Part shown: in pieces, positions 1 through 64,000 of the stretch | Position numbering within the stretch: the first letter of the stretch is position 1 | How the letters are laid out: each line of letters opens with the position of its first letter | Assembly (NCBI GenBank): GCA_030652255.1 | Contig: JAUSAZ010000112.1 | Span: 69,907 to 133,906 of the forward strand | Source: Myxococcales bacterium | Lineage (GTDB): Bacteria; Myxococcota_A; Polyangia; Polyangiales; Ga0077539 | DNA: 64,000 bases | Reading direction: 5' to 3' | Notes under the pieces: generated by a model | Seen by the model: only the letters and a program-made list of their open reading frames with translations | What the model was told of the DNA's origin: nothing | The model's database searches: none | Made by a program: the position numbers and the translations under genes

Positions 1-43
1 CACACCCGCCAGCGCGACGCGCCCGCTGCCCCGGGGCCGTCCA

Positions 44-1759
44 TCAGAACAGCGAGTACCGCTGCGCCAGCGCCACCACCGCCGCGGGCTCGCAGCGCAG
101 CAGCACCCCGTCCGCCCGCACCTCGTAGGTCTCCGGGTCGACCTCGATGCACGGCAGCGCGTCGTTGAGCCGCATGTCCCGCTTGCCGAGACCACGGCAG
201 CCCTTCACCGCCGAGAGGGATTTGCGCAGCCCGAGGCGCGCCGTCGTCCCCTCGCGCAGCGCCCGTTGCGACACGAAGGCCAGGCTCGTCGCCCCCACCG
301 CCCCGCCCATCGCCCCGAACATCGGGCGCATGTACGACGGCTGCGGCGTCGGAATCGACGCCCCGGGGTCGCCCATCTGCCCCCACGCCACGAAGCCGCC
401 CTTCAGCACCAGCTCCGGGCGCACGCCGAAGTACGCCGGCTTCCACAGCACCAGGTCGGCCAGCTTGCCCACCTCCACCGAGCCCACCTCGTGGGCGAAG
501 CCGTGCGCGATCGCCGGGTTGATCGTGTACTTCGCCACGTAGCGCCGCACCCGCGCGTTGTCGTTGTCGCCCGTCTCTCCGGACAGTCGCCCGCGCTGCT
601 CGCGCATCTTGTGGGCCGTCTGCCAGGTGCGGGTGATCACCTCGCCCACCCGCCCCATGGCCTGCGAGTCGCTCGCGATCATGCTGATGGCGCCGAGGTC
701 GTGGAGGATGTCCTCCGCGGCGATGGTCTCCCCCCGGATGCGGCTCTCGGCGAAGGCCACGTCCTCGGGAATGCGCCGGTCGAGGTGGTGACACACCATC
801 AGCATGTCGAGGTGCTCGTCGAGGGTGTTCACCGTGAAGGGCCGCGTCGGGTTGGTCGAGCTCGGCAGCACGTTGGCCTCGCCGCACACCCGCAGGATGT
901 CCGGCGCGTGCCCGCCGCCCGCCCCCTCGGAGTGGTACGTGTGGATGGTGCGCCCGCCGATGGCCGCCAGCGAGTCGTCGACGTAGCCCGACTCGTTGAG
1001 GGTGTCGGTGTGGATGGTCACCTGCACGTCCTCGCCCTCCGCGAAGGCGAGGCAGCAGTCGATGGCCGACGGGGTCGTGCCCCAGTCCTCGTGCAGCTTG
1101 AGCCCGATGGCCCCCGCCCGCACCTGGTCGTCGAGGCCCTCCGGGCGCGAGGTATTACCCTTGCCCGTAAGCCCGATGTTGAGGGGGATGACGTCCGTGG
1201 CCTGGAGCATCAGCCCGAGCTGGTGCGCGCCCGGGGTGCAGGTCGTGGCGTTGGTGCCCGTGACGGGCCCGGTGCCGCCGCCGACGAAGGTGGTCACCCC
1301 GCTCGCGAGGGCCTCGTCGGCCTGCTGCGGACAGATGAAATGGATGTGCGCGTCGACCCCGCCCGCGGTCACGATGCGCCCCTCCGCGGCGAGCGCCTCG
1401 GTGGTCACGCCCACCACCATGCCCGGGGTCACGCCGGCCATCACCGCGGGGTTGCCCGCCTTGCCGATGCCCACGATGCGCCCGCGCTTCACGCCGATGT
1501 CGGCCTTGTAGATGCCCGTCCAGTCGACGATGAGCGCGTTGGTGATCACCAGGTCGAGCGCGTCGTCGTCGCGCACCCCCGCGGCCTGGCCCATGCGGTC
1601 GCGCAGCACCTTGCCGCCGCCGAACTTGCACTCGTCGCCGTAGACCGTCGCGTCGCGCTCCACCTCCACGACGAGCCCGGTGTCGCCGAGGCGCACCCGG
1701 TCGCCCGTCGTCGGGCCGAACATCGCCGCGTAGGCCGACCGCGGGACCCAGACGCTCAC
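44..1759 (-). CDS. ureC: urease alpha (catalytic) subunit
   Basis: 571-aa ORF. The N-terminus [29 protein letters not shown] and the internal [13 protein letters not shown] and MVCHHLD motifs are textbook UreC. The GTG start overlaps the upstream stop as GTGA (1756-1759). Confidence 0.95.
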
Positions 1760-2409
1760 GAGCCCGCCCCCACGCGCACGAGGCCCACCGCGCGGGTCTC
1801 CCCGGGCTCGAAGCGCACGGCCGTGCCCGCGGGGATGTCCAGCCGGGTGCCAAGCCCCGCGGCGCGGTCGAAGGACAACGCCCGGTTGGTCTCGTCGAAG
1901 GGGAAGTGACTCCCCACCTGGATGGGGCGATCGCCCGTGTTGGTGACCTCCAGGGAGAGCGAGGCGCGGCCCGCGTTGAGCTCGATCTCCCCCTCGCGCA
2001 CCAGCAATTCCCCCGGCACCGGCCCGGGCATTTCATCCATCGAAGGCCCCCGCGAGGGAACCGGCAGGAAGCTCCCATACAGCGCCAGGGCCAGGTCGCC
2101 CCGCTCCGCCGCGATGGGCCGATGAACGGTCACCAGCTTGGTCCCATCGGGGAAGGTTCCCTCCACCTGCACCTCGTCCAGCATCGACCCGACGCCCGGC
2201 ATCACGTCCGCGTGGCCCAGCATCTGGCGCCCGAGGTCCATCAGCTCGGCCACCGGGCGACCGTCCCGGATGAACTCCAGCAGCTGCGTCGCCAGCAGCG
2301 CCGTCGCCTCCGGCGCGTTGAGCCTCACCCCCCGCGCGAGCCGCTTCTGCGCGAGGAAACCAGCCGAGTGGAGGAGCAGCTTGTCGAGATCCCGGGGCGT
2401 GAGGTGCAT
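1756..2409 (-). CDS. ureAB: urease gamma-beta fusion subunit (UreA-UreB in one polypeptide)
   Basis: The ATG at 2409 gives [23 protein letters not shown] (UreA/gamma-type N-terminus). The C-terminal half ([17 protein letters not shown]...[20 protein letters not shown]) is UreB/beta-type. The track ORF extends 5 codons further to a GTG at 2424. Confidence 0.9.
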
Positions 2410-3252
2410 CGCTGACGACGGCACCCTAACGCGCCATTGCCGCGCCGCGTTACCAACGTCTTGTAAACGGATCGTCTCCGATGAGCGCCGTCAGGAACCC
2501 CAGGTGACCGCGCAGGGCGCCGAGGGCCCCGGCGGCGGTGGCGGCGGCGACGCGCAGGAGGGTTCCGCCCTCGACGGCGGTGGCCGACTCGATGCGATCG
2601 GCGTGGGCGCCAGGGCCCGCTGCCCCGACGCGCTCGAGCAGGGCCGCGGCGAAGGGGGCGACGCGCTCGCCCACGAGCACGAGGGTGGCGAAGGCGTCGT
2701 AGGCCCCGAGGCGCTCGGCGATGGCGCCGTGGGACTCGTCGAGCAGCAGGCGGTCGGAGAGGGCGAGGCGTCCCTCGCGGCGCACGTCGAGGCGGCTGGC
2801 GTAGCGGGCGAAGGCCCAGCGCTCGCCGCGGGCGACGCGCCCCGCGTGGAGGCCGTCGACCAGGACGAGCGACGCGCCCGGGGCGAGGTCGACCTCGGTG
2901 CGCTGGCCGTAGGTGGCGCCGGCGAAGCACACCACCGGGTCGGGCAGCACCACCGCGAGGGCGCCCTCGTCGAGGCGCAGCGAGAGCGCCTGGCTCGACC
3001 CGCGCACCCCGCGAAAGACCTTGGTGCTGGCCTGCGTGGCGAGCATGAGCGCGGCGCCCGCGGCGACGTGGGCGTCGAGGGAGAGGGCGTCGCCGTCGAC
3101 GAGGCCGCCGCCATACGAGGTGGTGTATGCCCAGAGGGCCTCGCCGCGGTTGTCGGGGAGCAGCAGCCGCAGGGGGCTGTGGGCGCGCGCGCGGGTGGCG
3201 ACGCTCCGGCCGCGCACCCGGGAGACCGCGAGCTCGCCGTGGCCGGTGGGGG

Positions 3253-4515
<1,263 letters not shown>

Positions 4516-4543
4516 GGACGCTTCTATACAACGGAGGGAGACG

Positions 4544-6520
4544 TCAGCGCGGCGCGAAGGCGACCCCGCGGTACGTGGTGAGCGCCGGCGCCTGCGCGAG
4601 GGTGGTCACCGTGCCCGCGAGCGTCGAGGTGGTGACGTCGATGCGCTGGAGCCGCGCCCGGCTCTCGTTGGTGATCCCATACAGGACATAGTCCGCCCCG
4701 TTGGTGCGCCCCGTGAGCCCGCGGATGGGGTTGGTGAGGTTGGTGACGTTGCCGATGCGCGACCAGGTGCCGGTCGAGAGGCGCCAGTACTGCACGCCGC
4801 CGGTCGTGAGCAGCGACTGGTCGTCGCCGATGAACATCACGTCCGCCGCGCCGTTGCCGTCGCGGTCGAAGGCCGCGATGCCGTAGGGAGACCCCCCGGA
4901 GGTGGTGGGGAAGCCCGGCAGCAGGGCGATGAGGTTGCCCGTCGCGCGCGGCAGGGCCGTGGTGGCGAAGACCCCCGTGCCCGCGGGGTTGGCCCCGGTC
5001 GCCAGGAGCTGTTGCCCGAAGAGCGTCAGCGAGCGGAACACCTCGCGGTTGGTCACCCCCAGGCCGAACGATCCCGCGTAGCTGCTGTACAGCACGTCCC
5101 CGGAGCTCGTCGCCGCGTGGATGGACCAGAACTCGCTGCCGTCGGTGGACACCACCGCCCGGATGGCCGACCGGTTGCCCGACTCTCCGAGCTGGGTGCG
5201 CGTGTCGACCACGCCCGCGGCGTTGACCCGCGCGATCACCCGCTCGGCCTGGACGGTGTTCACCGCGAGGGTTCCCGGCGGGAGGTTGTACCCGCCGAGG
5301 GTCACCCACGCCCCGTTGGCGGAGCGCGAGAGCACCCCCTCGGTGCTCGACGTGCCCGACAGGGTGAGCGCCAGGCTGGCCCCCGAGACCGCCGTCGGCA
5401 GCGGGATGGGCGCCCCCACCGGCGCCCCGGTGCTGCCGTTGAAGGCCTCGATGTACACCGGCACCGCGGCGTTGGTGAGCGCCGCCGAGCCGTCGCCGAC
5501 GCGCAGCACCCAGATCCGGTCGTCGCCCGTCACCGGGCCCGTGTCGGGCGCGCCGGTGTCCCTCGGCACATCGACGCCCGCGTCGACCATGGGCAGCGGG
5601 CAGGTCACCCCGGAGATGTCCGTCGTGCCCCACACGCTCGCCTGCGCCGTCACGTCGAAGCGCCACATCGGGGTCGCGTTGATCGTGAAGCGGCACCCGC
5701 TGCGCAGCCCCACCGCGGTGCGCACCTCGATCGGGATGCGCAGCCGCAGCAGGGCGTCGGCCGGGAGCGCCGCCGTCGCGATGGGCGCCTGGAGGAACCC
5801 GACACCCCCCGCGCCGAAGTCCCCGGTGATGGTGCCCGTCAGCGTGATGAGCTCGTGCTCGTAGCCGAGCAGCCCCGTCACGAGGTCGCCCGCGCCGCTC
5901 ACGTCCTGCAACAGCGGCCCCACCGCCACGCCCGTCTCCGCGCGCACCAGCCCGCTGATCTCCGCGGCCCAGTGGGTCGCCGGGGTGGGCGACGATACCC
6001 GCCCGACGGTGAAGCTCACCCGGTCGCCCCGCGAGAGCTGCGGCGAGAGGGTCGCCGGGTCGACCGCGACGAAGAGCGCGGGCCCCGTGCGCTCGGCCTG
6101 CACGAAGAAGCCCGCCGGGTCGGTGGCGGAGACCGTGCCGTCGGTGCGCAGCGTGGCGGGCACCGTGTACGTCACCACCGCGCCCTCGACGCGCAGCGCC
6201 GCCGGGCCGATGGGCGTCGCGCGCACCGCGGCGATCTGCTGCGACGTCGAGCTCATCGGCGCGTCCATCGCAACCGGCGCGTCGATGAGCGCAGGCCGGT
6301 CGACCCCGACCGGCGCGTCCATCCCGACGGGGACATCCGTCCCGACGGGCACGTCCGTCCCGACGGGCACGTCCGTCCCGATGGGCACGTCGGTCCCGAC
6401 GGGGGTGTCGCTGCCGGCGCCAGCGTCGACCGGGCCGCTGGGGATGTTTCCTCGCGCCGAACACGCCACCACAAAGGACATCGCCACCGCGACCGACCGA
6501 GCACTGCCTTGCATGGTCAC
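4544..6520 (-). CDS. secreted lipoprotein with DVPxGT hexapeptide repeats and a C-terminal FG-GAP/VCBS-like region
   Basis: 658 aa with a signal peptide plus lipobox (SFVVAC). About 6 DVP(V/I)GT repeats follow it. [11 protein letters not shown]-type motif lies near the C-terminus. The competing overlapping frames are R/G/P-rich low complexity. Confidence 0.75.
6302..6409. repeat. tandem 18-bp repeat (~6 copies; core gtcccgacgggcacgtcc), in-frame coding repeat
   Basis: Read directly: 6338-6355 and 6356-6373 are identical, and the flanking copies are degenerate. The repeat encodes the DVPVGT units on the minus strand. Confidence 0.85.
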
Positions 6521-6680
6521 GCTCTCTACAACACCTCAGCCCGGCCATGAAACCTCGCGCCGTCCGTACGCCCTGACCACCCCTGCGCCGGGACACCTAC
6601 ACGTCACGGCGTCGACCGGTGGGTACAACCGTGACCACCGGATCGATCACAAAACTCCCACCTTCGTGCGCGCGGGGCGA

Positions 6681-6696
6681 TGGCTGCGGGCTTGCA
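6681..6696 (+). promoter_or_regulatory. sigma-54-like promoter candidate (TGGCTG-N5-TTGCA)
   Basis: The sequence tggctgcgggcttgca has GG and GC at the correct -24/-12 spacing and a perfect TTGCA. The -24 element matches 4 of 6 positions. It lies only ~14 nt upstream of the GTG/ATG at 6710/6713. Confidence 0.3.
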
Positions 6697-6709
6697 GTGA
6701 CCTCCACCC

Positions 6710-7642
6710 GTGATGCGAGCTGCACGTCGGTTGCTGGGGATGGTGGGCGTGGGCTTCGTCGCGGTGGCGGCGGTCGGGTGCGCCGCGGACGAGGGCGACT
6801 CGGACGACTGGGACGAGGCCAACGAAGTGAGCGAGATCGCCGTGGCGGGGCGCTGGATCCCCTCGGCGAGCGCGGCGGCGGCGGGCGACCGGCAGTGGTC
6901 CCGCTACGACGACGGGCCCTCCTGGAGCGGCGGTCGCAACTGCGGCGGCAGCCTGCTCGCCGGCACCCGCGAGCTCGGCGACTACCTGCGCGCCAGCTTC
7001 CGCGGCGTGCGCTCCTACGACGGGTACGCGTGCCGGGCCAACACCGCCAACACCAGCCAGACCTCGCTGCACGGCACCGGCCGCGCGCTCGACGTGTACA
7101 TCCCCCTGAGCGGTGGACAGGCCGACAACACCGTCGGTGACGCGGTGGCCAACTGGCTCGTCGCCAACGCCGCCAGCCTCGGCGTGCAGCTCGTCATCTG
7201 GGATCGCAGCTCCTGGAACGCCAGCCGCGGCGCTGGGGCGAAGCTGCGCGGATACGGCGGCCCGCACCCGCACCACGACCACCTGCACATCGAGCTCAAC
7301 ACCGACGGCGCCGCGCGGCGCACAGCGTGGTTCCGCAATCGCAGCGCTGCGAGCGCCCCGACGAGCACCCCCCCGGCGGCCAGCACCCCGACGCCCACCC
7401 CGACGCCCACGCCCACGGCGCGGCCGCGCATGCGGGTGGTCACCGGCGGGCTCAACCTCCGCCGCGGCGTGGGCACCTCCTACGGGGTCATCGTCGCGAT
7501 GCCCTGCGGCGCCGCGGTGACCGTGGTCGGCGGCCCCGTCTCGGGCTGGTACAACGTCGAGTACAACGGCACCCGCGGCTGGGCCTCGGGCACCTACCTC
7601 ACGCCCGAGGCGAGCTACCGCGCCTCGGTCTGCGGCGGCTGA
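6710..7642 (+). CDS. lipoprotein: LAS/M15-type zinc peptidase-like domain, PT linker and SH3b domain (probable cell-wall hydrolase)
   Basis: Lipobox AAVGCA. The SLHGTGRALDV and HHDHLH motifs fit the H-x-D...HxH pattern of LAS peptidases. The linker is TPTPTPTPTPT. The C-terminus LNLRRGVGTSYGVI...GWYNVEYNGTRGWASGTYL is SH3b-like. Confidence 0.75.
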   Translation: MMRAARRLLGMVGVGFVAVAAVGCAADEGDSDDWDEANEVSEIAVAGRWIPSASAAAAGDRQWSRYDDGPSWSGGRNCGGSLLAGTRELGDYLRASFRGVRSYDGYACRANTANTSQTSLHGTGRALDVYIPLSGGQADNTVGDAVANWLVANAASLGVQLVIWDRSSWNASRGAGAKLRGYGGPHPHHDHLHIELNTDGAARRTAWFRNRSAASAPTSTPPAASTPTPTPTPTPTARPRMRVVTGGLNLRRGVGTSYGVIVAMPCGAAVTVVGGPVSGWYNVEYNGTRGWASGTYLTPEASYRASVCGG

Positions 7643-7669
7643 CGGCCCTCCGCCCCCAGACCGCCATAA

Positions 7670-8656
7670 CTACCAGCGCGAGGTGTGGTCCTCGACCACG
7701 CCGTGGCCGCTGACGCGCACGGTCTTTCCGTCTGCGCGGAAGCTGCCCTCGAAGCGACCGAAGGGCTGGATGAAGTCGTGCTTCAACAGCCCGAGGTTCT
7801 TGCGGTCCTGCCGGGCGCCTTCGGGGGTGAAGGTGAGCGTGAGGTCGAGCTCGGCGACGCGGATGGTCCACTGCCCCTGGTCGGCCGGGCGGCCGATGGT
7901 GAACACGGCGCTCCCCAGCGGGATGAGCGCATCGCCCAGCCATAGGGCGTTCTCGAGCTCGTCATTGAAGTAGGCCACCAGGTTGAGTCCGAAGGGACGG
8001 CCGTCGTCGGTGGTGCCCTGGAGGCAGGCCCAGTTCCAGCGGGTGTCGCGCGGGGGATAGCCGAGGGTGAAGTCCACCGCGGCGCCGTGCGGGAGCGAGC
8101 GCTCGAAGCGACGGGCGTCGATGCGCACGGTCGCCTCCGCGGCGAGGCATAACCGCTTGAAGGTGTGGTTGAAGGGACGGTGCAGGGCCGGCGCCAGGGT
8201 GGTCATGCCGCCGTCCAGCGAGGGGACGCGCAGGTCGACGGAGATGCGCCGGCCGTCGTAGCGGAAGCGCAGGCCGTCGCCCTCCGGGTCGATGCGCCAC
8301 TGCCGGTCGCCGAAGCCGAAGGACCACGCGCCCCGCAGCGACGGTCGGAAGCCCTCCGCGAAGCCGAAGGGGATCTCCAGCGACTCCTCCACGCGCACCT
8401 TCCTCGCGCGGTCGTACACGTACACGAAGGCCGTGCCGAGGTACCCCGCGTCGGCCACGGCATAACCCACCATGAAGTCCTCATGGTAGGCGCCCGCGTA
8501 GAGCCATGCCTTGCGCTGGAGGCGCCGGGGCCACGCGGCCCCGTGGTCCCAGCGCGCGGTGGACACGTCGCCGACGGCGCCGCGGTAGCGCCCGAAGGGG
8601 TGCAGCCGACCGGAGGCGTCGACCAGCGAAGCGGGCGCGGGGGGCAGCGTGCTCAT
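7670..8656 (-). CDS. DUF2804-like protein
   Basis: 328 aa from the ATG at 8656 (MSTLPPAPASLVD...). The family call is from memory of DUF2804-type sequences. The upstream part of the 691-aa track ORF is R/P-rich shadow sequence. Confidence 0.6.
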   Translation of the reverse strand: MSTLPPAPASLVDASGRLHPFGRYRGAVGDVSTARWDHGAAWPRRLQRKAWLYAGAYHEDFMVGYAVADAGYLGTAFVYVYDRARKVRVEESLEIPFGFAEGFRPSLRGAWSFGFGDRQWRIDPEGDGLRFRYDGRRISVDLRVPSLDGGMTTLAPALHRPFNHTFKRLCLAAEATVRIDARRFERSLPHGAAVDFTLGYPPRDTRWNWACLQGTTDDGRPFGLNLVAYFNDELENALWLGDALIPLGSAVFTIGRPADQGQWTIRVAELDLTLTFTPEGARQDRKNLGLLKHDFIQPFGRFEGSFRADGKTVRVSGHGVVEDHTSRW

Positions 8657-8715
8657 CGGACATCTCCATTCGACATCGATATGACCTTCTCTCTTCTTCG
8701 ATGGGACCGCCAATG

Positions 8716-9795
8716 CTACCCGGGCGGGCACGGCGGCGCGGGCGGCGGCAGGGGCTGGTCCGCCGAGGGGACGTACCCGAGCACGGTGCTCGGCCACTCG
8801 TCGGTGACCAGCAGGAAGCCCTTGTCGTCGAGGCGCACCAGGCCCTCCCAGTTGCGCCCGCGCTCCTCCCGCGCCAGGCGGATCACCCGCCCCGTCGCGC
8901 GGACGGACACCCCATCGTCGCGCAGCTCCAGGAGGCGCTCGACGCTGCGGGCGGCGCCGCCGCGGGGGTCGCAGTCGACGGCCTCGGAGAAGCAGCCCAC
9001 GGCGCGGATGGTGCGCTCGCACTCCGCGGTGTCGCCCACCTCGCGGTAGCTGTACTGCGTCACCCAGAACTGACGGCTGGCGTCGACGGCGCTGGCGTCG
9101 GTGACGCGGTAGGGGATGGCCTCGACGGCGACCGCTCGGGCTTCGCGGCCCTCGACGCGCAGGGCGGTGGAGGCGCAGGAGGTGTTCATCCCGTTGGCCT
9201 CGAAGAGGGCGAGCCAGGCCCCGTCGACGCGGGTGAGCGCCTCGAAGGCGTGGTTGTCGGAGCGCAGCGGCACGTCGAGGGTGAGCGCGTCGCGGTCGAG
9301 CACGAGGCCGCGGGCGGGGTCGAGGCGGGCGGTGACGAGGAGGCCCGACATGCGGTCCTGGTCGCCGCGCTCGACGACGAGGGCCGCGCGGTCGCCGTCG
9401 AAGTCGATGGCCTCGAAGCCCTGGTAGTCGGGGTCGGCGGCGAGGTCGAGGAGGTCGATGGGGACGCGCTCGGGCGTGATGGGCGCGCGGTCGCGGCCGT
9501 CGATCCAGGCGCGAAGGCGAGCGCCGGGGATCCGGTAGAGCCACGGCTGCGTGAAGCCGGGCTGGGCGCGGGCGAGGGCGAGGCCGCGGGGGCTCCACTG
9601 CGGCAGGAGGAAGAGCTCGTCGTTGTGCCACGCGAGGCCGGAGTACTCGTGGCCGCGCGCGGCGGCCTCCCCGGCGAGGCAGATGGGCAGCACCGGGACG
9701 GGGTCGTCGGGGTTGCGGCCGCGCGGGCGCTGCGCCCCGCTGCACGAGAGGGCGAGGAGGCCGACGAGGGGGAGGATGCGGGCGAGGGGGCGCAT
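8716..9795 (-). CDS. lipoprotein, possible phytase-like/YjiK-like beta-propeller
   Basis: The ATG at 9795 gives MRPLARILPLVGLLALSCSG (lipobox). Composition is globular and GC3 is high. The fold assignment is tentative. Confidence 0.6.
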   Translation of the reverse strand: MRPLARILPLVGLLALSCSGAQRPRGRNPDDPVPVLPICLAGEAAARGHEYSGLAWHNDELFLLPQWSPRGLALARAQPGFTQPWLYRIPGARLRAWIDGRDRAPITPERVPIDLLDLAADPDYQGFEAIDFDGDRAALVVERGDQDRMSGLLVTARLDPARGLVLDRDALTLDVPLRSDNHAFEALTRVDGAWLALFEANGMNTSCASTALRVEGREARAVAVEAIPYRVTDASAVDASRQFWVTQYSYREVGDTAECERTIRAVGCFSEAVDCDPRGGAARSVERLLELRDDGVSVRATGRVIRLAREERGRNWEGLVRLDDKGFLLVTDEWPSTVLGYVPSADQPLPPPAPPCPPG

Positions 9796-9827
9796 GGCAG
9801 ATCGTTGGGGCAACGGAGTCTAATCCC

Positions 9828-10112
9828 TCACCCCTCGACCACGCGCGCCACCTCCGCGCGGCACCCGTCGAGCACCGCGCCCAGCACCGCGGCCGCCAGC
9901 TCCTCCGGCACCCCCGCCGCCGCCGCGTGCTCCGCCCACCGCCGCCCGAGCGCGGCCTCGCGCGCGGGGTCGACCGCGCCCACCCCGTGCGCCCGCTTCC
10001 ACTGCGCGACGGCGCGCACCGCCGCCAGCCGCCGGGCCAGCGCGTCCACCAGCGCCGCGTCGGCCGCGTCCACCGCGCGGCGCAGCCCGTCGAGTTCTCC
10101 GTTGGTCGTCAT
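9828..10112 (-). CDS. chorismate mutase, stand-alone AroQ type
   Basis: 94 aa. LDGLRRAVDAADAALVDALARRLAAVRAVAQWK...DPAREAA matches the AroQ (CM_2) helix pattern. Confidence 0.85.
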   Translation of the reverse strand: MTTNGELDGLRRAVDAADAALVDALARRLAAVRAVAQWKRAHGVGAVDPAREAALGRRWAEHAAAAGVPEELAAAVLGAVLDGCRAEVARVVEG

Positions 10113-10176
10113 TGCTCCCTACGGTACCGCCTTCCGCCGGTTGGCCACGCGTCACCGCACGGTGTAGGGAGCGCCC

Positions 10177-12648
10177 ATGAACCGCCCCGAGGTGCTCGCG
10201 CCCGCTGGTGACCCCGACGCCCTGCGCGCCGCCATCCAGGCCGGCGCCGACGCCGTCTACTTCGGCCTCCAGGGCTTCAACGCCCGCGCGCGCGCCACCA
10301 ACTTCGACGCCGCCTCGCTGCGCGACACCATGGACCTCCTCCACGCCCACGGCGTGCGCGGGTACGTCACCCTCAACACCCTCGTCTTCGACGCCGAGCT
10401 CCCCGCCGTCGAGGCCGCCCTCCGCGCCTGCGCCGCCGCCGGCGTCGACGCCGTCATCGTGCAGGACCTCGCCGTCGTCCGCCTCGCCCGCGCCGTCGCC
10501 CCCGGCCTCCCGGTGCACGCCTCCACCCAGATGACCTGCACCGACGCGGGCGCCGTGGAGCTCGCCGCCGAGCTCGGCGCGTCGCGGGTCATCCTCGCCC
10601 GCGAGCTCTCCCTCGACGACATCTCGAAGATCCGCGCCGCCACCGACATACCCATCGAGGTATTCGTGCACGGCGCCCTCTGCGTGGCGTACTCCGGCCA
10701 GTGCCTCACCAGCGAGGCCATCGGCGGCCGCAGCGCCAACCGCGGCGCCTGCGCGCAGGCCTGCCGCCTGCCCTACGCCCTCGTCGTCGACGGCGCCGTG
10801 AAGGACACCGGCGACCGCGCCTTCCTCCTCTCCCCCGAAGACCTCGAGGCCTCGGCCCTCATCCCGCAGCTCTCCGCCCTCGGCGTGGCCTCGGTGAAGA
10901 TCGAAGGGCGCCTCAAGGCCGACACCTACGTCGCCGCCACCGCCGCGCTCTACCGCCGCGCCGTCGACGCCGCCGCGGGCGACGCCGCCCCGCCCGGCGA
11001 GGCCGAGCGCGCGCGGGCGCTCCAGATGTTCACCCGGGGCTCGGGGCCGGGCTTCCTCGCGGGCGTCGACCACCAGCGCCTCGTCGACGGCTCGACCTGC
11101 GACCACCGCGGGCTGCGCGTCGCCACGCTGCGCGCCGTCGAGCGCATGGGCGGCCGCACCTGGCTGCGCCTCGCTCTCGACGCCGACCTCGCCCGCGGCG
11201 ACGGGCTGCTGGTGCAGGGGCGCAGCGGCGGCGATGGGGAGGTGGGCGGCCGCGTGTGGGCCGTCACCGTCGACGGCCGCGACGTCGAGCGCGCCGCGGC
11301 GGGCTGCGAGGCGCGCGCCTGGCTGGGCCCCGAGCGCGACGCGAGCGCGGCCCTGGTCGGCCACGCCGTGTGGCGCACCAGCGCCCCCGCGGAGGAGCGG
11401 GCCGTGCGTGACGCCCTCCAGCACGCCACCGCGGGCGACGTGGTCGACCTGGTGCTGCGCGGCCGCGTCGGCGAGCCCGCCCGCCTGGAGGCCGTCACCC
11501 GCAGCGGGCGGCGCGCGGCGGTCGAGGGCGACGCGCCCATCGAGGCCGGGCGCCACGGCCGCACGCCCGACGACGTGGTGCGCGACAAGCTCGGCCGGCT
11601 CGGCGCGACCACCCTGCGCGCGGGCGAGATCACCAACGCCCTCGGCGACGACGCGATGGTCTCGCCCTCGGCGCTCAACCGACTGCGCCGCGCGCTCGTC
11701 GACGCCCTGGCCGCGTCGGTCACCACCGCGTGGCCCACCACCGACGCCTCGGCCGCGGCCCTGCTCGCCGGGGCCGTCCCGCCCGACCGCGCGCCCGCGC
11801 CGCCGGGGCTCTTCGTGCTGTGCCGCACGCTGCCGCAGGCGCACGCCGCCGTCGACGCCGGCGCCGACGGGGTGTACCTCGACTTCCTGGAGCTCACCGG
11901 CACCGGGCCCGCCGTGCGCGCGCTGCGCGAGCGGGGCGTGCGCCACGTCGCCCTCGCGCCGCCGCGCATCCGCAAGCCCGGCGAGGAGAAGATCGACCGC
12001 TACCTCGCGTCGCTCGCCCCCGACGCGCTGCTCGTGCGCGGCCTCGGCGCGCTGCGCGAGGGCGGCGCCGACGGCATCCTCCGCGTGGGCGACGCGTCGC
12101 TCAACGTCACCAACCGGGTCACCGCGGCGACGGTGCTCGCGCGGGGGCTGTCGTCCTTCACGCCCTCCTTCGACCTCGACGCCGCGCAGGTGATGGCGCT
12201 GCTGGAGTCACCCTTCGGCGCGTGGTCGGAGCTCGTGGTGCACCACCCGATGCCCCTCTTCCACATGGAGCACTGCGTGATCGCCGCCGAGCTCTCGACG
12301 GGTCACACCCACCTCGACTGCGGCCGCCCCTGCGAGCGCCACCGGGTCTCGCTGCGCGACCGCGCGGGCATGGAGCACCCCGTCGAGGCCGACGTCGGGT
12401 GCCGCAACACGGTCTTCCACGCCGCCGCCCAGAGCGCCGCGGGCCTGGTGGGCGGCGCGAAGCGGGCGGGCGTGCGGCGCTACCGCGTGGAGCTCGTGCG
12501 CGAGGCCCCCGAGGACGTCGCCCGCATCGTCGACGCCTACCGCCGGCTCCTCGCCGAACAGAGCACCGCCGCCGAGGTCTGGAACACCCTCAAGGCCGAA
12601 GCCCACTACGGCGTCGTGCGAGGCTCGCTCCGGGTCCTCGCCGACTGA
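10177..12648 (+). CDS. long-form peptidase U32 family protein (RlhA/TrhP/UbiU-type putative Fe-S hydroxylase scaffold)
   Basis: 823 aa. The U32 N-terminus is PEVLAPAGDPDALRAAIQAGADAVYFG...HASTQM. The Cys patch is GALCVAYSGQCLTSEAIGGRSANRGACAQACRLPY. A second TIM-like half (DGVYLDFLEL...) follows. GGGAG lies upstream of the ATG. Confidence 0.9.
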   Translation: MNRPEVLAPAGDPDALRAAIQAGADAVYFGLQGFNARARATNFDAASLRDTMDLLHAHGVRGYVTLNTLVFDAELPAVEAALRACAAAGVDAVIVQDLAVVRLARAVAPGLPVHASTQMTCTDAGAVELAAELGASRVILARELSLDDISKIRAATDIPIEVFVHGALCVAYSGQCLTSEAIGGRSANRGACAQACRLPYALVVDGAVKDTGDRAFLLSPEDLEASALIPQLSALGVASVKIEGRLKADTYVAATAALYRRAVDAAAGDAAPPGEAERARALQMFTRGSGPGFLAGVDHQRLVDGSTCDHRGLRVATLRAVERMGGRTWLRLALDADLARGDGLLVQGRSGGDGEVGGRVWAVTVDGRDVERAAAGCEARAWLGPERDASAALVGHAVWRTSAPAEERAVRDALQHATAGDVVDLVLRGRVGEPARLEAVTRSGRRAAVEGDAPIEAGRHGRTPDDVVRDKLGRLGATTLRAGEITNALGDDAMVSPSALNRLRRALVDALAASVTTAWPTTDASAAALLAGAVPPDRAPAPPGLFVLCRTLPQAHAAVDAGADGVYLDFLELTGTGPAVRALRERGVRHVALAPPRIRKPGEEKIDRYLASLAPDALLVRGLGALREGGADGILRVGDASLNVTNRVTAATVLARGLSSFTPSFDLDAAQVMALLESPFGAWSELVVHHPMPLFHMEHCVIAAELSTGHTHLDCGRPCERHRVSLRDRAGMEHPVEADVGCRNTVFHAAAQSAAGLVGGAKRAGVRRYRVELVREAPEDVARIVDAYRRLLAEQSTAAEVWNTLKAEAHYGVVRGSLRVLAD

Positions 12649-13058
12649 CCCGCGGGCGCCGTCGCGGGCGCACCAGCGGGGGGATTCACGCTCGCGCCCG
12701 CGGCCTGGTCGTAGGGCAGCAGGGTGCGCTGCAGGATCGCGCGGGTCTCCTCGTCGAGCGCCGCGGGCCGCTGCTCGACGCTCTCGCGCGCCAGCGAGAG
12801 CCAGTGCCGCGCCTCGTCGCGCTGCCCGAGCCGCTCGGCGGTCATCCCCCGCACGTAGCGGTAGCGCACCTGCTCGATCGCATCGAGGTGACCGAAGTCC
12901 GACTCGAGGTCTTCGAGGTTGGTGAGCGCCGACTCGTACCGCGCCGCCCGGTAGTGGGCGTCCGCGCGATCGAGCTGGTCGCGGTAGTTCTGGCAGGCCG
13001 CCAGCGATGCCAGCAGGCCCGTCACGATCAAGGCACGTCCCGTCCGCACGGCGCGCAC
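12606..13058 (-). CDS. small lipoprotein with a TPR-like helical region
   Basis: The lipobox is in RALIVTGLLASLAAC. Candidate starts are GTG 13049, GTG 13058 and ATG 13127. GC3 is high. The 3' end overlaps the convergent U32 gene by 43 nt. Confidence 0.55.
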   Translation of the reverse strand: MRAVRTGRALIVTGLLASLAACQNYRDQLDRADAHYRAARYESALTNLEDLESDFGHLDAIEQVRYRYVRGMTAERLGQRDEARHWLSLARESVEQRPAALDEETRAILQRTLLPYDQAAGASVNPPAGAPATAPAGQSARTRSEPRTTP

Positions 13059-13212
13059 CCTATCACGGTCCCCGGCGAGCACGGGCACCGTGCCGACTGG
13101 CCAACGGTCCTCCCACCGGCGCGACATGGATGTCAGAGCCATCGCCCGCGGACCTCCCACCCGCCCCTTGGATTTCCGTCGTATCCCCGACGGAAGGCGC
13201 GTCGCCACCCCA

Positions 13213-13228
13213 TGGCACGCTCACTGCA
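13213..13228 (+). promoter_or_regulatory. sigma-54 promoter candidate (TGGCACG-N4-CTGCA)
   Basis: The sequence tggcacgctcactgca has GG and GC spaced exactly as in the consensus TGGCACG-N4-TTGCW, with 7/7 and 4/5 matches. It is intergenic if the minus-strand lipoprotein starts at or before 13127. Confidence 0.5.
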
Positions 13229-13242
13229 CAAGGCTCTGGCAC

Positions 13243-13400
13243 TTCGTTCCTTAGGTCAGCTTCTTCGTTGGCTTCCTTCGGTCTGCGCTTCCTTCTTCGG
13301 TCTTTTCTTCGACTGCCCTTCGCTTCGTCTCCGCTTCAACGTCGGCTCCCTCTTCCTTCTTCCGCTCCCCGACGGATCCCCGACTCACCCCCATCGACTT
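13243..13400 (+). repeat. strand-asymmetric polypyrimidine tract with quasi-repeats ending in TTCG(G)
   Basis: Read directly: cttcttcg, cttccttcgg, cttccttcttcgg, cttttcttcg, cccttcgcttcg, ctccctcttccttcttccgctcccc. GC content is locally lower. Confidence 0.7.
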
Positions 13401-13403
13401 CTT

Positions 13404-13447
13404 GAGCCCGGGGGCGCCCCCAAAGCGCCTCCGGGCTTCTTGTTGTT
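13404..13447 (+). terminator. Rho-independent terminator
   Basis: The stem gcccgggggcgc (13406-13417) pairs with gcgcctccgggc (13425-13436), giving 12 bp with one G-U pair. The loop is 7 nt (ccccaaa). The tail ttcttgttgtt is U-rich. Confidence 0.55.
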
Positions 13448-13558
13448 CCCCCCCACTGCCAATCCCCCGGGCGATGGAACCATCTTCCTCCTCGCGCGTC
13501 CCAAGGGCGGCCACCCTCGCGGTGTCCCCACAGTCCCACCGCCGGAGGATTCCACCCC

Positions 13559-14119
13559 ATGCGCCCCTTCTCTCCCCTCCTCGCCCTCGCCCTCGCCCTG
13601 CTCCCTCCCGCGGCCGCCGCCCAGGACGCGCGCTGCGTCCCGGGCTCGCCCTTCTATGAGCGCGGCGACTACCGCTGTTTCCCCCGGCACCCGCAGCCCA
13701 CCCGCGCCCGCGCCTCGGTGCGCGCCTCCGTCGAGGGCGGCCGCTACCTCTCCGGCGGCGGCCTCGACGCCGCCACCCGCGAGCGCATCGAAGACCACTT
13801 CGACGGCCTCGACGGCACCTTCGCCGAGGCCCTCCCCTCGCTCGTCGACGGCCGCGGCGGGCTGCACACCCCCGACGTGCGCCTGAGCGTCGTGCTGCTC
13901 CCCAGCGGCGACGTCGGCCGCGTGCGGGTGCTCTCCCGCCTCAACGACCCCTTCGACCGGCGCATCGCCCAGGCCCTCGTGGCGTCGGTGTCCGAGCACG
14001 CCGGCCTCTCCGTCGACGGCAGCGAGGTCGAGGTCATCGTGCGCCTCCACCCGCAGCTGCACTTTACCCGATGGCGTAATCACCCCACCCCGTCGCCCTG
14101 CTGCTACGAAGACGACTGA
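13559..14119 (+). CDS. secreted hypothetical protein
   Basis: 186 aa with signal peptide MRPFSPLLALALALLPPAAAAQD. A GGAGGA SD sits 9 nt upstream. GC3 is high. Confidence 0.65.
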   Translation: MRPFSPLLALALALLPPAAAAQDARCVPGSPFYERGDYRCFPRHPQPTRARASVRASVEGGRYLSGGGLDAATRERIEDHFDGLDGTFAEALPSLVDGRGGLHTPDVRLSVVLLPSGDVGRVRVLSRLNDPFDRRIAQALVASVSEHAGLSVDGSEVEVIVRLHPQLHFTRWRNHPTPSPCCYEDD

Positions 14120-14143
14120 GCGCCGCGGCGGGTTCGTGCCACA

Positions 14144-14878
14144 ATGGCCCGCGTGGAGCCCCCGCTGGTCGACCTCCTCTGCCGGCGCGCGCACTCCGTC
14201 ATCGACGTCGCCGCGCGCGTCCGCCTCTTCCGCGGCATCCTCGCGGTCACCGCCCGCGACGACCTCCGCGCCACCCTCGACCGCCTCGCCGAGCGCGCCG
14301 GGCTGCGCGACACCCACGCCCAGGTCGCGCTGCTCACCGCCGAGATCGCCCTCTGCTGGGAGCCCGACCTCCAGCGCGCCGTGCACGGCGACCGCCTCGA
14401 CGTGCCCGCGTCGGCCCTCGACCCCGACGACGAGCGCCTCGTGCCCGACTACGGCCGCGGGCGCGTGCTCACCCTGGGCGAGCGCAAGTCCCTCGCCCGC
14501 AGGCCCGACCGGCGGCTCATCGACCGCGTGCTGCGCGACCCCCACCCCGACGTCATCGAGCTGCTGCTCATGAACCCGCGGCTCACCGAGCCCGACGTGG
14601 TGCGCCTCTGCGCGCGCAGGCCCAACGCGCCGGAGATCCTGCTGCGGGTGTTCCGCTCGCCGCGCTGGGCCATCCGCCCGAAGGTGCGCACCGCGCTCGC
14701 GCTCAACCCCAGCACCCCGCCGGCCATCGCCGAGGCCGTGGTGCCGCTGCTCGCGCCCGAAGACCTCCACGCCCTCGCCCAGGACGACCACGCCGCCGGC
14801 GTCGTCCGCCGTCGCTGCATCGAGGTGCTCTCCCGCTTCGCGCCGCTCCACGACGACCCCGAGCCCGCGGTGCACTGA
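14144..14878 (+). CDS. HEAT/LRV-like repeat protein (hypothetical)
   Basis: 244 aa with repeats of the type LMNPRLTEPDVVRL and ALNPSTPPAIAEAVVPLL. GC3 is high. Confidence 0.6.
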   Translation: MARVEPPLVDLLCRRAHSVIDVAARVRLFRGILAVTARDDLRATLDRLAERAGLRDTHAQVALLTAEIALCWEPDLQRAVHGDRLDVPASALDPDDERLVPDYGRGRVLTLGERKSLARRPDRRLIDRVLRDPHPDVIELLLMNPRLTEPDVVRLCARRPNAPEILLRVFRSPRWAIRPKVRTALALNPSTPPAIAEAVVPLLAPEDLHALAQDDHAAGVVRRRCIEVLSRFAPLHDDPEPAVH

Positions 14879-14888
14879 CGGCCGCACA

Positions 14889-14921
14889 CATCGCGGAGGG
14901 GAATCACACCCCATCGCGGAG
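14889..14921 (+). promoter_or_regulatory. direct repeat CATCGCGGAG x2 (23-bp spacing) upstream of the activator gene
   Basis: Read directly at 14889-14898 and 14912-14921, 50-80 bp upstream of the start at 14970/14976. Confidence 0.2.
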
Positions 14922-14969
14922 TGCAGCCGCTGGCGGGTTCGTAGTATCCTCGGCGCATATGGGGCTTAG

Positions 14970-16430
<1,461 letters not shown>

Positions 16431-16466
16431 GCCGCGGACCCGACGTCCGGGTGGCGCGACCTGTCT

Positions 16467-16482
16467 ATGGCGGCGCCGCCAT
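16467..16482. promoter_or_regulatory. perfect 16-bp palindrome ATGGCGGCGCCGCCAT, UAS-like
   Basis: Read directly. It is centred ~100 bp upstream of the TSS predicted from the sigma-54 promoter at 16548-16563. Confidence 0.35.
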
Positions 16483-16547
16483 GGCCCGCGCGCCGTCAAA
16501 GCATCGTGCGCGGCATCGTCCGAGCGTCGGACACTGTTGCTGCCGTC

Positions 16548-16563
16548 TGGCACCGCATTCGCA
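16548..16563 (+). promoter_or_regulatory. sigma-54 promoter candidate (TGGCAC-N5-TCGCA)
   Basis: The sequence tggcaccgcattcgca has correct GG/GC spacing. It lies 30 nt upstream of the ATG at 16593 and directly downstream of the NtrC-type activator gene. Confidence 0.55.
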
Positions 16564-16592
16564 GTGAGAGGCGGAAACAGAAAGGCCATCCG

Positions 16593-17252
16593 ATGTCACC
16601 CACCCAGCGCGCCAGAGTTGTTCCTTATCCTTCCGATGCCCTAGCCCCTGGCGGCGATGTTTCGTCGACGGACGTCTCCCAGCGCGTCAGCCTCCCGACG
16701 AAGCCCTACCTCCGGCGCCTCAGCGGGGTTCATCGCTCGCGGTCCGGGCTGGTGCTGGGCCCGCCGATCGCGCCCGTCGAACCGGCGCGCGTCGCTCCGG
16801 CGCCCGCGGCGCCCCAGCGGCCTGGGCGCAACACCCCCATCCCGCGCTCGTCGCTCGACCCCTGGGAGGCCGCGCCCGCCGCCATCTCGGAAGAGCAGCT
16901 CGACGCCCTGACCTCGGCCCTGCACCTGACGCTGTCGCTCCTGGTCGAGCGCCGCCCCAGCGACCCGGGCCTCGTCGAGGCGAAGCGCGCCGTCGCGACC
17001 TTCCACGTGCGCGGCGTCGTCCGTGAGGCCCGCGAGCACGAGGCCCGCGAGCGCTGGCTGCCCGCCTCTCGGGCGTGGATGCGCGCCGCGGTCACCGCCG
17101 GCGACGACCCGTGGCTCTTCGCGCACGCCGCCCGCACGCTGCTGCTGACCAACGCGTCGTCGCAGGACGCCCGCGAGCTCGTCGGGCGCGCCCTCGACCT
17201 CGACCCGAACAACCCCCTCGCGCGTCAGGTTCTCGATCGCGTCATCGGCTGA
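16593..17252 (+). CDS. hypothetical protein (Pro-rich N-terminus, TPR-like C-terminus)
   Basis: 219 aa from the ATG at 16593 (MSPTQRARVV...), preceded by AAAGG. GC3 is high from ~16700 but lower over the first ~25 codons, so the start is uncertain. Confidence 0.55.
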   Translation: MSPTQRARVVPYPSDALAPGGDVSSTDVSQRVSLPTKPYLRRLSGVHRSRSGLVLGPPIAPVEPARVAPAPAAPQRPGRNTPIPRSSLDPWEAAPAAISEEQLDALTSALHLTLSLLVERRPSDPGLVEAKRAVATFHVRGVVREAREHEARERWLPASRAWMRAAVTAGDDPWLFAHAARTLLLTNASSQDARELVGRALDLDPNNPLARQVLDRVIG

Positions 17253-17271
17253 AGATACCGGCGGCGTCGGC

Positions 17272-18033
17272 TCACACCGGGGCGAGCGATCGCACCCGCG
17301 CCGACCACTCCGCCGCGGGGCGAGGTAGGAGCGCCAGGAAGGTCTCGCTGCCGTGCGCCACCTCGGTGAGCCCGGCGTCCCGCACGATCGCGCACTCCTC
17401 CTCCCTCTGGATCGCCGCCCACTCCTCGCCCGACGCCTGGCGCACCGCGCACGGCCGCCCCGCGGCGTCCCAGCGATCGAAGCGCTCGGCCTCGCGCTGG
17501 CCGAAGGCGGCCACGCCGAGGAGCACCGCGTGGCCGATCTGCGCCGCGAGCTTGCCCGCGCGCATCGGCACCGCGGCGTTGCGCACGAACACCATCACCG
17601 GCCCGTCGGGCGCGACGGGCAGCGGCCGCGAGGGGAGCTCGGCGGTGTCGGCCACGTAGGCCTGGAGCGTCACCAGGAGCTTCTCGCGCTCGCTCTTGCG
17701 ACGAGGCGGGAGCGCGCGCACCGCCACCGCGCCTTCGATGATCCCGTCGCCGCCGTCGAGGGCGAGCACGGCGGGCCAGTTCTTCTCGTTGGCGCGGAGG
17801 CACACCTTGCGAAACGAGCGCGACGACCACTCGGCGAATGCGCCCCGGTAGCGGGGGTCGTCGGCGAAGCGGGCGGCGACGTCGAAGGTCGCCTGCGCGG
17901 CGGCGACGAGGAGCGCCTCCACCGAGCCCGGGTGCTCCTTGCGGACAACGAGGTACATCACCCACGGGTCGTCCTGCGCGGCGCGCGCGTCGATGGACTC
18001 GGGGTGGTCCTTGTCGTGTTCGTAGACGGGCAT
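17272..18033 (-). CDS. tandem PTH2-fold protein (archaeal/eukaryotic-type peptidyl-tRNA hydrolase-like)
   Basis: 253 aa from the ATG at 18033. The C-terminal half has VMVFVRN..MRAGKLAAQIGHA and IVRDAGLTEVAHGSETFLAL, which align by eye with PTH2 motifs. The N-terminal half is a degenerate copy (WVMYLVVRKEH..LLVAAAQAT). Confidence 0.7.
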   Translation of the reverse strand: MPVYEHDKDHPESIDARAAQDDPWVMYLVVRKEHPGSVEALLVAAAQATFDVAARFADDPRYRGAFAEWSSRSFRKVCLRANEKNWPAVLALDGGDGIIEGAVAVRALPPRRKSEREKLLVTLQAYVADTAELPSRPLPVAPDGPVMVFVRNAAVPMRAGKLAAQIGHAVLLGVAAFGQREAERFDRWDAAGRPCAVRQASGEEWAAIQREEECAIVRDAGLTEVAHGSETFLALLPRPAAEWSARVRSLAPV

Positions 18034-18050
18034 CGCGGGGGGAGGGAGGG

Positions 18051-18078
18051 CGCGGCCGGAGGGAAACCCCCGGCCGCG
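18051..18078 (-). other. strong intercistronic GC hairpin flanked by CCCTCC tracts
   Basis: cgcggccgg (18051-18059) pairs with ccggccgcg (18070-18078). Inner ggg/ccc pairs close a 3-nt loop. It lies between the giant-gene stop (18096) and the PTH2 start (18033). There is no U-tail. Confidence 0.5.
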
Positions 18079-18095
18079 GAGGGAGGACGGCGGGA

Positions 18096-21000
18096 TCAGT
18101 ACGACGCGGACTGCACCTGGAAGTTGATGCCGAGCCCTTCGCGCAGGGAGAAGTACGTCTCGCTCATCGAGAACTGCACCACGTCCTTGAGCTTCTCGGC
18201 GGGCGCGAGGTCGCCGGGGAGGCCCGGCTCCAGGGCGAGCATCTTGCGGGCGATCTCCAGGTCGCCGCACATCAGGAAGCCCGCCCGGGCCGCCGTGAGC
18301 TCGACGGACTGGTACCACTTCTTGATGTTCGAGGCGCCGCCCTGCTCGAGGAAGTAGCGCACCACCTTGCGCAGGCCCTCGACCGCGATGGGGTCGGTGG
18401 CGAGCAGCGGCGCGAGGGTCTGCGCGGCCTGCGCCGACTCCGCCGGGACGTCCTGGTCGGACTTCACCAGCTTGATCGCCGCGAGCAGCATCACCGTGAG
18501 CTCCTGCGTGGTGGGCAGCAGCACGCGGATGTAGTGCTCGTTGCGGTAGTAGGTCATGTGCTTGGCCGCCACGAAGGCGAGCTCCTCCGGGCGCAGGCCC
18601 GAGAGCAGCCCGGCGCCCGCGAAGGACGCGATGGGCTCGCTCGGCACGTACCCGAGGCCGCCCTGCTGCTGCGGCTTCAGGAAGATCGACGGCAGCGGCA
18701 GGTTGAGGGCCTGCGACGACTGCGCGAGCGAGCGCACCAGGGCGACGGTGGTGTTCGCCGGGTCCTGAAGCTCCTTCTGGGTGAAGCCGAACTGCTGGAG
18801 CGGCTTCACCTTGGCGCGGCGCACCGCCCCGAGGATGGACGCGAAGATCTTGCCCACCACCGGGTCTTCGTTGGGGTGGAAGAGCTGCTTGACCCAGTGC
18901 TCCTCGGTGAGCCGGCCGGTCGGCGCGAGGGGCTTGCGCGGGCGGTACTGCTCGAAGAACGCGCGGAGGTCTTCGCGGGCCCGGTCGCGGAGCAGGAAGG
19001 CCGTGGTCGCCGCCACGCACCACGCCTTGTCGTGCTGGTGCGACTGGTAATACAGGTCGTAGATCGCGTGCAGGGCCTCGGAGTTGCCCATGTCCTGCGC
19101 GGCGATGGTCTGCCAGCGCGCGATGGACTCGGGGATGTCCCCGACGCGCATCGCCAGCTCGGCGACGATCTTGTGCTCCGTGAGGTCGTCGGGCTTGCGC
19201 TCGGACGCCAGCTTGAACACCGCGAGCGCCTTGTCGTTCTCGTTGAGCCGGTCGCGGTAGATGAGCCCGAGCGGGTGCAGCAGGCTGAACTCCAGGTCGC
19301 GGCTGTCGGGCTTGCCCGCGACGCGCTCGATCATGCGCTTGTAGGCGCGCGAGAGGCTGCGCCAGTCGCGCCGCGCCTGCAGGATCTCGTTGACCTTCGC
19401 GAAGGGCTTGAGCTCCGACGGGTTGAAGTCGAGCGCCTGGTTGTAGAACGTCAGCGCCTCGTCGGGGTTCTTCAGCTCCTGGTTGTAGATCGACGCGATG
19501 GAGTACGCGTAGCGCGCCTTGCGCTCGGCGTTGGTCTCCAGGTCGCTGATGCGCTGCACCACCTCGATGACCTTCGACCACTGCTTGGCCTCGGTGTAGA
19601 GCCCGAGCAGCTTGTGCAGCAGCACGTGGTCGCGGGGCTTGAGCTCCGCCGCGCCCGCGAAGGCCTGGATGGCCTTCTGGGTGTTCTTGGCCTTGTCCTG
19701 CCAGAGGCCGCCGATCTCCTGGAGCATCGCGAAGCGCTTCTCCTCGTCGTCCTCCATGTCGAGCAGCTGCGTGCGGTACCCGATCGCCTGCTCCCACTCC
19801 GCGCCCGCGGAGTGCGTGTCGATGAGCGCCCCGAGCGCCGGGCGGTACCCGGGGTACTCCTCCAGCGACTTCTCCAGGAAGTTCGCCGCGCGCCGGCGGT
19901 CGCCCTGCGCGGACTTCACCACGCCGAGCCGGTAGTACAGGTCGGCCCGCGCCTCGGCGTCGAGCTCGTCCTTGTGGTGCACGAGCAGCACCTGATAGTG
20001 CTTGAACGCGTTGTCCCAGTCCTGCTTCTCGAAGTAGGCGAGCGCCAGCGCGGAGATGGACTCCACGTTGGCCCGGTCGAGCGCCTGCGCCGCCGTGAAG
20101 GCCTTGATGGCGCGGTCGCCCTTGCCGAGCGCCACCGCGACGCGGCCCATCGTGAGCTGGATCTGGAGCTGCTCCGCCGGGTCGCGCCGCGACGCGCGGC
20201 GGGTGAGCATCTCCGCGAGGGGCTCAGCGTCGGCCCAGCGCTGCTCGGCGACGTAGAAGTTGCACAGCGGCCAGGCGGCCTCCTCCTGGTCGGGGTCGCA
20301 GCGCAGCGCCTCCTCGTAGCAGCTGATCGACTGCGCCTGGTCGTCGAGGTGCTGCGCGTTCACGCGGCCGAGCTCGGTGAGGAGCTTCGCGCGGGTGCGC
20401 GGCAGCTCCGTCGCGGCCTGCTCGCGGTCGAGGTAGCGGGCCACCTCGTACCAGTCCTCGCGGCGCGTCGCGATGGCGCGCAGGGCCTCGAGGGCGGGCA
20501 GGTGCGCGGGGTCGAGGTCGAGCGCGGCCTGGTACTGGTCCACCGCGCGGAGCTCGTCGCCCAGCGAGGTCTCGGCGATCTTGCCGACGCGCACCCGCAG
20601 CTCGACGGCCTTGGCCGTGTCGCCGGCCACGAACTGCGCGAGCTGCTCGAGCATGTCCGTGGCGCGGTGCCAGTCGTTGCGCGACTCGTAGATGCGCGCC
20701 AGCGCGTCGAGCGCGTCGACGTTCTCCGCGTCGATCTGGAGCACGTTCAGGAAGGCGTCCTCCGCGTGCTCGAGGTCGCGCTTCTCGTCGGCGTACACCC
20801 GGCCCATCTGGAGGAAGACGGGCACCCGGTCGCGGCGCTCGCCGGTCGCCGTGAGGTGGCGCTCCAGCGTGGCGATGAGCTCGTTCCACTGCCCGGTCTG
20901 GCGGTAGAGGCGCTCCAGGGCGCGCAGCGAGGGGTCGTGCGAGGGGTCGATCTCCAGCACGCGCTCGAAGCGCTCGATGGCCAGCGCGGGCCGGACGAAC

Positions 21001-24000
21001 TCCTCCTCCAGCATCGCGCCGATGCGGGTGAGCAGCTTGATGCGCTCGCGCTCCGTCGACACCACCTCGAGCTGCTGCTCCAGCACCCCGAGCAGCTCCT
21101 GGCTGCGCCCGAGCCGGGCGTAGATGCCCTCCAGGCCGCGCATGGCGGCGAGGTTCACCGGGTCGGCCTCGAGCACCGCGGCGTACTCCGCGGCGGCGCC
21201 CTCGAGGTCGCCGGTGCGGTCTTCGAGCACCGAGCCCACGCGCATGCGCAGCTCGGCGGCCTCCGCGGGGTCGGCCACGGAGGCCACGTGGCGGCGCAGC
21301 ACGTCGACCAGCGCGGGCCAGTCCTCCGCCGCGGCGTGCACCCGGGCGAGCGCCGCGAGCGCCGCGCCGTCCGTCGCGTCGATGGCCAGCGCCGCGTGGA
21401 ACTGCTCCACCGCCTGCTGCGGCTGCTTCAGGCTCTTCTCGTAGACCTCGCCCAGCTGCACGTGGGCGGTGCGACGGTCCTCCGGCGAGCGCGCGACCTC
21501 CACGGCCCGCTGGAGGGTCTTGGCGAGGGGCTGCCACTGCCCCAGGCGCCGGTAGAGCTCACCCTGCGAGCGCAGCGCCTGGAGGTTGCCCGGCTCCGCC
21601 GCCAGGATCTGCGTGTAGATCGGGATCGCCCACTCGGGGTGCCCCAGCTCCAGGCCGTACCACTTCGCGGCGTGCAGCCCGAGCTGCGTCTTGCGCGCCC
21701 CCGCGGGCTCCGCCGTGTAGGCCTCCATGGTCGTCTTGAGCAGCTCGTTCCACTTGCTACTGGCGCCGGTGATGGCCTCGAGCGCCGCGATCGCCTCGGG
21801 GTTGGTGACGTCCTCCTCGAAGGCGATCTGCGCCGCCGCAAAGGCCTGCTCCCGGTCGCCCAGCTCGGTGTCGAACACCTTCGCCGCGCGCACCATGAAG
21901 GGCACCGCCTCGGCGACGTTGCCGTCCTCCGCGAGCTTGTCGTGCCGCGCCACGTAGAGCCCCGAGAGCTCGTCCCAGCGCGCCGCCTCGCGGTGCAGCG
22001 ACTCCAGCGCCGTGAAGGCCCGCCCGTGCAGGGCGTCGACCTCCAGCACCGCCTCGTACGAGGCCCGCGCCCCGTCGGGCTCGCCGATGCGCTGCTCCCA
22101 GACGTCCGCCGCCTGGAGGTGCAGCGCGACCTTCGTCTCCGCGTCGTCGGCGCCCGCGGCCTGCCGCCCGAGCACGTCCACCACCTCGCGCCACTCCTCG
22201 CGCGCCGTGTGGATCACCAGCAGCGCGGCGAGCGAGGTGGCGTCCGCGGGGTCGACCTCGAGCGCGTTGCGCCACGCGTCGACGGACTCGTCCCCCTGGC
22301 CCAGCACGGTCCAGTAGATGGTCCCGAGCTCCGACCACGCGGCCTTGATCTCGTCGTTCTCCAGCGTCGCGGTGCCGAGCGCGATGAGCGTCTGCAGCGT
22401 GACCACCAGCTCGTCCCAGCGCTGCCCCTGGCGGTAGATCGCCGCCAGCGCCCGCAGCGCCTCGAAGGACGCCGACTCGATGTCGAGCACGCGCCGGTAG
22501 CCCTCGATGGCCCGCTCGACGTCGCCCAGCTTCTCCAGGTAGACCGCCGCCACGCGCAGCGCGATCTCCACGCGCCGGTCGGAGTCGGCCTCGCTCCCGA
22601 GCTGGCGCTCGAGCACGTCGATGAGGTCCTGCCAGCGGCCTGCGGCCTCGTGCAGCGCGGCGATGGCGCTGAGCGTCTCGGCCTCCTCGCCGCGGATCAC
22701 CAGCACCTGCTCGTAGAGCTTCACCGCGTCGTCGGGGCGCCCGAGGTAGTCCTGGGCGATGCTCGCCATGCGGGTGTAGGTCTCCGCGCGCTCCTCGTCG
22801 GAGTCCGCCGCGTCGAGCTTGCGCTCCTGCACGGCGTAGAGCTCGGGCCAGCGCTCCTGCGAGGCGTAGATGGCCTCCAGGGCGTCGAGGCTGGGCCGGT
22901 TGCGCGCGTCGATGGTCTCGACCACCGCGCGGTACTGCACCACGGCGTCGTCCACGCGGCCGAGGTCGTCGCGCAGCAGGCCCGCGAGGCGCAGCGTGTG
23001 GCCGACCTTCTCCTCCGGGTCCTCGGTGATCTGCGCGCGGCGCGAGAGCACCGTCACCAGCTTCTCCGCCTCGCCCGAGGCCGTGTGCAGCCGGTCGAGG
23101 GACTCCAGCGCGTCGGGGTCGAGCGGCGCCACGTCCAGCACGAACTGGTACGCGCCCTCCGCCGAGGGCAGGTCGCTCCGCTCCTCCTCGTGCACCCGCG
23201 CCAGGCGCTTGCCGATCACCACCCGCACGTCGTCCGTGGTGCTCTCCGCCTCGACCACGTCGGCGTAGACGTTGGTGAGGTCGTCCCACGCGCCGGTCGC
23301 CGCCGCGAGGCGCTCGACCTCGGTGAGCGAGCGGTCGTCGAGGGGAGCCTCCTTCACCGCGCGGCCGAGCCACTCGAAGGCCCCCACGGCGTCGGCGCGC
23401 TTCTCCTCCAGGATCTCCGCGATGCCCCGCATCGCCAGCACCCGGTCGCCCGCCTCGGGGATGAGGTCGAGCGTGCGGGCCTGGAGGTCGGCCAGCTTCT
23501 CCCAGTCCTCGTACATCCGGTAGAGCGGGTCGAGCGCCGCCGCGACCTCGGCGCGCAGCACGCCACGCGCGAACATAGCCTCCAGCGCGGCGACGGTCTC
23601 CGCGTGGTCGGCCTGCACGTCGATGATCTCGCGGTACACCGCGAGCGCCCCCGCGGGGTCGCCCAGCCGGTGCTCCAGCACCTGCCCGAGCCGGTAGCGC
23701 AGCGACACGGCGTCGTCGGGCGAGAGGTCGGACAGCGTGAGCTCGCGGCGCAGCACCTCGGCCACCTGGGGCCACTGCTCCAGGGCCTCGTAGAGCCGGT
23801 CGAGGGCCCGCAGCGCGCTCGCGTTGCCGGCGTCGACCTCCAGCACCGCGCGGTAGCGGCTGATGGCGGCGTCGGCGTCGGCGCGCTGCACCTCGTGGAT
23901 CTGGCCCACGCGCAGCAGCAGCTCGACGTGCCGGTAGGGGTCGTCGGCGAGGGACGCGACGGCGCCGTCGTACACGGCGACCACCGTGTCCCAGCGAGAG

Positions 24001-27000
24001 AGACCCTCCGCGAGGCGCTCGAAGTTGCCGAGGTTCTCCTCGACGCGCGGGTCGAGCGCCACCGCGCGGGCCATCGCGTCGAAGGCGGCCTCCGGGCGGT
24101 CGAGCGCCGACTCGTTGACGTCCGCGATGCGCTGGAGCAGCTCCAGCTTGCGGGGCACGTCGTCGGTGTGGCGCACCTCGACCTCCAGCACCTCGACGAG
24201 CGGCTCGTAGGCGCCCGAGGCGGAGAACACCGGCTCCAGCACCGCCGCCGCCGCGAGGGGCGCGCGGTCGCCGCGGAGGATGGCCGTGAGCGCGCCCACC
24301 GAGGGCGCGTGATCGGGGATGGTCTCGACGATCTCGCGGTAGATCTCGACGGCGCGCGGCACGTCGGCGAGGTTGCCCTCGTGCAGCTTCGCCACGCGGA
24401 AGCGGTACGACGCGACCTCGTCCGGGTCGGCCGCGAGCTCGGCCTCGCGCTCGAGCACCGAGAGCAGGTCCTGCCAGCGGCCCTGGGCCGTGTAGAGCGC
24501 GTCGAGCTTCTGGATCGCCAGCAGGTCCGTCGGGTCGAGCTCGAGGACGTGGTTGTACGCGTCGATGGCGCGGTCGTTGTCGTGGAGCTCGCTCTCGTAC
24601 ACGGCCGCGACCTCGAAGAAGAGCCGCTTCTTCTCGTCGGCGTCGCTGATGAGCGCGGCCTTCTTCTCGTAGGCCGCGAGCAGCTCGGGCCAGCGCTGGC
24701 CGGTCACGAAGATGCGGATGAGGGCGTCGAGCGCGGCGACCTCGCTGTCGTCGACCTCGACGATGCGGGCGTAGGTGCGCACCGCCCCATCGACGTCGTT
24801 GAGCACCGTCTCGTAGATCTCCGCCGCGCGCCACAGGTACGACTTGCGCTCGTCGAGGTCGTCGAGGATCTCGGCCTTGCGCACCAGGGTCTCGGTGAGC
24901 TCCTTCGGCCGGTCGGTGAGCTGGTAGAGCCGCTCCAGGGACGACACCGCGTCGAGGTTGCCGGGCTGCACCGCGAGCGCCGCGACCTCGTGCCCGATGG
25001 CCCGGTCGAGGTCCCGCAGCCGCTCCTCGGACACCGCGGAAGCACGGCGGTGCAGGGCGACCCGCACCTCCACGTCGTCTCCGCCCTCACCCAGCGCCGC
25101 GATGCGCGCCTCGATGACCTCCACGAAGGCCCGGTCGATCTCCAGCGAGCGCGCCAGCCGGTCGAGCCCATTGAGGGTGTCCTCCCGCGACGGGTCCTCC
25201 GTCAGCGCCTGCGTCAGCGCGCCGAAGGCCCCGGCACCGTCGTCGAGCGCCGTCTCCCGCAGCTCCGCTACCCGGTGCAGCAGATCGACCTTCGTCGCCC
25301 GCTCGGAGAGCCCCGCCTGCACGTCCAGGGCATGCACCAGCCGCTCCCACGCGCCGCTCGCGCGGTACACCGGCTCCAGCGTGTCGACCACCGTCGCGGT
25401 GTACGTCGCGTCGCCGAGCATCGCCTCGAGCGCCGCCGCCGCCCGCTCCGACGACTCCTCGCGGGTCACCACCTCGCGCAGGATCTCGATCGCCGCCTCG
25501 CGGTTGCCCAGCCGCTGGTCCTGCACCTCCGCCAGGCGGAACTGCAGCGCCGCGCGGCCCTCTCCCTCCGCCGCGAGCGACACCTGCTGCGCGAGGTTGT
25601 CCGCCAGCTCGGTCCACTTGCCCAGCCGGGTAAACATCCGGTCGAGCGCGGCCAGCGCGAGGGCGTTGGTCGGGTCGCGCTCCAGCATCGCGTGGTACGT
25701 CGCCACGCTCGCGTCGGCGTCGCCGAGGCGCTCGTCCTGCACCGCGGCGATCTCCGCCTGCACCCGGTCGTACTCCTCCGGGTCGGCGGTGACCTCCAGC
25801 CGGCGACGGAGCGTGGCGAGCACCTCGGGCCACCGCCCCGCGGAGCGCCAGGTGCGCTCCAGCGCCTCGAGCACCGCGACGTCGCCCGGGTTCGACGCGA
25901 GCACCCGCTCGAGCGCCGTCACCGCGTTCTGCACGTTGCCGAGGAAGCGCCCCTCGATCTCCGCGACGCGCACGTAGAGGTCGCGCCCGAGGGTCGTGCC
26001 CGCGTGCTGCTCCGCCGCCTCGCGCAGGAGCACCACCACCTGCGGCCAGCCGTCGACGGCCTCGGACACCCGCATGAGCGTCTCGGTCACCTCGGCGTTC
26101 GACGGGTCCTCCTGAAAGGCCCGCCCGTACGCCTCCAGCGCCCGCGGCGCCTGGCCCAGCTCCGTCGCGCACACCGCGCCGATGCGCTGCAGCAGCGCCA
26201 CGCGCTCGGCCTTGTCGTCGCCCTCCGCCACGAGGATTTCGAGCGCGCGCACCAGGGCCTCCCAGTCGCCGCGCAGCTCGTACACCGGCTGCAGCACCTC
26301 CGCCGCCGCGTGCCGCAGCGACGGGTCGCGCAGGAGCCCTTCGAGGGCCTGCCGCGCGCCGTCGTGCTCGGGCGCGCTCGCCAGCACCGAGCGGTACAGC
26401 TCCAGCGCCTCGGCGGCCTGACCCAGCCGCTGCTGCGTCACCGTCGCCAGGTGGAAGCGGATCGCCGTCCCCTTCGCGTCGTCGCCGAGCGCGTCGTGCA
26501 CGTCGAGCTCGCGGCGCAGCGCCTCCGCCAGCTGCGGCCACTGCTCCTGCTTCTCGTAGAGCCGCGCCAGCGCCGCGAGCGCCTCGGGGTCGTCACCGAA
26601 CTCCGCCACGATGGCCGTCGCGGCCTCGACCGCGCGGGGGAGGTTCTGCAGCCGCTCCTCGGCGACGTGCACCACGTCGAGGAGCAGGGCCTTGCGGGTC
26701 TCCCCGTCGCCCACGATCTCCAGGCGCCGGTCGAGCACGTTGAGCAGCTCGGCCCACTGCCCGTGCGCGCGCAGCATCGACTCCAGCGCCGCGAGCGCCT
26801 CGGGGTGCGCCTCGTCGCCCGCGAGCACCGCCCGGTACTGCGCCACCGCGCCGTCGACGTCGTCGAGGTGCGCCGCGAGGATGGACCCCGCCCGCAGCCG
26901 CAGCGTCACCCGCGCGGCGTCGCCCACGGTCGCGTCGGCGATGGCGCTGTCGAGGGCGTTCTGCGCCTCGCGCCACCGGCCGGTGAGGGCCGCCGCGCGC

Positions 27001-28232
27001 TCCAGGTCGACCACCGAGCGCGGCTCCGACGGGGCCTGCGCCAGCGCGTCGCGGAAGCGCTCGAAGGCCAGCGCCCCCTCGCCGAGCGCGGCCTCGTAGA
27101 GCTCGCCCAGCCTGCGCAGGGTGTCCACCTGCTCGGCCCCGTGCGCGTCGCCGAGGCGCTTCACCTCGAGGGCCGTCGCGAGGCGCTTCGCGTCGTTGGC
27201 CGCGGTGTACATCGGCACCAGCCGCAGCGCCGCGTCGCGGTTGGCGGGGTCGATCTCCAGCACCTTCTCCAGGTAGCGCGCCGCGCGGTCGACCTTCTCC
27301 TTCCGCACCTCCCAGAGCTGCGCGACCTTCCCGAAGAGCGACACCTTCGTGGCGTCGTCCGCGGCGGGGTTCTCCGCCTCGCGCTCGAGCAGCCGGATGA
27401 GCTCGTCCCACTTCCCGCTCTCGGCGTAGAAGGTCTCCAGCTCGTCCCACGCGTGCATCGCGAGGTAGCGCTTCTTCAGGGCCTCCTGCGCGCGCCGGTC
27501 GTTGGGGTCGAGCGCCATGACGCCGCGCCACGCCTCGACGGCGATGACGTCGTCGTTGAGCCGGTCGCCCGCGATGAGCCCGAGCTTCACCAGCAGCTGG
27601 ATGCGCTGCGGCACGTCGGCGGTCATCGCGGCCTGCGAGCGCAGCACCTCGGCGAGCTTCGCGTAGTCCTTGGACTTCTCGTAGAAGCCCGCGAGCTGCG
27701 TGAGGGCCTCCGGGTGCCCCGGGTCGCGCGCGAGGACCTCCTCCCACATCTCCGTGCAGACCTCCGGGCGCTTGACCTTCTCGGTCACGAAGCGCGCGAG
27801 GCCGAGGTACTGGTCGAGCTGCTGCGACGCGGGCGCGGCGGCCACCTCGCGGCGCAGGATGCGCAGGAGCTTGTCCCAGTCCTTGCGCTTCTCGTACATC
27901 GACTTGAGGTAGTCGATGGCGCGCGCGTTCTCCGCGTCGACGTCCAGGATCTGCTCGTTGGCCTTGATGGCCTCGGCCTGGTTGGAGAAGCGCTCCAGGT
28001 AGATGCCCGCGATGCGCTCGAGCACGGCTACGCGCTCGTACTTGTCGTCGAGCAGCTCGACCTTCGCCTGGAGGGTCTTGATGAGGTCCTGCCAGCGCTT
28101 CTGGCCCTCGAACTTCGCGGCGGCCTCGTCGAGCTCGCGCAGGCGCTCGGGGTCCGGCGGGGGACGCAGCGTCGCGGGCCCTTCGATTGCGCTCGAACCG
28201 TCGATGCCCTGGATGTCGTCGGAGTTGCTCAT
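18096..28232 (-). CDS. giant TPR-repeat protein (3378 aa), GltI/AgmK-like, with a non-TPR C-terminal domain
   Basis: One uninterrupted high-GC3 frame. It carries dozens of ~38-40-aa units of the type RWxELxxxLER.L...D..E...LL.RIA.I.E..L.D...AI.AY..VLE.DP.N..AL.AL.RLY. The last ~309 aa are not TPR-like. The antisense 3524-aa ORF is low-complexity shadow sequence. Confidence 0.9.
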   Translation of the reverse strand: MSNSDDIQGIDGSSAIEGPATLRPPPDPERLRELDEAAAKFEGQKRWQDLIKTLQAKVELLDDKYERVAVLERIAGIYLERFSNQAEAIKANEQILDVDAENARAIDYLKSMYEKRKDWDKLLRILRREVAAAPASQQLDQYLGLARFVTEKVKRPEVCTEMWEEVLARDPGHPEALTQLAGFYEKSKDYAKLAEVLRSQAAMTADVPQRIQLLVKLGLIAGDRLNDDVIAVEAWRGVMALDPNDRRAQEALKKRYLAMHAWDELETFYAESGKWDELIRLLEREAENPAADDATKVSLFGKVAQLWEVRKEKVDRAARYLEKVLEIDPANRDAALRLVPMYTAANDAKRLATALEVKRLGDAHGAEQVDTLRRLGELYEAALGEGALAFERFRDALAQAPSEPRSVVDLERAAALTGRWREAQNALDSAIADATVGDAARVTLRLRAGSILAAHLDDVDGAVAQYRAVLAGDEAHPEALAALESMLRAHGQWAELLNVLDRRLEIVGDGETRKALLLDVVHVAEERLQNLPRAVEAATAIVAEFGDDPEALAALARLYEKQEQWPQLAEALRRELDVHDALGDDAKGTAIRFHLATVTQQRLGQAAEALELYRSVLASAPEHDGARQALEGLLRDPSLRHAAAEVLQPVYELRGDWEALVRALEILVAEGDDKAERVALLQRIGAVCATELGQAPRALEAYGRAFQEDPSNAEVTETLMRVSEAVDGWPQVVVLLREAAEQHAGTTLGRDLYVRVAEIEGRFLGNVQNAVTALERVLASNPGDVAVLEALERTWRSAGRWPEVLATLRRRLEVTADPEEYDRVQAEIAAVQDERLGDADASVATYHAMLERDPTNALALAALDRMFTRLGKWTELADNLAQQVSLAAEGEGRAALQFRLAEVQDQRLGNREAAIEILREVVTREESSERAAAALEAMLGDATYTATVVDTLEPVYRASGAWERLVHALDVQAGLSERATKVDLLHRVAELRETALDDGAGAFGALTQALTEDPSREDTLNGLDRLARSLEIDRAFVEVIEARIAALGEGGDDVEVRVALHRRASAVSEERLRDLDRAIGHEVAALAVQPGNLDAVSSLERLYQLTDRPKELTETLVRKAEILDDLDERKSYLWRAAEIYETVLNDVDGAVRTYARIVEVDDSEVAALDALIRIFVTGQRWPELLAAYEKKAALISDADEKKRLFFEVAAVYESELHDNDRAIDAYNHVLELDPTDLLAIQKLDALYTAQGRWQDLLSVLEREAELAADPDEVASYRFRVAKLHEGNLADVPRAVEIYREIVETIPDHAPSVGALTAILRGDRAPLAAAAVLEPVFSASGAYEPLVEVLEVEVRHTDDVPRKLELLQRIADVNESALDRPEAAFDAMARAVALDPRVEENLGNFERLAEGLSRWDTVVAVYDGAVASLADDPYRHVELLLRVGQIHEVQRADADAAISRYRAVLEVDAGNASALRALDRLYEALEQWPQVAEVLRRELTLSDLSPDDAVSLRYRLGQVLEHRLGDPAGALAVYREIIDVQADHAETVAALEAMFARGVLRAEVAAALDPLYRMYEDWEKLADLQARTLDLIPEAGDRVLAMRGIAEILEEKRADAVGAFEWLGRAVKEAPLDDRSLTEVERLAAATGAWDDLTNVYADVVEAESTTDDVRVVIGKRLARVHEEERSDLPSAEGAYQFVLDVAPLDPDALESLDRLHTASGEAEKLVTVLSRRAQITEDPEEKVGHTLRLAGLLRDDLGRVDDAVVQYRAVVETIDARNRPSLDALEAIYASQERWPELYAVQERKLDAADSDEERAETYTRMASIAQDYLGRPDDAVKLYEQVLVIRGEEAETLSAIAALHEAAGRWQDLIDVLERQLGSEADSDRRVEIALRVAAVYLEKLGDVERAIEGYRRVLDIESASFEALRALAAIYRQGQRWDELVVTLQTLIALGTATLENDEIKAAWSELGTIYWTVLGQGDESVDAWRNALEVDPADATSLAALLVIHTAREEWREVVDVLGRQAAGADDAETKVALHLQAADVWEQRIGEPDGARASYEAVLEVDALHGRAFTALESLHREAARWDELSGLYVARHDKLAEDGNVAEAVPFMVRAAKVFDTELGDREQAFAAAQIAFEEDVTNPEAIAALEAITGASSKWNELLKTTMEAYTAEPAGARKTQLGLHAAKWYGLELGHPEWAIPIYTQILAAEPGNLQALRSQGELYRRLGQWQPLAKTLQRAVEVARSPEDRRTAHVQLGEVYEKSLKQPQQAVEQFHAALAIDATDGAALAALARVHAAAEDWPALVDVLRRHVASVADPAEAAELRMRVGSVLEDRTGDLEGAAAEYAAVLEADPVNLAAMRGLEGIYARLGRSQELLGVLEQQLEVVSTERERIKLLTRIGAMLEEEFVRPALAIERFERVLEIDPSHDPSLRALERLYRQTGQWNELIATLERHLTATGERRDRVPVFLQMGRVYADEKRDLEHAEDAFLNVLQIDAENVDALDALARIYESRNDWHRATDMLEQLAQFVAGDTAKAVELRVRVGKIAETSLGDELRAVDQYQAALDLDPAHLPALEALRAIATRREDWYEVARYLDREQAATELPRTRAKLLTELGRVNAQHLDDQAQSISCYEEALRCDPDQEEAAWPLCNFYVAEQRWADAEPLAEMLTRRASRRDPAEQLQIQLTMGRVAVALGKGDRAIKAFTAAQALDRANVESISALALAYFEKQDWDNAFKHYQVLLVHHKDELDAEARADLYYRLGVVKSAQGDRRRAANFLEKSLEEYPGYRPALGALIDTHSAGAEWEQAIGYRTQLLDMEDDEEKRFAMLQEIGGLWQDKAKNTQKAIQAFAGAAELKPRDHVLLHKLLGLYTEAKQWSKVIEVVQRISDLETNAERKARYAYSIASIYNQELKNPDEALTFYNQALDFNPSELKPFAKVNEILQARRDWRSLSRAYKRMIERVAGKPDSRDLEFSLLHPLGLIYRDRLNENDKALAVFKLASERKPDDLTEHKIVAELAMRVGDIPESIARWQTIAAQDMGNSEALHAIYDLYYQSHQHDKAWCVAATTAFLLRDRAREDLRAFFEQYRPRKPLAPTGRLTEEHWVKQLFHPNEDPVVGKIFASILGAVRRAKVKPLQQFGFTQKELQDPANTTVALVRSLAQSSQALNLPLPSIFLKPQQQGGLGYVPSEPIASFAGAGLLSGLRPEELAFVAAKHMTYYRNEHYIRVLLPTTQELTVMLLAAIKLVKSDQDVPAESAQAAQTLAPLLATDPIAVEGLRKVVRYFLEQGGASNIKKWYQSVELTAARAGFLMCGDLEIARKMLALEPGLPGDLAPAEKLKDVVQFSMSETYFSLREGLGINFQVQSASY

Positions 28233-28320
28233 CGTCGTTCCTTCAAGACCTCAGCGGTGCTGCGCGGTCGCGCTCCGCCCTCATCGGGACACTGTGCTGC
28301 GAGAATTCAGTGCGACGCGC

Positions 28321-29187
28321 TCAGTGCGCGCCGGGGCTCTGGAGCTGCGCGAGCCGGTTCTGCGCGATGTCGAGGTACTCCCGCGGGGCGTTGCCGCCGC
28401 GCGCCTCGATGAAGCGCTGCAGGTACAGGATCGCCTGCTGCCGCCGCTCCGGGATGTCTGCCAGGGTGTAGCCCGCGGAGAACATCGCCTCGGACATCTC
28501 CGGGTCTTCGCGGTTGGCGGCGACGAACTCCTCCACGGCCTGCTCGCGCTGCCCCTGCTCGAGCAGCACGTTGCCGAGCACGTTGTGCATCGACCCCCGC
28601 TCGACGGCGCCCTCCGGCGCGATGCGCAGCCCCTCGCGGAGCACCTGCGCGGCGCGGTCGTACTCGTGCACCTGCCGGTACAGCCGCCCGAGGTGCGCGT
28701 ACGAGTTGTAGCTGCGCGGCGCCTTGGTGAGCGCGGTGGTGTACGCCTGGAGCGCCACCTGCGGCTCGTCGAGGCGCTCGGCCACGAGGCCCTGCCAGAA
28801 GTACGCGAGGTAGTAACCCTGGCTCACCTGCGTGGCCTGCTGGAACGCCGCGCGCGCCTGCTCCCAGTGCTCCTGGTTGTAGTGCGCCTTGCCCAGCTGG
28901 AAGTGGTACTCGGCGTTGCGGGGGTTGCGCGCGATGGCCCGGGTGAGGGCCTCCGCGGCGGGCGCCCACTCGCGCTGGCGCACGTGCACCAGCGAGAGGT
29001 TGTAGAGCGGCTGATCGAACTTGGGGTCGGCGTCGGCGGCGCGCTGGAACTTATCCCGCGCGTCTGCCAGCCGCCCCTGTCGCATCAGGGCCATCCCCGC
29101 GTTGTTGTCCTGAACCGCTTCGCGGTTGTACTCGCTGCAGGCCGTCGCCATGGCGACAGCGAAGAAGACACCACACCAGCGCTTCAT
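28321..29187 (-). CDS. TPR-repeat lipoprotein
   Basis: The ATG at 29187 gives MKRWCGVFFAVAMATAC (lipobox). TPR-like repeats follow (ADARDKFQRAADADPKF..., NAEYHFQLGKAHYNQEHWEQA...). Confidence 0.8.
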   Translation of the reverse strand: MKRWCGVFFAVAMATACSEYNREAVQDNNAGMALMRQGRLADARDKFQRAADADPKFDQPLYNLSLVHVRQREWAPAAEALTRAIARNPRNAEYHFQLGKAHYNQEHWEQARAAFQQATQVSQGYYLAYFWQGLVAERLDEPQVALQAYTTALTKAPRSYNSYAHLGRLYRQVHEYDRAAQVLREGLRIAPEGAVERGSMHNVLGNVLLEQGQREQAVEEFVAANREDPEMSEAMFSAGYTLADIPERRQQAILYLQRFIEARGGNAPREYLDIAQNRLAQLQSPGAH

Positions 29188-29232
29188 CACGACCCTCGAT
29201 GCAGAGCCCGATGCGGACTCTGACGGCGCGCG

Positions 29233-29262
29233 ATGATAGGGGGACGACCGCGACGCCGACAA
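29233..29262 (-). promoter_or_regulatory. sigma-70-like internal promoter candidate (TTGTCG-18-TATCAT)
   Basis: On the minus strand the -35 is ttgtcg (29262-29257) and the -10 is tatcat (29238-29233). It sits in a local low-GC patch ~45 nt upstream of the ATG at 29187. Confidence 0.25.
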
Positions 29263-29342
29263 TCAAAAATCCTACGGATTTGTGAGCGCCGCGCAGAACT
29301 CCCGGCGCGCGGGAGAGCGCTGGAATGAGGTCGGAGGTGGTG

Positions 29343-29375
29343 GAGGGAGCGGAGGAGAGCGGAGGAGAGCGGAGG
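29343..29375. repeat. tandem 10-bp repeat ggaggagagc (2 full copies plus partial flanks), intergenic
   Basis: Read directly at 29351-29360 and 29361-29370. On the transcribed (minus) strand it forms a CT-rich tract. Confidence 0.7.
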
Positions 29376-29389
29376 CGACCCCAGCGGGT

Positions 29390-31498
29390 CTACTGGTCGG
29401 CGGGCTGGAGGTTGAACGGGTAGTTCACCGTCACCACGCCGCCGCCCTCGGGGGCGGGGAACTGCCAGCGGCGCACGGCGTTGGCGATGCACTCGCCGAC
29501 GCTGGGCACGGGGATGGAGCTGTCGGCCACGTTGGAGCCGATGACCGTGCCGGTGCCGCCGATGACGAAGCGCACGACCACGCGGCCGGCGATGTTGGGG
29601 CTCGTGGCGAGGCCCTGCTCGTAGCAGTGGTTCACCTGGCCGAGGTTGCGGAGCACCACGCGGCGGATCGCCTCGGGCGAGAGCAGACCCGACACCGTCG
29701 GAGGCGCCGCGCGCACGGTCGGACCCGTGGTGCCGCGGTTGCGCAGGCCGCGGCCCGCGCCGGAGCCGTAGCCCTGGACCGAGCCCGTCCCCGAGCCGTG
29801 GCCCATGGTGCCGATGTTGCCCATGCCGATGGTGCCCTCGCCGGTGCCGCCGCCACCCCAGCCGGTGCCCGCGCCGCCGAGGCCGCCGTAGCCGAAGGCG
29901 TCGCCCACGGCGTCGCCGGTCATGTTGCCGTTGGCGTTCTGGCTGTCGACGCCCGACTCGGTCATCGCGCCGAAGGGCGACACGATGCCCGAGGCGCCGC
30001 CCGCCATGCCGCCGCCCGCGGCGCCGAGGGCCGCGAAGATGCCGCGGTTCTGCACCTGGTTGATGGCGGCCTGGCGCGTGAGGTGCGGGGGCTCGCCGTT
30101 GTTCTTGATGGCGTAGCGGGCGTTGCGGGTGGGCGTGTCGCGCCGACCCATCTTGCCCTCGTCGCCGCGGTGGCGCGTGCCGGTGCCGCCCTCCTGCTGG
30201 TCGTTGGCCTGCTGCACCGGCGGCGTCTCGGGCTGGCGCTCCTGCTGGCGCTGGATGAAGGCCGCGAGCTCGCGCAGGCGGTCGTCCTCGTTGCCCGACG
30301 ACAGGAACCCGGAGTCGTCGCTGATGGCGAAGTGCATCGTGAGCACCGCCGCCGCCACGAACATGAACCCGCCCGCGACGGAGCCGATGAGCGCGTTGTC
30401 GCGCTTGATGTGGCCCGCGATGACCCGGCCCGGCGCGACCACCTTCGCCACGAAGGTGAGCCCGCCCACCTCCTGGCGATAGCGGCCGTCGGGCTGGATG
30501 TTGACCTCGAAGGCCCCCGGCACCGCGGTCGATGGACGCGCGTGACCCTGGCTCTTGAGGTCGTCGAGCGAGCGCTTGACGCCCTGGAGCTCGACCTCGC
30601 CCGTGGCGCCCGGCAGGAACACGAAGCGCGTGCCGGAGTTGTTGACCACCACCGGCAGCTCGGTGGCGCCGCCGAGGATCTCAGACCCGACCGTGAACTG
30701 CGACACGTCGGAGAGGAGGTCTTCGTTCTTGTGGCTGAGCTTGATGCCCACGCCGGAGCCGACCAGCGCCGTGAGGGCGCCGACGCCGCCGATCATGAGC
30801 CCGCTGTTGTCGTTGAGGTGCTGCGGGTCGGCCTTCGCGGCGCCCACGGCCATCATCAGCGACCCGACGCCCCAGAGCGCGCCGGTGACCTTGCTGGCGG
30901 GGGTGAGCGCCGGGTCCTTGCCGGTGAGCGTGAAGCTCTGGTTGTCGCGCAGGTGGGCGACGTGGAGGATCGAGCTCTTCCACATGACCGAGATCTCGAC
31001 GGCGTGCGAGCCGACCTCCTCGACCTCGTGGGGGTTGATCTCACCCCGCTTGATGAGCTGGTAGATCTCCTCGCCCTCGCCGGCCAGGGACGACGTGGTG
31101 ATGGGGGCGTTGCCGCCCTCCGCCACCACGAGCGCCGAGGCCGCCGCGCCGAGCGGCGCCGCCAGCGACGGCGACACGAAGGTGCCTGCCTCGCGGGCCT
31201 CGCCGATCTCCACGGTGATCTGCGCGCCGCCCAGGGTGATCACGTCGCCCGTGCGCAGCGACGCCTTGTTGACCGCCTGACCGTTCACCTGCGTCCCCGA
31301 CCCGAGGTCGATGATCTGGACGTCATCGGGCTTCACCTCGATGACGGCGTGCATCCGGGCGACGCCCTCGTCGTCGATGCGCAGATGGGACTTCTGGTCT
31401 CGACCGACCTTGATCACGTCCTGGGCGATGGTCTCGGTGCGAACCGAGGCTCCCTGGGCGATCCTGAACGTGATTGGAACCACCATCTTCTGCGCCAT
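29390..31498 (-). CDS. FHA-domain, membrane-spanning, Pro/Gly-rich protein with an AgmX/PglI-type (TonB-C-like) C-terminal domain; GltG/AgmX-like
   Basis: 702 aa from the ATG at 31498. The N-terminal FHA is IKVGRDQKSHLRIDDEGVARMHAVIEV...IIDLGSGTQVNGQAV. There are hydrophobic TM segments. The periplasmic linker is G/P-rich. The C-terminus is LSPEAIRRVVLRNLGQVNHCYEQGL...GRVVVRFVIGGTGTV...ECIANAVRRWQFPAPEGGGVVTVNYPF. Confidence 0.85.
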   Translation of the reverse strand: MAQKMVVPITFRIAQGASVRTETIAQDVIKVGRDQKSHLRIDDEGVARMHAVIEVKPDDVQIIDLGSGTQVNGQAVNKASLRTGDVITLGGAQITVEIGEAREAGTFVSPSLAAPLGAAASALVVAEGGNAPITTSSLAGEGEEIYQLIKRGEINPHEVEEVGSHAVEISVMWKSSILHVAHLRDNQSFTLTGKDPALTPASKVTGALWGVGSLMMAVGAAKADPQHLNDNSGLMIGGVGALTALVGSGVGIKLSHKNEDLLSDVSQFTVGSEILGGATELPVVVNNSGTRFVFLPGATGEVELQGVKRSLDDLKSQGHARPSTAVPGAFEVNIQPDGRYRQEVGGLTFVAKVVAPGRVIAGHIKRDNALIGSVAGGFMFVAAAVLTMHFAISDDSGFLSSGNEDDRLRELAAFIQRQQERQPETPPVQQANDQQEGGTGTRHRGDEGKMGRRDTPTRNARYAIKNNGEPPHLTRQAAINQVQNRGIFAALGAAGGGMAGGASGIVSPFGAMTESGVDSQNANGNMTGDAVGDAFGYGGLGGAGTGWGGGGTGEGTIGMGNIGTMGHGSGTGSVQGYGSGAGRGLRNRGTTGPTVRAAPPTVSGLLSPEAIRRVVLRNLGQVNHCYEQGLATSPNIAGRVVVRFVIGGTGTVIGSNVADSSIPVPSVGECIANAVRRWQFPAPEGGGVVTVNYPFNLQPADQ

Positions 31499-31556
31499 CG
31501 CACTCCCTGTCGCGTGTGCCGTGACCCAAATTGGGATCACGCACCGCTGGTCCTTT

Positions 31557-31579
31557 CCAGCGAGCACTCTGCTCGCTGG
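31557..31579 (-). other. intercistronic 9-bp GC hairpin
   Basis: ccagcgagc (31557-31565) pairs with gctcgctgg (31571-31579) around a 5-nt loop. It lies between the small-protein stop (31662) and the FHA-gene start (31498). Confidence 0.5.
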
Positions 31580-31661
31580 ACGCTTCGACAACGGCCTCGC
31601 CCGGAAGTTCCACGGGCGCGCGGACTCTACCGATCTGGTGACAGAACCGTCAACGCATCCG

Positions 31662-31934
31662 TCAGAGGTTCTCGACGGACTTGAGCATCTCCGGGACGAA
31701 GTGCTCCCGGATGCGGATGAGGCTGATGCCCGCGCTGCGCCGCCGCACGCGCGACGTCTCGCCGTCGGGGCGCACGAGCTGCCCCTGCACGAGCTCGTCG
31801 GTGAAGTTGAACTCCTGCGTCCGCTGGGCGCCCGCCTGCGCGGCCCCACCGGCGGCCGGCGGGGTCTGCGCCATCGCGCTGCCGCCCAGGCTCATCGCCG
31901 CGCCCATCACCGCCATCGCTACGATCTTCTTCAT
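31662..31934 (-). CDS. small secreted protein in the GltF position
   Basis: The ATG at 31934 gives MKKIVAMAVMGAAMSLGGSAMAQ (signal peptide). An alternative ATG lies at 31952. The C-terminus is FNFTDELVQGQLVRPDG...SLIRIREHFVPEMLKSVENL. Confidence 0.6.
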   Translation of the reverse strand: MKKIVAMAVMGAAMSLGGSAMAQTPPAAGGAAQAGAQRTQEFNFTDELVQGQLVRPDGETSRVRRRSAGISLIRIREHFVPEMLKSVENL

Positions 31935-31975
31935 GCTCGTGGACCTCGACATGGCTCGTTGCACCTGTACGTCAC

Positions 31976-33418
31976 TCACTGAGATGCCCCGGCGGCGGGC
32001 GCCTGTCCAGCCGCCGGCGCGGCGGGGGCAGGAGCGGCCGCGGGGGCCGCGGGCGCCTCGGGGGTCGCCGGGGCGGGCGTCGCGGGCGCCGGGGCCGCGC
32101 CGCCGCCGACCGCCTCGAGGGCGGTGATGGTCGACCCGATGTTGCGGATGTGCCGGTTGGCGTTCTCCACCGAGGTGAGGAAGCGGGCGTTGGAGCCCGC
32201 CCGCTGCACGAACTGCTGGAGCAGCTCGCGCGCCGTCCGCAGGACGGGGATCGACCCGCCCAGGTAGTTCATGTTGAGCACGCCGAGGTTGTAGTAGGCG
32301 TCGGCCCGGTTGGCGTCGAGGGTGCGCGCCCGCTCGTACTCCTGCTGCGCCCGGGCGAGGGTCTGCGCCCGCTCGGCGTCGGGCTGCGTCAGCGCGAGGC
32401 CGCGCAGCGCAACGCCGAGGCCGATGTGCGCGTCGTAGCTGTCGTCCTTGAGCGCGATGGCGTGCTCGAAGGCCTCCTTGGCGTCCTGGTACCCGCGGAA
32501 CGACAGGTTGATGGTCCCGTAGTTCACCCACGCCTCGAACATGTTCGGGTTGAGGGTGTACGCGCGGCGGAAGTGCTCCAGCGCCTTGATGATCTCGTTG
32601 CGCCGGATGTCGATGATCCCCCACGTGTTGTAGAGGTCGGCGGTGAACGAGCGCACGTCCGGCGAGAGCTCGGCGTTCTGCGACTGCGACACCTGCGCGG
32701 CCTGCGCGCACACGAGGCCCGCGAGGAAGATCATCCGCGAGTTGGGGTCGTCGCCCGCCTGCTGGAGGTACGACAGCGCGAGCTGCGTGCGCGCCGGCAG
32801 GTAGCGGTCGTCGAGCGCGAGCGCCGAGCGGATGTTGCGCACCACCGGCGCCCAGTCCGCCGGGGTCGCCGGGCGGGCCTCGCGCAGCACCATCGCGAGG
32901 TTGGTGTAGCCCTCGACGCAGTGGGTCTGGTCCTGCTGGATGGCCTGCTCGAAGGCCTGCCGCGCGGCGGGCACGTCGTTGCGGCGGTACGCCATCACGC
33001 CGAGCTGCACCTTCGCGCGGCAGTAGTTGCCGTTGGCCGCCTGGAGCGCGCGGTTGAGCGCCGTCGCGGCGGGCTCGGTCATCCCGCAGCGGTCATACAC
33101 GAGCCCGCGGTTGAACCACGCCTCGGGGAAGTTGCCGTTCGCCTGCGCGTTGGCGGCGGTCTCGAAGAGCCCCGCCACCTCGTTGCAGGTCGCCGCGGTC
33201 CAGTCGCCGCGGTTGCCGTTCGCCTCGTCGTGCTGCCGCATGAGGGCGGCGGCGGCGTTGAAGCGCGTGTTGGCGGTCTCGTTCACCGCGGTGCCCGCGG
33301 CGGTGGTCACGGTCTGGCCGTTGGCGCCCACCGCGGCGGTCGTGGTCGTGGTCTGTCGGCCGCCGCACGCGGAGAGCGTGAGCAGCACGAGCGCACCGGA
33401 AAGTCCTCGGGTCTTCAT
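31976..33418 (-). CDS. TPR-repeat lipoprotein, GltE/AglT-like
   Basis: The ATG at 33418 gives MKTRGLSGALVLLTLSAC (lipobox). An alternative GTG at 33439 overlaps the upstream stop as GTGA. The body is TPR-like and the tail is A/P-rich. Confidence 0.8.
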   Translation of the reverse strand: MKTRGLSGALVLLTLSACGGRQTTTTTAAVGANGQTVTTAAGTAVNETANTRFNAAAALMRQHDEANGNRGDWTAATCNEVAGLFETAANAQANGNFPEAWFNRGLVYDRCGMTEPAATALNRALQAANGNYCRAKVQLGVMAYRRNDVPAARQAFEQAIQQDQTHCVEGYTNLAMVLREARPATPADWAPVVRNIRSALALDDRYLPARTQLALSYLQQAGDDPNSRMIFLAGLVCAQAAQVSQSQNAELSPDVRSFTADLYNTWGIIDIRRNEIIKALEHFRRAYTLNPNMFEAWVNYGTINLSFRGYQDAKEAFEHAIALKDDSYDAHIGLGVALRGLALTQPDAERAQTLARAQQEYERARTLDANRADAYYNLGVLNMNYLGGSIPVLRTARELLQQFVQRAGSNARFLTSVENANRHIRNIGSTITALEAVGGGAAPAPATPAPATPEAPAAPAAAPAPAAPAAGQAPAAGASQ

Positions 33419-33435
33419 CGGTCTCTCTCCCAGTC

Positions 33436-36400
33436 TCACTGCGCCGCACCAGGAGCCGCCGCGGCCCCGGCCTGACCCTGCTCCGCGGGCTCGTCCTCGC
33501 CCTCCGCCGACGTCTGGAGCTGGTACACCGGACGGCTGTTGGTCGGACGCGAGAACACCAGGTTCGGCTCGACGCGGATCTCGTCGGCGAGCGGGAACCG
33601 CACGCGGTCGATCTCGTAGAGCTCACGCTCGCAGAGCTGCGACCACTCGTTGAACCAGTGCACCTGCGTCGCGGTGCGGATGCACCGCTGGAAGCCCTCG
33701 GACGCGGTGTTCATGAAGGGCTGCGTCCGCTGGTCGAGCACCAGGCGGTACGCGTCGAGCAGGTCGGCGTTGCGCTGGATGTCGGGCGGAATCGGCGCGT
33801 TGCGGATCGTCTGCGCGAACTGGAAGTACATGTCCGCGAGGCGCGAGACCGCCGCGATCTCCCAGTTGGGCACGTGCATGTTCACCACCTCGACGTACTT
33901 CGCCGAGGCCGCGTCGAGCAGCTGCTGGCGCAGCCGGATGTACGGGGTGAGCGAGCGCTCCACCCACGTGTCGAAGGCGCGGCGGGTGGTGCCCGGGTTG
34001 CGCGGGAAGCGCTCGTTCTGGAAGCGCTGGTACAGCACCTCCGCGAGGTAGAAGCGCGCCTCCGCGACGGAGTCCTTGCTGCGCTCGATCGCGTCGCCGG
34101 CCTCGTCGCCGAGCTGCTGACGGATGGTGGCCTGGCCCGGCGAGGTCATCGCGGCGCCCTCCCCCGTGCTCGGCCCCCAGGCGTCCACGGCCTGCTGGTA
34201 GTACGCCGTCGCCTGGCGGATGTTCTGCACGTTCCAGTAGCCGCGCGCGAGCGCCACGGCCCCCTGGATCTTCTGGTCGAGGGTGCCCGACGCCGCGTAC
34301 GTGCGCATGAAGCCCTCGTAGTGGCGCACGAGGTCGTTCCACGCCTGGCGGATCTGCTGGTCGCGGGTGCGGCGCTCGTCCGAGCTGGTCGTCGCCGTGC
34401 GGCGCAGCCGGGCCACGCGGTCGGTGTAGATCTGCCCGATGGAGAACACCACGTTGGCGGCCACGCGGCGACGCGCCGGGTCGTTGCCGAAGTAGCGCGC
34501 GAACTTCTGCGCGTTGGCGAGCGCGCGGTCTTCCTCGCCGAGGCCGATGCGGAAGAGCGTCGCCTGGCGCAGCGCGTCCGCGGCCTGCTGGACGGGATCT
34601 TCCAGCGGGACGTTGGGGGCGAGGCGGTGGGCCTCCTCGGCCGCGCGCACCGCCACCTGGCGGTTGTTGTTCACGTACTCGGCGTACTGCTCGTAGAGCT
34701 CGGCCGCGCGGCCGAACACCTGGATCGCGTGGTTGTTGCCCGCGAGGCGGTAGAGCGCGCGCTGGGCCCACGGGCTGTTGCGCGGCAGGAAGATCTGCAC
34801 CAGGCGCTCGCGCACCCGCATCGCGCGGCCCAGGAGGAAGGCCGCGTCGTACTCGATCGCGGCGTTGTAGAGCATCTCGTCGAGGCGACCGCACTCGCGG
34901 TGCGTGCGCACGATGGAGACGTACTGACCGGCGGACTCCGCGAAGCGGCCGGCGCCGTGGAGCGACTCGGCCTTCTTGCGGAGCACCTGGCACTGGAGGT
35001 CCTCCACGCGGTGGCAGAAGTCCTCGTGCTGCGGGCGGAGCGTCGCCGAGCAGAAGCGGGTCATGAGGTCGGGCAGCGCCGCCGACATCGCGTCGTAGCA
35101 GGCGGGGCGCTGCGGGTTCCACATGTCGCCCATGACGTTCAGGCTGTCGAGGTAGAGGTCCGCCGCGATCTCGCGGAGGTTCTCCGGGTCCGGCGCCTCG
35201 GCGCTGGTCTCGGCGACGTCCTTGAAGAGCGTGGCCGCCTCCTCGAAGTGGTTGGCGACGTAGTACACGTACGCGCGGCGGTACTTGATGGTGAGCATCA
35301 CCGTCCGCGGGTCTTCACCCTCGGGCGAGCGCTGCGTGCTGTCCGGCGAGACGAAGCACACGTAGCGGGTGAACGCCCGGAGCATCCCCTGCTCGCGCGC
35401 GTTGAGGTCGCGCGGCACCACGCGGACGCGGTCGGCGGCGCGGCGCTGCGCGTCGGTCTGCTGCGGGCCGCGGGTGTTGGCCGCGGGGCCGCCCTGGCGC
35501 CCCTGGTTGCGCTGCGTGGCGCTGGCGAAGCTCGCGGAGAACGAGTCGTTGTAGCAGAGCACCGCCTTGTACGCGGCGTCCTCGGTGAACTCGCCGCCGG
35601 GGTTCATCTCCACCACGGCGTCGTAGGCCGGGCCGCAGCGCTCGTTGTCGCCCATGTCGCGGAGCATGTCCGCGCGGTAGTAGGCGATGCGGTAGCGGTT
35701 GGGCCAGTCGCGGCGGTCGTACTCCGTGAACTCCACCTGATCGAACTCGGGGAACTCGTCCAGGATCTTCTGGTAGAGGTCCGCGGTCATGCGCATCGTC
35801 TCGGGGCTGCGCGTGCCGCGGGTCTGCACCGCGCCCTCCGCGCTGCGGCCGACGGCCTCGAGGTGCCAGTGCGAGGCCACGTCGAAGGTGACCCGCGCGG
35901 CCTGGTTGCGGCACTCGAGCTTCACCTCGTTGGTGCGGCTGCTCGCGCGGAACGTGTTGTACACGTCGATGAGGCGGTTGACCTCGACGAGCTGCTCGGG
36001 CTTCGGGCGCGACGCGATGATCGCGCGGGCGACCTGCGCCTGCCAGAAGCAGAAGCGGTCGCTGTTGGCGCGGCGCTCCATCATGCCGTGGTACGAGGCG
36101 ACGGCGTTGGGCCACTGGCCCGCGTCCTGGTACAGCTCCGCGAGCTTCTCGAACATCGTGTACGAGTTGTCCTCGTCCGCGGCGTAGCGCTGGAAGGTCG
36201 CGAAGGCGTTGGCCACGTTGAGCGGCCGCGCGGCGGTGCCGTACACCGAGCCGTACACGGTCACGAGCTCCATGCGCGCGTTGCGCAGGAGGGCGGTGAC
36301 GGAGCCCGCGTTGGGGTGCGTGCGGCCGTACTCGATGACCTCGTAGAACTTGTTGAGCGACCCCTCGAAGTCCTGCAGGTTGTAGAGCACCCACGCCATC

Positions 36401-37320
36401 TTGTAGAGGGCGTAGCCGTAGACCTGGTTGGCCTCGTCCTGCACCGCGAGCACGCGCTCGTAGAACTGGCGGGCGTTCTCCATCTCGCCCTGGTCGAAGA
36501 AGTACTCCGCGAAGGAGAGGTAGGCGTTGGGGACGAAGGGCGACTGCGGGAACCGCTGGATGAGCGTGCGGTAGACCGTGCGCGCGTTGTTGAAGTCGTT
36601 GCCGTCCTGGTAGGCGAAGGCCAGGTAGAACAGCGCCCGGTCCATCTGCGCGTAGTTGGGGTGCGCGTCGACCAGGTTGCGGAAGGCCGCGATGAGCTGT
36701 CCACGGTACTGCCCCGCGGTGGCGCGGAAGGCCGCCTGCTGCCGGGTGATGGTCGCGACCTGCGCCTCGTTGTGCGCCTGGCGCGCCGCGAAGAGCTCAT
36801 CCTCGAGCTCCTCGGCCTGGCCGTTGGAGAGCTGGGCGAGCTCCTGGTAGTCCTCCGCGAGGCGCATCAGCGCGTCGGGGCGGTGCGTGTCGGTGAGGCT
36901 CATGCGCTGCACCAGCGAGGCGGTGAGCCGCGCCTCGGCGAGCAGCAGGTCCGCGCTGCGCCGCTGGGTGTTGCGGTTGCGCATGATCATGTCGCGGTCG
37001 AGGCCCTGCCCCGGCCGCCGCGTCTCCGGCGTGTGCGTCGGTCGCTCGGTCGCGCGGGCCGCCGCCGGGGGGGCGGTGTCCCGGTGCGATCCGTAGCGCT
37101 GGGCGCCCGCCGGACACTCCAGCGCGCGCGCCCTGGCCTCCGGCGCGATGCAGACGTCCGCAGGGACCGTCGCCACCGTTGGGATCACCACCGCCTCTGC
37201 CGGTGCTGCCTGGGCCGCCGCGGTGCCCCGTCGCGGCTGCTGCCCGAAGGCCAGCGAACCGACCAGGGCGCACGTTGCCGCGAGGGCCATCGCCACGCTT
37301 CGTTGCCTCACCCGAACCAT
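33436..37320 (-). CDS. large periplasmic TPR-repeat protein (1294 aa), GltD/AgmU-like
   Basis: It has a signal peptide (MALAATCALVGSLAFGQQ). TPR-like repeats run throughout (ALFYLAFAYQDGNDFNNARTVYRTLIQRFPQSPFVPNAYLSFAEYFF...). GC3 is high. The antisense 1247-aa ORF is shadow sequence. Confidence 0.85.
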   Translation of the reverse strand: MVRVRQRSVAMALAATCALVGSLAFGQQPRRGTAAAQAAPAEAVVIPTVATVPADVCIAPEARARALECPAGAQRYGSHRDTAPPAAARATERPTHTPETRRPGQGLDRDMIMRNRNTQRRSADLLLAEARLTASLVQRMSLTDTHRPDALMRLAEDYQELAQLSNGQAEELEDELFAARQAHNEAQVATITRQQAAFRATAGQYRGQLIAAFRNLVDAHPNYAQMDRALFYLAFAYQDGNDFNNARTVYRTLIQRFPQSPFVPNAYLSFAEYFFDQGEMENARQFYERVLAVQDEANQVYGYALYKMAWVLYNLQDFEGSLNKFYEVIEYGRTHPNAGSVTALLRNARMELVTVYGSVYGTAARPLNVANAFATFQRYAADEDNSYTMFEKLAELYQDAGQWPNAVASYHGMMERRANSDRFCFWQAQVARAIIASRPKPEQLVEVNRLIDVYNTFRASSRTNEVKLECRNQAARVTFDVASHWHLEAVGRSAEGAVQTRGTRSPETMRMTADLYQKILDEFPEFDQVEFTEYDRRDWPNRYRIAYYRADMLRDMGDNERCGPAYDAVVEMNPGGEFTEDAAYKAVLCYNDSFSASFASATQRNQGRQGGPAANTRGPQQTDAQRRAADRVRVVPRDLNAREQGMLRAFTRYVCFVSPDSTQRSPEGEDPRTVMLTIKYRRAYVYYVANHFEEAATLFKDVAETSAEAPDPENLREIAADLYLDSLNVMGDMWNPQRPACYDAMSAALPDLMTRFCSATLRPQHEDFCHRVEDLQCQVLRKKAESLHGAGRFAESAGQYVSIVRTHRECGRLDEMLYNAAIEYDAAFLLGRAMRVRERLVQIFLPRNSPWAQRALYRLAGNNHAIQVFGRAAELYEQYAEYVNNNRQVAVRAAEEAHRLAPNVPLEDPVQQAADALRQATLFRIGLGEEDRALANAQKFARYFGNDPARRRVAANVVFSIGQIYTDRVARLRRTATTSSDERRTRDQQIRQAWNDLVRHYEGFMRTYAASGTLDQKIQGAVALARGYWNVQNIRQATAYYQQAVDAWGPSTGEGAAMTSPGQATIRQQLGDEAGDAIERSKDSVAEARFYLAEVLYQRFQNERFPRNPGTTRRAFDTWVERSLTPYIRLRQQLLDAASAKYVEVVNMHVPNWEIAAVSRLADMYFQFAQTIRNAPIPPDIQRNADLLDAYRLVLDQRTQPFMNTASEGFQRCIRTATQVHWFNEWSQLCERELYEIDRVRFPLADEIRVEPNLVFSRPTNSRPVYQLQTSAEGEDEPAEQGQAGAAAAPGAAQ

Positions 37321-37370
37321 TGTCGTCTCCGTGGATTCTGTGTGTGGGATTTGAGGGACGCGGGCTTCGG

Positions 37371-38990
37371 TCAGCGACCGCAGCGCGACACGACCTGCTG
37401 ACGGTAGAACCCGAGCTCGTCGCGCCAGTACTCACCGTTGAAGGGCCAGAGGTTGTGCTCCTCGTCCGCGGTGACGCGGTTGGCCCGGGCGACGTCGACG
37501 CTCACCTGCTGCTGCTGCATCTCCTGCGAGAGCTGGCCGCGGCGGGCGTTGAGGATCTCGATGAGGATGGCGGTCGCCTGGTTCTGGAGGTCGCCGAGCT
37601 CTTCCACCGCGCGGGTGTAGCGGCCGCGGGCGAGGGTGCCGGCGTTCTCGATGGCGAAGCTCTTCGCGACCGAGATGTCCTGGATGATGCGCGCGCCGAC
37701 GGAGCTGTTGCGGAAGGCCGCGGGCATGCCGTTGTGGCGCCGCTCCTCGGTCTCGAGCTGCGCGACGTACTCCAGGTTGCGGAGCAGCGTGCGGTCGCCG
37801 AAGGCCGTCTCCACCACCGGGCGCAGCCGGTTGGGCAGGTTGGCGTGGCCCTCACGCACGTTCTTCAGGAACTGGAAGAAGCTCGGGTCGTCCTGGTACT
37901 GCTGCAGGTAGCGCTCGATCTCCGGGCGCAGGTCGCCGAAGCGCTCGTTGAACTGCGCGACCACCTCCTCGGCCTCGTCGTAGCGGCAGTTGGAGAAGAG
38001 GATCACGCTCTTCAGCACCATCGCCTCGGGGTACCAGCCGTTGGCGAAGTACGGCGAGAACAGCGTGTGGATGTTGCCGAGCGCGCGGGGGTAGTCCTGC
38101 TGGAGGAAGTACGCCCAGCTCTCCTCGAAGAGCGCGTCGAGCCAGTACTCGGAGTCGACGTCCACGTGGTTCCACGACTCGACCGCCGACTCGTAGTGGC
38201 GCGTGGAGTAGTAGAGCCGCGCGAGCTCGAGGTGCGCGAGGTCGGCCATGCGGTCCTCGTCCTCGACGCCCTCGACGCCCTCCTCGAGCGCGTGGAGCAC
38301 CTCGTTGAAGGCCTCGACGCCGGGCTGCGAACGCCGCGCGTTGACGTGCGAGATGCCCTCGAAGAACTTCGCCTGCACGTAGTACGGCGACTGGCGCTGC
38401 ACCTGGCGGAAGAGCGCGATGGCCTCGTCGTAGGCGCCGTCGCGGTACTTGCTGCGGCCCATCAAATACAGGAGCTGGTTGTAGAGCCCGCGGCTCTCGT
38501 TGTTGTTGAACTGCTGGAGCGCGGTGGTGGGGTAGCGGCCCACGCGGCGCACGATGTCCGCGGGCTCGGGGAGCTGCGACGCGAGCTGCGCCAGCCACTG
38601 GAGCGTGGCGTTGAAGTAGAGGTGCGGCGTGCCGCGCTCGACGATCTCGTCGAAGACCGCGAGGGCCGACTGGTAGAAGCCCAGGTGGTAGAGGCTCTTG
38701 CCGAGGTGGAACTGCGCCTTCTGCTGGTTGGCGGGCGCGTCTTGCGTCTCGCCCTCCACCACGCGCTGGAACTGCACCGACGCCTCCTGGTAGCGCTCCT
38801 GCTGGTAGAGCCGCAGCGCGTTGGCGAGCGCCTCGCTCGGCGGGCCCTCCGCGGGCGGAGCGTCCGCGCTGCCCTGGGTGAGATCCATGTCGGGGCGCGC
38901 GGGCTGAGCCCACGCCGAGCCGGCCATGCAAAGGACCATCGCGGTCGTCCCTGCACCCGCGAGCCACTTCGAGATTCGCCTCCGCACCAT
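37371..38990 (-). CDS. periplasmic TPR-repeat protein (539 aa), possible GltC/NfsC-like
   Basis: The ATG at 38990 gives MVRRRISKWLAGAGTTAMVLCMAGSAWAQ (signal peptide). TPR-like repeats follow. A 50-nt gap separates it from the downstream GltD-like gene. Confidence 0.8.
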   Translation of the reverse strand: MVRRRISKWLAGAGTTAMVLCMAGSAWAQPARPDMDLTQGSADAPPAEGPPSEALANALRLYQQERYQEASVQFQRVVEGETQDAPANQQKAQFHLGKSLYHLGFYQSALAVFDEIVERGTPHLYFNATLQWLAQLASQLPEPADIVRRVGRYPTTALQQFNNNESRGLYNQLLYLMGRSKYRDGAYDEAIALFRQVQRQSPYYVQAKFFEGISHVNARRSQPGVEAFNEVLHALEEGVEGVEDEDRMADLAHLELARLYYSTRHYESAVESWNHVDVDSEYWLDALFEESWAYFLQQDYPRALGNIHTLFSPYFANGWYPEAMVLKSVILFSNCRYDEAEEVVAQFNERFGDLRPEIERYLQQYQDDPSFFQFLKNVREGHANLPNRLRPVVETAFGDRTLLRNLEYVAQLETEERRHNGMPAAFRNSSVGARIIQDISVAKSFAIENAGTLARGRYTRAVEELGDLQNQATAILIEILNARRGQLSQEMQQQQVSVDVARANRVTADEEHNLWPFNGEYWRDELGFYRQQVVSRCGR

Positions 38991-39186
38991 CGCTGCCTCG
39001 CCTCGCTTCACGTCACACGTCATCGCCCGATGGCGTCATCGTCACCGACCGGCGTCGCCGCCGTCGAGGCGCGGACTGTACTCAATCGTTTCTCGCAAGA
39101 GAAGCCGCTTCCAAAACAAGTGCGCGAGCGCGTCGACGGGTGGGGCCGCAGTGACCACCCCGACGCTCGTGCAGGGGTCTTTGCGC

Positions 39187-39216
39187 TTGACGGGATTCTC
39201 CGCGCGACGGTAGCGT
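39187..39216 (+). promoter_or_regulatory. sigma-70-like promoter candidate (TTGACG-18-TAGCGT)
   Basis: Read directly: the -35 is at 39187-39192 and the -10 at 39211-39216, ~40 nt upstream of the GTG at 39258. Confidence 0.25.
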
Positions 39217-39257
39217 TCCACCGCTCGCCGCTGCGGGCGCGAGGAGATCGGTATCCC

Positions 39258-39707
39258 GTGAAGAGACTGGCATCGTTGGTGGGTGTTGTGGCGATCGGCC
39301 TGCTCGGCGCGACCGGCTGCGCGACCGAGGTCGTCGGCGACCCGTGCGCCCCCGGCCGACCGGGCAACGCGCCCTGTTCACCGGGGCGCGACGGCGGCAC
39401 GGCGGGGTGCTTCCTCGGCACGGAGATCTACATCGAGACCCAGTCGTTGGAGTGCCGCTCCCGCATCTGCCTCGTGTACCGCTACCCCGAGGAGACCGAC
39501 CGCACCGGCGCCGAGCGCCCGAAGCACGTGTACTGCACGTGCCGCTGCGGCGTGCCCCCGTCCCTCGCGGCCACCACCGAGTCGTCGGTGCTCTGCACCT
39601 GCCCGGAGAGCTTCTCCTGCGTCTCCATCGCGGGCGAGCAGTACAACGAGGGCGTCCGCGGCTCGTACTGCGTGCGCAGCAGCACCGTCCAGACCGCCGC
39701 CCGCTGA
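39258..39707 (+). CDS. Cys-rich lipoprotein
   Basis: The GTG at 39258 is preceded by GAGGAG. VKRLASLVGVVAIGLLGATGC carries the lipobox. The mature part has 14 Cys. Confidence 0.65.
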   Translation: MKRLASLVGVVAIGLLGATGCATEVVGDPCAPGRPGNAPCSPGRDGGTAGCFLGTEIYIETQSLECRSRICLVYRYPEETDRTGAERPKHVYCTCRCGVPPSLAATTESSVLCTCPESFSCVSIAGEQYNEGVRGSYCVRSSTVQTAAR

Positions 39708-39718
39708 CCGTCCCTCCG

Positions 39719-40081
39719 ATGACGGACTCCGGCAGCACCACCGCGCGTGGTCGCCTCGCCGAGCAGCTCGTCGCCGATCACCTCACCCGCCAGGGCTTCA
39801 TCGTCATCGCGCGCGACCTCCGCGTCGGCCGCGAGGAGGTCGACATCCTCGCGTGGGAGGGCGCCACGCTGGTCGTCGTCGAGGTGCGCTCCCGCCGCGC
39901 CGGCGCGATGGTCGACCCGCTCAGCAGCCTCTCCCGCGCGAAGCAGAAGCGCCTGCGCATCGCCCTCGCGCGCTGCATGGTCGACCGCGGCGCCCGCGAC
40001 GGCCGCATCGACGTGGCCGCGGTGGTCGGCGGCGCCCTCGTGGAGTACCTGCCCAACGCGGTGGATTACACCGAGACGTAA
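39719..40081 (+). CDS. yraN: YraN-family (UPF0102) endonuclease-like protein
   Basis: 120 aa. GRLAEQLVADHLTRQGFIVIARDLRVGREEVDILAWEGATLVVVEVRSR is the characteristic YraN core. Confidence 0.85.
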   Translation: MTDSGSTTARGRLAEQLVADHLTRQGFIVIARDLRVGREEVDILAWEGATLVVVEVRSRRAGAMVDPLSSLSRAKQKRLRIALARCMVDRGARDGRIDVAAVVGGALVEYLPNAVDYTET

Positions 40082-40085
40082 GAGA

Positions 40086-40823
40086 TCAGCGGCAGCGGCC
40101 GTTGACCAGGTTGCAGGTCTGGCCCGAGGGGCAGGGGCTGGTGCCGGTGATGAGGGAGCAGCGGCCGCACTCGCCCGAGGCGCGGTTGCACGCGGTGCCG
40201 CCGGTGCACATCGCCGGGTTGCTCGCGCAGCTGCCGCAGGTGTGCGTCGCGGGGTTGCACTGCAGGGTCGCGCCGCAGACCGAGGGGGCGACGGTGCAGT
40301 CAGGGATGCACACGCCGTCGTTGGGCGCGCGGCCCTCCGGGTCGGGGATGCACACGTAGTTGCCCGAGCGCGCGGCGCCGACCTCGGAGGCACCGTCGCG
40401 GCACGGGGTGATGGCGCCCGCGCGGTACGTGCATCGGCGCACGCACACCGCGCGGCCGAGGAAGGGGAAGTTGACGCACGCGCCGAACTCCCCGCACGGC
40501 GCGTTGGAGGTGCAGTTGAGCGTGGTGGTGTAGCCGCCCGGGAAGGTGGGCGCGGGGGCGCAGCACGCCGAGGCCGCCGCGGTGTTGGCGCACACGTTGG
40601 TGCTGCACGGCGCGCCCACGACCGGGGTCGCGACGGCGGGGCAGGTGGAGGTCGGGCTGTCGGTGGGACAGCAGCGCTCCAGGCGACACTCGAAGCCGCT
40701 CGGGCAGAGGCCGAGCCCGGTGCCGTCGACGGCGCCGCAGCGGATGGCGCCGTCGCGGTCGAGCTCGGGCACGGCGCAGCTCACCAGCAGCGCGGCGGCG
40801 AAGAAGAAGCAGCGCGCGCTCAC
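40086..40823 (-). CDS. Cys-rich lipoprotein
   Basis: The GTG at 40823 overlaps the upstream stop as GTGA. FFFAAALLVSC carries the lipobox. About 30 Cys lie in EGF-like/disulfide-rich spacing. Confidence 0.65.
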   Translation of the reverse strand: MSARCFFFAAALLVSCAVPELDRDGAIRCGAVDGTGLGLCPSGFECRLERCCPTDSPTSTCPAVATPVVGAPCSTNVCANTAAASACCAPAPTFPGGYTTTLNCTSNAPCGEFGACVNFPFLGRAVCVRRCTYRAGAITPCRDGASEVGAARSGNYVCIPDPEGRAPNDGVCIPDCTVAPSVCGATLQCNPATHTCGSCASNPAMCTGGTACNRASGECGRCSLITGTSPCPSGQTCNLVNGRCR

Positions 40824-41611
40824 AGCGCACCCCCGACCGCGAGCCCGAGGCCGAAGGGCGCCACGGCGATGCGCGGCGCGTCGCGCACCTCGACCCGCTC
40901 GCCGGGGCCGCGCAGCGCGAGCCAGAGGGCGCCCGCCGCCGCGAGGCCGAGGCCCACGCCGCCGAACACGTACGCCCGCGTCACGGCCCCCGAGGCGCCC
41001 GCCTGCGCGTCGGCGGCGCTCTGGCTCCACGCCTCGGCGCCGTTGTTGACGTTGTCGAGCGTGCCCACCTGGCCGCTGGCGATGACGCCCTGGATGACCC
41101 CCGCGACGCCGAGCGCGGCGCCCAGCCCGAGGGTGACCCAGGGCCCCACGGTCGACACGGCGCCGCGGCGGTACTCCACGCGAAACCAGCGGGGCTCGAT
41201 GACCGCGCGCTCGACGGTGCGCTCGCGGACGATGATCTCCGGGGTCTGCCCCGCGCGGCGAGCGGCCTCCTCGCGCTCGCGCTGCTGGTCGGCGAGCGGG
41301 CGCAGCTGCGCCAGCATCTGCTCGAGCGCCGCGCGGTCGAAGCCCGGCGCGCCGGCGCTGGCGAAGTCCTGGAGCGAGCGCATCGCGCCGGCGTAGTCGC
41401 CCTGGCGCTCGAGCGCGCGCGAGAGGTTGAAGAGCAGCTCGGGGCGGTGCGAGATCGCGTGCGCCTCGCGGAAGGCCCGCGCGGCCTCGTCGAAGCGCCG
41501 CGCCGCGAAGGCGCGGTTGCCGTTGTTGAAATAGGTCTCCGCGAGGTTGTCCTGCGCGGCCGCCGCCCCCGTCGCGAGCAGCGCCGCGAGCGCGACCGCG
41601 GCGGGCCTCAC
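40820..41611 (-). CDS. secreted/membrane protein with a TPR-like N-terminus and C-terminal TM segments
   Basis: The GTG at 41611 overlaps the glyQ stop as GTGA. The signal peptide is [18 protein letters not shown]. Two Gly/Ala-rich TM segments are present. Confidence 0.6.
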
Positions 41612-42567
41612 GGCGTCACCGCGCCGGGCGCCCCGCGCAGCAGCGGGAACCCGAGGGCCTCGCGCTGCGCGAGCCACGTCTCGGCGCAGCGGTGGGCGAT
41701 GCCGCGCACGCGCTTGATGTAGTCCTGCCGCGCGGTGACGGAGATGGCGCCGCGGGCGTCGAGCACGTTGAAGTGGTGCGAGGCCTTCACGCAGAAGTCG
41801 TAGGCGGGCAGCGCGAGGCGCTCGAGCGGGGCCTTCGCGTACACCAGCTCGGTGCGCGGGCCCTTCTTCGACTCGACGCGCTGCTCCTCCAGCGAGAGGG
41901 CGCGGCGGCACTCGCGCTCGGCGGCGTCGAACTGCCCGCGGTGGTGCTCCACGTCGGCGTGCGTGAAGTTGTACGTCGACCACTCCCACTCCGCGCGCTT
42001 CGCCACCTCGCCGTAGCGCACGCCGGGCGCCCACATCGCGTCGTAGATGCTCGATACGTCCTGGAGGTACATCACGATGCGCTCGAGGCCGTAGGTGAGC
42101 TCGCCCGACACCGGGCGGCAGTCGAAGCCGCCGCACTGCTGGAAGTACGTGAACTGCGACACCTCCAGGCCGTCGAGCCACACCTGCCAGCCGAGGCCCC
42201 AGGCGCCCAGCGTGGGGGACTCCCAGTCGTCCTCGACGAAGCGCACGTCGTGCTTCAAGGGGTCGGTGCCGAGCGCGCGCAGGGAGGCCAGGTACTGGTC
42301 CTGGATGTCGAGCGGCGAGGGCTTCAGGATCACCTGGAACTGGTGGAACTGCTGCAGCCGGTTGGGGTTGTCGCCGTAGCGCCCGTCCGTGGGGCGGCGC
42401 GAGGGCTCGACGAACGCGACGTTCCAGGGCTCGGGGCCGAGGGCGCGCAGGAAGGTGTTGGGGTTGAACGTCCCAGCGCCCACCTCGCTGTTGTACGGCT
42501 GCACCAGGAGGCAGCCGCGCTTCGTCCAGAAATCCTGCAGGGTCAGGATGAGCTCTTGAAAGTACAT
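41608..42567 (-). CDS. glyQ: glycine--tRNA ligase alpha subunit
   Basis: The ATG at 42567 gives [48 protein letters not shown], which is near-invariant GlyQ sequence. Confidence 0.95.
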
Positions 42568-42613
42568 TGGGTGCCCTCGGAGGTACCGCAGTCCCCCACC
42601 GGGGATCAATGGA

Positions 42614-43582
42614 TCACCCCCTCGTCTTCTTCGGCGCGGGCTTCTTCGCGCGCTCTTCGCAGGTGGGCATCTTCCGGTTGAGCTCCGGCGCCTGCTTCGC
42701 CCACGCCACCACCGCGTCGACGAAGGCGCGCACCGCCGGCGGCACGAACTCCCGCTCCGGGTACACCACGGCGAGGTGGCTCTCGGCGCCGAGGCGCTCG
42801 GGCAGCACCGCCACCAGGGCGCCGCGCTCCAGGTCGTCGTACACGAGGGGCAGCGGCAGCAGCGCCAGCCCGTTGCCCGCCAGCGCCGAGGCCCGCAGCA
42901 CCGCGAGGTCGTTGGTGGCCATCACCGCCTCCACCCGCACGCGCCCGCCGCGCGCCAGCGGCCAGTGCGTCGCCGGGTGCTCGCCCAGGGCGAAGCCCAC
43001 GAGGCACGCGTGCTTCGTGAGCTCCGCCACGCGCCGCGGCGTGCCCCGGCGGGCCAGGTACGCCGGCGCCCCGACCACCACGAGCCGCGAGCGGGCGAGG
43101 TTGCGCGCGATGAGCCCCGGCGGGAGCTTCTCCCCGGCGCGGATGGCCACGTCGTAGGCGCCCGCGGCGAACTCCACGTGCCGGGTGGTGAGGTCGAGCT
43201 CAAGGCGCACGTCGGGGTAGCGCCCCACGAAGTCCGCGATCATCGCCCCGAACTCCGCCGAGTTGAGCGGCGGCGCGGACACCCGCAGCGCCCCGCGCAC
43301 GGCGTTGTCGCTCCGCCGCACGGACTCCTCGGCGTCGCGCACCGCCGCGATCACCCCGCGGGCCCGCGCGTAGAGGGCCTCCCCGGCGTCCGTCAGCGCC
43401 ATGGTGCGCGTGGTGCGCCGGAGCAGCCGCACGCCGAGCTTCTCCTCCAGCCGCGCGAGCCGCCGGCTCACGGTGGGCCTCGGCACCCCCAGCTCGCGCG
43501 CCGCGCGGGAGATCGAGCGCGCCTCGACGGTGCGCACGAAGGTCATGAACTCGGCGGTCTCGGGCGGATCGTTCATCTGCAT
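42614..43582 (-). CDS. LysR-family transcriptional regulator
   Basis: The N-terminal wHTH is [48 protein letters not shown], followed by a LysR substrate-binding body. The start is ATG 43582 (or 43576). Confidence 0.9.
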
Positions 43583-43694
43583 CGTTTCATGGCAGATGGT
43601 GCTCGCTCGTGCGCAATGGCGCCAGCCCATCGCCGGGCGGAGATTGCCTCCCGCCGACGCCCCCACACCCCGCGTCGCAGGAGCTGCCCGTCCC

Positions 43695-44111
43695 ATGAAG
43701 AACCGCCACGTGTCCTACTGGATCCCCACCGCCCTCTTCGCCCTCGCGATGACCATGTCGGGCCTCGGCGCCCTCACCCGCCAGGCCCCGATGGTCGCGG
43801 GGTACACGCACCTCGGCTACCCCGTGTACTTCATGACCATCCTCGGGGCGGCCAAGCTCCTGGGCGTCGGGACGCTGCTCGCGCCGGGCCTCCCCCGCCT
43901 CAAGGAGTGGGCCTACGCGGGCTTCACCATCAACCTCGCGAGCGCCGCGCTCTCGCACCTCGCCGCGGGCGACCCGCCCGGCACCGCGCTCGCCCCGGTG
44001 GTGCTCCTCGGCCTCCTGCTGACGTCGTGGTACTTCCGCCCCGGGAGCCGCACGCTCGTGAGCCCCGCCGCTGCGGAGCCCGCGGGACGGCCCATCGTCG
44101 CCACCGCCTGA
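43695..44111 (+). CDS. DoxX-family membrane protein
   Basis: 138 aa with 4 hydrophobic segments (WIPTALFALAMTMSG..., YFMTILGAAKLLGV...). It is divergent from the LysR gene. Confidence 0.75.
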   Translation: MKNRHVSYWIPTALFALAMTMSGLGALTRQAPMVAGYTHLGYPVYFMTILGAAKLLGVGTLLAPGLPRLKEWAYAGFTINLASAALSHLAAGDPPGTALAPVVLLGLLLTSWYFRPGSRTLVSPAAAEPAGRPIVATA

Positions 44112-44124
44112 TCCTCCCTCGCGA

Positions 44125-44712
44125 CTACGATCCGGGCGAGAGCTCGAGCGGCTGGCGGAACGCCGCCACACCGACCTCCGGGCTCGGAAAGACGAGGCCG
44201 CGGATGCGCGAGAGCATGCAGGTTCCAACGGCCGGCGCGGCGTCGAGCCCGGCGGTGGAGGCGCTGGTGACGCGGCCTGATGGGCCGATCGTGAAGGTCA
44301 GGGTGATGGTGCCGGCGAGGGTCGGGGCGTCGCGCAGCTCGCGCTCGTAGCAGCCGCGAAGACCGCCCTGCTGTCCGCGGAGGAGACGCGCGACGCTCTC
44401 GACGGAGATCCCGCCCGTGGCTCCGACCGGCTCGATGGGGCCGAAGTCGACGTCGCCGCGCCGCACGCGTTCGCCCGCCGGGGTGGGCTTCACCTCTCCC
44501 GCCGTGCGCGGAGGGTTCATCACCTCGGCAGGCTGCACGGTCGAGCGCGTGAGCGGCTGCGGCGGCGCGGGCGGCAGCTGCGGCGCAGGCTCCAGGGATC
44601 GGTCGTCGCGCGGCGCCACGCGGCGCTTGCATCCCGGGCCTGCGCCGACCGCGAGCGTGAGGCACACGAGGGCGACGGACAGCGACCGGGGGCTTCGAGG
44701 GCTTCGAGGCAT
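44125..44712 (-). CDS. lipoprotein with an AgmX/PglI-type (TonB-C-like) C-terminal domain
   Basis: The ATG at 44712 gives MPRSPRSPRSLSVALVCLTLAVGAGPGC (lipobox). A P-rich linker follows. The C-terminus is LRGCYERELRDAPTLAGTITLTFTIGPSGRV...GTCMLSRIRGLVFPSP. Confidence 0.7.
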   Translation of the reverse strand: MPRSPRSPRSLSVALVCLTLAVGAGPGCKRRVAPRDDRSLEPAPQLPPAPPQPLTRSTVQPAEVMNPPRTAGEVKPTPAGERVRRGDVDFGPIEPVGATGGISVESVARLLRGQQGGLRGCYERELRDAPTLAGTITLTFTIGPSGRVTSASTAGLDAAPAVGTCMLSRIRGLVFPSPEVGVAAFRQPLELSPGS

Positions 44713-44746
44713 TGGAGTGCTCCCTCGATACGCTATCAACGAGACC

Positions 44747-45415
44747 ATGCCGACTGCACCCATTACCATCCCGCCGCACGTCATCGACGACCCGCTGCGC
44801 CTGCTCACCCAGCGCGCCACGCTCCCCGGCGCCTACGGCTACGACCACTCCGCCCACGCGCTGCGCGTGGCCGCAGCGAAGGGTGTCCCCCTCGCCGACC
44901 GCCTCGCGCTCGCGCTCCACGGGAGCTGGATGGTCAACAGCCGCGCGACCTCCCCGGTGTTCCGCCGGTGGCTCCAGGAGCCCGCGCGGCCGGCATGGAT
45001 CGTCCTCGACGAGCTGCTGCGCGACGGGCCCGATGTGTGGCTCGGGCTCGCCGACGACGAGCGCGCGGTGGCCGCCCAGGCCGTGGCGCTGCTGTGCGGC
45101 CCGGACGTCGGCGTCGCGGCCGTGAGCAAGGTGCTCGCGCTGCTCTACCCGCAGACCCTCTGCCTCATGGACGACCACGCCATCGCGTACCTCGGGCTCG
45201 CCCACGAGTTCGCGCCCGGCGAGGAGAAGGGCACCGCGGGGGCGTCGCTCTTCGTGCCGACGCTCGACGCGTTCGCCGCCGCCGTCGTGGCCAACCGCGA
45301 GGCGCTCACCGCCCTCGCCGCGGCGCACACCGCCGCCGTGCTCGACGCCACGCAGGCGCTCGACCGGGTGCTCTGGGTCGCCTCCTACGGCGAGCGCTTC
45401 TTCCAGAAGAAGTGA
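44747..45415 (+). CDS. hypothetical protein
   Basis: 222 aa from ATG with high GC3 and globular composition. No confident family call. Confidence 0.6.
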   Translation: MPTAPITIPPHVIDDPLRLLTQRATLPGAYGYDHSAHALRVAAAKGVPLADRLALALHGSWMVNSRATSPVFRRWLQEPARPAWIVLDELLRDGPDVWLGLADDERAVAAQAVALLCGPDVGVAAVSKVLALLYPQTLCLMDDHAIAYLGLAHEFAPGEEKGTAGASLFVPTLDAFAAAVVANREALTALAAAHTAAVLDATQALDRVLWVASYGERFFQKK

Positions 45416-45457
45416 GCACCGCGGCCGCGCGGACGAAGCGGTGCGTGGCCCCGCGCG

Positions 45458-45910
45458 ATGGTGCTAACGTCGCAGGCGATGCAACGAGACGAGAAGCCCA
45501 CGGCGGCGCCGCGGTCCGCGCTGGCGGAGAAGCACGGCATCGACCCCTTCACGCTGTTCTGCGCGTACCACCTCGGCATCACGGCCAGCGACGGGTACGA
45601 GTTCCAGAACGTCCACCAGGTGGCGAAGCGCTTCGGGGTCTCCAGCGGGATCATCAAGCAGGTGCTCCAGGACCTGGCGATGGACCCCGACCGCCTGGTC
45701 AACAGCGACTTCGACCTCTCCAGCGCGCAGATCGACGTGCTGGAGGTGCCCGAGGGGGTGTCGCGCACGGAGGTCGCCCGCCCGCACTGGGAGGCCTTCC
45801 GCACCGCCAAGATGAAGACCCGTGACTGGCAGCGCGAGCTCGCCACCGACGCGCGCGAGAACGAGAAGACCTTCGGCCCGCGCCCCCCGCAGCGCCCCGG
45901 CCGCCGGTGA
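45458..45910 (+). CDS. hypothetical protein
   Basis: 150 aa with high GC3. The antisense 153-aa ORF is rejected as shadow sequence. Confidence 0.6.
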   Translation: MVLTSQAMQRDEKPTAAPRSALAEKHGIDPFTLFCAYHLGITASDGYEFQNVHQVAKRFGVSSGIIKQVLQDLAMDPDRLVNSDFDLSSAQIDVLEVPEGVSRTEVARPHWEAFRTAKMKTRDWQRELATDARENEKTFGPRPPQRPGRR

Positions 45911-46776
45911 GCGAGGTGAGCATGGACCCGGCCGCGACCTTACGTGTCCCCGTATGCAGCGACCCGAAATGGCTGCGCTCCGCGGTGCTCGGGATGACCG
46001 CCGGGGTCTCCGGGCTCTTCGTCGCCCTCTTCGCGCGCACCAACGTCTCCGCCGCGCTCGGCGTGCTGCCGGGCATGACCGTCGGGGTCTTCGGCGGCAG
46101 CGCCCTCGCCGCGTGGGCCCGCCGCCGCGGCGGCACCATCTCCCTCGTCGCCACCCCCGGTCGCCTCGACGTCAGCGACGAGGAGCGCCGCGTCGAGGTC
46201 GTCGACCTCACCAGCCCCTACGGCGCGCTGCTGCTCTCCGGCGAGGGCCGCCGCGTGCTCATCCTCTCGCAGCGCAACGACCCCGTGGTGCTCATCGAGT
46301 CCCTCGCCGCGCCCGCCCCCCCTGGCGCCGCCTGGAGCGCGCGCACCCGCGCGGTCGACCTCGACGCCGTCGCCCTGTCCGCGGCCACCTCGCACACCTT
46401 CGCGCTGCTCCCGGGCGACTCGCTCGACCCGCTGCTCGCCCACCTCGAGGCCACCCTCGACCCCGACGCGCCGTGGCTGCTACAGCCCACCGGCACCGGC
46501 AGCCTGGTGCTCTCCCGCGACGGCCTCGCGCTCGCCGACCGCGCGCCCCTGCGCGACCCCATCCACCCCCTCAACTACGGGGTGAAGGTGCAGGGCGGGC
46601 AGGTCGCCGGGCTCGGGCTCGCGTCCACCGCCGACGAGGGCTCGATGCTCCTGCTGGCCTGCGACGAGGCCACCGTGGAGAAGCGCGCGGTGGTCACCGA
46701 CAACCCCATCGACGCGTTCATCCCGATGTCCACCTACGAGGTGCTGCGCGCCCTCTACCGCGCGCCCGCTCAGTAG
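45907..46776 (+). CDS. hypothetical membrane protein
   Basis: The GTG at 45907 overlaps the upstream stop as GTGA (alternative ATG at 45922). There are two N-terminal TM segments. Confidence 0.55.
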   Translation: MSEVSMDPAATLRVPVCSDPKWLRSAVLGMTAGVSGLFVALFARTNVSAALGVLPGMTVGVFGGSALAAWARRRGGTISLVATPGRLDVSDEERRVEVVDLTSPYGALLLSGEGRRVLILSQRNDPVVLIESLAAPAPPGAAWSARTRAVDLDAVALSAATSHTFALLPGDSLDPLLAHLEATLDPDAPWLLQPTGTGSLVLSRDGLALADRAPLRDPIHPLNYGVKVQGGQVAGLGLASTADEGSMLLLACDEATVEKRAVVTDNPIDAFIPMSTYEVLRALYRAPAQ

Positions 46777-48365
46777 ACGTTGTCGCGGTAGCCCGTCGGC
46801 GTCTGCGGGGTGTTGGCGCGCGGGGTCGTGCGCGGCGGGCGGCGGACGCGCGGCGCGGCGGGCACCGGGGCGGCGGGCTCGACCACGGGCGCGGGATCGA
46901 CCGGGGCGACGGGCATCGGCGGCACCTCGGTCACCCGAGGGCGCAGGCGGGCGACGTGCGTGAGCTGCGCGCCTGACAGGGTCACCTGGTGGTCTTCGAA
47001 GCCCGCGTGGCGGAACACCAGCGTGTGGGCCGTGTCGGGGTTGCCCCGCGCGCCCGTCCAGGCACTGCGCAGGGGCGTGCGGCCGAGGGAGACGCCGCCC
47101 TCGAGCACCTCGGCGCCGGCGGGATCGCTGTCGAGCGAGACCTGCACCGTCGGCGCGACCGCCGCGGGGGCGGACGGTGAGGGCGCGGCGACGAGGCGGA
47201 TGGCGACGCCGAGGCCCACCGCGAGCACGAAGAGCCCGACGCCCAGGAGCAGCGGAGACCGGCGGGCCTCCGGGGCAGGGGGCGGCGCCGTGATGTTGGG
47301 CGCGGCGGCGGTGAGCGACTCGCGGGGCGTCGGCGCGCGAGGCAGCGGCGGCGGGAGCGTGGAGGTGAGCGGGGCGACGGGGCTCTCGCCCGAGGTGGGC
47401 ACCCGGCCGCCGAGGCTGTTGATGAACTCCCCGGACATCGACCCGAGGGGGCGGCCCACGGAGGCGCCGGCGTGCTTGATGGCGGCGATGAGCTCGTCCA
47501 TCGACGCGTAGCGCTCCTCGGGGCGCTTCGCGAGGCAGCGGTAGACGATCTCCTCGACGGCCGCGGGCACCTGCACCAGGGGGTTGGTCTCGACGAGCGT
47601 GGGCACCGGGTCGCTCACGTGGGCCATGAGCAGGTTGACCGAGCTCGATCGCTCGAAGGGCACCTTGCCCGTGAGCAGCTCGAAGAGGATCACCCCGAGG
47701 GAGTACACGTCCGTCGCCGGGGAGACCCGCTCGCCGCGGATCTGCTCGGGGGCCATGTACTTGGGCGATCCCATGAACAGCCCGGTCTGCGTGAGGGCCT
47801 CCTCCGCGGTCTCGTCGGTGCGCTTGAGGAGCCCGAAATCCAGCACCTTCACGAAGTCCGGGTCGTCGTCGTGGCGCACCAGGTACAGGTTGGCCGGCTT
47901 CAGGTCGCGGTGGATGACCCCGTGCCCGTGGGCCTCCCGGAGCGCGCGGCACGCCTGCACCAGGATGTGCAGCGCGCGGCCGACCTCGAGCGGCGCGTCG
48001 TCGCGCAGGAGCCGGTGGAGGGTGCGGCCCTCCAGGTACTCCATCGCCATGAAGTACACGTTGTCGCTCGACTGACCGTAGTCGTAGAGCGTCACCGTGT
48101 TGGGGTGCGTGAGCTTCGAGACGATCGACGCCTCGAGGAAGAAGCGCTTGTGAAACTCCGGGTCGCTCTCCCCGTTGTAGTTGGGCTGGAGCACCTTGAG
48201 CGCGACGATGCGTCCGAGCGGCGCCTGCTCGGCCCGGTACACCTTGCCCATGCCGCCGCGGGCGATGATGGACAGCACCTTGAAGCGGTCGTTGATGACG
48301 CGCCCGATGAGCGGATCTCCCGGCGCGGTCGACGTCCCTGTGGTGGTGCTGACGGGCTCAGCCAT
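46770..48365 (-). CDS. Ser/Thr protein kinase with a TM segment and a C-terminal PEGA domain
   Basis: Hanks kinase motifs: GGMGKVYRA, VALK, HRDLKPANL, DFGLL, APE. The TM is LLLGVGLFVLAVGLGVAI. The PEGA-like C-terminus is VQVSLDSDPAGAEVLEGGVSLGRTP. Confidence 0.9.
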   Translation of the reverse strand: MAEPVSTTTGTSTAPGDPLIGRVINDRFKVLSIIARGGMGKVYRAEQAPLGRIVALKVLQPNYNGESDPEFHKRFFLEASIVSKLTHPNTVTLYDYGQSSDNVYFMAMEYLEGRTLHRLLRDDAPLEVGRALHILVQACRALREAHGHGVIHRDLKPANLYLVRHDDDPDFVKVLDFGLLKRTDETAEEALTQTGLFMGSPKYMAPEQIRGERVSPATDVYSLGVILFELLTGKVPFERSSSVNLLMAHVSDPVPTLVETNPLVQVPAAVEEIVYRCLAKRPEERYASMDELIAAIKHAGASVGRPLGSMSGEFINSLGGRVPTSGESPVAPLTSTLPPPLPRAPTPRESLTAAAPNITAPPPAPEARRSPLLLGVGLFVLAVGLGVAIRLVAAPSPSAPAAVAPTVQVSLDSDPAGAEVLEGGVSLGRTPLRSAWTGARGNPDTAHTLVFRHAGFEDHQVTLSGAQLTHVARLRPRVTEVPPMPVAPVDPAPVVEPAAPVPAAPRVRRPPRTTPRANTPQTPTGYRDNVY

Positions 48366-48542
48366 GCGCTCCGGTGATCGGTCGGGCGACGTTCCTGTGT
48401 GAAGGCCCCCGTCGAACCGATCGCGGCGGATTGTTCCACCCGCCCCCCCGGGCCGTCAACGACGCGAGCCATCGAAGCCATGCGTGCGCACCATCCGAGC
48501 GGCGCGCTTGCAGGTGCCCCGTCGGCGTGCTGCCCTTCGCGC

Positions 48543-50225
48543 ATGGATGCACGCAAGCGACGATGGGGAGCCGGGCTTCTTGGCCTGGCGCTGTGGGCGG
48601 CGCCGGCGATGGCGCTGGCGGTCGACGAGACGGTGATCGCGGTCGACCTCGACGACGGCGCCTCGGACGGCGACGCGCGCGACGTCGCGCAGCGGCACGG
48701 CATCACCCTCCGGCCCAACAGCCCGATGGTGGGCGTCGACCGGGTGTACCTCGCCACCGTGCCCAGCGGCGACGCGACACGGGTGCTGCGCGCGCTCTCC
48801 GCCGACCCGGAGGTCGACGCCGCGGAGGAGAACCGCGAGGTGCGGGCGCTCTTCGTGCCCAACGACCCGATGTACGACCAGCAGTGGGGGATGCAGCGGG
48901 TCGGGCTGCCGCGATCGTCGGAGGTCACCTGCGGGCGGGGCGCCACCGTCGCGGTCATCGACACCGGCGTCGCGTGCGAAAACCACGGGGAGTTCACCCG
49001 CATCCCCGACCTCGACGGCGCCCGCTGCCTGCCCGGCTGGAACTTCGTCAACGACACCGCCCACGCCAACGACGACCAGGGCCACGGCACGCACGTCGCG
49101 GGCACCATCGCGCAGACCACCAACAACCAGCTCGGCACCGCGGGCGTGGCCTTCTGCGCCACCATCCTGCCGGTGAAGGTGCTCGACGCGCGCGGCAGCG
49201 GGTCGCTCGCCGACGTGGCCGAGGGCATCCGCTGGGCGGCCGACCACGGCGCCGACGTCATCAACCTCTCCCTCGGCGGCGACGGCCGCTCCAAGCTCAT
49301 GGACCAGGCGGTCGAGTACGCCCACCGCCGCGGCGTCACCGTCGTGTGCGCCGCGGGCAACAGCGGCCGCGCCGTGGGCTCCCCCGCCAACGCCCCGCAC
49401 GCCATCGCCGTGAGCGCCATCGACTCCGGCGACCAGATCGCGTTCTTCAGCTCGCGCGGCCCGGAGATCGCCATCGCGGCGCCGGGCGTGGCCATCCTCC
49501 AGCAGACCATCTGCGAGCGCGGGCGCAACCGCTGCGAGCAGTTCGCGTCGTGGTCGGGCACCTCCATGGCCGCCCCGCACGTCGCGGGCGCCGCGGCGCT
49601 GATGTACTCCCTCGGCGTCACCGACCCCGACCGCGTGCGCTCGCTGCTGCTCACGCACAGCACCCCCGCGGCCCACGGCGGCGCCGAGCCCGAGCTCTAC
49701 GGCGCGGGCATCGTGAGCGCCTCCGTCGCCAGCGACGCCGTGCTCCAGACCACCGGCGTCACCCGCGCGCTGATGCTGCTCGGCCTCGCGCTCGGCCTCG
49801 CGCTCTGGATCCGCAACAAGAAGGGCGAGCTCACCGCCGGCTGGCTGCTCCCGGCGGTGATCACCGGCGTGGGCCTGTTCTTCCTGCCGTCCTTCGTCGG
49901 GCACTACGTGCCGGGCGTCGACCTCGCGATGCGCCCCGCCGCCAGCTGGGACGTGCTGCTCTTCGGCGCGCACCTGCACCGCTGGCTGCCCTTCGCCAAC
50001 CTGGGCGTCGTGCTCGCGCTGGTGGGCCTCGGGTTCTCGCGCCCGTCGCTGCGCTCGCCCATCGGCGGCGTCGCGCTCGGCACCGCGTCCTACCTGCTGT
50101 CCGAGCTCTTCCTGCGCACCGGCTTCGCGCCGCTGGGCTCGATGCTCTACCTCGGCTGGATCGCCCTCAACGTCACCGTCTGCCTCTGGGTCGCGCGCAT
50201 CGGCATCGACCGCAAGACCCGCTGA
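48543..50225 (+). CDS. S8 (subtilisin-family) serine protease with a C-terminal five-TM membrane domain
   Basis: The ATG at 48543 is followed by a signal peptide. The catalytic triad motifs are VAVIDTGV, GHGTHVAG and GTSMAAPHVAG. The last ~150 aa contain 5 hydrophobic helices. Confidence 0.88.
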   Translation: MDARKRRWGAGLLGLALWAAPAMALAVDETVIAVDLDDGASDGDARDVAQRHGITLRPNSPMVGVDRVYLATVPSGDATRVLRALSADPEVDAAEENREVRALFVPNDPMYDQQWGMQRVGLPRSSEVTCGRGATVAVIDTGVACENHGEFTRIPDLDGARCLPGWNFVNDTAHANDDQGHGTHVAGTIAQTTNNQLGTAGVAFCATILPVKVLDARGSGSLADVAEGIRWAADHGADVINLSLGGDGRSKLMDQAVEYAHRRGVTVVCAAGNSGRAVGSPANAPHAIAVSAIDSGDQIAFFSSRGPEIAIAAPGVAILQQTICERGRNRCEQFASWSGTSMAAPHVAGAAALMYSLGVTDPDRVRSLLLTHSTPAAHGGAEPELYGAGIVSASVASDAVLQTTGVTRALMLLGLALGLALWIRNKKGELTAGWLLPAVITGVGLFFLPSFVGHYVPGVDLAMRPAASWDVLLFGAHLHRWLPFANLGVVLALVGLGFSRPSLRSPIGGVALGTASYLLSELFLRTGFAPLGSMLYLGWIALNVTVCLWVARIGIDRKTR

Positions 50226-50365
50226 TCCGTCCTCCCAGCTCTCCCTCCCGCCCTCTCCTTTCCGCCCACCGACAACCACGGCTTCGCCCGATCCCGACAA
50301 AGGGACTGGTGACCGCGCGGGCTGTTGGACGACACTCCCCGCGGTCGGAAGGAAGGGCGAGGGCG

Positions 50366-51796
50366 ATGACCGCAAGAGCACGTAGCGCGTGGATGGTGGC
50401 CTGTTCGATGGTGGCGGGCTCGGGCGCGGCGGGGGCCGACCCGGTCCCGGTGCTCACGGTGTCGGTGCACGACCGCGGCCCCACGGCGGCGCAGGTGGCA
50501 TCCGCAGTGGGCGCGCTCGGCGCCGATGCGCTGTCGGGCGACGCCCTGCGCCGCGAGCTGCTCGCCCGCTTCGGCCGCTACGCCCCGCAGGAGGACGTGC
50601 TCCGGCCCCAGCGCGAGGCCATCGCCGCGGGCGAGACCGCGATGTTCGCGCAGGGTCGTCCCGCAGGGCGGCGACGGCTACAGCCCGCGCTCACGGCCAT
50701 GGAGGCCGCGCCCGACGCGCTCGAACTCCAGGAGAACAACCGCGCCGCGTACCTCAAGGGCCTCTTCCTCATGGCCCGCATCGCCCACGAAGACCGCCGC
50801 ACCGACGAGGCCGAGACGTGGCTTCGCCGGGCCTTCGCCTTCGACCCCTGGTGGATGCCCTCGGACTACGACTGCCCGCTGCGCTTCCGCCCCATCGTCG
50901 CGCGGCTGCGCCCCCCAGCGGTCGCCAGCGCCCCGAGCGCCACCGGCACCCTCTCCGTGCGCGCGCCCCGCGAGGGCTGCACCGTCTCCGTCGACGACGC
51001 GCGCTCCGCCTCCACCGCGCAGACCGTCGAGCAGCCGGTGCCCGCGCGCACCCACCGGGTGTCCGTCCGCTGCGGCGAGGCCTCGCGGGTGCGCACCGTG
51101 ACCGTCGCCGCGGGCCGCACCACGGCGCTCGCGCTCGACCCGCGCCTCGACGCCCTGCTGCGCGTCGCCGACCTGCCAGGGCTCAACTACCCCACCGCCC
51201 CGGAGTCGCCCGCCGTGGTCGTCAGCGACGCCGCCGCCGTGGGCGCGGCCCTCGGCGCAACCCGGGTGGTGCTGCTCACCCACGACCGCCCGGTGGTCGT
51301 CGACGTCACCCGCGGCGAGGCGGTGCGCGACGAGGTCGCCGCGCGCGTCGAGCAGGCGCTCGGCGTCGCCCCGGCTTTACCCAGCACGGTAAGTCCGCCC
51401 CCCGCGACGGATCCTCGCGCCGACCTGCGCGCGCAGCCCTCGCGCGGTCCTGGCGCGGGCCCGTGGGTGCTCCTGGGCGCCGGGGTCGCCTCCCTCGCGG
51501 CGGGCGGCGCCTTCCTCTACCTGCGCGGCGACGCGCTCCAGACCTTTCATCGCTACTGCCAGACCGACGGCACCTGCGCCGACGAGCCCACCCAGCGCGC
51601 CGCCCAGCCCTCGCGCGACGACGCCGCGCTCTACACCACGCTGAGCGTCGTCGCCGGCGCCGTCGGGGTCGCTGCCATCACCGGGGCGGTGCTCTGGTAC
51701 GCCCTCTCGCCCCGCCGGGCCGCGGCCACCGCGCTGCGGGTGAGCCCGTGGAGCACCGAAACCGCCGCCGGCCTCAGCCTCGGCGCGCGCTTCTGA
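50366..51796 (+). CDS. exported protein with a PEGA-like domain and C-terminal TM segments
   Basis: 476 aa from the ATG at 50366 with a signal peptide. GTLSVRAPREGCTVSVDD...HRVSVRCGEASRVRTVTVAAGRT is PEGA-like. Two TM helices lie near the C-terminus. Confidence 0.6.
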   Translation: MTARARSAWMVACSMVAGSGAAGADPVPVLTVSVHDRGPTAAQVASAVGALGADALSGDALRRELLARFGRYAPQEDVLRPQREAIAAGETAMFAQGRPAGRRRLQPALTAMEAAPDALELQENNRAAYLKGLFLMARIAHEDRRTDEAETWLRRAFAFDPWWMPSDYDCPLRFRPIVARLRPPAVASAPSATGTLSVRAPREGCTVSVDDARSASTAQTVEQPVPARTHRVSVRCGEASRVRTVTVAAGRTTALALDPRLDALLRVADLPGLNYPTAPESPAVVVSDAAAVGAALGATRVVLLTHDRPVVVDVTRGEAVRDEVAARVEQALGVAPALPSTVSPPPATDPRADLRAQPSRGPGAGPWVLLGAGVASLAAGGAFLYLRGDALQTFHRYCQTDGTCADEPTQRAAQPSRDDAALYTTLSVVAGAVGVAAITGAVLWYALSPRRAAATALRVSPWSTETAAGLSLGARF

Positions 51797-51918
51797 CCGA
51801 TTTTCTGCGGCGCGCGGGCTCCCTTGATGCTGCGCGCGGCCCGATGATAGCTTGGCGAACGTTTCTCGCGACCGGGGCAACCACCTCGCATACCGGGAAG
51901 TTCTTGTACGGAGGTCTC

Positions 51919-52638
51919 ATGCGCACGGCCGTGGTTCTCGTCTCGCTCGCAGGTGTGTTCGGTGCGGTCTCCCTGGGGTCTCCCCGGGAGGCGCAGGCGC
52001 AGACGGTCAACTCCGTCTCCGCCACGGGGAAGGGCATCGCGGGCTGCGCGCTCCTGGGCGGTGAAGCCGTCATGCTCATCGAGGCCGCCGCGGGCGCGCG
52101 GCCGACCTGGGCGTACCTCGTCGGCGGCGGCCTCGGCGCCATCGCGGGCGGCGTCGGCGGCTACTTCCTCGAGCAGGCCGCCGAAGGGGACTCCACCCTC
52201 ACCGGCGTGACCGTCGGCACCCTCGTCGTCGGCCTCGGGCTCATCATCCCGACCACCATCGCCGCCCTCAGCGCCACCGCGTACAGCCCCGAGCACGACC
52301 AGCCGGCCGAAGACAACGCGCCGGCGAGCGGTCCGCTCGACGAGAGCACCGCCCCCGCGACCACCGCCCCCGCGACCACCGAGCCTGCCGCGGCCCCCAG
52401 CGCCGGCGCCACCTCGGGCACCACCTCCGACCTTCTCCCCGCGCGTCGGCGCACCCGCCAGCTCACCGCGCGCCCGGTCTTCCGCCCGACGGGCCTCTTC
52501 GACGTCGGCCCCGCGGGCTTTTCGCTGGCGGTCCCGGCCATCAACGTCGGCACCAACATCACCGCCCAGGAAGTGCGCCAGTACGGCCTCACCGCCGTGT
52601 CCGAGCTGCGCATCCCGCTGGTCTCGGGCACCTTCTGA
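51919..52638 (+). CDS. hypothetical membrane protein
   Basis: The ATG at 51919 follows GGAGG. It has a signal peptide, Gly-rich TM helices and a low-complexity A/T/P segment. Confidence 0.55.
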   Translation: MRTAVVLVSLAGVFGAVSLGSPREAQAQTVNSVSATGKGIAGCALLGGEAVMLIEAAAGARPTWAYLVGGGLGAIAGGVGGYFLEQAAEGDSTLTGVTVGTLVVGLGLIIPTTIAALSATAYSPEHDQPAEDNAPASGPLDESTAPATTAPATTEPAAAPSAGATSGTTSDLLPARRRTRQLTARPVFRPTGLFDVGPAGFSLAVPAINVGTNITAQEVRQYGLTAVSELRIPLVSGTF

Positions 52639-52657
52639 TCGCCCGCCGCTGACCTAC

Positions 52658-52678
52658 GACGGGAGCGCCGCTCCCGTC
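52658..52678. terminator. hairpin between convergent genes (possible bidirectional terminator, no U-tract)
   Basis: gacgggagcg (52658-52667) pairs with cgctcccgtc (52669-52678). Confidence 0.3.
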
Positions 52679-52688
52679 TCCGCCCCCA

Positions 52689-55049
52689 TCACTGATGCAT
52701 CAGGTGCCAGCCCGCGAAGGACAGCAGGGCGAAGAGCACCAGCGCGATCGCCACGCGCGCGAACAGCGGCAGCCCGGAAGGCGGCTCGACGAAGGCCTGC
52801 GGGCGCACCCGGTGCTTCTCCAGGTCGGCCTCGTCGCCCCCCGTCTCCGGCGGAACGCTCGGGATCGGCATCGTGAGCGGCAGCTTCGGCCGGCCGAGCG
52901 CGGGCGTCACGGGCCGCAGGTCGGCGCTGCTCTGGTCGCCCCTCGCGCGACCGCCCGCGGGCGTCGGCGCACGCAGCACCGCCAGGCCCGAGCCGGAGCT
53001 CAGGTCGGCGCGGCGGGCGTCACCCGACTCCGTCGAGCCCTCGGGCCGCATCCCCAGGTGGCGGCCCACGTCGAGCAGCGACGCCTCGTGCTCGTCGATC
53101 TCCGCCGGGGCCGTGGAGATCAACGCCTCCATCTGATCGAAGTTCTGCGGCACGGCGGGCCGGCCGCCCGCGGGCGTCGGCGCGCGCAGCCCGAGCGGCG
53201 CCTGCCGCGATGTGCTCGTCGGGGTCGGCGCCCGCACGGCGCTGAGCGTCCCCGCGGGGCTCTCGCCCGCTTCGCCCGGCTCCTTTGCCAGCTCGGGCGC
53301 CACCCGCAGGCCCGCCATCGTCTGCGGCCTCTGGCGGGCGGCGGGGCGCTCAGCCTCCGCGGGCGCCTCCGGCCGCGCCTGGGCCCGCGGGCGCGACATC
53401 GCCGAGTCTTCGCTGGCCGAGATGCGCGACGGGGTGCCGGAGGTCTCCGCGGGCGTGCCCGTCGCCGGGGTGGGCGCGCGGGTGTGGGGCAGTCCGCCGC
53501 CGGCCATCGTCGAGAAGCGCCGGCTGCCGCCCGCCTTGCGCGGCGCCTCACTGCGAGGCTCGGTCGCGCTCACCGCGGGGCGCCCGAGGGCCTTGTGCTT
53601 CGCCACCGAGGTCGCGGCCTCGAGGTCGGGCAGCTCGGGGAGGCGCATCATCGAGTCCGAGCGCGGCATCTCGGGGACGTCCGAGAACTCGCTGCCGCTC
53701 GTCGGCACCGCCCGCACCGCGCCGACCTGCGGCGACTGCTTCACCCGGGTGGGCACGTCTGCGAGCTCGTGCTCGCTCGGCGGCTGACGCCCGCTGGACG
53801 GGGCCGGGGTCGGCGCGCGCATCGGCGTGCGGTTGGGCGGGATCGCCGGCCCGAGGCCCACGGAGGTCTGGAGCTCGAGGCTGGGCGGCGGCGTCGGGGC
53901 GCGCAGGTCGAGCGCGCCGATGGAGTCCTTGCGGTTGCGCAGCGACGCGCTCTGGGCGGGCACGGGCTTCACCGCCGAGTCGACCCGGTCGAGCACGGAG
54001 TTGGGGTCGGGGGTGGTGCGGCCGCGCGGGCCGTCGGGCTCGGAGGTGCGCGTCGAGGCCTTGCGCACGGCCTCGCGCTCGCGGCCGATCTTGTCGGCGA
54101 CCACCGCGGACATGAACTGCCCGACCTGGCGCTGCGTGGCGATGTCCGCGCGGAAGTTGGCCTCGATGGCGTCGGCGAACGCGGCCGCGGTGGCGTAGCG
54201 CTCCTCCGGGTCGTACGCGAGGGCCTTCTCGCAGAGCCCGTCGAGCACCTCGGGGATCTGGTCGGTGAACATCAACAGCGAGCGGTACGGCGCCTTGAGC
54301 GACTCGTGCAGCAGGTCGGGCCGCGAGCGCGCCGGGAAGCACCGCCGCAGCGCCAGCGTCTCCCAGAGCGTGACGCCCATGGAGAACACGTCGGCGCGCC
54401 GGTCGACCACGCCGCCCTCCAGCTGCTCCGGGGCCATGAAGGGCGCCTTGCCCTTGAGCATCCCGACGCTGGTGAGCGAGAGCCGGCGCTCTGCGCGGGC
54501 GATGCCGAAGTCCACGAGGCGCGCGGCGCCGTCGGAGCCGACGAGGATGTTCTGCGGGGAGACGTCGCGGTGGATGAGCTGGAGCGACTCGCCGTCGGGC
54601 CCGCGGAGGTTGTGCGCCGCGTCGAGGCCGATGAGCGCGTCGAGGACGATGCGCAGCGAGATGCCCAGGGGGATGGTGCGCGCGAGCCCGATGGCGGTGC
54701 GCTGGATCGCCGCGAGGGTGTCGCCCTCGATGTAATCCATGACCATGTAGAGCTGGCCGTTGTCGTTGCCGAGGTCGAGGATGGGCACCACGTTGGGGTG
54801 GTGGATGCGCGCCGCGAGCCTCGCCTCGTCGAGGAACATCTGCACGAACTCCTCATCCGCGGCGATGTTGCGGTGCATGACCTTGACCGCCACGAGGCGC
54901 TCGAAGCCGCCGCTGCCCATCTTCCGGGCGAGGTATACGTAGGCCATCCCTCCTTTACCGAGGGGTGTAAGAAGCTCGTACTGCCCGACCCGCGACGTGA
55001 CGCTTGACGGCAGGAAGCTGTCACGCGGCGCGTTGTTGGGATCGCTCAT
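52689..55049 (-). CDS. tail-anchored Ser/Thr protein kinase with a long disordered linker carrying RAPTP repeats
   Basis: Kinase motifs: GKGGMAYVYLA, VAVK, HRDVSPQNIL, DFGIA, APE. About 430 aa are disordered and P/A/S/R-rich. The C-terminal TM is LFARVAIALVLFALLSFAGW. Confidence 0.9.
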   Translation of the reverse strand: MSDPNNAPRDSFLPSSVTSRVGQYELLTPLGKGGMAYVYLARKMGSGGFERLVAVKVMHRNIAADEEFVQMFLDEARLAARIHHPNVVPILDLGNDNGQLYMVMDYIEGDTLAAIQRTAIGLARTIPLGISLRIVLDALIGLDAAHNLRGPDGESLQLIHRDVSPQNILVGSDGAARLVDFGIARAERRLSLTSVGMLKGKAPFMAPEQLEGGVVDRRADVFSMGVTLWETLALRRCFPARSRPDLLHESLKAPYRSLLMFTDQIPEVLDGLCEKALAYDPEERYATAAAFADAIEANFRADIATQRQVGQFMSAVVADKIGREREAVRKASTRTSEPDGPRGRTTPDPNSVLDRVDSAVKPVPAQSASLRNRKDSIGALDLRAPTPPPSLELQTSVGLGPAIPPNRTPMRAPTPAPSSGRQPPSEHELADVPTRVKQSPQVGAVRAVPTSGSEFSDVPEMPRSDSMMRLPELPDLEAATSVAKHKALGRPAVSATEPRSEAPRKAGGSRRFSTMAGGGLPHTRAPTPATGTPAETSGTPSRISASEDSAMSRPRAQARPEAPAEAERPAARQRPQTMAGLRVAPELAKEPGEAGESPAGTLSAVRAPTPTSTSRQAPLGLRAPTPAGGRPAVPQNFDQMEALISTAPAEIDEHEASLLDVGRHLGMRPEGSTESGDARRADLSSGSGLAVLRAPTPAGGRARGDQSSADLRPVTPALGRPKLPLTMPIPSVPPETGGDEADLEKHRVRPQAFVEPPSGLPLFARVAIALVLFALLSFAGWHLMHQ

Positions 55050-55152
55050 GGGCGCGCCTCCGCCCCTCTCCCGCCCCCAAAGACCGCCTCGCGGAACAGG
55101 GAAACCATCGCCTCTGTAAAGTCTCCCAGACCCACGGAAAACTCAATCCCCT

Positions 55153-55641
55153 TCACGCGGGGGCGGCCACCCGGACGGTGAGCACCGGCACCGGCGACTG
55201 CCGCAGCACCCGCTCGGCGACGCTGCCCATGAACAGGTGCGCGAGGCCGGTGCGGCCGTGGGTGCCCATCACGATCACGTCGGCGTGCCGCCGGGCCGCC
55301 TCGGCGAGCACCGAGGGCACCACCTCGCCCAGGACGAACACCTGCTCGACCGCGACGTCCCGGGCGTGGGCGAGCGCGCGGTCCTGCTCCATCCACGCGA
55401 GGGTCTGCGCGCGGTGGAAGTCCTCCAGGCGCACCGCGGCGCCGCCGCCCTCGGTGTGCACCATGGTGTCGGCGCTCAGGCCCGGCAGGAGTTCTGCGAC
55501 GTGCAGCACCACCAGCGCGGCCCCGTGGACCTTCGCCAGGTCGGCCGCCAGGCTCAGCGCCGCCCGGGACCCTTCGGAGAAGTCCGTCGGCACGAGCATG
55601 GTCTTCCAGGGTGCGCGCTTGGGGGGGGTTGCGTCGGTCAT
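55153..55641 (-). CDS. universal stress protein (UspA family)
   Basis: The ATG at 55641. Motifs are MLVPTDFSEGSRAAL...LVVLHV and VIVMGTHGRTGLAHLFMGSVAERVLRQSPVPVLTV. Confidence 0.85.
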   Translation of the reverse strand: MTDATPPKRAPWKTMLVPTDFSEGSRAALSLAADLAKVHGAALVVLHVAELLPGLSADTMVHTEGGGAAVRLEDFHRAQTLAWMEQDRALAHARDVAVEQVFVLGEVVPSVLAEAARRHADVIVMGTHGRTGLAHLFMGSVAERVLRQSPVPVLTVRVAAPA

Positions 55642-55730
55642 GGTGTTGGGCTCTCTGCTCCTTGACCGCGCACTCTGCACGCACCCCGAGCCGCCGTCAC
55701 GTTTGCTGGAGCTTGTGTAGAGTCTCCGCC

Positions 55731-56603
55731 GTGATCGACTACGAACCGCACCGCTGGCGCAACCACTTCTTCGACGTGAAGGGCTCGATGGCCCGGGCCA
55801 TCGGCCTGCGCGCGCTGGTGTGCGCCGTGGCCGCGGCCGTCATCACCATGGTGCACTACCGCTGGCACCACTTCGAGTCGACGGAGAAGGTGCACGCCCT
55901 CATCGGCACGCCCCTCAGCCTCCTGCTGGTGTTTCGCACCAACGCCTCGTACGACCGCTTCTGGGAGGCCCGCAAGATCTGGGGCGCCATCGTCAACGAG
56001 TCGCGCAACCTCGCCCGCTCGGCGTCGGTGCTCCTCGCCGCGGACGCCAGTCTCGTCGGCGGCATCGTGCGCCTGGGCATCGCCTTCCCCTACGCCTGCA
56101 TGAGCACCCTGCGGGGCAAGCACGGCATCGGACCCGTCGCCGACGAGCTCGACCGCGACCAGGCCGACCTCCTCACCACCGCCCAGCACGCCCCGCTCGC
56201 CGTCGCGGTGGCCATGTCCCGGCGCATCGCCGACGGGCAGCGCCGTGGGCTCATCACCGACGTCCAGCAGTCGAACATCGAGCAGAACGTCCAGGTGCTC
56301 ATCGACTGCATCGGCGCGTGCGAGCGCATCAAGCGCACCCCGCTGCCCTTCGCCTACGTGGTGCACCTGCGCCGCGCGCTCGCGGTGTACTGCGGCACCC
56401 TGCCGATGGCCCTCGTGCACTATTTCGGCTGGATCACCATCCCGGTGACCTTCCTGGTCGCGTACATCCTCCTCGGCATCGAGGAGATCGGCGTCGAGAT
56501 CGAGGAGCCCTTCGGCACCGACGACAACGACCTCCCCCTCGACCGATTCTGCACCACCATCGAACAGAATCTCCGGGCCCTCCTGCCCCCCACTGCATCC
56601 TAA
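55731..56603 (+). CDS. bestrophin-family anion channel (YneE/UPF0187)
   Basis: The GTG at 55731. Motifs are LSLLLVFRTNASYDRFWEARKIWG, ERIKRTPLPFAYVVH and LLGIEEIGVEIEEPFG. Confidence 0.85.
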   Translation: MIDYEPHRWRNHFFDVKGSMARAIGLRALVCAVAAAVITMVHYRWHHFESTEKVHALIGTPLSLLLVFRTNASYDRFWEARKIWGAIVNESRNLARSASVLLAADASLVGGIVRLGIAFPYACMSTLRGKHGIGPVADELDRDQADLLTTAQHAPLAVAVAMSRRIADGQRRGLITDVQQSNIEQNVQVLIDCIGACERIKRTPLPFAYVVHLRRALAVYCGTLPMALVHYFGWITIPVTFLVAYILLGIEEIGVEIEEPFGTDDNDLPLDRFCTTIEQNLRALLPPTAS

Positions 56604-56612
56604 GGCAACGCC

Positions 56613-57254
56613 ATGACCAGCTCCCTCCTCGACGGCCACGGCCTCTTCCAGCGCCGGTACTTCCACGAGCGCGAGTACCTCCGCAACCTCGCCCTCGCCG
56701 ACCAGCGCCCGAGCGCCCTCTTCATCGGCTGCTCGGACTCCCGCGTGGTGCCCGAGTACCTCACCAGCGCGGGCTTCGGCGAGCTCTTCGTGCTGCGCAA
56801 CATCGCGAACTTCGTCCCCACCCTCGACCACGCCGACGCCAGCGTCGGGGCCGCGGTCGACTACGCCCTCGGGTCGCTCGGCGTGCCCGACATCATCGTG
56901 TGCGGCCACTACGGCTGCGGCGGCGTGAAGGCCGCCCTCGACGACCTCGAGCCCCTGCGCGAGAGGCACCCGTCGCTGCACGAGTGGCTGGAGGGCGTCG
57001 CGCCCGCCGCCCGCCGCGGCCGCGCCGTGAGCGCCGACCCCGACCCCGACGCCCCGTGGCGCCGCGGCGTCGAGGAGAACGTCATCCAGGCCCTCGAGAA
57101 CCTCATCACCTACGACGTGGTGCGCGAGAAGCTCGAGTCCGGCGCCGTGCACCTCCACGCCTGGATCTACGACCTCTACCAGACCCGCATCCGCGTCCTC
57201 GACGTGGAGACCGGCGGCTTCGTGGACGCCAGCGAGATCCAGCGGAATGGCTGA
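56613..57254 (+). CDS. beta-class carbonic anhydrase
   Basis: The zinc-ligand motifs are FIGCSDSRV and VCGHYGCGG. Confidence 0.92.
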   Translation: MTSSLLDGHGLFQRRYFHEREYLRNLALADQRPSALFIGCSDSRVVPEYLTSAGFGELFVLRNIANFVPTLDHADASVGAAVDYALGSLGVPDIIVCGHYGCGGVKAALDDLEPLRERHPSLHEWLEGVAPAARRGRAVSADPDPDAPWRRGVEENVIQALENLITYDVVREKLESGAVHLHAWIYDLYQTRIRVLDVETGGFVDASEIQRNG

Positions 57255-57774
57255 AGGCAACGCGTTCGAGACGTTCGCCGCGGGCGACGCCGCCCGCTAC
57301 CGGACGCTCGCGCGGCTCTGGGCGGCCAGCGTCACCGTGGTCACCGTGCGCCCCATCGACCTCGCGCGCCCCGACGACGGCTTCACCGCCACGGCCTTCC
57401 TCACCGTGTCCATCGCCCCCCCCATCGTGCTGGTGTCGGCCACCAACGCCTCGAGCGCCGCCGCCATGATGCGCGACGCCGGGGCCTTCGCGGTCAACCT
57501 CCTGGCCCGCGACCAGCGCCCCCTCGCCGACGCCTTCGCGCAGCCCCACGAGCACCGCAGCTTCGTCTGGAGCGACCTCCCCGTCGTGCGCGACCACGCC
57601 GGCGTCGCGCTCCTCGCGGGCTCCCTCGGGGCCTTCTCCGCCACCGTGCGCAGCTTCGTCGACGCGGGCGACCACACCCTGGTGCTCGGCGACGTCACGG
57701 CCCTGCACCTCGGCCCCGCGGGCGAGGCCCTCGTCTACCACGACCGCGCCTACGGCTCGGTCGACCCGCTGTAG
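57247..57774 (+). CDS. flavin reductase-like (FMN-binding split-barrel) protein
   Basis: 175 aa. ASVTVVTV...GFTATAFLTVSIAPPIVLVS...AFAVNLL is typical of the Flavin_Reduct family. It overlaps the carbonic anhydrase gene by 8 nt. Confidence 0.8.
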   Translation: MAEGNAFETFAAGDAARYRTLARLWAASVTVVTVRPIDLARPDDGFTATAFLTVSIAPPIVLVSATNASSAAAMMRDAGAFAVNLLARDQRPLADAFAQPHEHRSFVWSDLPVVRDHAGVALLAGSLGAFSATVRSFVDAGDHTLVLGDVTALHLGPAGEALVYHDRAYGSVDPL

Positions 57775-57778
57775 GCAC

Positions 57779-58858
57779 TCAGCCCGAGAGCTCGCCCATC
57801 CCCGGCGCGCCCGCGCAGAGGGTCATCGCGAACTCCTCCAGCACGCGGAAATCCCCCACCGGGCGCGCGCCCATGGCCGAGCCCTTGGAGCCCTTGAGCG
57901 CCGCGTCCGTCGCCGCCAGCACCCGCAGCGCGCGGTGCACCTGCGGCACCGTCCACCGCCGCGCCGCGCTGGCCAGCCAGCCCGGCGGCTTGCCGTGCAT
58001 GTACACGGCCTTCGACAGGTTGACCTCGGGGTTGATCGACAGCATCTGCTTGGCCCGCGCGAGCTGCCGCAGCGAGTAGCCCAGCGAGCCGAGGATCATC
58101 AGCGCCTCGCCCCGCTGCGTGCGCAGCTGCGCGATGTTGGCGAGCGCCGTCGGCAGGTCGCGCATCAGGATGGCGTCGGACAGGTCGAAGCTCTCGATCT
58201 CGCGCACCGGCGTGACCAGCGCGTCGACCGCGGCGAGGGTGACGGGCGCGCCGGCGGTGTACAGCGACAGCCGCTCCAGGGCGTCGGAGAGCATGCCCAG
58301 CTCCGGGCCGATCCAGGCCACGAGGCGCTCGACCACGCCGCTCTCGGTGGTGATCTTGCGGGCGCGCAGCTCGGCGTTGATCCACTGGGTGAGCCACGGG
58401 TCGACGTCGCGCTCGTCGGTGGGCACGCTGCACGTCACCAGCCAGCCGTGCTTCTTGGCCTCGTTGACCCAGGTGCGCCGCGCGTCGAACTTCGTCGCCA
58501 CCAGCAGCAGCACCGTCGTCGGCTCCGGCGACGCCAGGTACGCGAAGAACTCCTTCTGGTCCTTGTCGCCGAGCTTCTGGGCCATCTCCTCGGCGGAGCG
58601 CACGGTCACCAGCCGTCGCTTGGCCATCATCGGCAGCGTGCGGCACGCGCCGATGAGGTTGTTGACGCTGACGTTGTCGCCGTCGAAGACGTCCTCCGAG
58701 AGCCCGCGCGGGCCGGTGCCCACCACCGCGGTGCGCACGGCGTTCATGCACCGCGAGACCAGCAGCCACTCGTTGCCGCCCAGCACATAGACCGGCTTGA
58801 TGGTCCCCTTGGACAGCGCCTCGAGGGTGGCCCGCATGTCGTCGCTCACGGGCGACAC
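57779..58858 (-). CDS. holA: DNA polymerase III delta subunit
   Basis: 359 aa. It shows the PVYVLGGNEWLL pattern, then MMAKRRLVTVRSAEE, then a C-terminal helical domain typical of HolA. Confidence 0.8.
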   Translation of the reverse strand: MSPVSDDMRATLEALSKGTIKPVYVLGGNEWLLVSRCMNAVRTAVVGTGPRGLSEDVFDGDNVSVNNLIGACRTLPMMAKRRLVTVRSAEEMAQKLGDKDQKEFFAYLASPEPTTVLLLVATKFDARRTWVNEAKKHGWLVTCSVPTDERDVDPWLTQWINAELRARKITTESGVVERLVAWIGPELGMLSDALERLSLYTAGAPVTLAAVDALVTPVREIESFDLSDAILMRDLPTALANIAQLRTQRGEALMILGSLGYSLRQLARAKQMLSINPEVNLSKAVYMHGKPPGWLASAARRWTVPQVHRALRVLAATDAALKGSKGSAMGARPVGDFRVLEEFAMTLCAGAPGMGELSG

Positions 58859-58893
58859 CCTAGCCCAGGCGCCGCGCGGACTTCACGGATCTG

Positions 58894-59997
58894 TCAGGTC
58901 TCGACCGCGAGGGTCTCCAGGCCCACGACCGCGCCGCAGCGGTTGCGCCCGAGGATGAACACCCGGATCTGCACCGTGCCCACGCGGTACACGGTGAGCC
59001 CCGTGAGCTCGCGGCTGAGCGTCTGCACCAGCTGGCGGAAGCGCGCCGCCCGGTGCTCGCTGGGCAGGTCGCCGTCGTCGTTGACCACCGAGCCGCGCAG
59101 CAGGCGGTCGAGGGTGACGCGCTCGACCGGCGTCGACGAGGGCAGCGAGAGCAGCCGCAGGAGGGTGGAGTTGGCCGGCACCGTGCGCACCCCGGCGGGG
59201 GCGAACCAGGTGAAGGGCGCGTCGGTCTCCGAGGTGAACAGCAGCCGCTCGGTGGCGTGCGCGAAGCTCGCCTGGAGCGCGGCGCCGCACTGCCCCGTCG
59301 GGGTCGGCGGGCCCACGCGCACGAAGGCCTGCGCCGCGCGCAGCACGGGAACCCGCTCGGTGGAGGGGTTGCCCGGCGCCGTGGTGCGCACGCCCGCCAC
59401 GAGCACACCCTCATCGCGCGTCGCCGCGCCGAGGACGGTGTCGCGCGCGGCGTCGGTGAGGGTGAGGCGCGAGAGGTCGACGCCCACCACGGGCAGCGGC
59501 CGCGCGGCGCTGTTGGCCCGCTGGGCGTTGAGGGTGTCGCAGGGGAGGAAGGTGCACCCGGTGCCCGTGGTGGACACCCGCACGACGCTCGCCGAGGGCG
59601 CCGCGTCGGTGGCCGAGCGCCACGCCTCGGTGGCGACGAAGCGGCCGTAGGTGTGGCCGGCGGCCGGGGCGATGCGCCCGCGGTAGACGATCGCGCCGTC
59701 GAGCGAGGTGGCGCCGATGCCGAGCGCGGTGAGGTCGAGCGAGGCGACGTAGCAGCGCGCCGCGGTGGTGCCGTCGACGCAGCGCGCGGACGAGGCGTTG
59801 ACCGGCGACACCCAGTAGCCGCCGCAGATGGGCGACACGCAGCGGCGCGTGTCCTGCGCGGCGGTGAAGTACCCTTCGGCCCGGACGGTGATCTCCTCGG
59901 AGGCGCTCTCGTCCTCGGGCGCGAGCTCGGCGCCGACCTGACAGCCCGCGAGCAGCGACCCGACAACCAGCGAGCGGACGAGCGAGGGGAGTTTCAT
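58894..59997 (-). CDS. lipoprotein with a C-terminal NuiA (nuclease A inhibitor)-like domain
   Basis: The ATG at 59997 gives MKLPSLVRSLVVGSLLAGC (lipobox). The C-terminus LLFTSETDAPFTWF...VYRVGTVQIRVFILGRN..GAVVGLETLAVET resembles NuiA-family sequences from memory. Confidence 0.6.
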   Translation of the reverse strand: MKLPSLVRSLVVGSLLAGCQVGAELAPEDESASEEITVRAEGYFTAAQDTRRCVSPICGGYWVSPVNASSARCVDGTTAARCYVASLDLTALGIGATSLDGAIVYRGRIAPAAGHTYGRFVATEAWRSATDAAPSASVVRVSTTGTGCTFLPCDTLNAQRANSAARPLPVVGVDLSRLTLTDAARDTVLGAATRDEGVLVAGVRTTAPGNPSTERVPVLRAAQAFVRVGPPTPTGQCGAALQASFAHATERLLFTSETDAPFTWFAPAGVRTVPANSTLLRLLSLPSSTPVERVTLDRLLRGSVVNDDGDLPSEHRAARFRQLVQTLSRELTGLTVYRVGTVQIRVFILGRNRCGAVVGLETLAVET

Positions 59998-60070
59998 GGC
60001 GCGCACCATGTACGACATGGGCGTACACGCCGCAAGGGAGGGCCTCGGTGAGCGCTTCTCCGGTCGACCG

Positions 60071-60329
60071 CGACGCCGTCGGTAACCGATCCCCGGCCCG
60101 ACCGCGGTGCCGTCGGCGACCCGAGCCAGACCCCGACCGTGAGGGAGGGTGGAGCGACCGCGCGCCGTCAGCGCGGAACTCCGGCGACGCTCCGGAGGGC
60201 GTCCAACGCGGCCTTCTAGCCGACGCCTGACGGCGTGGGCGGGTACCCCGCCCTCCCTCACGGTCGGGGTCTGGCTCGGGTCGCTCACGGCGCCGCGATC
60301 GAACCGGGGATCGGTCGCTGACCGCCGGG
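60071..60329. repeat. long imperfect inverted repeat (~260 bp) with 34-bp perfect core arms
   Basis: Arm gcgacccgagccagaccccgaccgtgagggaggg (60116-60149) is the exact reverse complement of 60251-60284. The outer 45 bp of each arm still pair at ~70-80%. The 101-bp centre has its own small palindromes. Confidence 0.85.
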
Positions 60330-60391
60330 CGGCCACGGCTACTTCGAGTCTCAGCTCCCTCGATGGGCGCTGCCGCTGGTACAAGCGCGCG

Positions 60392-61393
60392 ATGTCCCTG
60401 CGCCTCACCGCCCGCCTGTGCTCCGCGCTGTTGCTCCTCGGGTGCAGCGCCGACCCTCCGTCGCCCTCCGACGCCGGGACCACGGACGCGGGGATCGTAC
60501 CCGACACGGTCGATGTCCCGATGGTGACAGTCGATGTCCCGATGGTCGCCAATGATGTCCCGATGGAGTCGTGTGGGGTGTGCGCCACCCCGGCCGAGCC
60601 CGAGACGGTGGGTGTCGTCAGCTCATCGGACCTCGATGAGATCTCGGGTATCACAGAGAGCCGCGCACAGCCCGGGGTGTACTTCGTCCACAACGACTCC
60701 GGGGACACCGCGCGCTTCTTCGCCATCGACGGCACCGGGGCGCTCCGCGGAACCTACGTGCTCGATGGCGTGACCGCGGTCGACTGGGAGGACAGCGCGC
60801 TCGGCCCGTGCCCCACCGGGCAATGTCTCTACCTTGGAGACATCGGCGACAACGGCGAGTCGCGCTCGGGCTATGTCGTGTATCGGGTGGCGCAGCCCGT
60901 GGTGGGCGACGGGCCCGCGACGCGGCACACCGTCACCTGGGAACGATTCGCCTTCGTGTATCCGGACGGCGCCCACAACGCAGAGGCGCTCGCGGTGCGC
61001 CCCGACACCGGGGACGTGTATGTGCTCACCAAGGTGAACGCAGGGGCCACGGAGGTGTACCGCTTCCCGCTGCCCTTGAGGGCAGAGGCCACGGCCACGC
61101 TGGTGCGCGTGGGGGCGCTCGCGCTGCCGGGCACCGGGGACCAGCTCGTCACCGGGGCCGACCTGCACCCGTGTGCGCCGCGGCTGCTGGTGCGAACGTA
61201 CACGCGGCTATGGGAGTTCAGCACGGGGGAGGGGGCGCCCTGGGAGGACCTCTTCCGCGCGACCCCAGTGCGGCAGCTGGTGTCCAATGAGACCCAGGGC
61301 GAGTCGGTCGGCTGGCACGCCGACGGGCGGGGCTATGTGACCATCTCCGAGGGGCGCGCGCAGGGGCTGCACGACGCTCGCTGCCCGCGGTAG
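60392..61393 (+). CDS. lipoprotein, YjiK/SdiA-regulated-like beta-propeller
   Basis: The ATG at 60392 gives MSLRLTARLCSALLLLGCS (lipobox). It has VDVPM repeats. DEISGITESRAQPGVYFVHNDSGD...LYLGDIGDNG is YjiK-like. Confidence 0.65.
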   Translation: MSLRLTARLCSALLLLGCSADPPSPSDAGTTDAGIVPDTVDVPMVTVDVPMVANDVPMESCGVCATPAEPETVGVVSSSDLDEISGITESRAQPGVYFVHNDSGDTARFFAIDGTGALRGTYVLDGVTAVDWEDSALGPCPTGQCLYLGDIGDNGESRSGYVVYRVAQPVVGDGPATRHTVTWERFAFVYPDGAHNAEALAVRPDTGDVYVLTKVNAGATEVYRFPLPLRAEATATLVRVGALALPGTGDQLVTGADLHPCAPRLLVRTYTRLWEFSTGEGAPWEDLFRATPVRQLVSNETQGESVGWHADGRGYVTISEGRAQGLHDARCPR

Positions 61394-61559
61394 GGCTCAG
61401 CTCGCCACCAGAGATGAGACGCCTGGTAGCGACCGGCGCCGGGCGGCATCTACGGGATGACCGGGGGCAAGGGCAGGCAGATGGCCGAGGCGGCCTTGTT
61501 CGGGAAGCTGTTGGCCATCGGCTGCGGGAAGGGCACGCGCGGGGGAAGGTGGTCATCAC

Positions 61560-61587
61560 GGTCTGATCCAGTCTCCGGGATCAGACC
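61560..61587 (+). other. 10-bp hairpin in a 310-bp intergenic region
   Basis: ggtctgatcc (61560-61569) pairs with ggatcagacc (61578-61587) around an 8-nt loop. There is no U-tract. Confidence 0.4.
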
Positions 61588-61685
61588 GGGGCCGATATCG
61601 CAAGATCCGTCCCGGCGATGGCGGCTTCGGTCATCCGTTCCGGCGCGTGCGGTCACGGTGCCGTGACGGGAGCTGACGCAGATTC

Positions 61686-61702
61686 GTCCTCGTCAGGAGG
61701 AC
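61686..61702 (+). promoter_or_regulatory. small hairpin sequestering the Shine-Dalgarno sequence
   Basis: gtcctc (61686-61691) pairs with gaggac (61697-61702) around a 5-nt loop. The 3' arm is part of the AGGAGG SD, 4 nt upstream of the ATG at 61706. Confidence 0.3.
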
Positions 61703-61705
61703 ACC

Positions 61706-62305
61706 ATGAAGCACACCCCCCGCGCCCTCGTCGTCACCGCCGCCCTCGCCTTCACCACCATCACCGCCGCCTCCGCGCAGGCCCAGGACCGCTCCCCCAC
61801 GGCGGCCGCAGCGCCCGCCGCGCAGCCCTCGCGGCTGCACCTCGACGTCGAGATCGACCCGACCGCGTACATCCTCCGCGGGTACTCGTTGCACGTCGGC
61901 ATCGGCTGGCGTCGGCTGCGCGTGGACCTCGGCGCCTACGCGATGGCGATGCCGGAGTTCATGCACGGCAACCCCGACTTCGACGTCTCGTTTCACGGCT
62001 TCGGGGTCAAGGCGCAGCTCTTCCCCCTCGCGGAGCAGCGCGGACTCTTCGTCGGCATCGACACCGGCCTCGCGAGGCCGCTCGTGCAGCGCCGCGATAC
62101 GGACCTCGCCCGCAGCGGCCTCCAGGTCAGCGTCGGCGCGCACGTCGGCTGGCGCTTTCCCATCATCGCGGGCCTCTACGTCACCCCATGGATCGGCGTG
62201 AGCTACTCGTTCAACGCCCAGGATGTGACCCTCGCGAACCGCACCTATGCGAACAACCCCATTACGGTGTTCCCCGCGGTGCACATCGGATACCGCTTCA
62301 TGTGA
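61706..62305 (+). CDS. small outer-membrane beta-barrel-like protein
   Basis: 199 aa with signal peptide MKHTPRALVVTAALAFTTITAASAQA. Hydrophobic residues alternate in strand-like patterns. The C-terminus is aromatic (IGYRFM). Confidence 0.55.
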   Translation: MKHTPRALVVTAALAFTTITAASAQAQDRSPTAAAAPAAQPSRLHLDVEIDPTAYILRGYSLHVGIGWRRLRVDLGAYAMAMPEFMHGNPDFDVSFHGFGVKAQLFPLAEQRGLFVGIDTGLARPLVQRRDTDLARSGLQVSVGAHVGWRFPIIAGLYVTPWIGVSYSFNAQDVTLANRTYANNPITVFPAVHIGYRFM

Positions 62306-63326
62306 GGGGCACGCTCGCGCCTCGCCGCGCCTCGGCAGGCGTGCGCCCGGTCCATCGCTTGAACGCTCGGTGGAAGGGGCTCGGCTCAGAGTACCCCAGC
62401 AGGTACGCGACCTCCGCGACGGCGATCTTGGGGTCCGCGAGGTAGCGCAGCGCGAGGTCGCGGCGGAGCGCGTCGACGATCGCATCGAAGCTCTCGCCCT
62501 CGTCCGCGAGCCTGCGCTGGAGGCTCCGCTCGCTCATCCGGAGCTGCGCCGCGACCCGCTTGAGGGTCACGTTCCCCTCGTCGAGCGCCGCCGTGAGCGC
62601 GCGCCGCACGCGGTCCGCGGTCGACGCCGACGGCGGGGGGAGGGCGGCGAGGAGCGACTCCGCGTGGCGCTCGATCAGCCGCGACAGCGCCGCGTCCACC
62701 ACGAGGGGTCGCAGCGACAGCGCGCGGTCGATCTCCAGCGCGTTGGCGGGCATCGAGAAGCGCGGCGCGACGCCGAACACCCGCCGGTGCTCCGCTTCCG
62801 CCTCCGGAGACGCTGGCGGGCTGTGACGAAACTCCACCGCGCGCGGGCGCAGGGGCTCCCCCAGGAGCTGTGTCCCGATCACCACGAGCGACGCGATGGT
62901 GAACTCCGCGGAGTGCCGACACTGCGACGGACCCGTCACCCGAAACCCGTGCTCGATGCGCATCACGTCACCACGATCACGGATCGAGAACACCGCGACG
63001 TCGTGAACGAGCCGGTTGTAGCGCGCGAGGCGCTCCACCGAAGCGCGCAGCGTGGGCGCCGTGCGGACGGCGTAGTCCAGCACGTCGAACGCGCCGGGGC
63101 GCAGCATCTCCGCGGCGTGCAGGCCGAAGGCGTCGTCTCCGGTCTGCCGCACGGCCTCCTCCCAGATCGACGTCTCCTCCGCGAGCGAGATGCGCGCGTC
63201 GGGGTCGAGGCCGCGCGCGGGGTCGAAGCCCGTCGCCTCCCGCATCGCTGCTGGGGCCGCCCCCCGCGCCCCTGCGGCATGAACGATCATCGCGCCGATC
63301 ATTGCGGACATCTCCACGTGGGCCAT
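62298..63326 (-). CDS. AraC-family transcriptional regulator
   Basis: The ATG at 63326. The C-terminal double HTH is LKRVAAQLRMSERSLQRRLADEG...VAEVAYLLGYSEPSPFHRAFKRWTGRTP. The N-terminus is an AraC-type ligand-binding-like domain. Confidence 0.85.
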   Translation of the reverse strand: MAHVEMSAMIGAMIVHAAGARGAAPAAMREATGFDPARGLDPDARISLAEETSIWEEAVRQTGDDAFGLHAAEMLRPGAFDVLDYAVRTAPTLRASVERLARYNRLVHDVAVFSIRDRGDVMRIEHGFRVTGPSQCRHSAEFTIASLVVIGTQLLGEPLRPRAVEFRHSPPASPEAEAEHRRVFGVAPRFSMPANALEIDRALSLRPLVVDAALSRLIERHAESLLAALPPPSASTADRVRRALTAALDEGNVTLKRVAAQLRMSERSLQRRLADEGESFDAIVDALRRDLALRYLADPKIAVAEVAYLLGYSEPSPFHRAFKRWTGRTPAEARRGASVPLT

Positions 63327-63499
63327 CCCATGCTCTCTCTCGAAAACGCCGCCTGCGCGCAAGCGCATCATTGACGAGCAGATGCTGCTCATCCGCGCGT
63401 CTCTCGCCACGGCCGACCGACGCCAGGGCGGCGTCCGGGGCGCATCCGCGAGGGGCCGCGCGGCGCGGCTTCTTCGGATGAGGGATGCTCCGTGATCTC

Positions 63500-63730
63500 G
63501 CGCGAAATCGTGCCACCGAGGGTGCCGGGTCGGCTTTCCTATCCCCCCCCCAAAGGGCTGCAGCAGCGCGTACGCCACCACCAAGGTCAGGTTGGCCCCA
63601 CGGGCCGAGCGCGATGAGCGTGTGGCGCAGGCTCGCGGGGTCGGCGAACTGCCGCCGCGGCCCGGAGCTGCCGAGCGAGCACGAGCGCCGCGACGACCAG
63701 CATCACGAGCCCGATCCGGACGTTTCGCAT
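63500..63730 (-). pseudogene. decayed N-terminal fragment of a TVP38/TMEM64 (DedA-like) membrane protein gene
   Basis: The ATG at 63730 gives MRNVRIGLVMLVVAALVLARQ. The family-typical continuation FADPASLRHTLIALGPWG and then ANLTLVVAYALLQPFGG appears only after two frame changes. The fragment ends at a C9/G9 homopolymer (63543-63551). Confidence 0.35.
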
Positions 63731-63780
63731 CGTCGGGCCGAGCGATGCCACGGATCGGCGCGCCCGCCCAGCGGTCAGTC

Positions 63781-64000
63781 CTTCTCGGCGAGCGCGGGCT
63801 CAGGTGCTCGAAGCCCTGCGCCTCGATGCGGATGCCCACGTCGTCGAGCAGGGCGCGCGACCAGCTCTTCAGCCGACGGTCGCAGGCGTCCATGCTGGTG
63901 CGACCGAGGAGCTCGGTCGAGCACCCTGGGGAAGCTGATGGCGAGGGTTCGCGCGGTGGCGGTGGCGAGGGTCTGGATGCGGCCGGACATGTCGTGGGCG
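63781..64000 (-). pseudogene. possible truncated or frameshifted lysophospholipid acyltransferase (PlsC-like) N-terminal fragment; runs off the window
   Basis: ...ARTLAISFPRVLD reads in one frame. ELLGRTSMDACDRRLKSWSRALLDDVGIRIEAQGFEHL reads in the next. No acyltransferase body follows. Confidence 0.25.

Follow-up and report, generated by a model that had tools for sequence, protein, structure and literature searches.

A small chorismate mutase gene recurrently paired with a long RlhA-type U32 gene in Polyangia, and a possible prephenate supply for rRNA hydroxylation

Why a stand-alone chorismate mutase (CM) gene should lie back to back with the gene of a long U32-family protein is the question raised by this locus from a soil myxobacterium of the order Polyangiales. 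Prephenate has been shown to be required for the U32 proteins RlhA, TrhP and UbiU/V, and to be the oxygen donor for ubiquinone (PMC5727448, PMC6599085, PMC10990095). The proposal that oxygen can come from prephenate, an organic donor, is recent, and has so far been backed by genetics in E. coli and by isotope labelling (PMC10990095). The reading favoured here, which is considered rather probable, is that the long protein is an RlhA hydroxylating C2501 of 23S rRNA, and that the paired CM supplies its prephenate.

The divergent gene pair and its surroundings

The window is the whole 64-kb stretch of DNA that was analysed. Within it, the features of the locus are as follows.

9828-10112, minus strand: putative stand-alone AroQ-class CM, 94 aa (Pfam CM_2)
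10113-10176, between the CM and U32 ORFs: divergent intergenic region, 64 bp
10177-12648, plus strand: predicted long-form RlhA-type U32 protein, 823 aa (Peptidase_U32, DUF3656, second U32)
10177-11076, plus strand: N-terminal U32 barrel (RlhA1 motif), aa 1-300 (Pfam match 76-297; alternating beta/alpha in the AF2 model)
10681-10764, plus strand: first Cys cluster, C169-x6-C176-x15-C192-x3-C196, preceded by E161 (from the sequence and E. coli RlhA)
11113-11718, plus strand: middle beta-rich region with DUF3656, aa ~313-514 (Pfam match 398-514; strand-rich in the AF2 model)
11806-12591, plus strand: second U32-like barrel (RlhA2-type), aa ~544-805 (weak Pfam match; beta/alpha repeats in the AF2 model)
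12274-12402, plus strand: second Cys cluster, C700-x14-C715-x3-C719-x22-C742 (from the sequence of the C-terminal domain)

The coordinates, divergent orientation and 64-bp spacing of the two ORFs agree with the preliminary description of the locus. Two Logan metagenome assemblies encode the identical protein, and gene calling on these, done independently, gave the same two genes; alignment with homologues backs the start codons of both. In each ORF, GC3 is 0.98 and GC2 ~0.55, a contrast that is the coding signature of a high-GC genome. When five close relatives were aligned, mean column identity was 77% across the intergenic stretch and adjoining coding ends, and the blocks CTACGSTACC, TTGGCC and GGTGTAG were conserved within it. 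A GGGAG Shine-Dalgarno-like motif can be read before each start codon, while neither a sigma-70 consensus promoter nor a terminator was found in a scan of 9600-12900. Genes flanking the pair were assigned by Pfam to DUF2804, SH3_3, amine oxidase, UreD, TPR and an NtrC-type regulator. The earlier statement that no other aromatic amino-acid genes are nearby holds for the 64-kb window: phmmer queries with E. coli PheA, TyrA and AroF and with class-II DAHP synthase recovered nothing further, and a CM profile search found no second CM.

The long U32 protein and its likely substrate

Pfam matches of the 823-aa protein comprise Peptidase_U32 (PF01136) at residues 76-297 (276 bits) and DUF3656 (PF12392) at residues 398-514 (45.8 bits), with a second, weak Peptidase_U32 match when the C-terminal 293 aa (531-823) were scanned alone (23.1 bits, cut-off 22.4). 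Precomputed Pfam records of relatives read U32, DUF3656, U32, and this is also the order in the long-form RlhA (RlhA1 plus RlhA2a/b) described in Kimura 2017 and reported for delta-proteobacteria among other groups (PMC5727448). In that study, the presence of Peptidase_U32 and DUF3656 in one polypeptide was unique to RlhA, and about half of RlhA1 proteins carried the second C-terminal U32 motif (PMC5727448). E. coli RlhA (YdcP) likewise combines Peptidase_U32 and DUF3656 with a C-terminal Cys cluster, but is 653 aa long and ends in a short Cys-rich tail, whereas the window protein has a full second U32-like barrel. The two proteins are 33% identical over 578 aa (E = 3e-62), in an alignment that runs on through DUF3656, and an internal BLAST match was obtained between the C-terminal barrel and the U32 domain of E. 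coli RlhA (E = 0.01). Judged by its sequence, the 823-aa protein is a long-form RlhA with the RlhA1 plus RlhA2 architecture. The preliminary description had given both the substrate and the role of an extra C-terminal half as unknown. The first statement is superseded, U32 plus DUF3656 being diagnostic of RlhA, the enzyme of 23S rRNA ho5C2501, and the C-terminal half corresponds to the published second U32 motif RlhA2a/b (PMC5727448).

The conserved Cys patch had previously been misread as C-x10-C-x15-C-x3-C, the actual spacing being C-x6-C-x15-C-x3-C. Cys 169, 176, 192 and 196 occupy identical positions in E. coli RlhA and in the window protein; these four residues and E161 are invariant in 48 homologues, as are C700, C715, C719 and C742 of the second cluster. 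In the latter region, only the segment 'DCGRPCERH' aligns with E. coli RlhA ('DC-RPCEMH'), in which C611 and C614 correspond to C715 and C719. E. coli RlhA is required for ho5C2501 in 23S rRNA, in a prephenate- and Fe-S-dependent manner; C169, C176, C580 and C611 are essential in this protein, and the E161A mutation nearly abolishes ho5C formation (PMC5727448). Binding of 50S precursors is a further characteristic of the RlhA subfamily. The long RlhA architecture, together with E161, C169 and C176 at E. coli numbering, leads to the prediction that C2501 of 23S rRNA is the substrate, although no long-form RlhA is known to have been demonstrated experimentally to form ho5C2501.

Action of the long U32 protein on another substrate (tRNA U34, a quinone or, via the extra U32 domain, a second site in rRNA), with the CM still supplying prephenate, is distinctly unlikely. 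Such a role would be compatible with the phmmer scores of the N-terminal domain, where RlhA (199 bits) is only modestly above TrhP (180 bits), followed by UbiU (136 bits) and UbiV (16 bits), and with the NCBIfam search, in which the top models, both sub-threshold, were TrhP and UbiU and no RlhA model was among the matches. Moreover, a test of RlhA2 domain function has yet to appear in the literature (PMC5727448). Nevertheless, the equivalog cut-offs were missed by a wide margin (TrhP 215 versus 534 bits, UbiU 183 versus 440, UbiV 60 versus 275), no ubiquinone or tRNA-modification gene was seen among the window flanking genes with a Pfam match, and both the reported restriction of DUF3656 to the RlhA subfamily and the continuation of the E. 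coli RlhA alignment through this domain argue for RlhA. UbiU/V and TrhP identities were rejected on domain architecture and equivalog scores. There is, however, a likeness at the level of modules. UbiU-UbiV and TrhP1-TrhP2 consist of two U32 modules each, as does the window protein, and UbiU and UbiV each carry a 4-Cys 4Fe-4S site; the chemistry of the two-subunit systems is prephenate-dependent and O2-independent (PMC10990095, PMC6599085). In its build, the long RlhA resembles such a pair joined covalently into one chain. The known pairs differ in being separate polypeptides without DUF3656, in acting on ubiquinone precursors or tRNA U34, and in having UbiT or TrmR, not a CM, as operon partners.

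The AF2 model of the 823-aa protein has a pLDDT of 81 and a pTM of 0.83. Foldseek matches to this model were confined to generic TIM barrels and beta-barrels of the translation-factor type, with no solved U32 relative among them, which limits the structural assignment to domain type; a phmmer search of the U32 protein against PDB sequences gave no match. The Foldseek matches to EF-Tu, EF-G, IF2 and SelB (probability about 1, low TM-score) probably map to the middle beta-rich region, and are to be read as a weak hint. Labels used in databases ('putative protease', 'U32 family peptidase'), and the Pfam description of DUF3656 as 'Collagenase', would point to a collagenase-type peptidase. This identity, rejected on domain architecture, is considered to have almost no chance of being correct: the collagenases PrtC and HP0169 belong to other U32 subfamilies (PMC5727448), the Fe-S Cys motifs are conserved, no signal peptide is evident by eye (the N-terminus, MNRPEVLAPAGD, leads directly into the conserved domain), and linkage to CM and DAHP synthase genes would make no sense for a protease.

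The small chorismate mutase and its linkage to rlhA

The 94-aa ORF matches CM_2 (PF01817) with 56.6 bits against a Pfam cut-off of 27, and PF01817 was also assigned to the CM in an independent Logan gene call. The residues R11, R28, K39, D48, R51 and E52, which we take to be the catalytic set of EcCM, are invariant in 17 of 17 rlhA-linked CMs and align with the CM domains of E. coli PheA and TyrA, which share both this set and the CM_2 signature. Equivalents of EcCM S84 and Q88 vary among the linked CMs (C84 and E87 in the window clade, with an uncertain alignment at the short helix end), and the catalytic efficiency of the CM is uncertain for this reason. The protein is regarded as a putative active chorismate mutase, which differs from AroQ CMs in the unconserved Q88 equivalent and in having as partner gene an RNA-hydroxylase homologue instead of an aromatic-pathway enzyme.

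It is very unlikely that this protein is not mainly a mutase, and instead serves RlhA as an accessory subunit that binds prephenate or chorismate, or acts as an isochorismate-pyruvate-lyase-type enzyme. The variable Q88 position would fit such a role, as would the NCBIfam results, in which no CM equivalog was reached (best score 43.5 bits, all models far under cut-off) and 'CM-like' and isochorismate lyase models scored alike. In addition, overlapping stop and start codons at same-strand loci suggest stoichiometric co-production. The invariance of the six core residues and the strength of the CM_2 match nevertheless favour a mutase, and isochorismate synthase and siderophore genes were not found among the window flanking genes.

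Linkage was assessed at 72 Polyangia genome loci, namely those that could be read on both sides of rlhA, with relatives read up to 6 kb on each side and the window genome over 64 kb. To be retained, a CM match had to span most of the profile and to fall outside the U32 ORF; odd gene arrangements were confirmed by Pfam. Spurious alternative-frame CM matches, both by phmmer and by HMM, arose in Ala/Arg-rich high-GC loci. A CM_2 gene is immediately adjacent to rlhA at 16 of the 72 loci (13 divergent, one upstream and two downstream on the same strand), and a CM lies within 2.5 kb at two more. At three of the 72 loci, the gene directly upstream of rlhA encodes a class-II DAHP synthase in place of a CM. 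Across Polyangia, CM is the most recurrent neighbour family of the long U32 gene; the other flanking genes differ between clades, the pair being found in at least 10 flanking contexts and three gene orders. The linked loci are spread over ~10 clades of the U32 tree, a simple NJ tree (as were all trees) without support values. A candidate locus with a short U32 and a CM (L086) was rejected, and is a frameshifted long rlhA.

The association is also seen from the side of the CM. A profile of the linked CMs retrieved only stand-alone CMs of 80-144 aa; long rlhA adjoins 7 of the 11 CM relatives examined, including all seven of those that scored at least 72 bits and had their context read. The CM subfamily itself was encountered almost exclusively beside long rlhA. 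Several rlhA-adjacent CM relatives show a GTGA stop/start overlap, and in one rlhA-CM lineage the identity of RlhA to the Polyangia set is as low as ~44%. CM and U32 identities gave a high Pearson correlation in a mirror-tree comparison, with a weak Spearman correlation after close pairs were removed; this comparison was not used as evidence of CM-U32 co-inheritance.

These data bear on whether the CM is simply the housekeeping chorismate mutase of Phe/Tyr synthesis, lying beside rlhA with little meaning beyond a common metabolite pool. This is unlikely, although most Polyangia rlhA loci are without a CM and the linked-CM profile search yielded no fused PheA- or TyrA-type CM from these lineages. 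Adjacency in three orientations and at least 10 contexts, and in a lineage as distant as 44% identity, is difficult to reconcile with such a role; by chance, a CM would be expected as immediate neighbour at ~0.02 of the 72 loci, on our estimate of 1-2 CMs per ~9,000 genes. Fusion to PDT or PDH, or clustering with aro genes, was taken as the sign of a housekeeping CM, and neither was found for the small, ~90-aa window CM or at the linked loci. Homologues of PheA-PDT, TyrA-PDH and AroF were absent from the window and from all 80 loci, whereas an outgroup CM (P0196, Longimicrobiaceae) lies in a DAHPS-CM-PDH operon. Furthermore, when the linked-CM profile was run in a word-indexed search, Sorangium, Minicystis and Labilithrix yielded no member, although their RlhAs are in the same database, which suggests that these genera may use another CM type. 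The window CM would then be an extra copy and not the housekeeping enzyme, although it may also be the only CM of the organism.

The expectation that the gene pairing would be conserved is borne out in part: the pairing recurs within Polyangia but is patchy and lineage-restricted. Some 70% of Polyangia loci lack it, among them those of Sorangium, Minicystis and Labilithrix, and no linkage was found in nine outgroup taxa (E. coli, Paenibacillus with the long form, three Clostridia, two Bacteroidota, Collinsella and Fusobacterium). Its absence from E. coli and the eight other taxa indicates that CM linkage is dispensable for RlhA function generally. In E. coli, rlhA has sutR and yncJ as neighbours and no CM, and prephenate arises only via the bifunctional PheA and TyrA. 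The proposal that the CM is tied to a prephenate-dependent U32 hydroxylase thus gains from gene-neighbourhood conservation within a restricted set of lineages, and a functional coupling of the two proteins, presumably through prephenate supply, is well supported on these grounds.

A proposed prephenate supply for rRNA hydroxylation

In the mechanism proposed, the 823-aa protein would carry out O2-independent, prephenate-dependent 5-hydroxylation of C2501 in 23S rRNA, as does the E. coli member of the subfamily. Its architecture would be that of two U32 subunits fused into one chain, with an N-terminal barrel whose 4-Cys site probably holds a 4Fe-4S cluster, a beta-rich middle part with DUF3656, probably the contact to the 50S precursor, and a second, divergent U32-like barrel with a 4-Cys site of its own. 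The divergently encoded 94-aa AroQ CM would convert chorismate to prephenate, which serves enzymes of this class as co-substrate or organic oxygen donor. Through gene linkage, CM and RlhA would be made together, and rRNA hydroxylation would then be independent of prephenate leaking from the feedback-regulated Phe/Tyr pathway. This suggests that, in some bacteria, RNA hydroxylation may be shielded from the feedback that controls aromatic amino-acid synthesis.

The long-form RlhA architecture has already been published, and linkage to CM or DAHP synthase, as recurrent CM linkage is seen here, was not reported in that work (Kimura 2017, PMC5727448). The linkage of rlhA to CM, and sometimes to DAHP synthase, in a distant phylum offers independent evolutionary evidence that prephenate is the direct and limiting co-substrate of RlhA-type enzymes. 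It also leads to the prediction that ho5C2501 exists in Polyangia, and provides candidate two-gene modules, some apparently translationally coupled, for co-expression and biochemical reconstitution. To date, direct hydroxylase activity has not been reconstituted in vitro for any U32 protein (PMC10990095).

A further speculation, and a doubtful one, is that the small CM docks on the long RlhA and hands prephenate straight to the Fe-S active site. The GTGA overlaps at same-strand loci and the repeated, orientation-independent retention of the pair would fit a physical partnership between CM and RlhA. If such docking occurs, the pair would be a self-contained 'chorismate-to-hydroxyl' module, and a natural minimal system for the reconstitution that is still missing. 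A docking CM would resemble those small AroQ CMs that depend for their function on a complex with class-II DAHP synthase; we take the stand-alone M. tuberculosis Rv0948c to be a CM that works in such a complex.

The divergent gene pair in the window

The two genes lie back to back, separated by 64 bp in the ORF listing. The window is strongly GC-rich, and in both ORFs GC is concentrated at third codon positions (GC3 0.98 versus GC2 of ~0.55), as in genuine genes of this genome.

Genes of the divergent pair
9828-10112, minus strand: 94-aa ORF, chorismate mutase (CM); Pfam CM_2, 56.6 bits (cut-off 27)
10177-12648, plus strand: 823-aa ORF, long U32 protein; Pfam Peptidase_U32, 276 bits, and DUF3656, 45.8 bits

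The ORF listing and Pfam bear out the positions, sizes, spacing and identities given in the preliminary description. Independent gene calls on two Logan metagenome assemblies gave an identical 823-aa protein beside the same 94-aa CM_2 protein, and the best relatives belong to Polyangiales and Polyangiaceae (Myxococcota). The genes flanking the pair are unrelated in kind. Searches with E. coli PheA, TyrA and AroF, a class-II DAHP synthase (DAHPS) and a CM profile found no further aromatic-pathway genes in the 64-kb window, which as far as these searches reach bears out the reported absence of other aromatic amino acid genes nearby.

The intergenic region (10113-10176) and its counterparts in four rlhA loci of close relatives (L002, L003, L005 and L007) share the conserved blocks CTACGSTACC, TTGGCC and GGTGTAG. 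Judged from sequence, a promoter producing a near-leaderless transcript would match the TTGGCC...TGTAG spacing and the closeness of these elements to the rlhA ATG; a promoter scan detected no consensus promoter in this divergent region. A TPR-like ORF, probably a lipoprotein, is convergent with rlhA (12606-13208, minus strand); read at its full length, it shares 43 bp with the 3' end of rlhA, and an independent gene call for this convergent ORF, of 178 aa, has the same overlap (L102:3430-3966). Elsewhere in the window, a urease gene cluster occupies 44-3322 (minus strand), with UreD at 2450-3322 confirmed by Pfam and putative UreC-like and fused UreA/UreB-like ORFs, by sequence look, at 44-1759 and 1756-2424 (minus strand). 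An Rfam 5_ureB_sRNA match (1312-1606, plus strand; 64 bits, cut-off 40) lies on the strand opposite the 5' portion of the urease alpha-subunit-like ORF (44-1759) and is most likely conserved urease coding sequence, not a real antisense sRNA. A single 3,378-aa ORF (18096-28232, minus strand; GC3 0.99) is full of TPR-type repeats, with no catalytic domain detected.

Identity and architecture of the U32 protein

The U32 protein adds a member to a family already known. BLASTP aligns it with E. coli RlhA at 33% identity along 578 residues that take in U32 and DUF3656 (E = 3e-62), and its N-terminal domain scores highest with RlhA in phmmer (199 bits), followed by TrhP (180), UbiU (136) and UbiV (16); the NCBIfam equivalog cut-offs of TrhP, UbiU and UbiV are all missed by far. 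The combination of U32 with DUF3656 is reported to be confined to the RlhA subfamily (Kimura et al. 2017, PMC5727448).

The first Cys cluster reads C169-x6-C176-x15-C192-x3-C196, correcting the preliminary C-x10-C in that one gap, and E. coli RlhA has Cys at exactly the same four positions. E. coli RlhA also has C572, C580, C611 and C614, and the window protein carries a second cluster, C700-x14-C715-x3-C719-x22-C742, in its C-terminal domain, where DCGRPCERH (713-721) aligns with DC-RPCEMH of E. coli RlhA (C611, C614). All eight Cys of both clusters are invariant in 48 homologues. In E. coli RlhA, C169, C176, C580 and C611 are essential and E161A leaves a mere trace of ho5C2501 (PMC5727448); E161, C169 and C176 are present in the window protein.

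When the C-terminal 293 aa are scanned alone, a second, weak Peptidase_U32 match appears (23.1 bits, cut-off 22.4). A second C-terminal U32 motif (RlhA2a/b) occurs in about half of RlhA1 proteins, with delta-proteobacteria among the carriers (PMC5727448). U32, DUF3656 and a second U32 motif occur together as in Kimura et al. 2017, so the architecture of the long U32 protein has been described before; its "extra C-terminal half", to which no role had been assigned, is a second U32 module.

An AlphaFold2 model (pLDDT 81, pTM 0.83) divides into a beta/alpha barrel at the N-terminus, a middle part rich in beta structure (~313-490) and another beta/alpha domain (~544-800). Only the Cys loops are modelled with low confidence, which is to be expected where the cofactor is missing. 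Foldseek of the model against the PDB found no solved U32 relative; it returned generic TIM barrels and, at low TM-score and probably for the beta-rich part, the beta-barrel domains of EF-Tu, EF-G, IF2 and SelB. These last matches would suit a module that touches the ribosome or RNA, though as evidence they are weak.

Linkage of prephenate-supply genes to rlhA

One scan of GTDB species genomes gave 80 loci that encode relatives at 58-90% identity; apart from one MAG labelled Pseudomonadota, all carry annotations of Polyangia-type myxobacteria. All six-frame ORFs were searched with an iterated CM profile, and unusual cases were checked with Pfam, in which three unusual CM arrangements all lay above the CM_2 cut-off (55-62 bits). 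In the 72 loci where the sequence extended far enough to either side, the divergent upstream CM of the window was present in 13, an upstream same-strand CM in one (L033), an immediately downstream same-strand CM in two (L050, L068) and a CM at a distance of 1-2.5 kb in two (L060, L052). Adjacency, on which the proposal of a dedicated prephenate supplier had been built, recurs in 16/72 Polyangia loci in three gene orders; the pairing is absent from about 70% of the Polyangia loci. Chance would give ~0.02 such adjacent loci in 72, by our own rough estimate assuming 1-2 CM genes per ~9,000 genes.

Three further loci, related Polyangiaceae loci without CM, have a class-II DAHPS immediately upstream in the same orientation (Pfam DAHP_synth_2, 615 bits); this enzyme catalyses the opening reaction of the shikimate pathway.

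Class-II DAHP synthase genes just upstream of rlhA
L011:2376-4853, plus strand
L023:3340-5979, plus strand
L077:1896-3278, plus strand

Prephenate supply is here linked to long rlhA in another way, and together with the CM loci these three make 21/72 in which rlhA is accompanied by a gene for shikimate or prephenate supply. When all flanking genes were clustered, CM was the most recurrent neighbour family, with no other reaching even 10 loci, and the genes beyond the pair vary by clade (at least 10 distinct contexts). In a neighbour-joining U32 tree without support values, linked loci are spread over ~10 clades, including the basal L075/L060 pair.

Outside this group, the neighbours of E. coli rlhA are sutR and yncJ. 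Eight further rlhA-like loci were taken from chromosomes mislabelled in PLSDB (Paenibacillus, with the long form, Vescimonas, Subdoligranulum, Acetoanaerobium, Parabacteroides, Persicobacter, Collinsella and Fusobacterium), and within 6 kb none of the eight carries CM, prephenate dehydratase, prephenate dehydrogenase or DAHPS. It follows that the linkage is a variant of particular lineages and not a general rlhA property.

In the reverse direction, a CM profile (A1) built from 17 rlhA-linked CMs retrieved 87 of 5.8 billion proteins, all stand-alone (80-144 aa), with no fusion proteins among them. Genomic context was examined for 11, and a long rlhA adjoins the CM in seven (P0190, P0188, P0170, P0183, P0186, P0167 and P0191; all at least 72 bits). 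Two of these CMs are divergent, and the other five follow rlhA in the same orientation, usually with overlapping stop and start codons (GTGA). Three lower-scoring matches show no linked U32 gene in their contexts, one further contig being too short to judge; a Longimicrobiaceae CM lies within a classical DAHPS-CM-prephenate dehydrogenase operon, another adjoins a LysR regulator, and the third is a Halocynthiibacter CM in an ffh-rpsP-rimM-trmD operon. CM also adjoins rlhA in L091 and L097, where RlhA shares only ~44% identity with any protein of the 80 Polyangia loci, so that the linkage reaches a clearly more distant lineage. This lineage is very GC-rich (74-77%), with a long RlhA of 885 aa (L091:1340-4261, L097:2-2817) and CM immediately downstream, after a 3-nt gap in L091 and with a stop/start overlap in L097.

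In one of the seven rlhA-adjoining cases, on a metagenome contig (L086:1637-3971, plus strand), a 124-aa CM follows two rlhA fragments, of 351 aa and 206 aa in the gene calls. The arrangement might be taken for a "short U32 + CM" system, and is really a long rlhA split by frameshifts, through either assembly error or pseudogene formation.

The literature on U32, prephenate and RlhA/ho5C2501 consulted for this comparison makes no mention of CM-rlhA or DAHPS-rlhA linkage, and no description could be found of the variant in which long RlhA is linked to a gene for prephenate supply. For specialists the module is confirmatory rather than surprising; the linkage adds independent evidence and practical handles for biochemistry.

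Proposed prephenate supply and the CM subfamily

Prephenate is needed by RlhA, TrhP and UbiU/V (PMC10990095, PMC6599085), and isotope labelling identified it as the oxygen donor for anaerobic ubiquinone (PMC10990095). The proposed chemistry couples Fe-S-mediated substrate oxidation to prephenate decarboxylation and hydroxide release; in vitro reconstitution has not yet been achieved for any U32 enzyme (PMC10990095). In the scheme proposed here, CM, co-regulated or translationally coupled, would turn chorismate into prephenate for long RlhA, whose two fused barrels, arranged much like the UbiU-UbiV pair, would provide two Fe-S sites; the predicted target is 23S rRNA C2501 in 50S precursors. The Phe/Tyr pathway would yield less prephenate when aromatic amino acids abound, as they do for myxobacteria that degrade protein, and a small unregulated CM, or an extra DAHPS, may keep the hydroxylase supplied. 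Such a shortfall is, we infer, a plausible selective reason for the linkage.

The 17 linked CMs of profile A1 have invariant R11, R28, K39, D48, R51 and E52, which we take to be the core EcCM catalytic residues. The equivalents of S84 and Q88, in a short helix end of uncertain alignment, appear not to be conserved, which puts the standalone catalytic efficiency of CM in question. A crude CM tree separates the same-strand downstream CMs from the divergent-upstream ones, a split compatible with more than one recruitment. In the alphaproteobacterium Halocynthiibacter namhaensis, a stand-alone CM (L101:3656-3952, JWIF01000063.1) sits inside an ffh-(acetyltransferase)-CM-rpsP-rimM-trmD-rplS operon, and its position among translation-apparatus and tRNA-modification genes might bear some relation to prephenate-dependent RNA modification.

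What the first reader, a model, noticed from the sequence alone, without database searches (positions are those of the whole stretch)
13213..13447. Sigma-54 promoter, ~165-nt CU-rich tract and canonical terminator: a candidate sigma-54-dependent sRNA or attenuator
**Seen in the sequence.**
- TGGCACG-N4-CTGCA (13213-13228) has exact -24/-12 spacing and lies in a divergent intergenic region.
- From ~13243 to 13400 the plus strand is an almost pure pyrimidine tract. It has quasi-repeats ending in TTCG(G) and many CCUC/CUCC/UUCC motifs.
- At 13406-13436 a 12-bp GC stem (one G-U pair) with a 7-nt loop is followed by ttcttgttgtt. This is a textbook Rho-independent terminator, and it is the clearest one I found in this GC-rich window.
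- The next start codon (13559, good GGAGGA SD) lies 112 nt past the terminator.
- ORFs crossing the tract use A- or T-ending codons, unlike real genes here.

**Inference.** There are two readings.
1. It is a ~200-nt sigma-54-dependent sRNA whose CU-rich, anti-SD-like stretches could pair with purine-rich ribosome-binding sites.
2. It is a terminating leader that gates read-through into the 13559-16430 genes. Those genes include an NtrC-type activator, so a feedback loop is possible.

From memory, the M. xanthus Pxr sRNA is also next to an NtrC-like activator gene. I claim no sequence homology to it.
Basis: partly seen in the sequence, partly recalled or inferred. Interest (0 to 1): 0.7.

Follow-up and report, generated by a model that had tools for sequence, protein, structure and literature searches.

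The report
Conserved sigma-54 CUUC-repeat small RNA gene
This is most likely a stand-alone gene for a non-coding RNA of about 207 nt, with its own sigma-54 promoter, an unstructured body carrying 14-20 CUUC motifs and a strong terminator; it is conserved in one clade of uncultured myxobacteria and is a new family of a familiar regulatory type, with no known partner.

Summary
TGGCACGCTCACTGCA (13213-13228) is the only good sigma-54 -24/-12 match in 64 kb. The tract at 13243-13400 is 76% pyrimidine, which is less than "almost pure", but it is the most pyrimidine-rich and T-rich stretch in the window. The 14-bp hairpin at 13404-13438 is by far the best terminator.

Twelve more full-length copies were found in genome and metagenome contigs, all at the same locus. 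The promoter, an upstream block (13088-13141), the CUUC-repeat body and the terminator are conserved. The spacers between them are not. There is no conserved ORF, no Rfam match and no conserved structure apart from the terminator. Every copy has 14-20 CUUC, about three times the number expected, and invariant bases concentrate in these motifs.

A separate ECF-type promoter (13476-13506) lies between the terminator and the 13559 gene. It is also conserved in distant relatives that lack the RNA. The NtrC-type activator belongs to a two-gene cassette that is missing from many loci carrying the RNA. The stand-alone sRNA reading is therefore supported, and the attenuator/feedback reading is disfavoured.

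How the RNA acts is inferred only: protein titration or pairing with purine-rich sites. Expression is untested.

The parts
13088..13141 (.). Conserved upstream blocks, candidate enhancer (UAS) for the sigma-54 activator. They include the perfect palindrome GACATGGATGTC (13123-13134), centred about 108 nt upstream of the inferred start. They could instead, or also, regulate the divergent lipoprotein gene.
   Evidence: Mean pairwise identity is 0.87 against 0.48 for the spacer 13142-13210. The palindrome is present in all sRNA-carrying loci tested and in none of the other loci then held. Alignment A5 shows 1-nt indels that are inconsistent with coding. Assignment as a UAS is inference.
13213..13228 (+). 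Sigma-54 (-24/-12) promoter TGGCACG-N4-CTGCA. GG is at 13214-13215 and GC at 13226-13227. The inferred transcription start is about 13238-13239.
   Evidence: It is a unique match in the window. TGGCA(C/T)G-N4-CTGCA is conserved in all 13 copies. The start site is inferred from the standard -12 spacing and was not measured.
13239..13365 (+). Conserved part of the RNA body: single-stranded, poor in G and A, with CUUC(G) repeats. Conserved blocks include CUUCGUUCCUUAG at the 5' end, CUUCCUUCUUCG, UUUCUUCGACUG, GCUUCAACG and CCYUCUUYCUUCKUCCG.
   Evidence: - CTTC counts run from 14-20 per copy against 5-6.5 expected (0 of 500 shuffles in each of 13 copies).
- Invariant columns are enriched inside CTTC: 33 of 61 against 20 of 105, odds ratio 5.0, p = 5e-6.
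- RNAalifold finds no consensus structure.
- The body MFE z-score is +0.2 to +2.4 in all copies.
- No ORF is conserved.
- GC3 is 0.49-0.66.
13366..13395 (+). Variable C-rich linker between the repeat body and the terminator.
   Evidence: Mean pairwise identity is 0.35, and length varies.
13404..13447 (+). Intrinsic terminator: a 14-bp G+C-rich hairpin (13404-13438, 7-nt loop) and the tail CUUGUUGUU.
   Evidence: - Found by the terminator scan, at -29.7 kcal/mol.
- It is the best terminator-like site in 60 kb.
- It is 100% paired in 13 copies. Eleven of 13 pairs are invariant, and one pair varies A-U/G-U/G-C.
13476..13506 (+). Context, not part of the RNA: an ECF-sigma-type promoter GGAAC-N16-CGTCCCAAGG for the 13559 operon.
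   Evidence: It is conserved in sRNA-carrying loci and directly upstream of the homologous gene in distant loci that lack the RNA (L008, L010, L012-L015, L019, L020, L030). Promoter function is inferred from the consensus.

Best explanation
This is an independent gene for a non-coding RNA of about 207 nt (about 200-245 nt in relatives).

**Proposed course of transcription.**
- An enhancer-binding activator acts on RNA polymerase holding sigma-54 at the -24/-12 promoter (13213-13228). The activator probably binds the conserved blocks at 13088-13141.
- Transcription starts near 13238-13239.
- It runs through an unstructured body, poor in G and A, that displays 14-20 single-stranded CUUC(G) motifs.
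- It stops at the 14-bp hairpin and U-rich tail (13404-13447).
- The operon downstream is driven separately from its own ECF-type promoter.

**Proposed action.** The RNA most likely acts in trans as a multivalent platform. I rank two sub-mechanisms:
- (a) titration of a protein that binds single-stranded pyrimidine-rich RNA, the logic of CrcZ and CsrB (about 0.35);
- (b) pairing of its CUUC/CCUUC/CUUCC runs with GAAG/GGAG-rich, Shine-Dalgarno-like mRNA segments (about 0.3).

**Shown.** The sequence features, their statistical excess, their conservation as a unit, the absence of coding potential and of conserved structure, and the separate downstream promoter motif.

**Inferred.** That the region is transcribed, where the ends lie, that the RNA acts in trans, and which partner it has.
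For: - The promoter match is unique in the window.
- The terminator is the best in 60 kb.
- Thirteen full-length copies exist, from six genome MAGs (the window's among them) and from metagenome contigs. All lie at the same locus. The promoter, 5' end, repeat body and hairpin are conserved.
- Mean pairwise identity by segment is 0.87 for the upstream block, 0.80 for the promoter, 0.62 for the body (indels counted as mismatches) and 0.80 for the terminator. The spacers score 0.48, 0.35 and 0.18.
- CUUC is about three times over-represented in every copy.
- Invariant positions concentrate in the motifs.
- Motif number changes through CTTCG-unit indels that are not multiples of three.
- No ORF is conserved on either strand, and GC3 is non-coding.
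- The body is never more structured than its shuffles.
- The ECF-type promoter downstream of the terminator is conserved with or without the RNA.
- The RNA is intact in L021/L025, where the first 120 or so codons of the downstream gene are deleted.
Against: - There are no expression data of any kind.
- The family is confined to a narrow clade: the neighbouring protein is at least 79% identical in every locus that carries the RNA. Covariation power is therefore low. Only one hairpin pair varies on both sides, and 87 of 500 shuffles do as well.
- No activator can be assigned. The two local sigma-54 promoters share no upstream motif.
- No target or partner was found.
- The U-tract is interrupted (UUCUUGUUGUU), so some read-through is possible.
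- A long unstructured RNA would be unstable unless bound by something.
Confidence: 0.65

Rival explanations
1. Terminating leader or attenuator. The sigma-54 transcript is the 5' leader of the 13559-16430 operon. Regulated read-through of the hairpin would give a second, sigma-54-dependent input, for instance through a protein bound to the CUUC repeats, as TRAP binds its triplet repeats. This might close a feedback loop through the NtrC-type activator.
For: - The element has the same orientation as the operon and lies 112 nt upstream of it.
- The U-tract is imperfect.
- An array of repeated motifs in front of a terminator resembles protein-dependent attenuators (own knowledge of TRAP and the trp leader).
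- The activator gene lies downstream in the window, L003, L025 and L029.
Against: - A separate ECF-type promoter sits between the terminator and the gene. It is conserved in relatives that never had the leader.
- No conserved antiterminator pairing was found, and the -29.7 kcal/mol hairpin persists in the full-length MFE fold.
- The activator and p220 form an indel cassette. It is absent from L004-L006 and L022-L024, and L007 also has no activator gene downstream. The RNA and its upstream blocks are unchanged in all of these loci.
Confidence: 0.12
2. A transcript with no function of its own. The conserved units would be the sigma-54 promoter and the upstream blocks, for example through regulatory coupling with the divergent lipoprotein gene or interference with, or insulation of, the ECF promoter. 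The terminator would merely stop the polymerase, and the tract would be an expanded CTTCG microsatellite.
For: - The upstream blocks lie between two divergent genes and could serve either one.
- The body changes by unit indels, as a microsatellite does.
- The linker at 13366-13395 is free to vary.
Against: - Invariant bases are concentrated in the CUUC motifs (odds ratio 5.0).
- Twelve of 16 motif positions are kept as CTTC in at least 10 of 13 copies.
- The strand asymmetry and lack of structure are kept in all copies.
- The body is better conserved than the flanking spacers.
Confidence: 0.1
3. A DNA-level element. The polypyrimidine/polypurine tract would form H-DNA, or it would be an array of CTTCG binding sites for a DNA-binding protein that acts as a roadblock.
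For: The CTTCG units are repeated at spacings of 5-21 bp, and the purine/pyrimidine strand asymmetry is strong.
Against: - The tract is framed exactly by a promoter and a terminator on the pyrimidine strand.
- The spacings (21, 13, 19, 12, 11, 5) show no helical phasing.
- At 76% pyrimidine with interspersed G, the tract is a poor mirror repeat for a triplex.
Confidence: 0.05
4. A gene for a small protein, on either strand.
For: In the window, a TTG-initiated 45-codon ORF ends at the TGA at 13403-13405, and an 87-codon ORF lies on the minus strand.
Against: - Frames, starts and stops are not conserved among the 13 copies. Indels of 1, 2, 5 and 7 nt occur. The plus strand has no ATG start.
- GC3 is 0.49-0.66 against 0.94-0.99 in genes.
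Confidence: 0.02

Closest known systems
Pxr sRNA of Myxococcus xanthus and relatives
   Same: Both are in Myxococcota and are intergenic stand-alone sRNA genes. [quoted passage not shown]
   Different: - Pxr is 108 nt with three stem-loops, whereas this RNA is about 207 nt with no conserved structure beyond the terminator.
- No Rfam family matches.
- Pxr lies downstream of its activator gene. This RNA lies upstream of an operon, and the activator gene is dispensable for the locus.
CrcZ/CrcY of Pseudomonas (protein-sponge sRNAs dependent on CbrB and sigma-54)
   Same: These sRNAs depend on an NtrC-family activator and are encoded next to the activator gene. They carry several copies of a short single-stranded motif and work by sequestering an RNA-binding protein (Hfq/Crc) (PMC5113210; PMC4063720).
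   Different: - Their motif is A-rich (AAnAAnAA), whereas this one is CUUC(G).
- There is no sequence relationship, and the phylum differs.
- No binding protein is known here. The sponge mechanism is inference only.
CsrB/RsmX/Y/Z family
   Same: These sRNAs have many copies of one short motif. Copy number varies between relatives, and the function depends on valency (own knowledge).
   Different: Their GGA motifs are presented in hairpin loops, their promoters depend on GacA/UvrY rather than sigma-54, and their partner is CsrA/RsmA. Here the motifs sit in an unstructured pyrimidine-rich chain.
C/U-rich anti-Shine-Dalgarno sRNAs (RsaE/RoxS, LhrC, CcsR/CuckoO, RepG)
   Same: Their pyrimidine-rich motifs can pair with purine-rich ribosome-binding sites (own knowledge). 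CUUCC and CCUUC can pair with GGAGG with one G-U wobble.
   Different: - Those RNAs are 70-120 nt, are structured, and carry 2-4 motifs in loops.
- This RNA has 14-20 motifs with no scaffold.
- The exact CCUCC sequence is absent from the window copy.
- No target was found.
Other sigma-54-dependent sRNAs (Qrr1-5 with LuxO, GlmY with GlrR)
   Same: The promoter type is the same, and so is the logic of a two-component response regulator switching on a small RNA (PMC3730234 and PMC4152352, listed; own knowledge).
   Different: There is no sequence or structural similarity. Those RNAs are structured and their partners are known.

Membership tests
Sigma-54-dependent stand-alone sRNA gene (functional class) | A -24/-12 promoter with GG-N10-GC spacing, conserved among relatives | tested here: met
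   The match is unique in 64 kb. TGGCA(C/T)G-N4-CTGCA is present in all 13 copies.
Sigma-54-dependent stand-alone sRNA gene (functional class) | An upstream activator (enhancer-binding protein) site and a cognate activator | tested here: inconclusive
   - Conserved blocks with a palindrome lie at about -98 to -151.
- They could belong to the divergent gene instead.
- They share no motif with the 16548 promoter.
- The adjacent activator gene is absent from many loci.
Sigma-54-dependent stand-alone sRNA gene (functional class) | Its own terminator, no coding potential, and a downstream gene that is transcribed independently | tested here: met
   The terminator is shown. No ORF is conserved. An ECF-type promoter lies downstream and is also conserved in loci without the RNA.
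Sigma-54-dependent stand-alone sRNA gene (functional class) | A discrete transcript is detected, and its level depends on rpoN | not testable with these tools
   No transcriptome data are available here.
Pxr sRNA family | Sequence and structure homology: about 108 nt, with conserved stem-loops SL1-SL3 | tested here: not met
   - No Rfam match was found, even at E <= 10, apart from noise driven by the terminator. I did not verify that Rfam 15 holds a Pxr model.
- No conserved stem-loops are present.
- The length is about 207 nt.
- Pxr features are taken from PMC5568312.
Pxr sRNA family | Position between nla19 and the NADH dehydrogenase gene | tested here: not met
   The locus here runs U32 peptidase, TPR lipoprotein, the RNA, p186, p244.
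Protein-sponge sRNAs (CsrB/CrcZ type) | Multiple copies of one short motif, over-represented and under selection, in accessible RNA | tested here: met
   Each copy has 14-20 CUUC, about three times the expected number. Invariant sites are enriched in the motifs. The body is predicted to be unstructured.
Protein-sponge sRNAs (CsrB/CrcZ type) | A cognate RNA-binding protein that recognises the same motif in mRNAs | not testable with these tools
   No candidate protein was identified. Only 64 kb of the genome is available.
Transcription attenuator / terminating leader | A conserved alternative (antiterminator) structure that overlaps the terminator | tested here: not met
   RNAalifold finds only the terminator. 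The full-length MFE fold keeps the hairpin.
Transcription attenuator / terminating leader | The downstream genes depend on the upstream promoter | tested here: not met
   A conserved ECF-type promoter lies between the terminator and the gene, including in relatives that lack the element. This rests on the motif only and was not shown by experiment.

The most novel reading that the evidence does not exclude
The RNA is a sigma-54-induced, multivalent sponge for a protein that binds single-stranded pyrimidine-rich RNA. Candidates include Rho (whose primary sites bind YC dinucleotides), ribosomal protein S1, a cold-shock-domain protein, or a KH/RRM protein. It would be the first CU-type counterpart of the GGA (CsrB) and A-rich (CrcZ) sponges. 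It could give a cell a way to retune termination or translation globally from one two-component signal.
Probability: 0.25. Interest if true: 0.8.

Novelty: new variant of a known kind. Interest (0 to 1): 0.5.

Why it matters
Sigma-54-controlled small RNAs are switches in several well-studied circuits: Qrr in quorum sensing, CrcZ in catabolite repression, GlmY in envelope synthesis and Pxr in myxobacterial development.

This element adds a new, sequence-unrelated family in uncultured Myxococcota, with an unusual build. It has no scaffold, only a chain of about 165 nt carrying 14-20 selected CUUC motifs.

If the motifs titrate a pyrimidine-binding protein, this would be a new class of sponge RNA. 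If they pair with purine-rich ribosome-binding sites, it would be an unusually multivalent anti-SD regulator.

In either case, the clean promoter-to-terminator definition and the 13 aligned copies make it directly testable.

Tried and rejected
1. **Rfam.** The gathering-threshold scan of the whole window and the E <= 10 scan of 12900-13800 gave nothing for the element. The only hits were terminator-driven noise such as CC0196 (E = 0.17).
2. **Coding potential.** ORFs on both strands were compared in 13 copies, and none is conserved.
3. **Consensus structure of the body.** There is none. A weak 5' helix is broken in 2 of 6 sequences.
4. **Homologues elsewhere.** An nhmmer profile search of all 32 loci and the window found no second copy. 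It found nothing in loci whose p186 protein is at most 70% identical.
5. **Other genomic contexts.** A metagenome pattern scan (promoter plus 5' end, 20 specified bases) gave 8 hits, all in the same context. The pattern is strict, so diverged copies elsewhere would have been missed.
6. **Target search by RNAduplex.** Scanning the window gave long spurious duplexes (mean -37 kcal/mol). Only the RNA's own antisense strand stood out. The top hits, at 47161 and 29331, have no convincing mRNA context.
7. **Exact complementary 10-mers.** No recurrent orthologous site in an mRNA sense strand was found in ten loci.
8. **Shared upstream motif.** The sRNA promoter and the 16548 promoter share none.
9. 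**GAAG-rich region at 8261.** This is ordinary coding sequence.
10. **First mis-registered hairpin string.** One search was off by one column. One search is the correct count.

Full report

Yes, with one overstatement.
- TGGCACGCTCACTGCA (13213-13228) is the only match to TGGCAC-N5-YTGCW on either strand of the 64-kb window; 0.07 matches are expected. One mismatch to the TTGCW form adds only one further site, at 16548.
- The stretch 13243-13400 is 76% pyrimidine (C 64, T 56, G 27, A 11). It is not "almost pure". It is, however, the most pyrimidine-rich and the most T-rich 158-nt stretch of the window.
- The real repeat unit is CUUC. It occurs 16 times against 5.4 +/- 2.0 in dinucleotide-preserving shuffles (0 of 2000 reach 16). 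CUUCG occurs 7 times against 1.3.
- The hairpin at 13404-13438 has 14 pairs, 11 of them G-C, and a 7-nt loop. Its energy is -29.7 kcal/mol.
- The 13 other terminator-like sites in 60 kb have 5-7 pairs and occur at chance frequency.
- GC3 is 0.94-0.99 in neighbouring genes and 0.49-0.66 in all six frames of the tract.
- The window comes from an uncultured Myxococcota MAG (GCA_030692645.1) and is 72.7% G+C.

**2. Relatives**

The 186-aa protein encoded at 13559 (p186) has no Pfam or NCBIfam family. Its homologues form a narrow group, all from uncultured Myxococcota.

A genome scan with its alignment returned 18 loci. The promoter, tract and terminator are present in the five loci whose p186 is 82-93% identical. 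They are absent upstream of the gene in all loci at 57-69% identity.

Two further searches added copies:
- A metagenome scan with a pattern spanning the promoter and the RNA's 5' end gave 8 hits. All lie at the same locus; one contig (L028) ends inside the element, and L021 and L025 carry the same copy.
- A look-up of a 79%-identical p186 homologue gave the most divergent copy, L029, with promoter TGGCATG-N4-CTGCA.

Look-ups at 68-70% identity found no copy. An nhmmer profile found no second copy in the window or in any other locus.

The family therefore has 13 full-length aligned copies (A6). It is confined to one clade and to one genomic position: U32 peptidase, TPR lipoprotein (minus strand), the RNA, p186, p244.

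**3. Anatomy and conservation**

Mean pairwise identity by segment:

| Segment | Identity |
|---|---|
| Upstream blocks 13088-13141 | 0.87 |
| Spacer to the promoter | 0.48 |
| Promoter | 0.80 |
| Repeat body 13241-13365 (indels counted as mismatches) | 0.62 |
| Linker 13366-13395 | 0.35 |
| Terminator | 0.80 |
| 13448-13472 | 0.18 |
| p186 gene | 0.77 |

Selection therefore acts on discrete blocks that together make a transcription unit.

- **Upstream blocks.** They contain the perfect palindrome GACATGGATGTC (13123-13134), about 108 nt upstream of the inferred start. It was present in every sRNA-carrying locus tested and in none of the other loci then held. One-nucleotide indels in the alignment argue that the blocks are non-coding. 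They are plausible activator sites, but they could also serve the divergent lipoprotein gene.
- **Hairpin.** It is fully paired in all 13 copies. Eleven of 13 pairs never vary, and one pair varies A-U/G-U/G-C. The hairpin is thus kept mainly by sequence conservation, and covariation support is weak.
- **Body structure.** RNAalifold finds no conserved structure. In all 13 copies the body's folding energy is weaker than the mean of its own shuffles, with z from +0.2 to +2.4.
- **Coding potential.** No ORF is conserved in frame, start or stop on either strand. Indels of 1, 2, 5 and 7 nt occur.
- **Motif counts.** Every copy has 14-20 CUUC against 5-6.5 expected (0 of 500 shuffles each).
- **Selection on the motifs.** Invariant alignment columns are concentrated inside CUUC: 33 of 61 positions against 20 of 105 outside, odds ratio 5.0, p = 5e-6. 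Twelve of the 16 motif positions in the window remain CUUC in at least 10 of 13 copies.
- **Motif turnover.** Copy number changes through the gain and loss of CTTCG units, for example a 21-nt insertion made of such units in the L004/L005 group.

**4. Stand-alone RNA or leader?**

Three findings favour a stand-alone gene.

1. **The operon has its own promoter.** GGAAC-N16-CGTCCCAAGG (13476-13506), a typical ECF-sigma-type promoter, lies between the terminator and the start codon. It is conserved in the sRNA-carrying loci. The same box sits directly upstream of the p186 homologue in distant loci that have no RNA element at all: L008, L010, L012-L015, L019, L020 and L030. The operon's own promoter is thus older and more widespread, and the sigma-54 unit is an addition upstream of it.
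2. **No antiterminator.** No conserved alternative pairing competes with the hairpin.
3. **The activator is dispensable for the locus.**
   - The NtrC-type activator (14970-16430: receiver, sigma-54 AAA+ and HTH_8 domains) and the next gene (p220, 16593-17252) form a two-gene indel cassette.
   - In the window, L003 and L025 the cassette lies between p244 and a minus-strand PTH2 gene. L029 also has the activator gene after p244, but that contig ends inside it.
   - In L004-L006 and L022-L024, PTH2 follows p244 directly.
   - L007 has other genes there.
   - The RNA and its upstream blocks are unchanged in all of these loci.
   - The cassette carries its own sigma-54-like promoter, TGGCACCGCATTCGCA, 30 nt before the p220 start. 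That promoter shares no upstream motif with the sRNA promoter.
   - A feedback loop through the local activator is therefore not a conserved property of the element.

In addition, L021/L025 have lost the first 120 or so codons of p186 but keep the RNA intact.

**5. Mechanism**

What is shown is a conserved, non-coding, promoter-to-terminator unit whose selected feature is a chain of single-stranded CUUC(G) motifs. How it acts is inference.

The following point to a function that depends on multivalent recognition of a short single-stranded motif:
- the high valency;
- the turnover of motif number while the motif itself is kept;
- the systematic lack of structure.

This is the logic of CrcZ, which depends on CbrB and sigma-54, carries A-rich motifs and sequesters Hfq/Crc (PMC5113210). 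It is also the logic of CsrB (own knowledge).

Candidate partners are proteins that bind pyrimidine-rich single strands: Rho, S1, cold-shock proteins, and KH or RRM proteins (own knowledge). None could be tested.

The alternative is pairing with GAAG/GGAG-rich sites. CUUCC and CCUUC can pair with GGAGG using one G-U wobble. However, exact CCUCC is absent from the window copy, and two local target searches found nothing convincing. With only 64 kb of the genome available, those searches had little power.

**6. Comparison with known systems**

The closest in biology is Pxr: a Myxococcota sRNA with a sigma-54 promoter, next to nla19 (PMC5568312). Pxr is 108 nt with three stem-loops and sits at a different locus. 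This RNA is not a member of that family.

The closest in proposed logic is CrcZ.

No Rfam family matches. I file it as a new variant of a known kind: a sigma-54-dependent sRNA with a scaffold-free CUUC-repeat body.

**7. Verdict**

- Reading 1 is supported by comparative evidence.
- Reading 2 and the feedback idea are disfavoured.
- Confidence that this is a stand-alone, trans-acting regulatory RNA is 0.65.
- Interest is 0.5. It is a clean, conserved and unusual sRNA family, but it occurs in uncultured organisms, has no expression data, and has no known partner.

Noticed in passing
window 13476-13506; also L008, L010, L012-L015, L019, L020, L030 just upstream of the p186 homologue: An ECF-sigma-type promoter box, G(G/A)AAC(C)-N16/17-CGTCC(C)AAGG, is conserved upstream of the p186 gene family across both close and distant relatives. 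It suggests that this secreted protein belongs to an ECF (envelope-stress-type) regulon.
   Followed up: partly
window 14879-17270 (activator 14970-16430; promoter-like site 16548-16563; p220 16593-17252): The NtrC-type activator and a 219-aa protein of unknown family form a two-gene indel cassette between p244 and PTH2. The cassette has its own sigma-54-like promoter, TGGCACCGCATTCGCA, 30 nt before the p220 start. Perfect palindromes lie upstream: ATGGCGGCGCCGCCAT at 16467 and GTCCGAGCGTCGGAC at 16518.
   Followed up: partly
L021 about 560-580 and L025 (minus strand) about 5420-5440: In these two metagenome contigs the first 120 or so codons of the p186 gene are deleted. The remainder starts at residue 121. 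The upstream RNA element, the ECF box and p244 are intact.
   Followed up: partly
window 13559-14119: p186 has a signal peptide and conserved cysteines. An AlphaFold model (pLDDT 83.5) shows only a weak resemblance of one part to TonB C-terminal domains (Foldseek E = 0.045, TM about 0.5 on the target). It has no Pfam or NCBIfam family.
   Followed up: partly
window 1312-1606 (+): This is the only Rfam hit in the window at gathering score: 5_ureB_sRNA, 64 bits. It lies antisense to a urease alpha-subunit gene (44-1759, minus strand; Urease_alpha plus Amidohydro_1). It most likely reflects conservation of the coding sequence and not an sRNA.
   Followed up: yes
window 29320-29385: This intergenic purine-rich tandem repeat on the plus strand reads GGAGGTGGTGGAGGGAGCGGAGGAGAGCGGAGGAGAGCGGAGG. 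On the minus strand, downstream of the gene that ends at 29390, it reads as a CU-rich stretch. It has the highest C/G ratio on that strand (3.67 in 78 nt). It may be a Rho-loading or other 3'-UTR feature.
   Followed up: no
L020 3560-3800: A tandem array of a unit of about 45 nt (GCGCGTA(C/T)ATCCCTTGGGGCGAACCCTGGGCGCGCCAC) lies upstream of the p186 homologue in a distant relative. It is unrelated to the CUUC element.
   Followed up: no
window 13174-13195: An 8-bp inverted repeat, TTCCGTCG-N6-CGACGGAA, lies between the upstream blocks and the -24 element. It is not conserved in the other copies. Several other copies instead have an A/T-richer box around T(T/G)GA(A/T)TTC at about -60, which could be a bending-protein site.
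   Followed up: no
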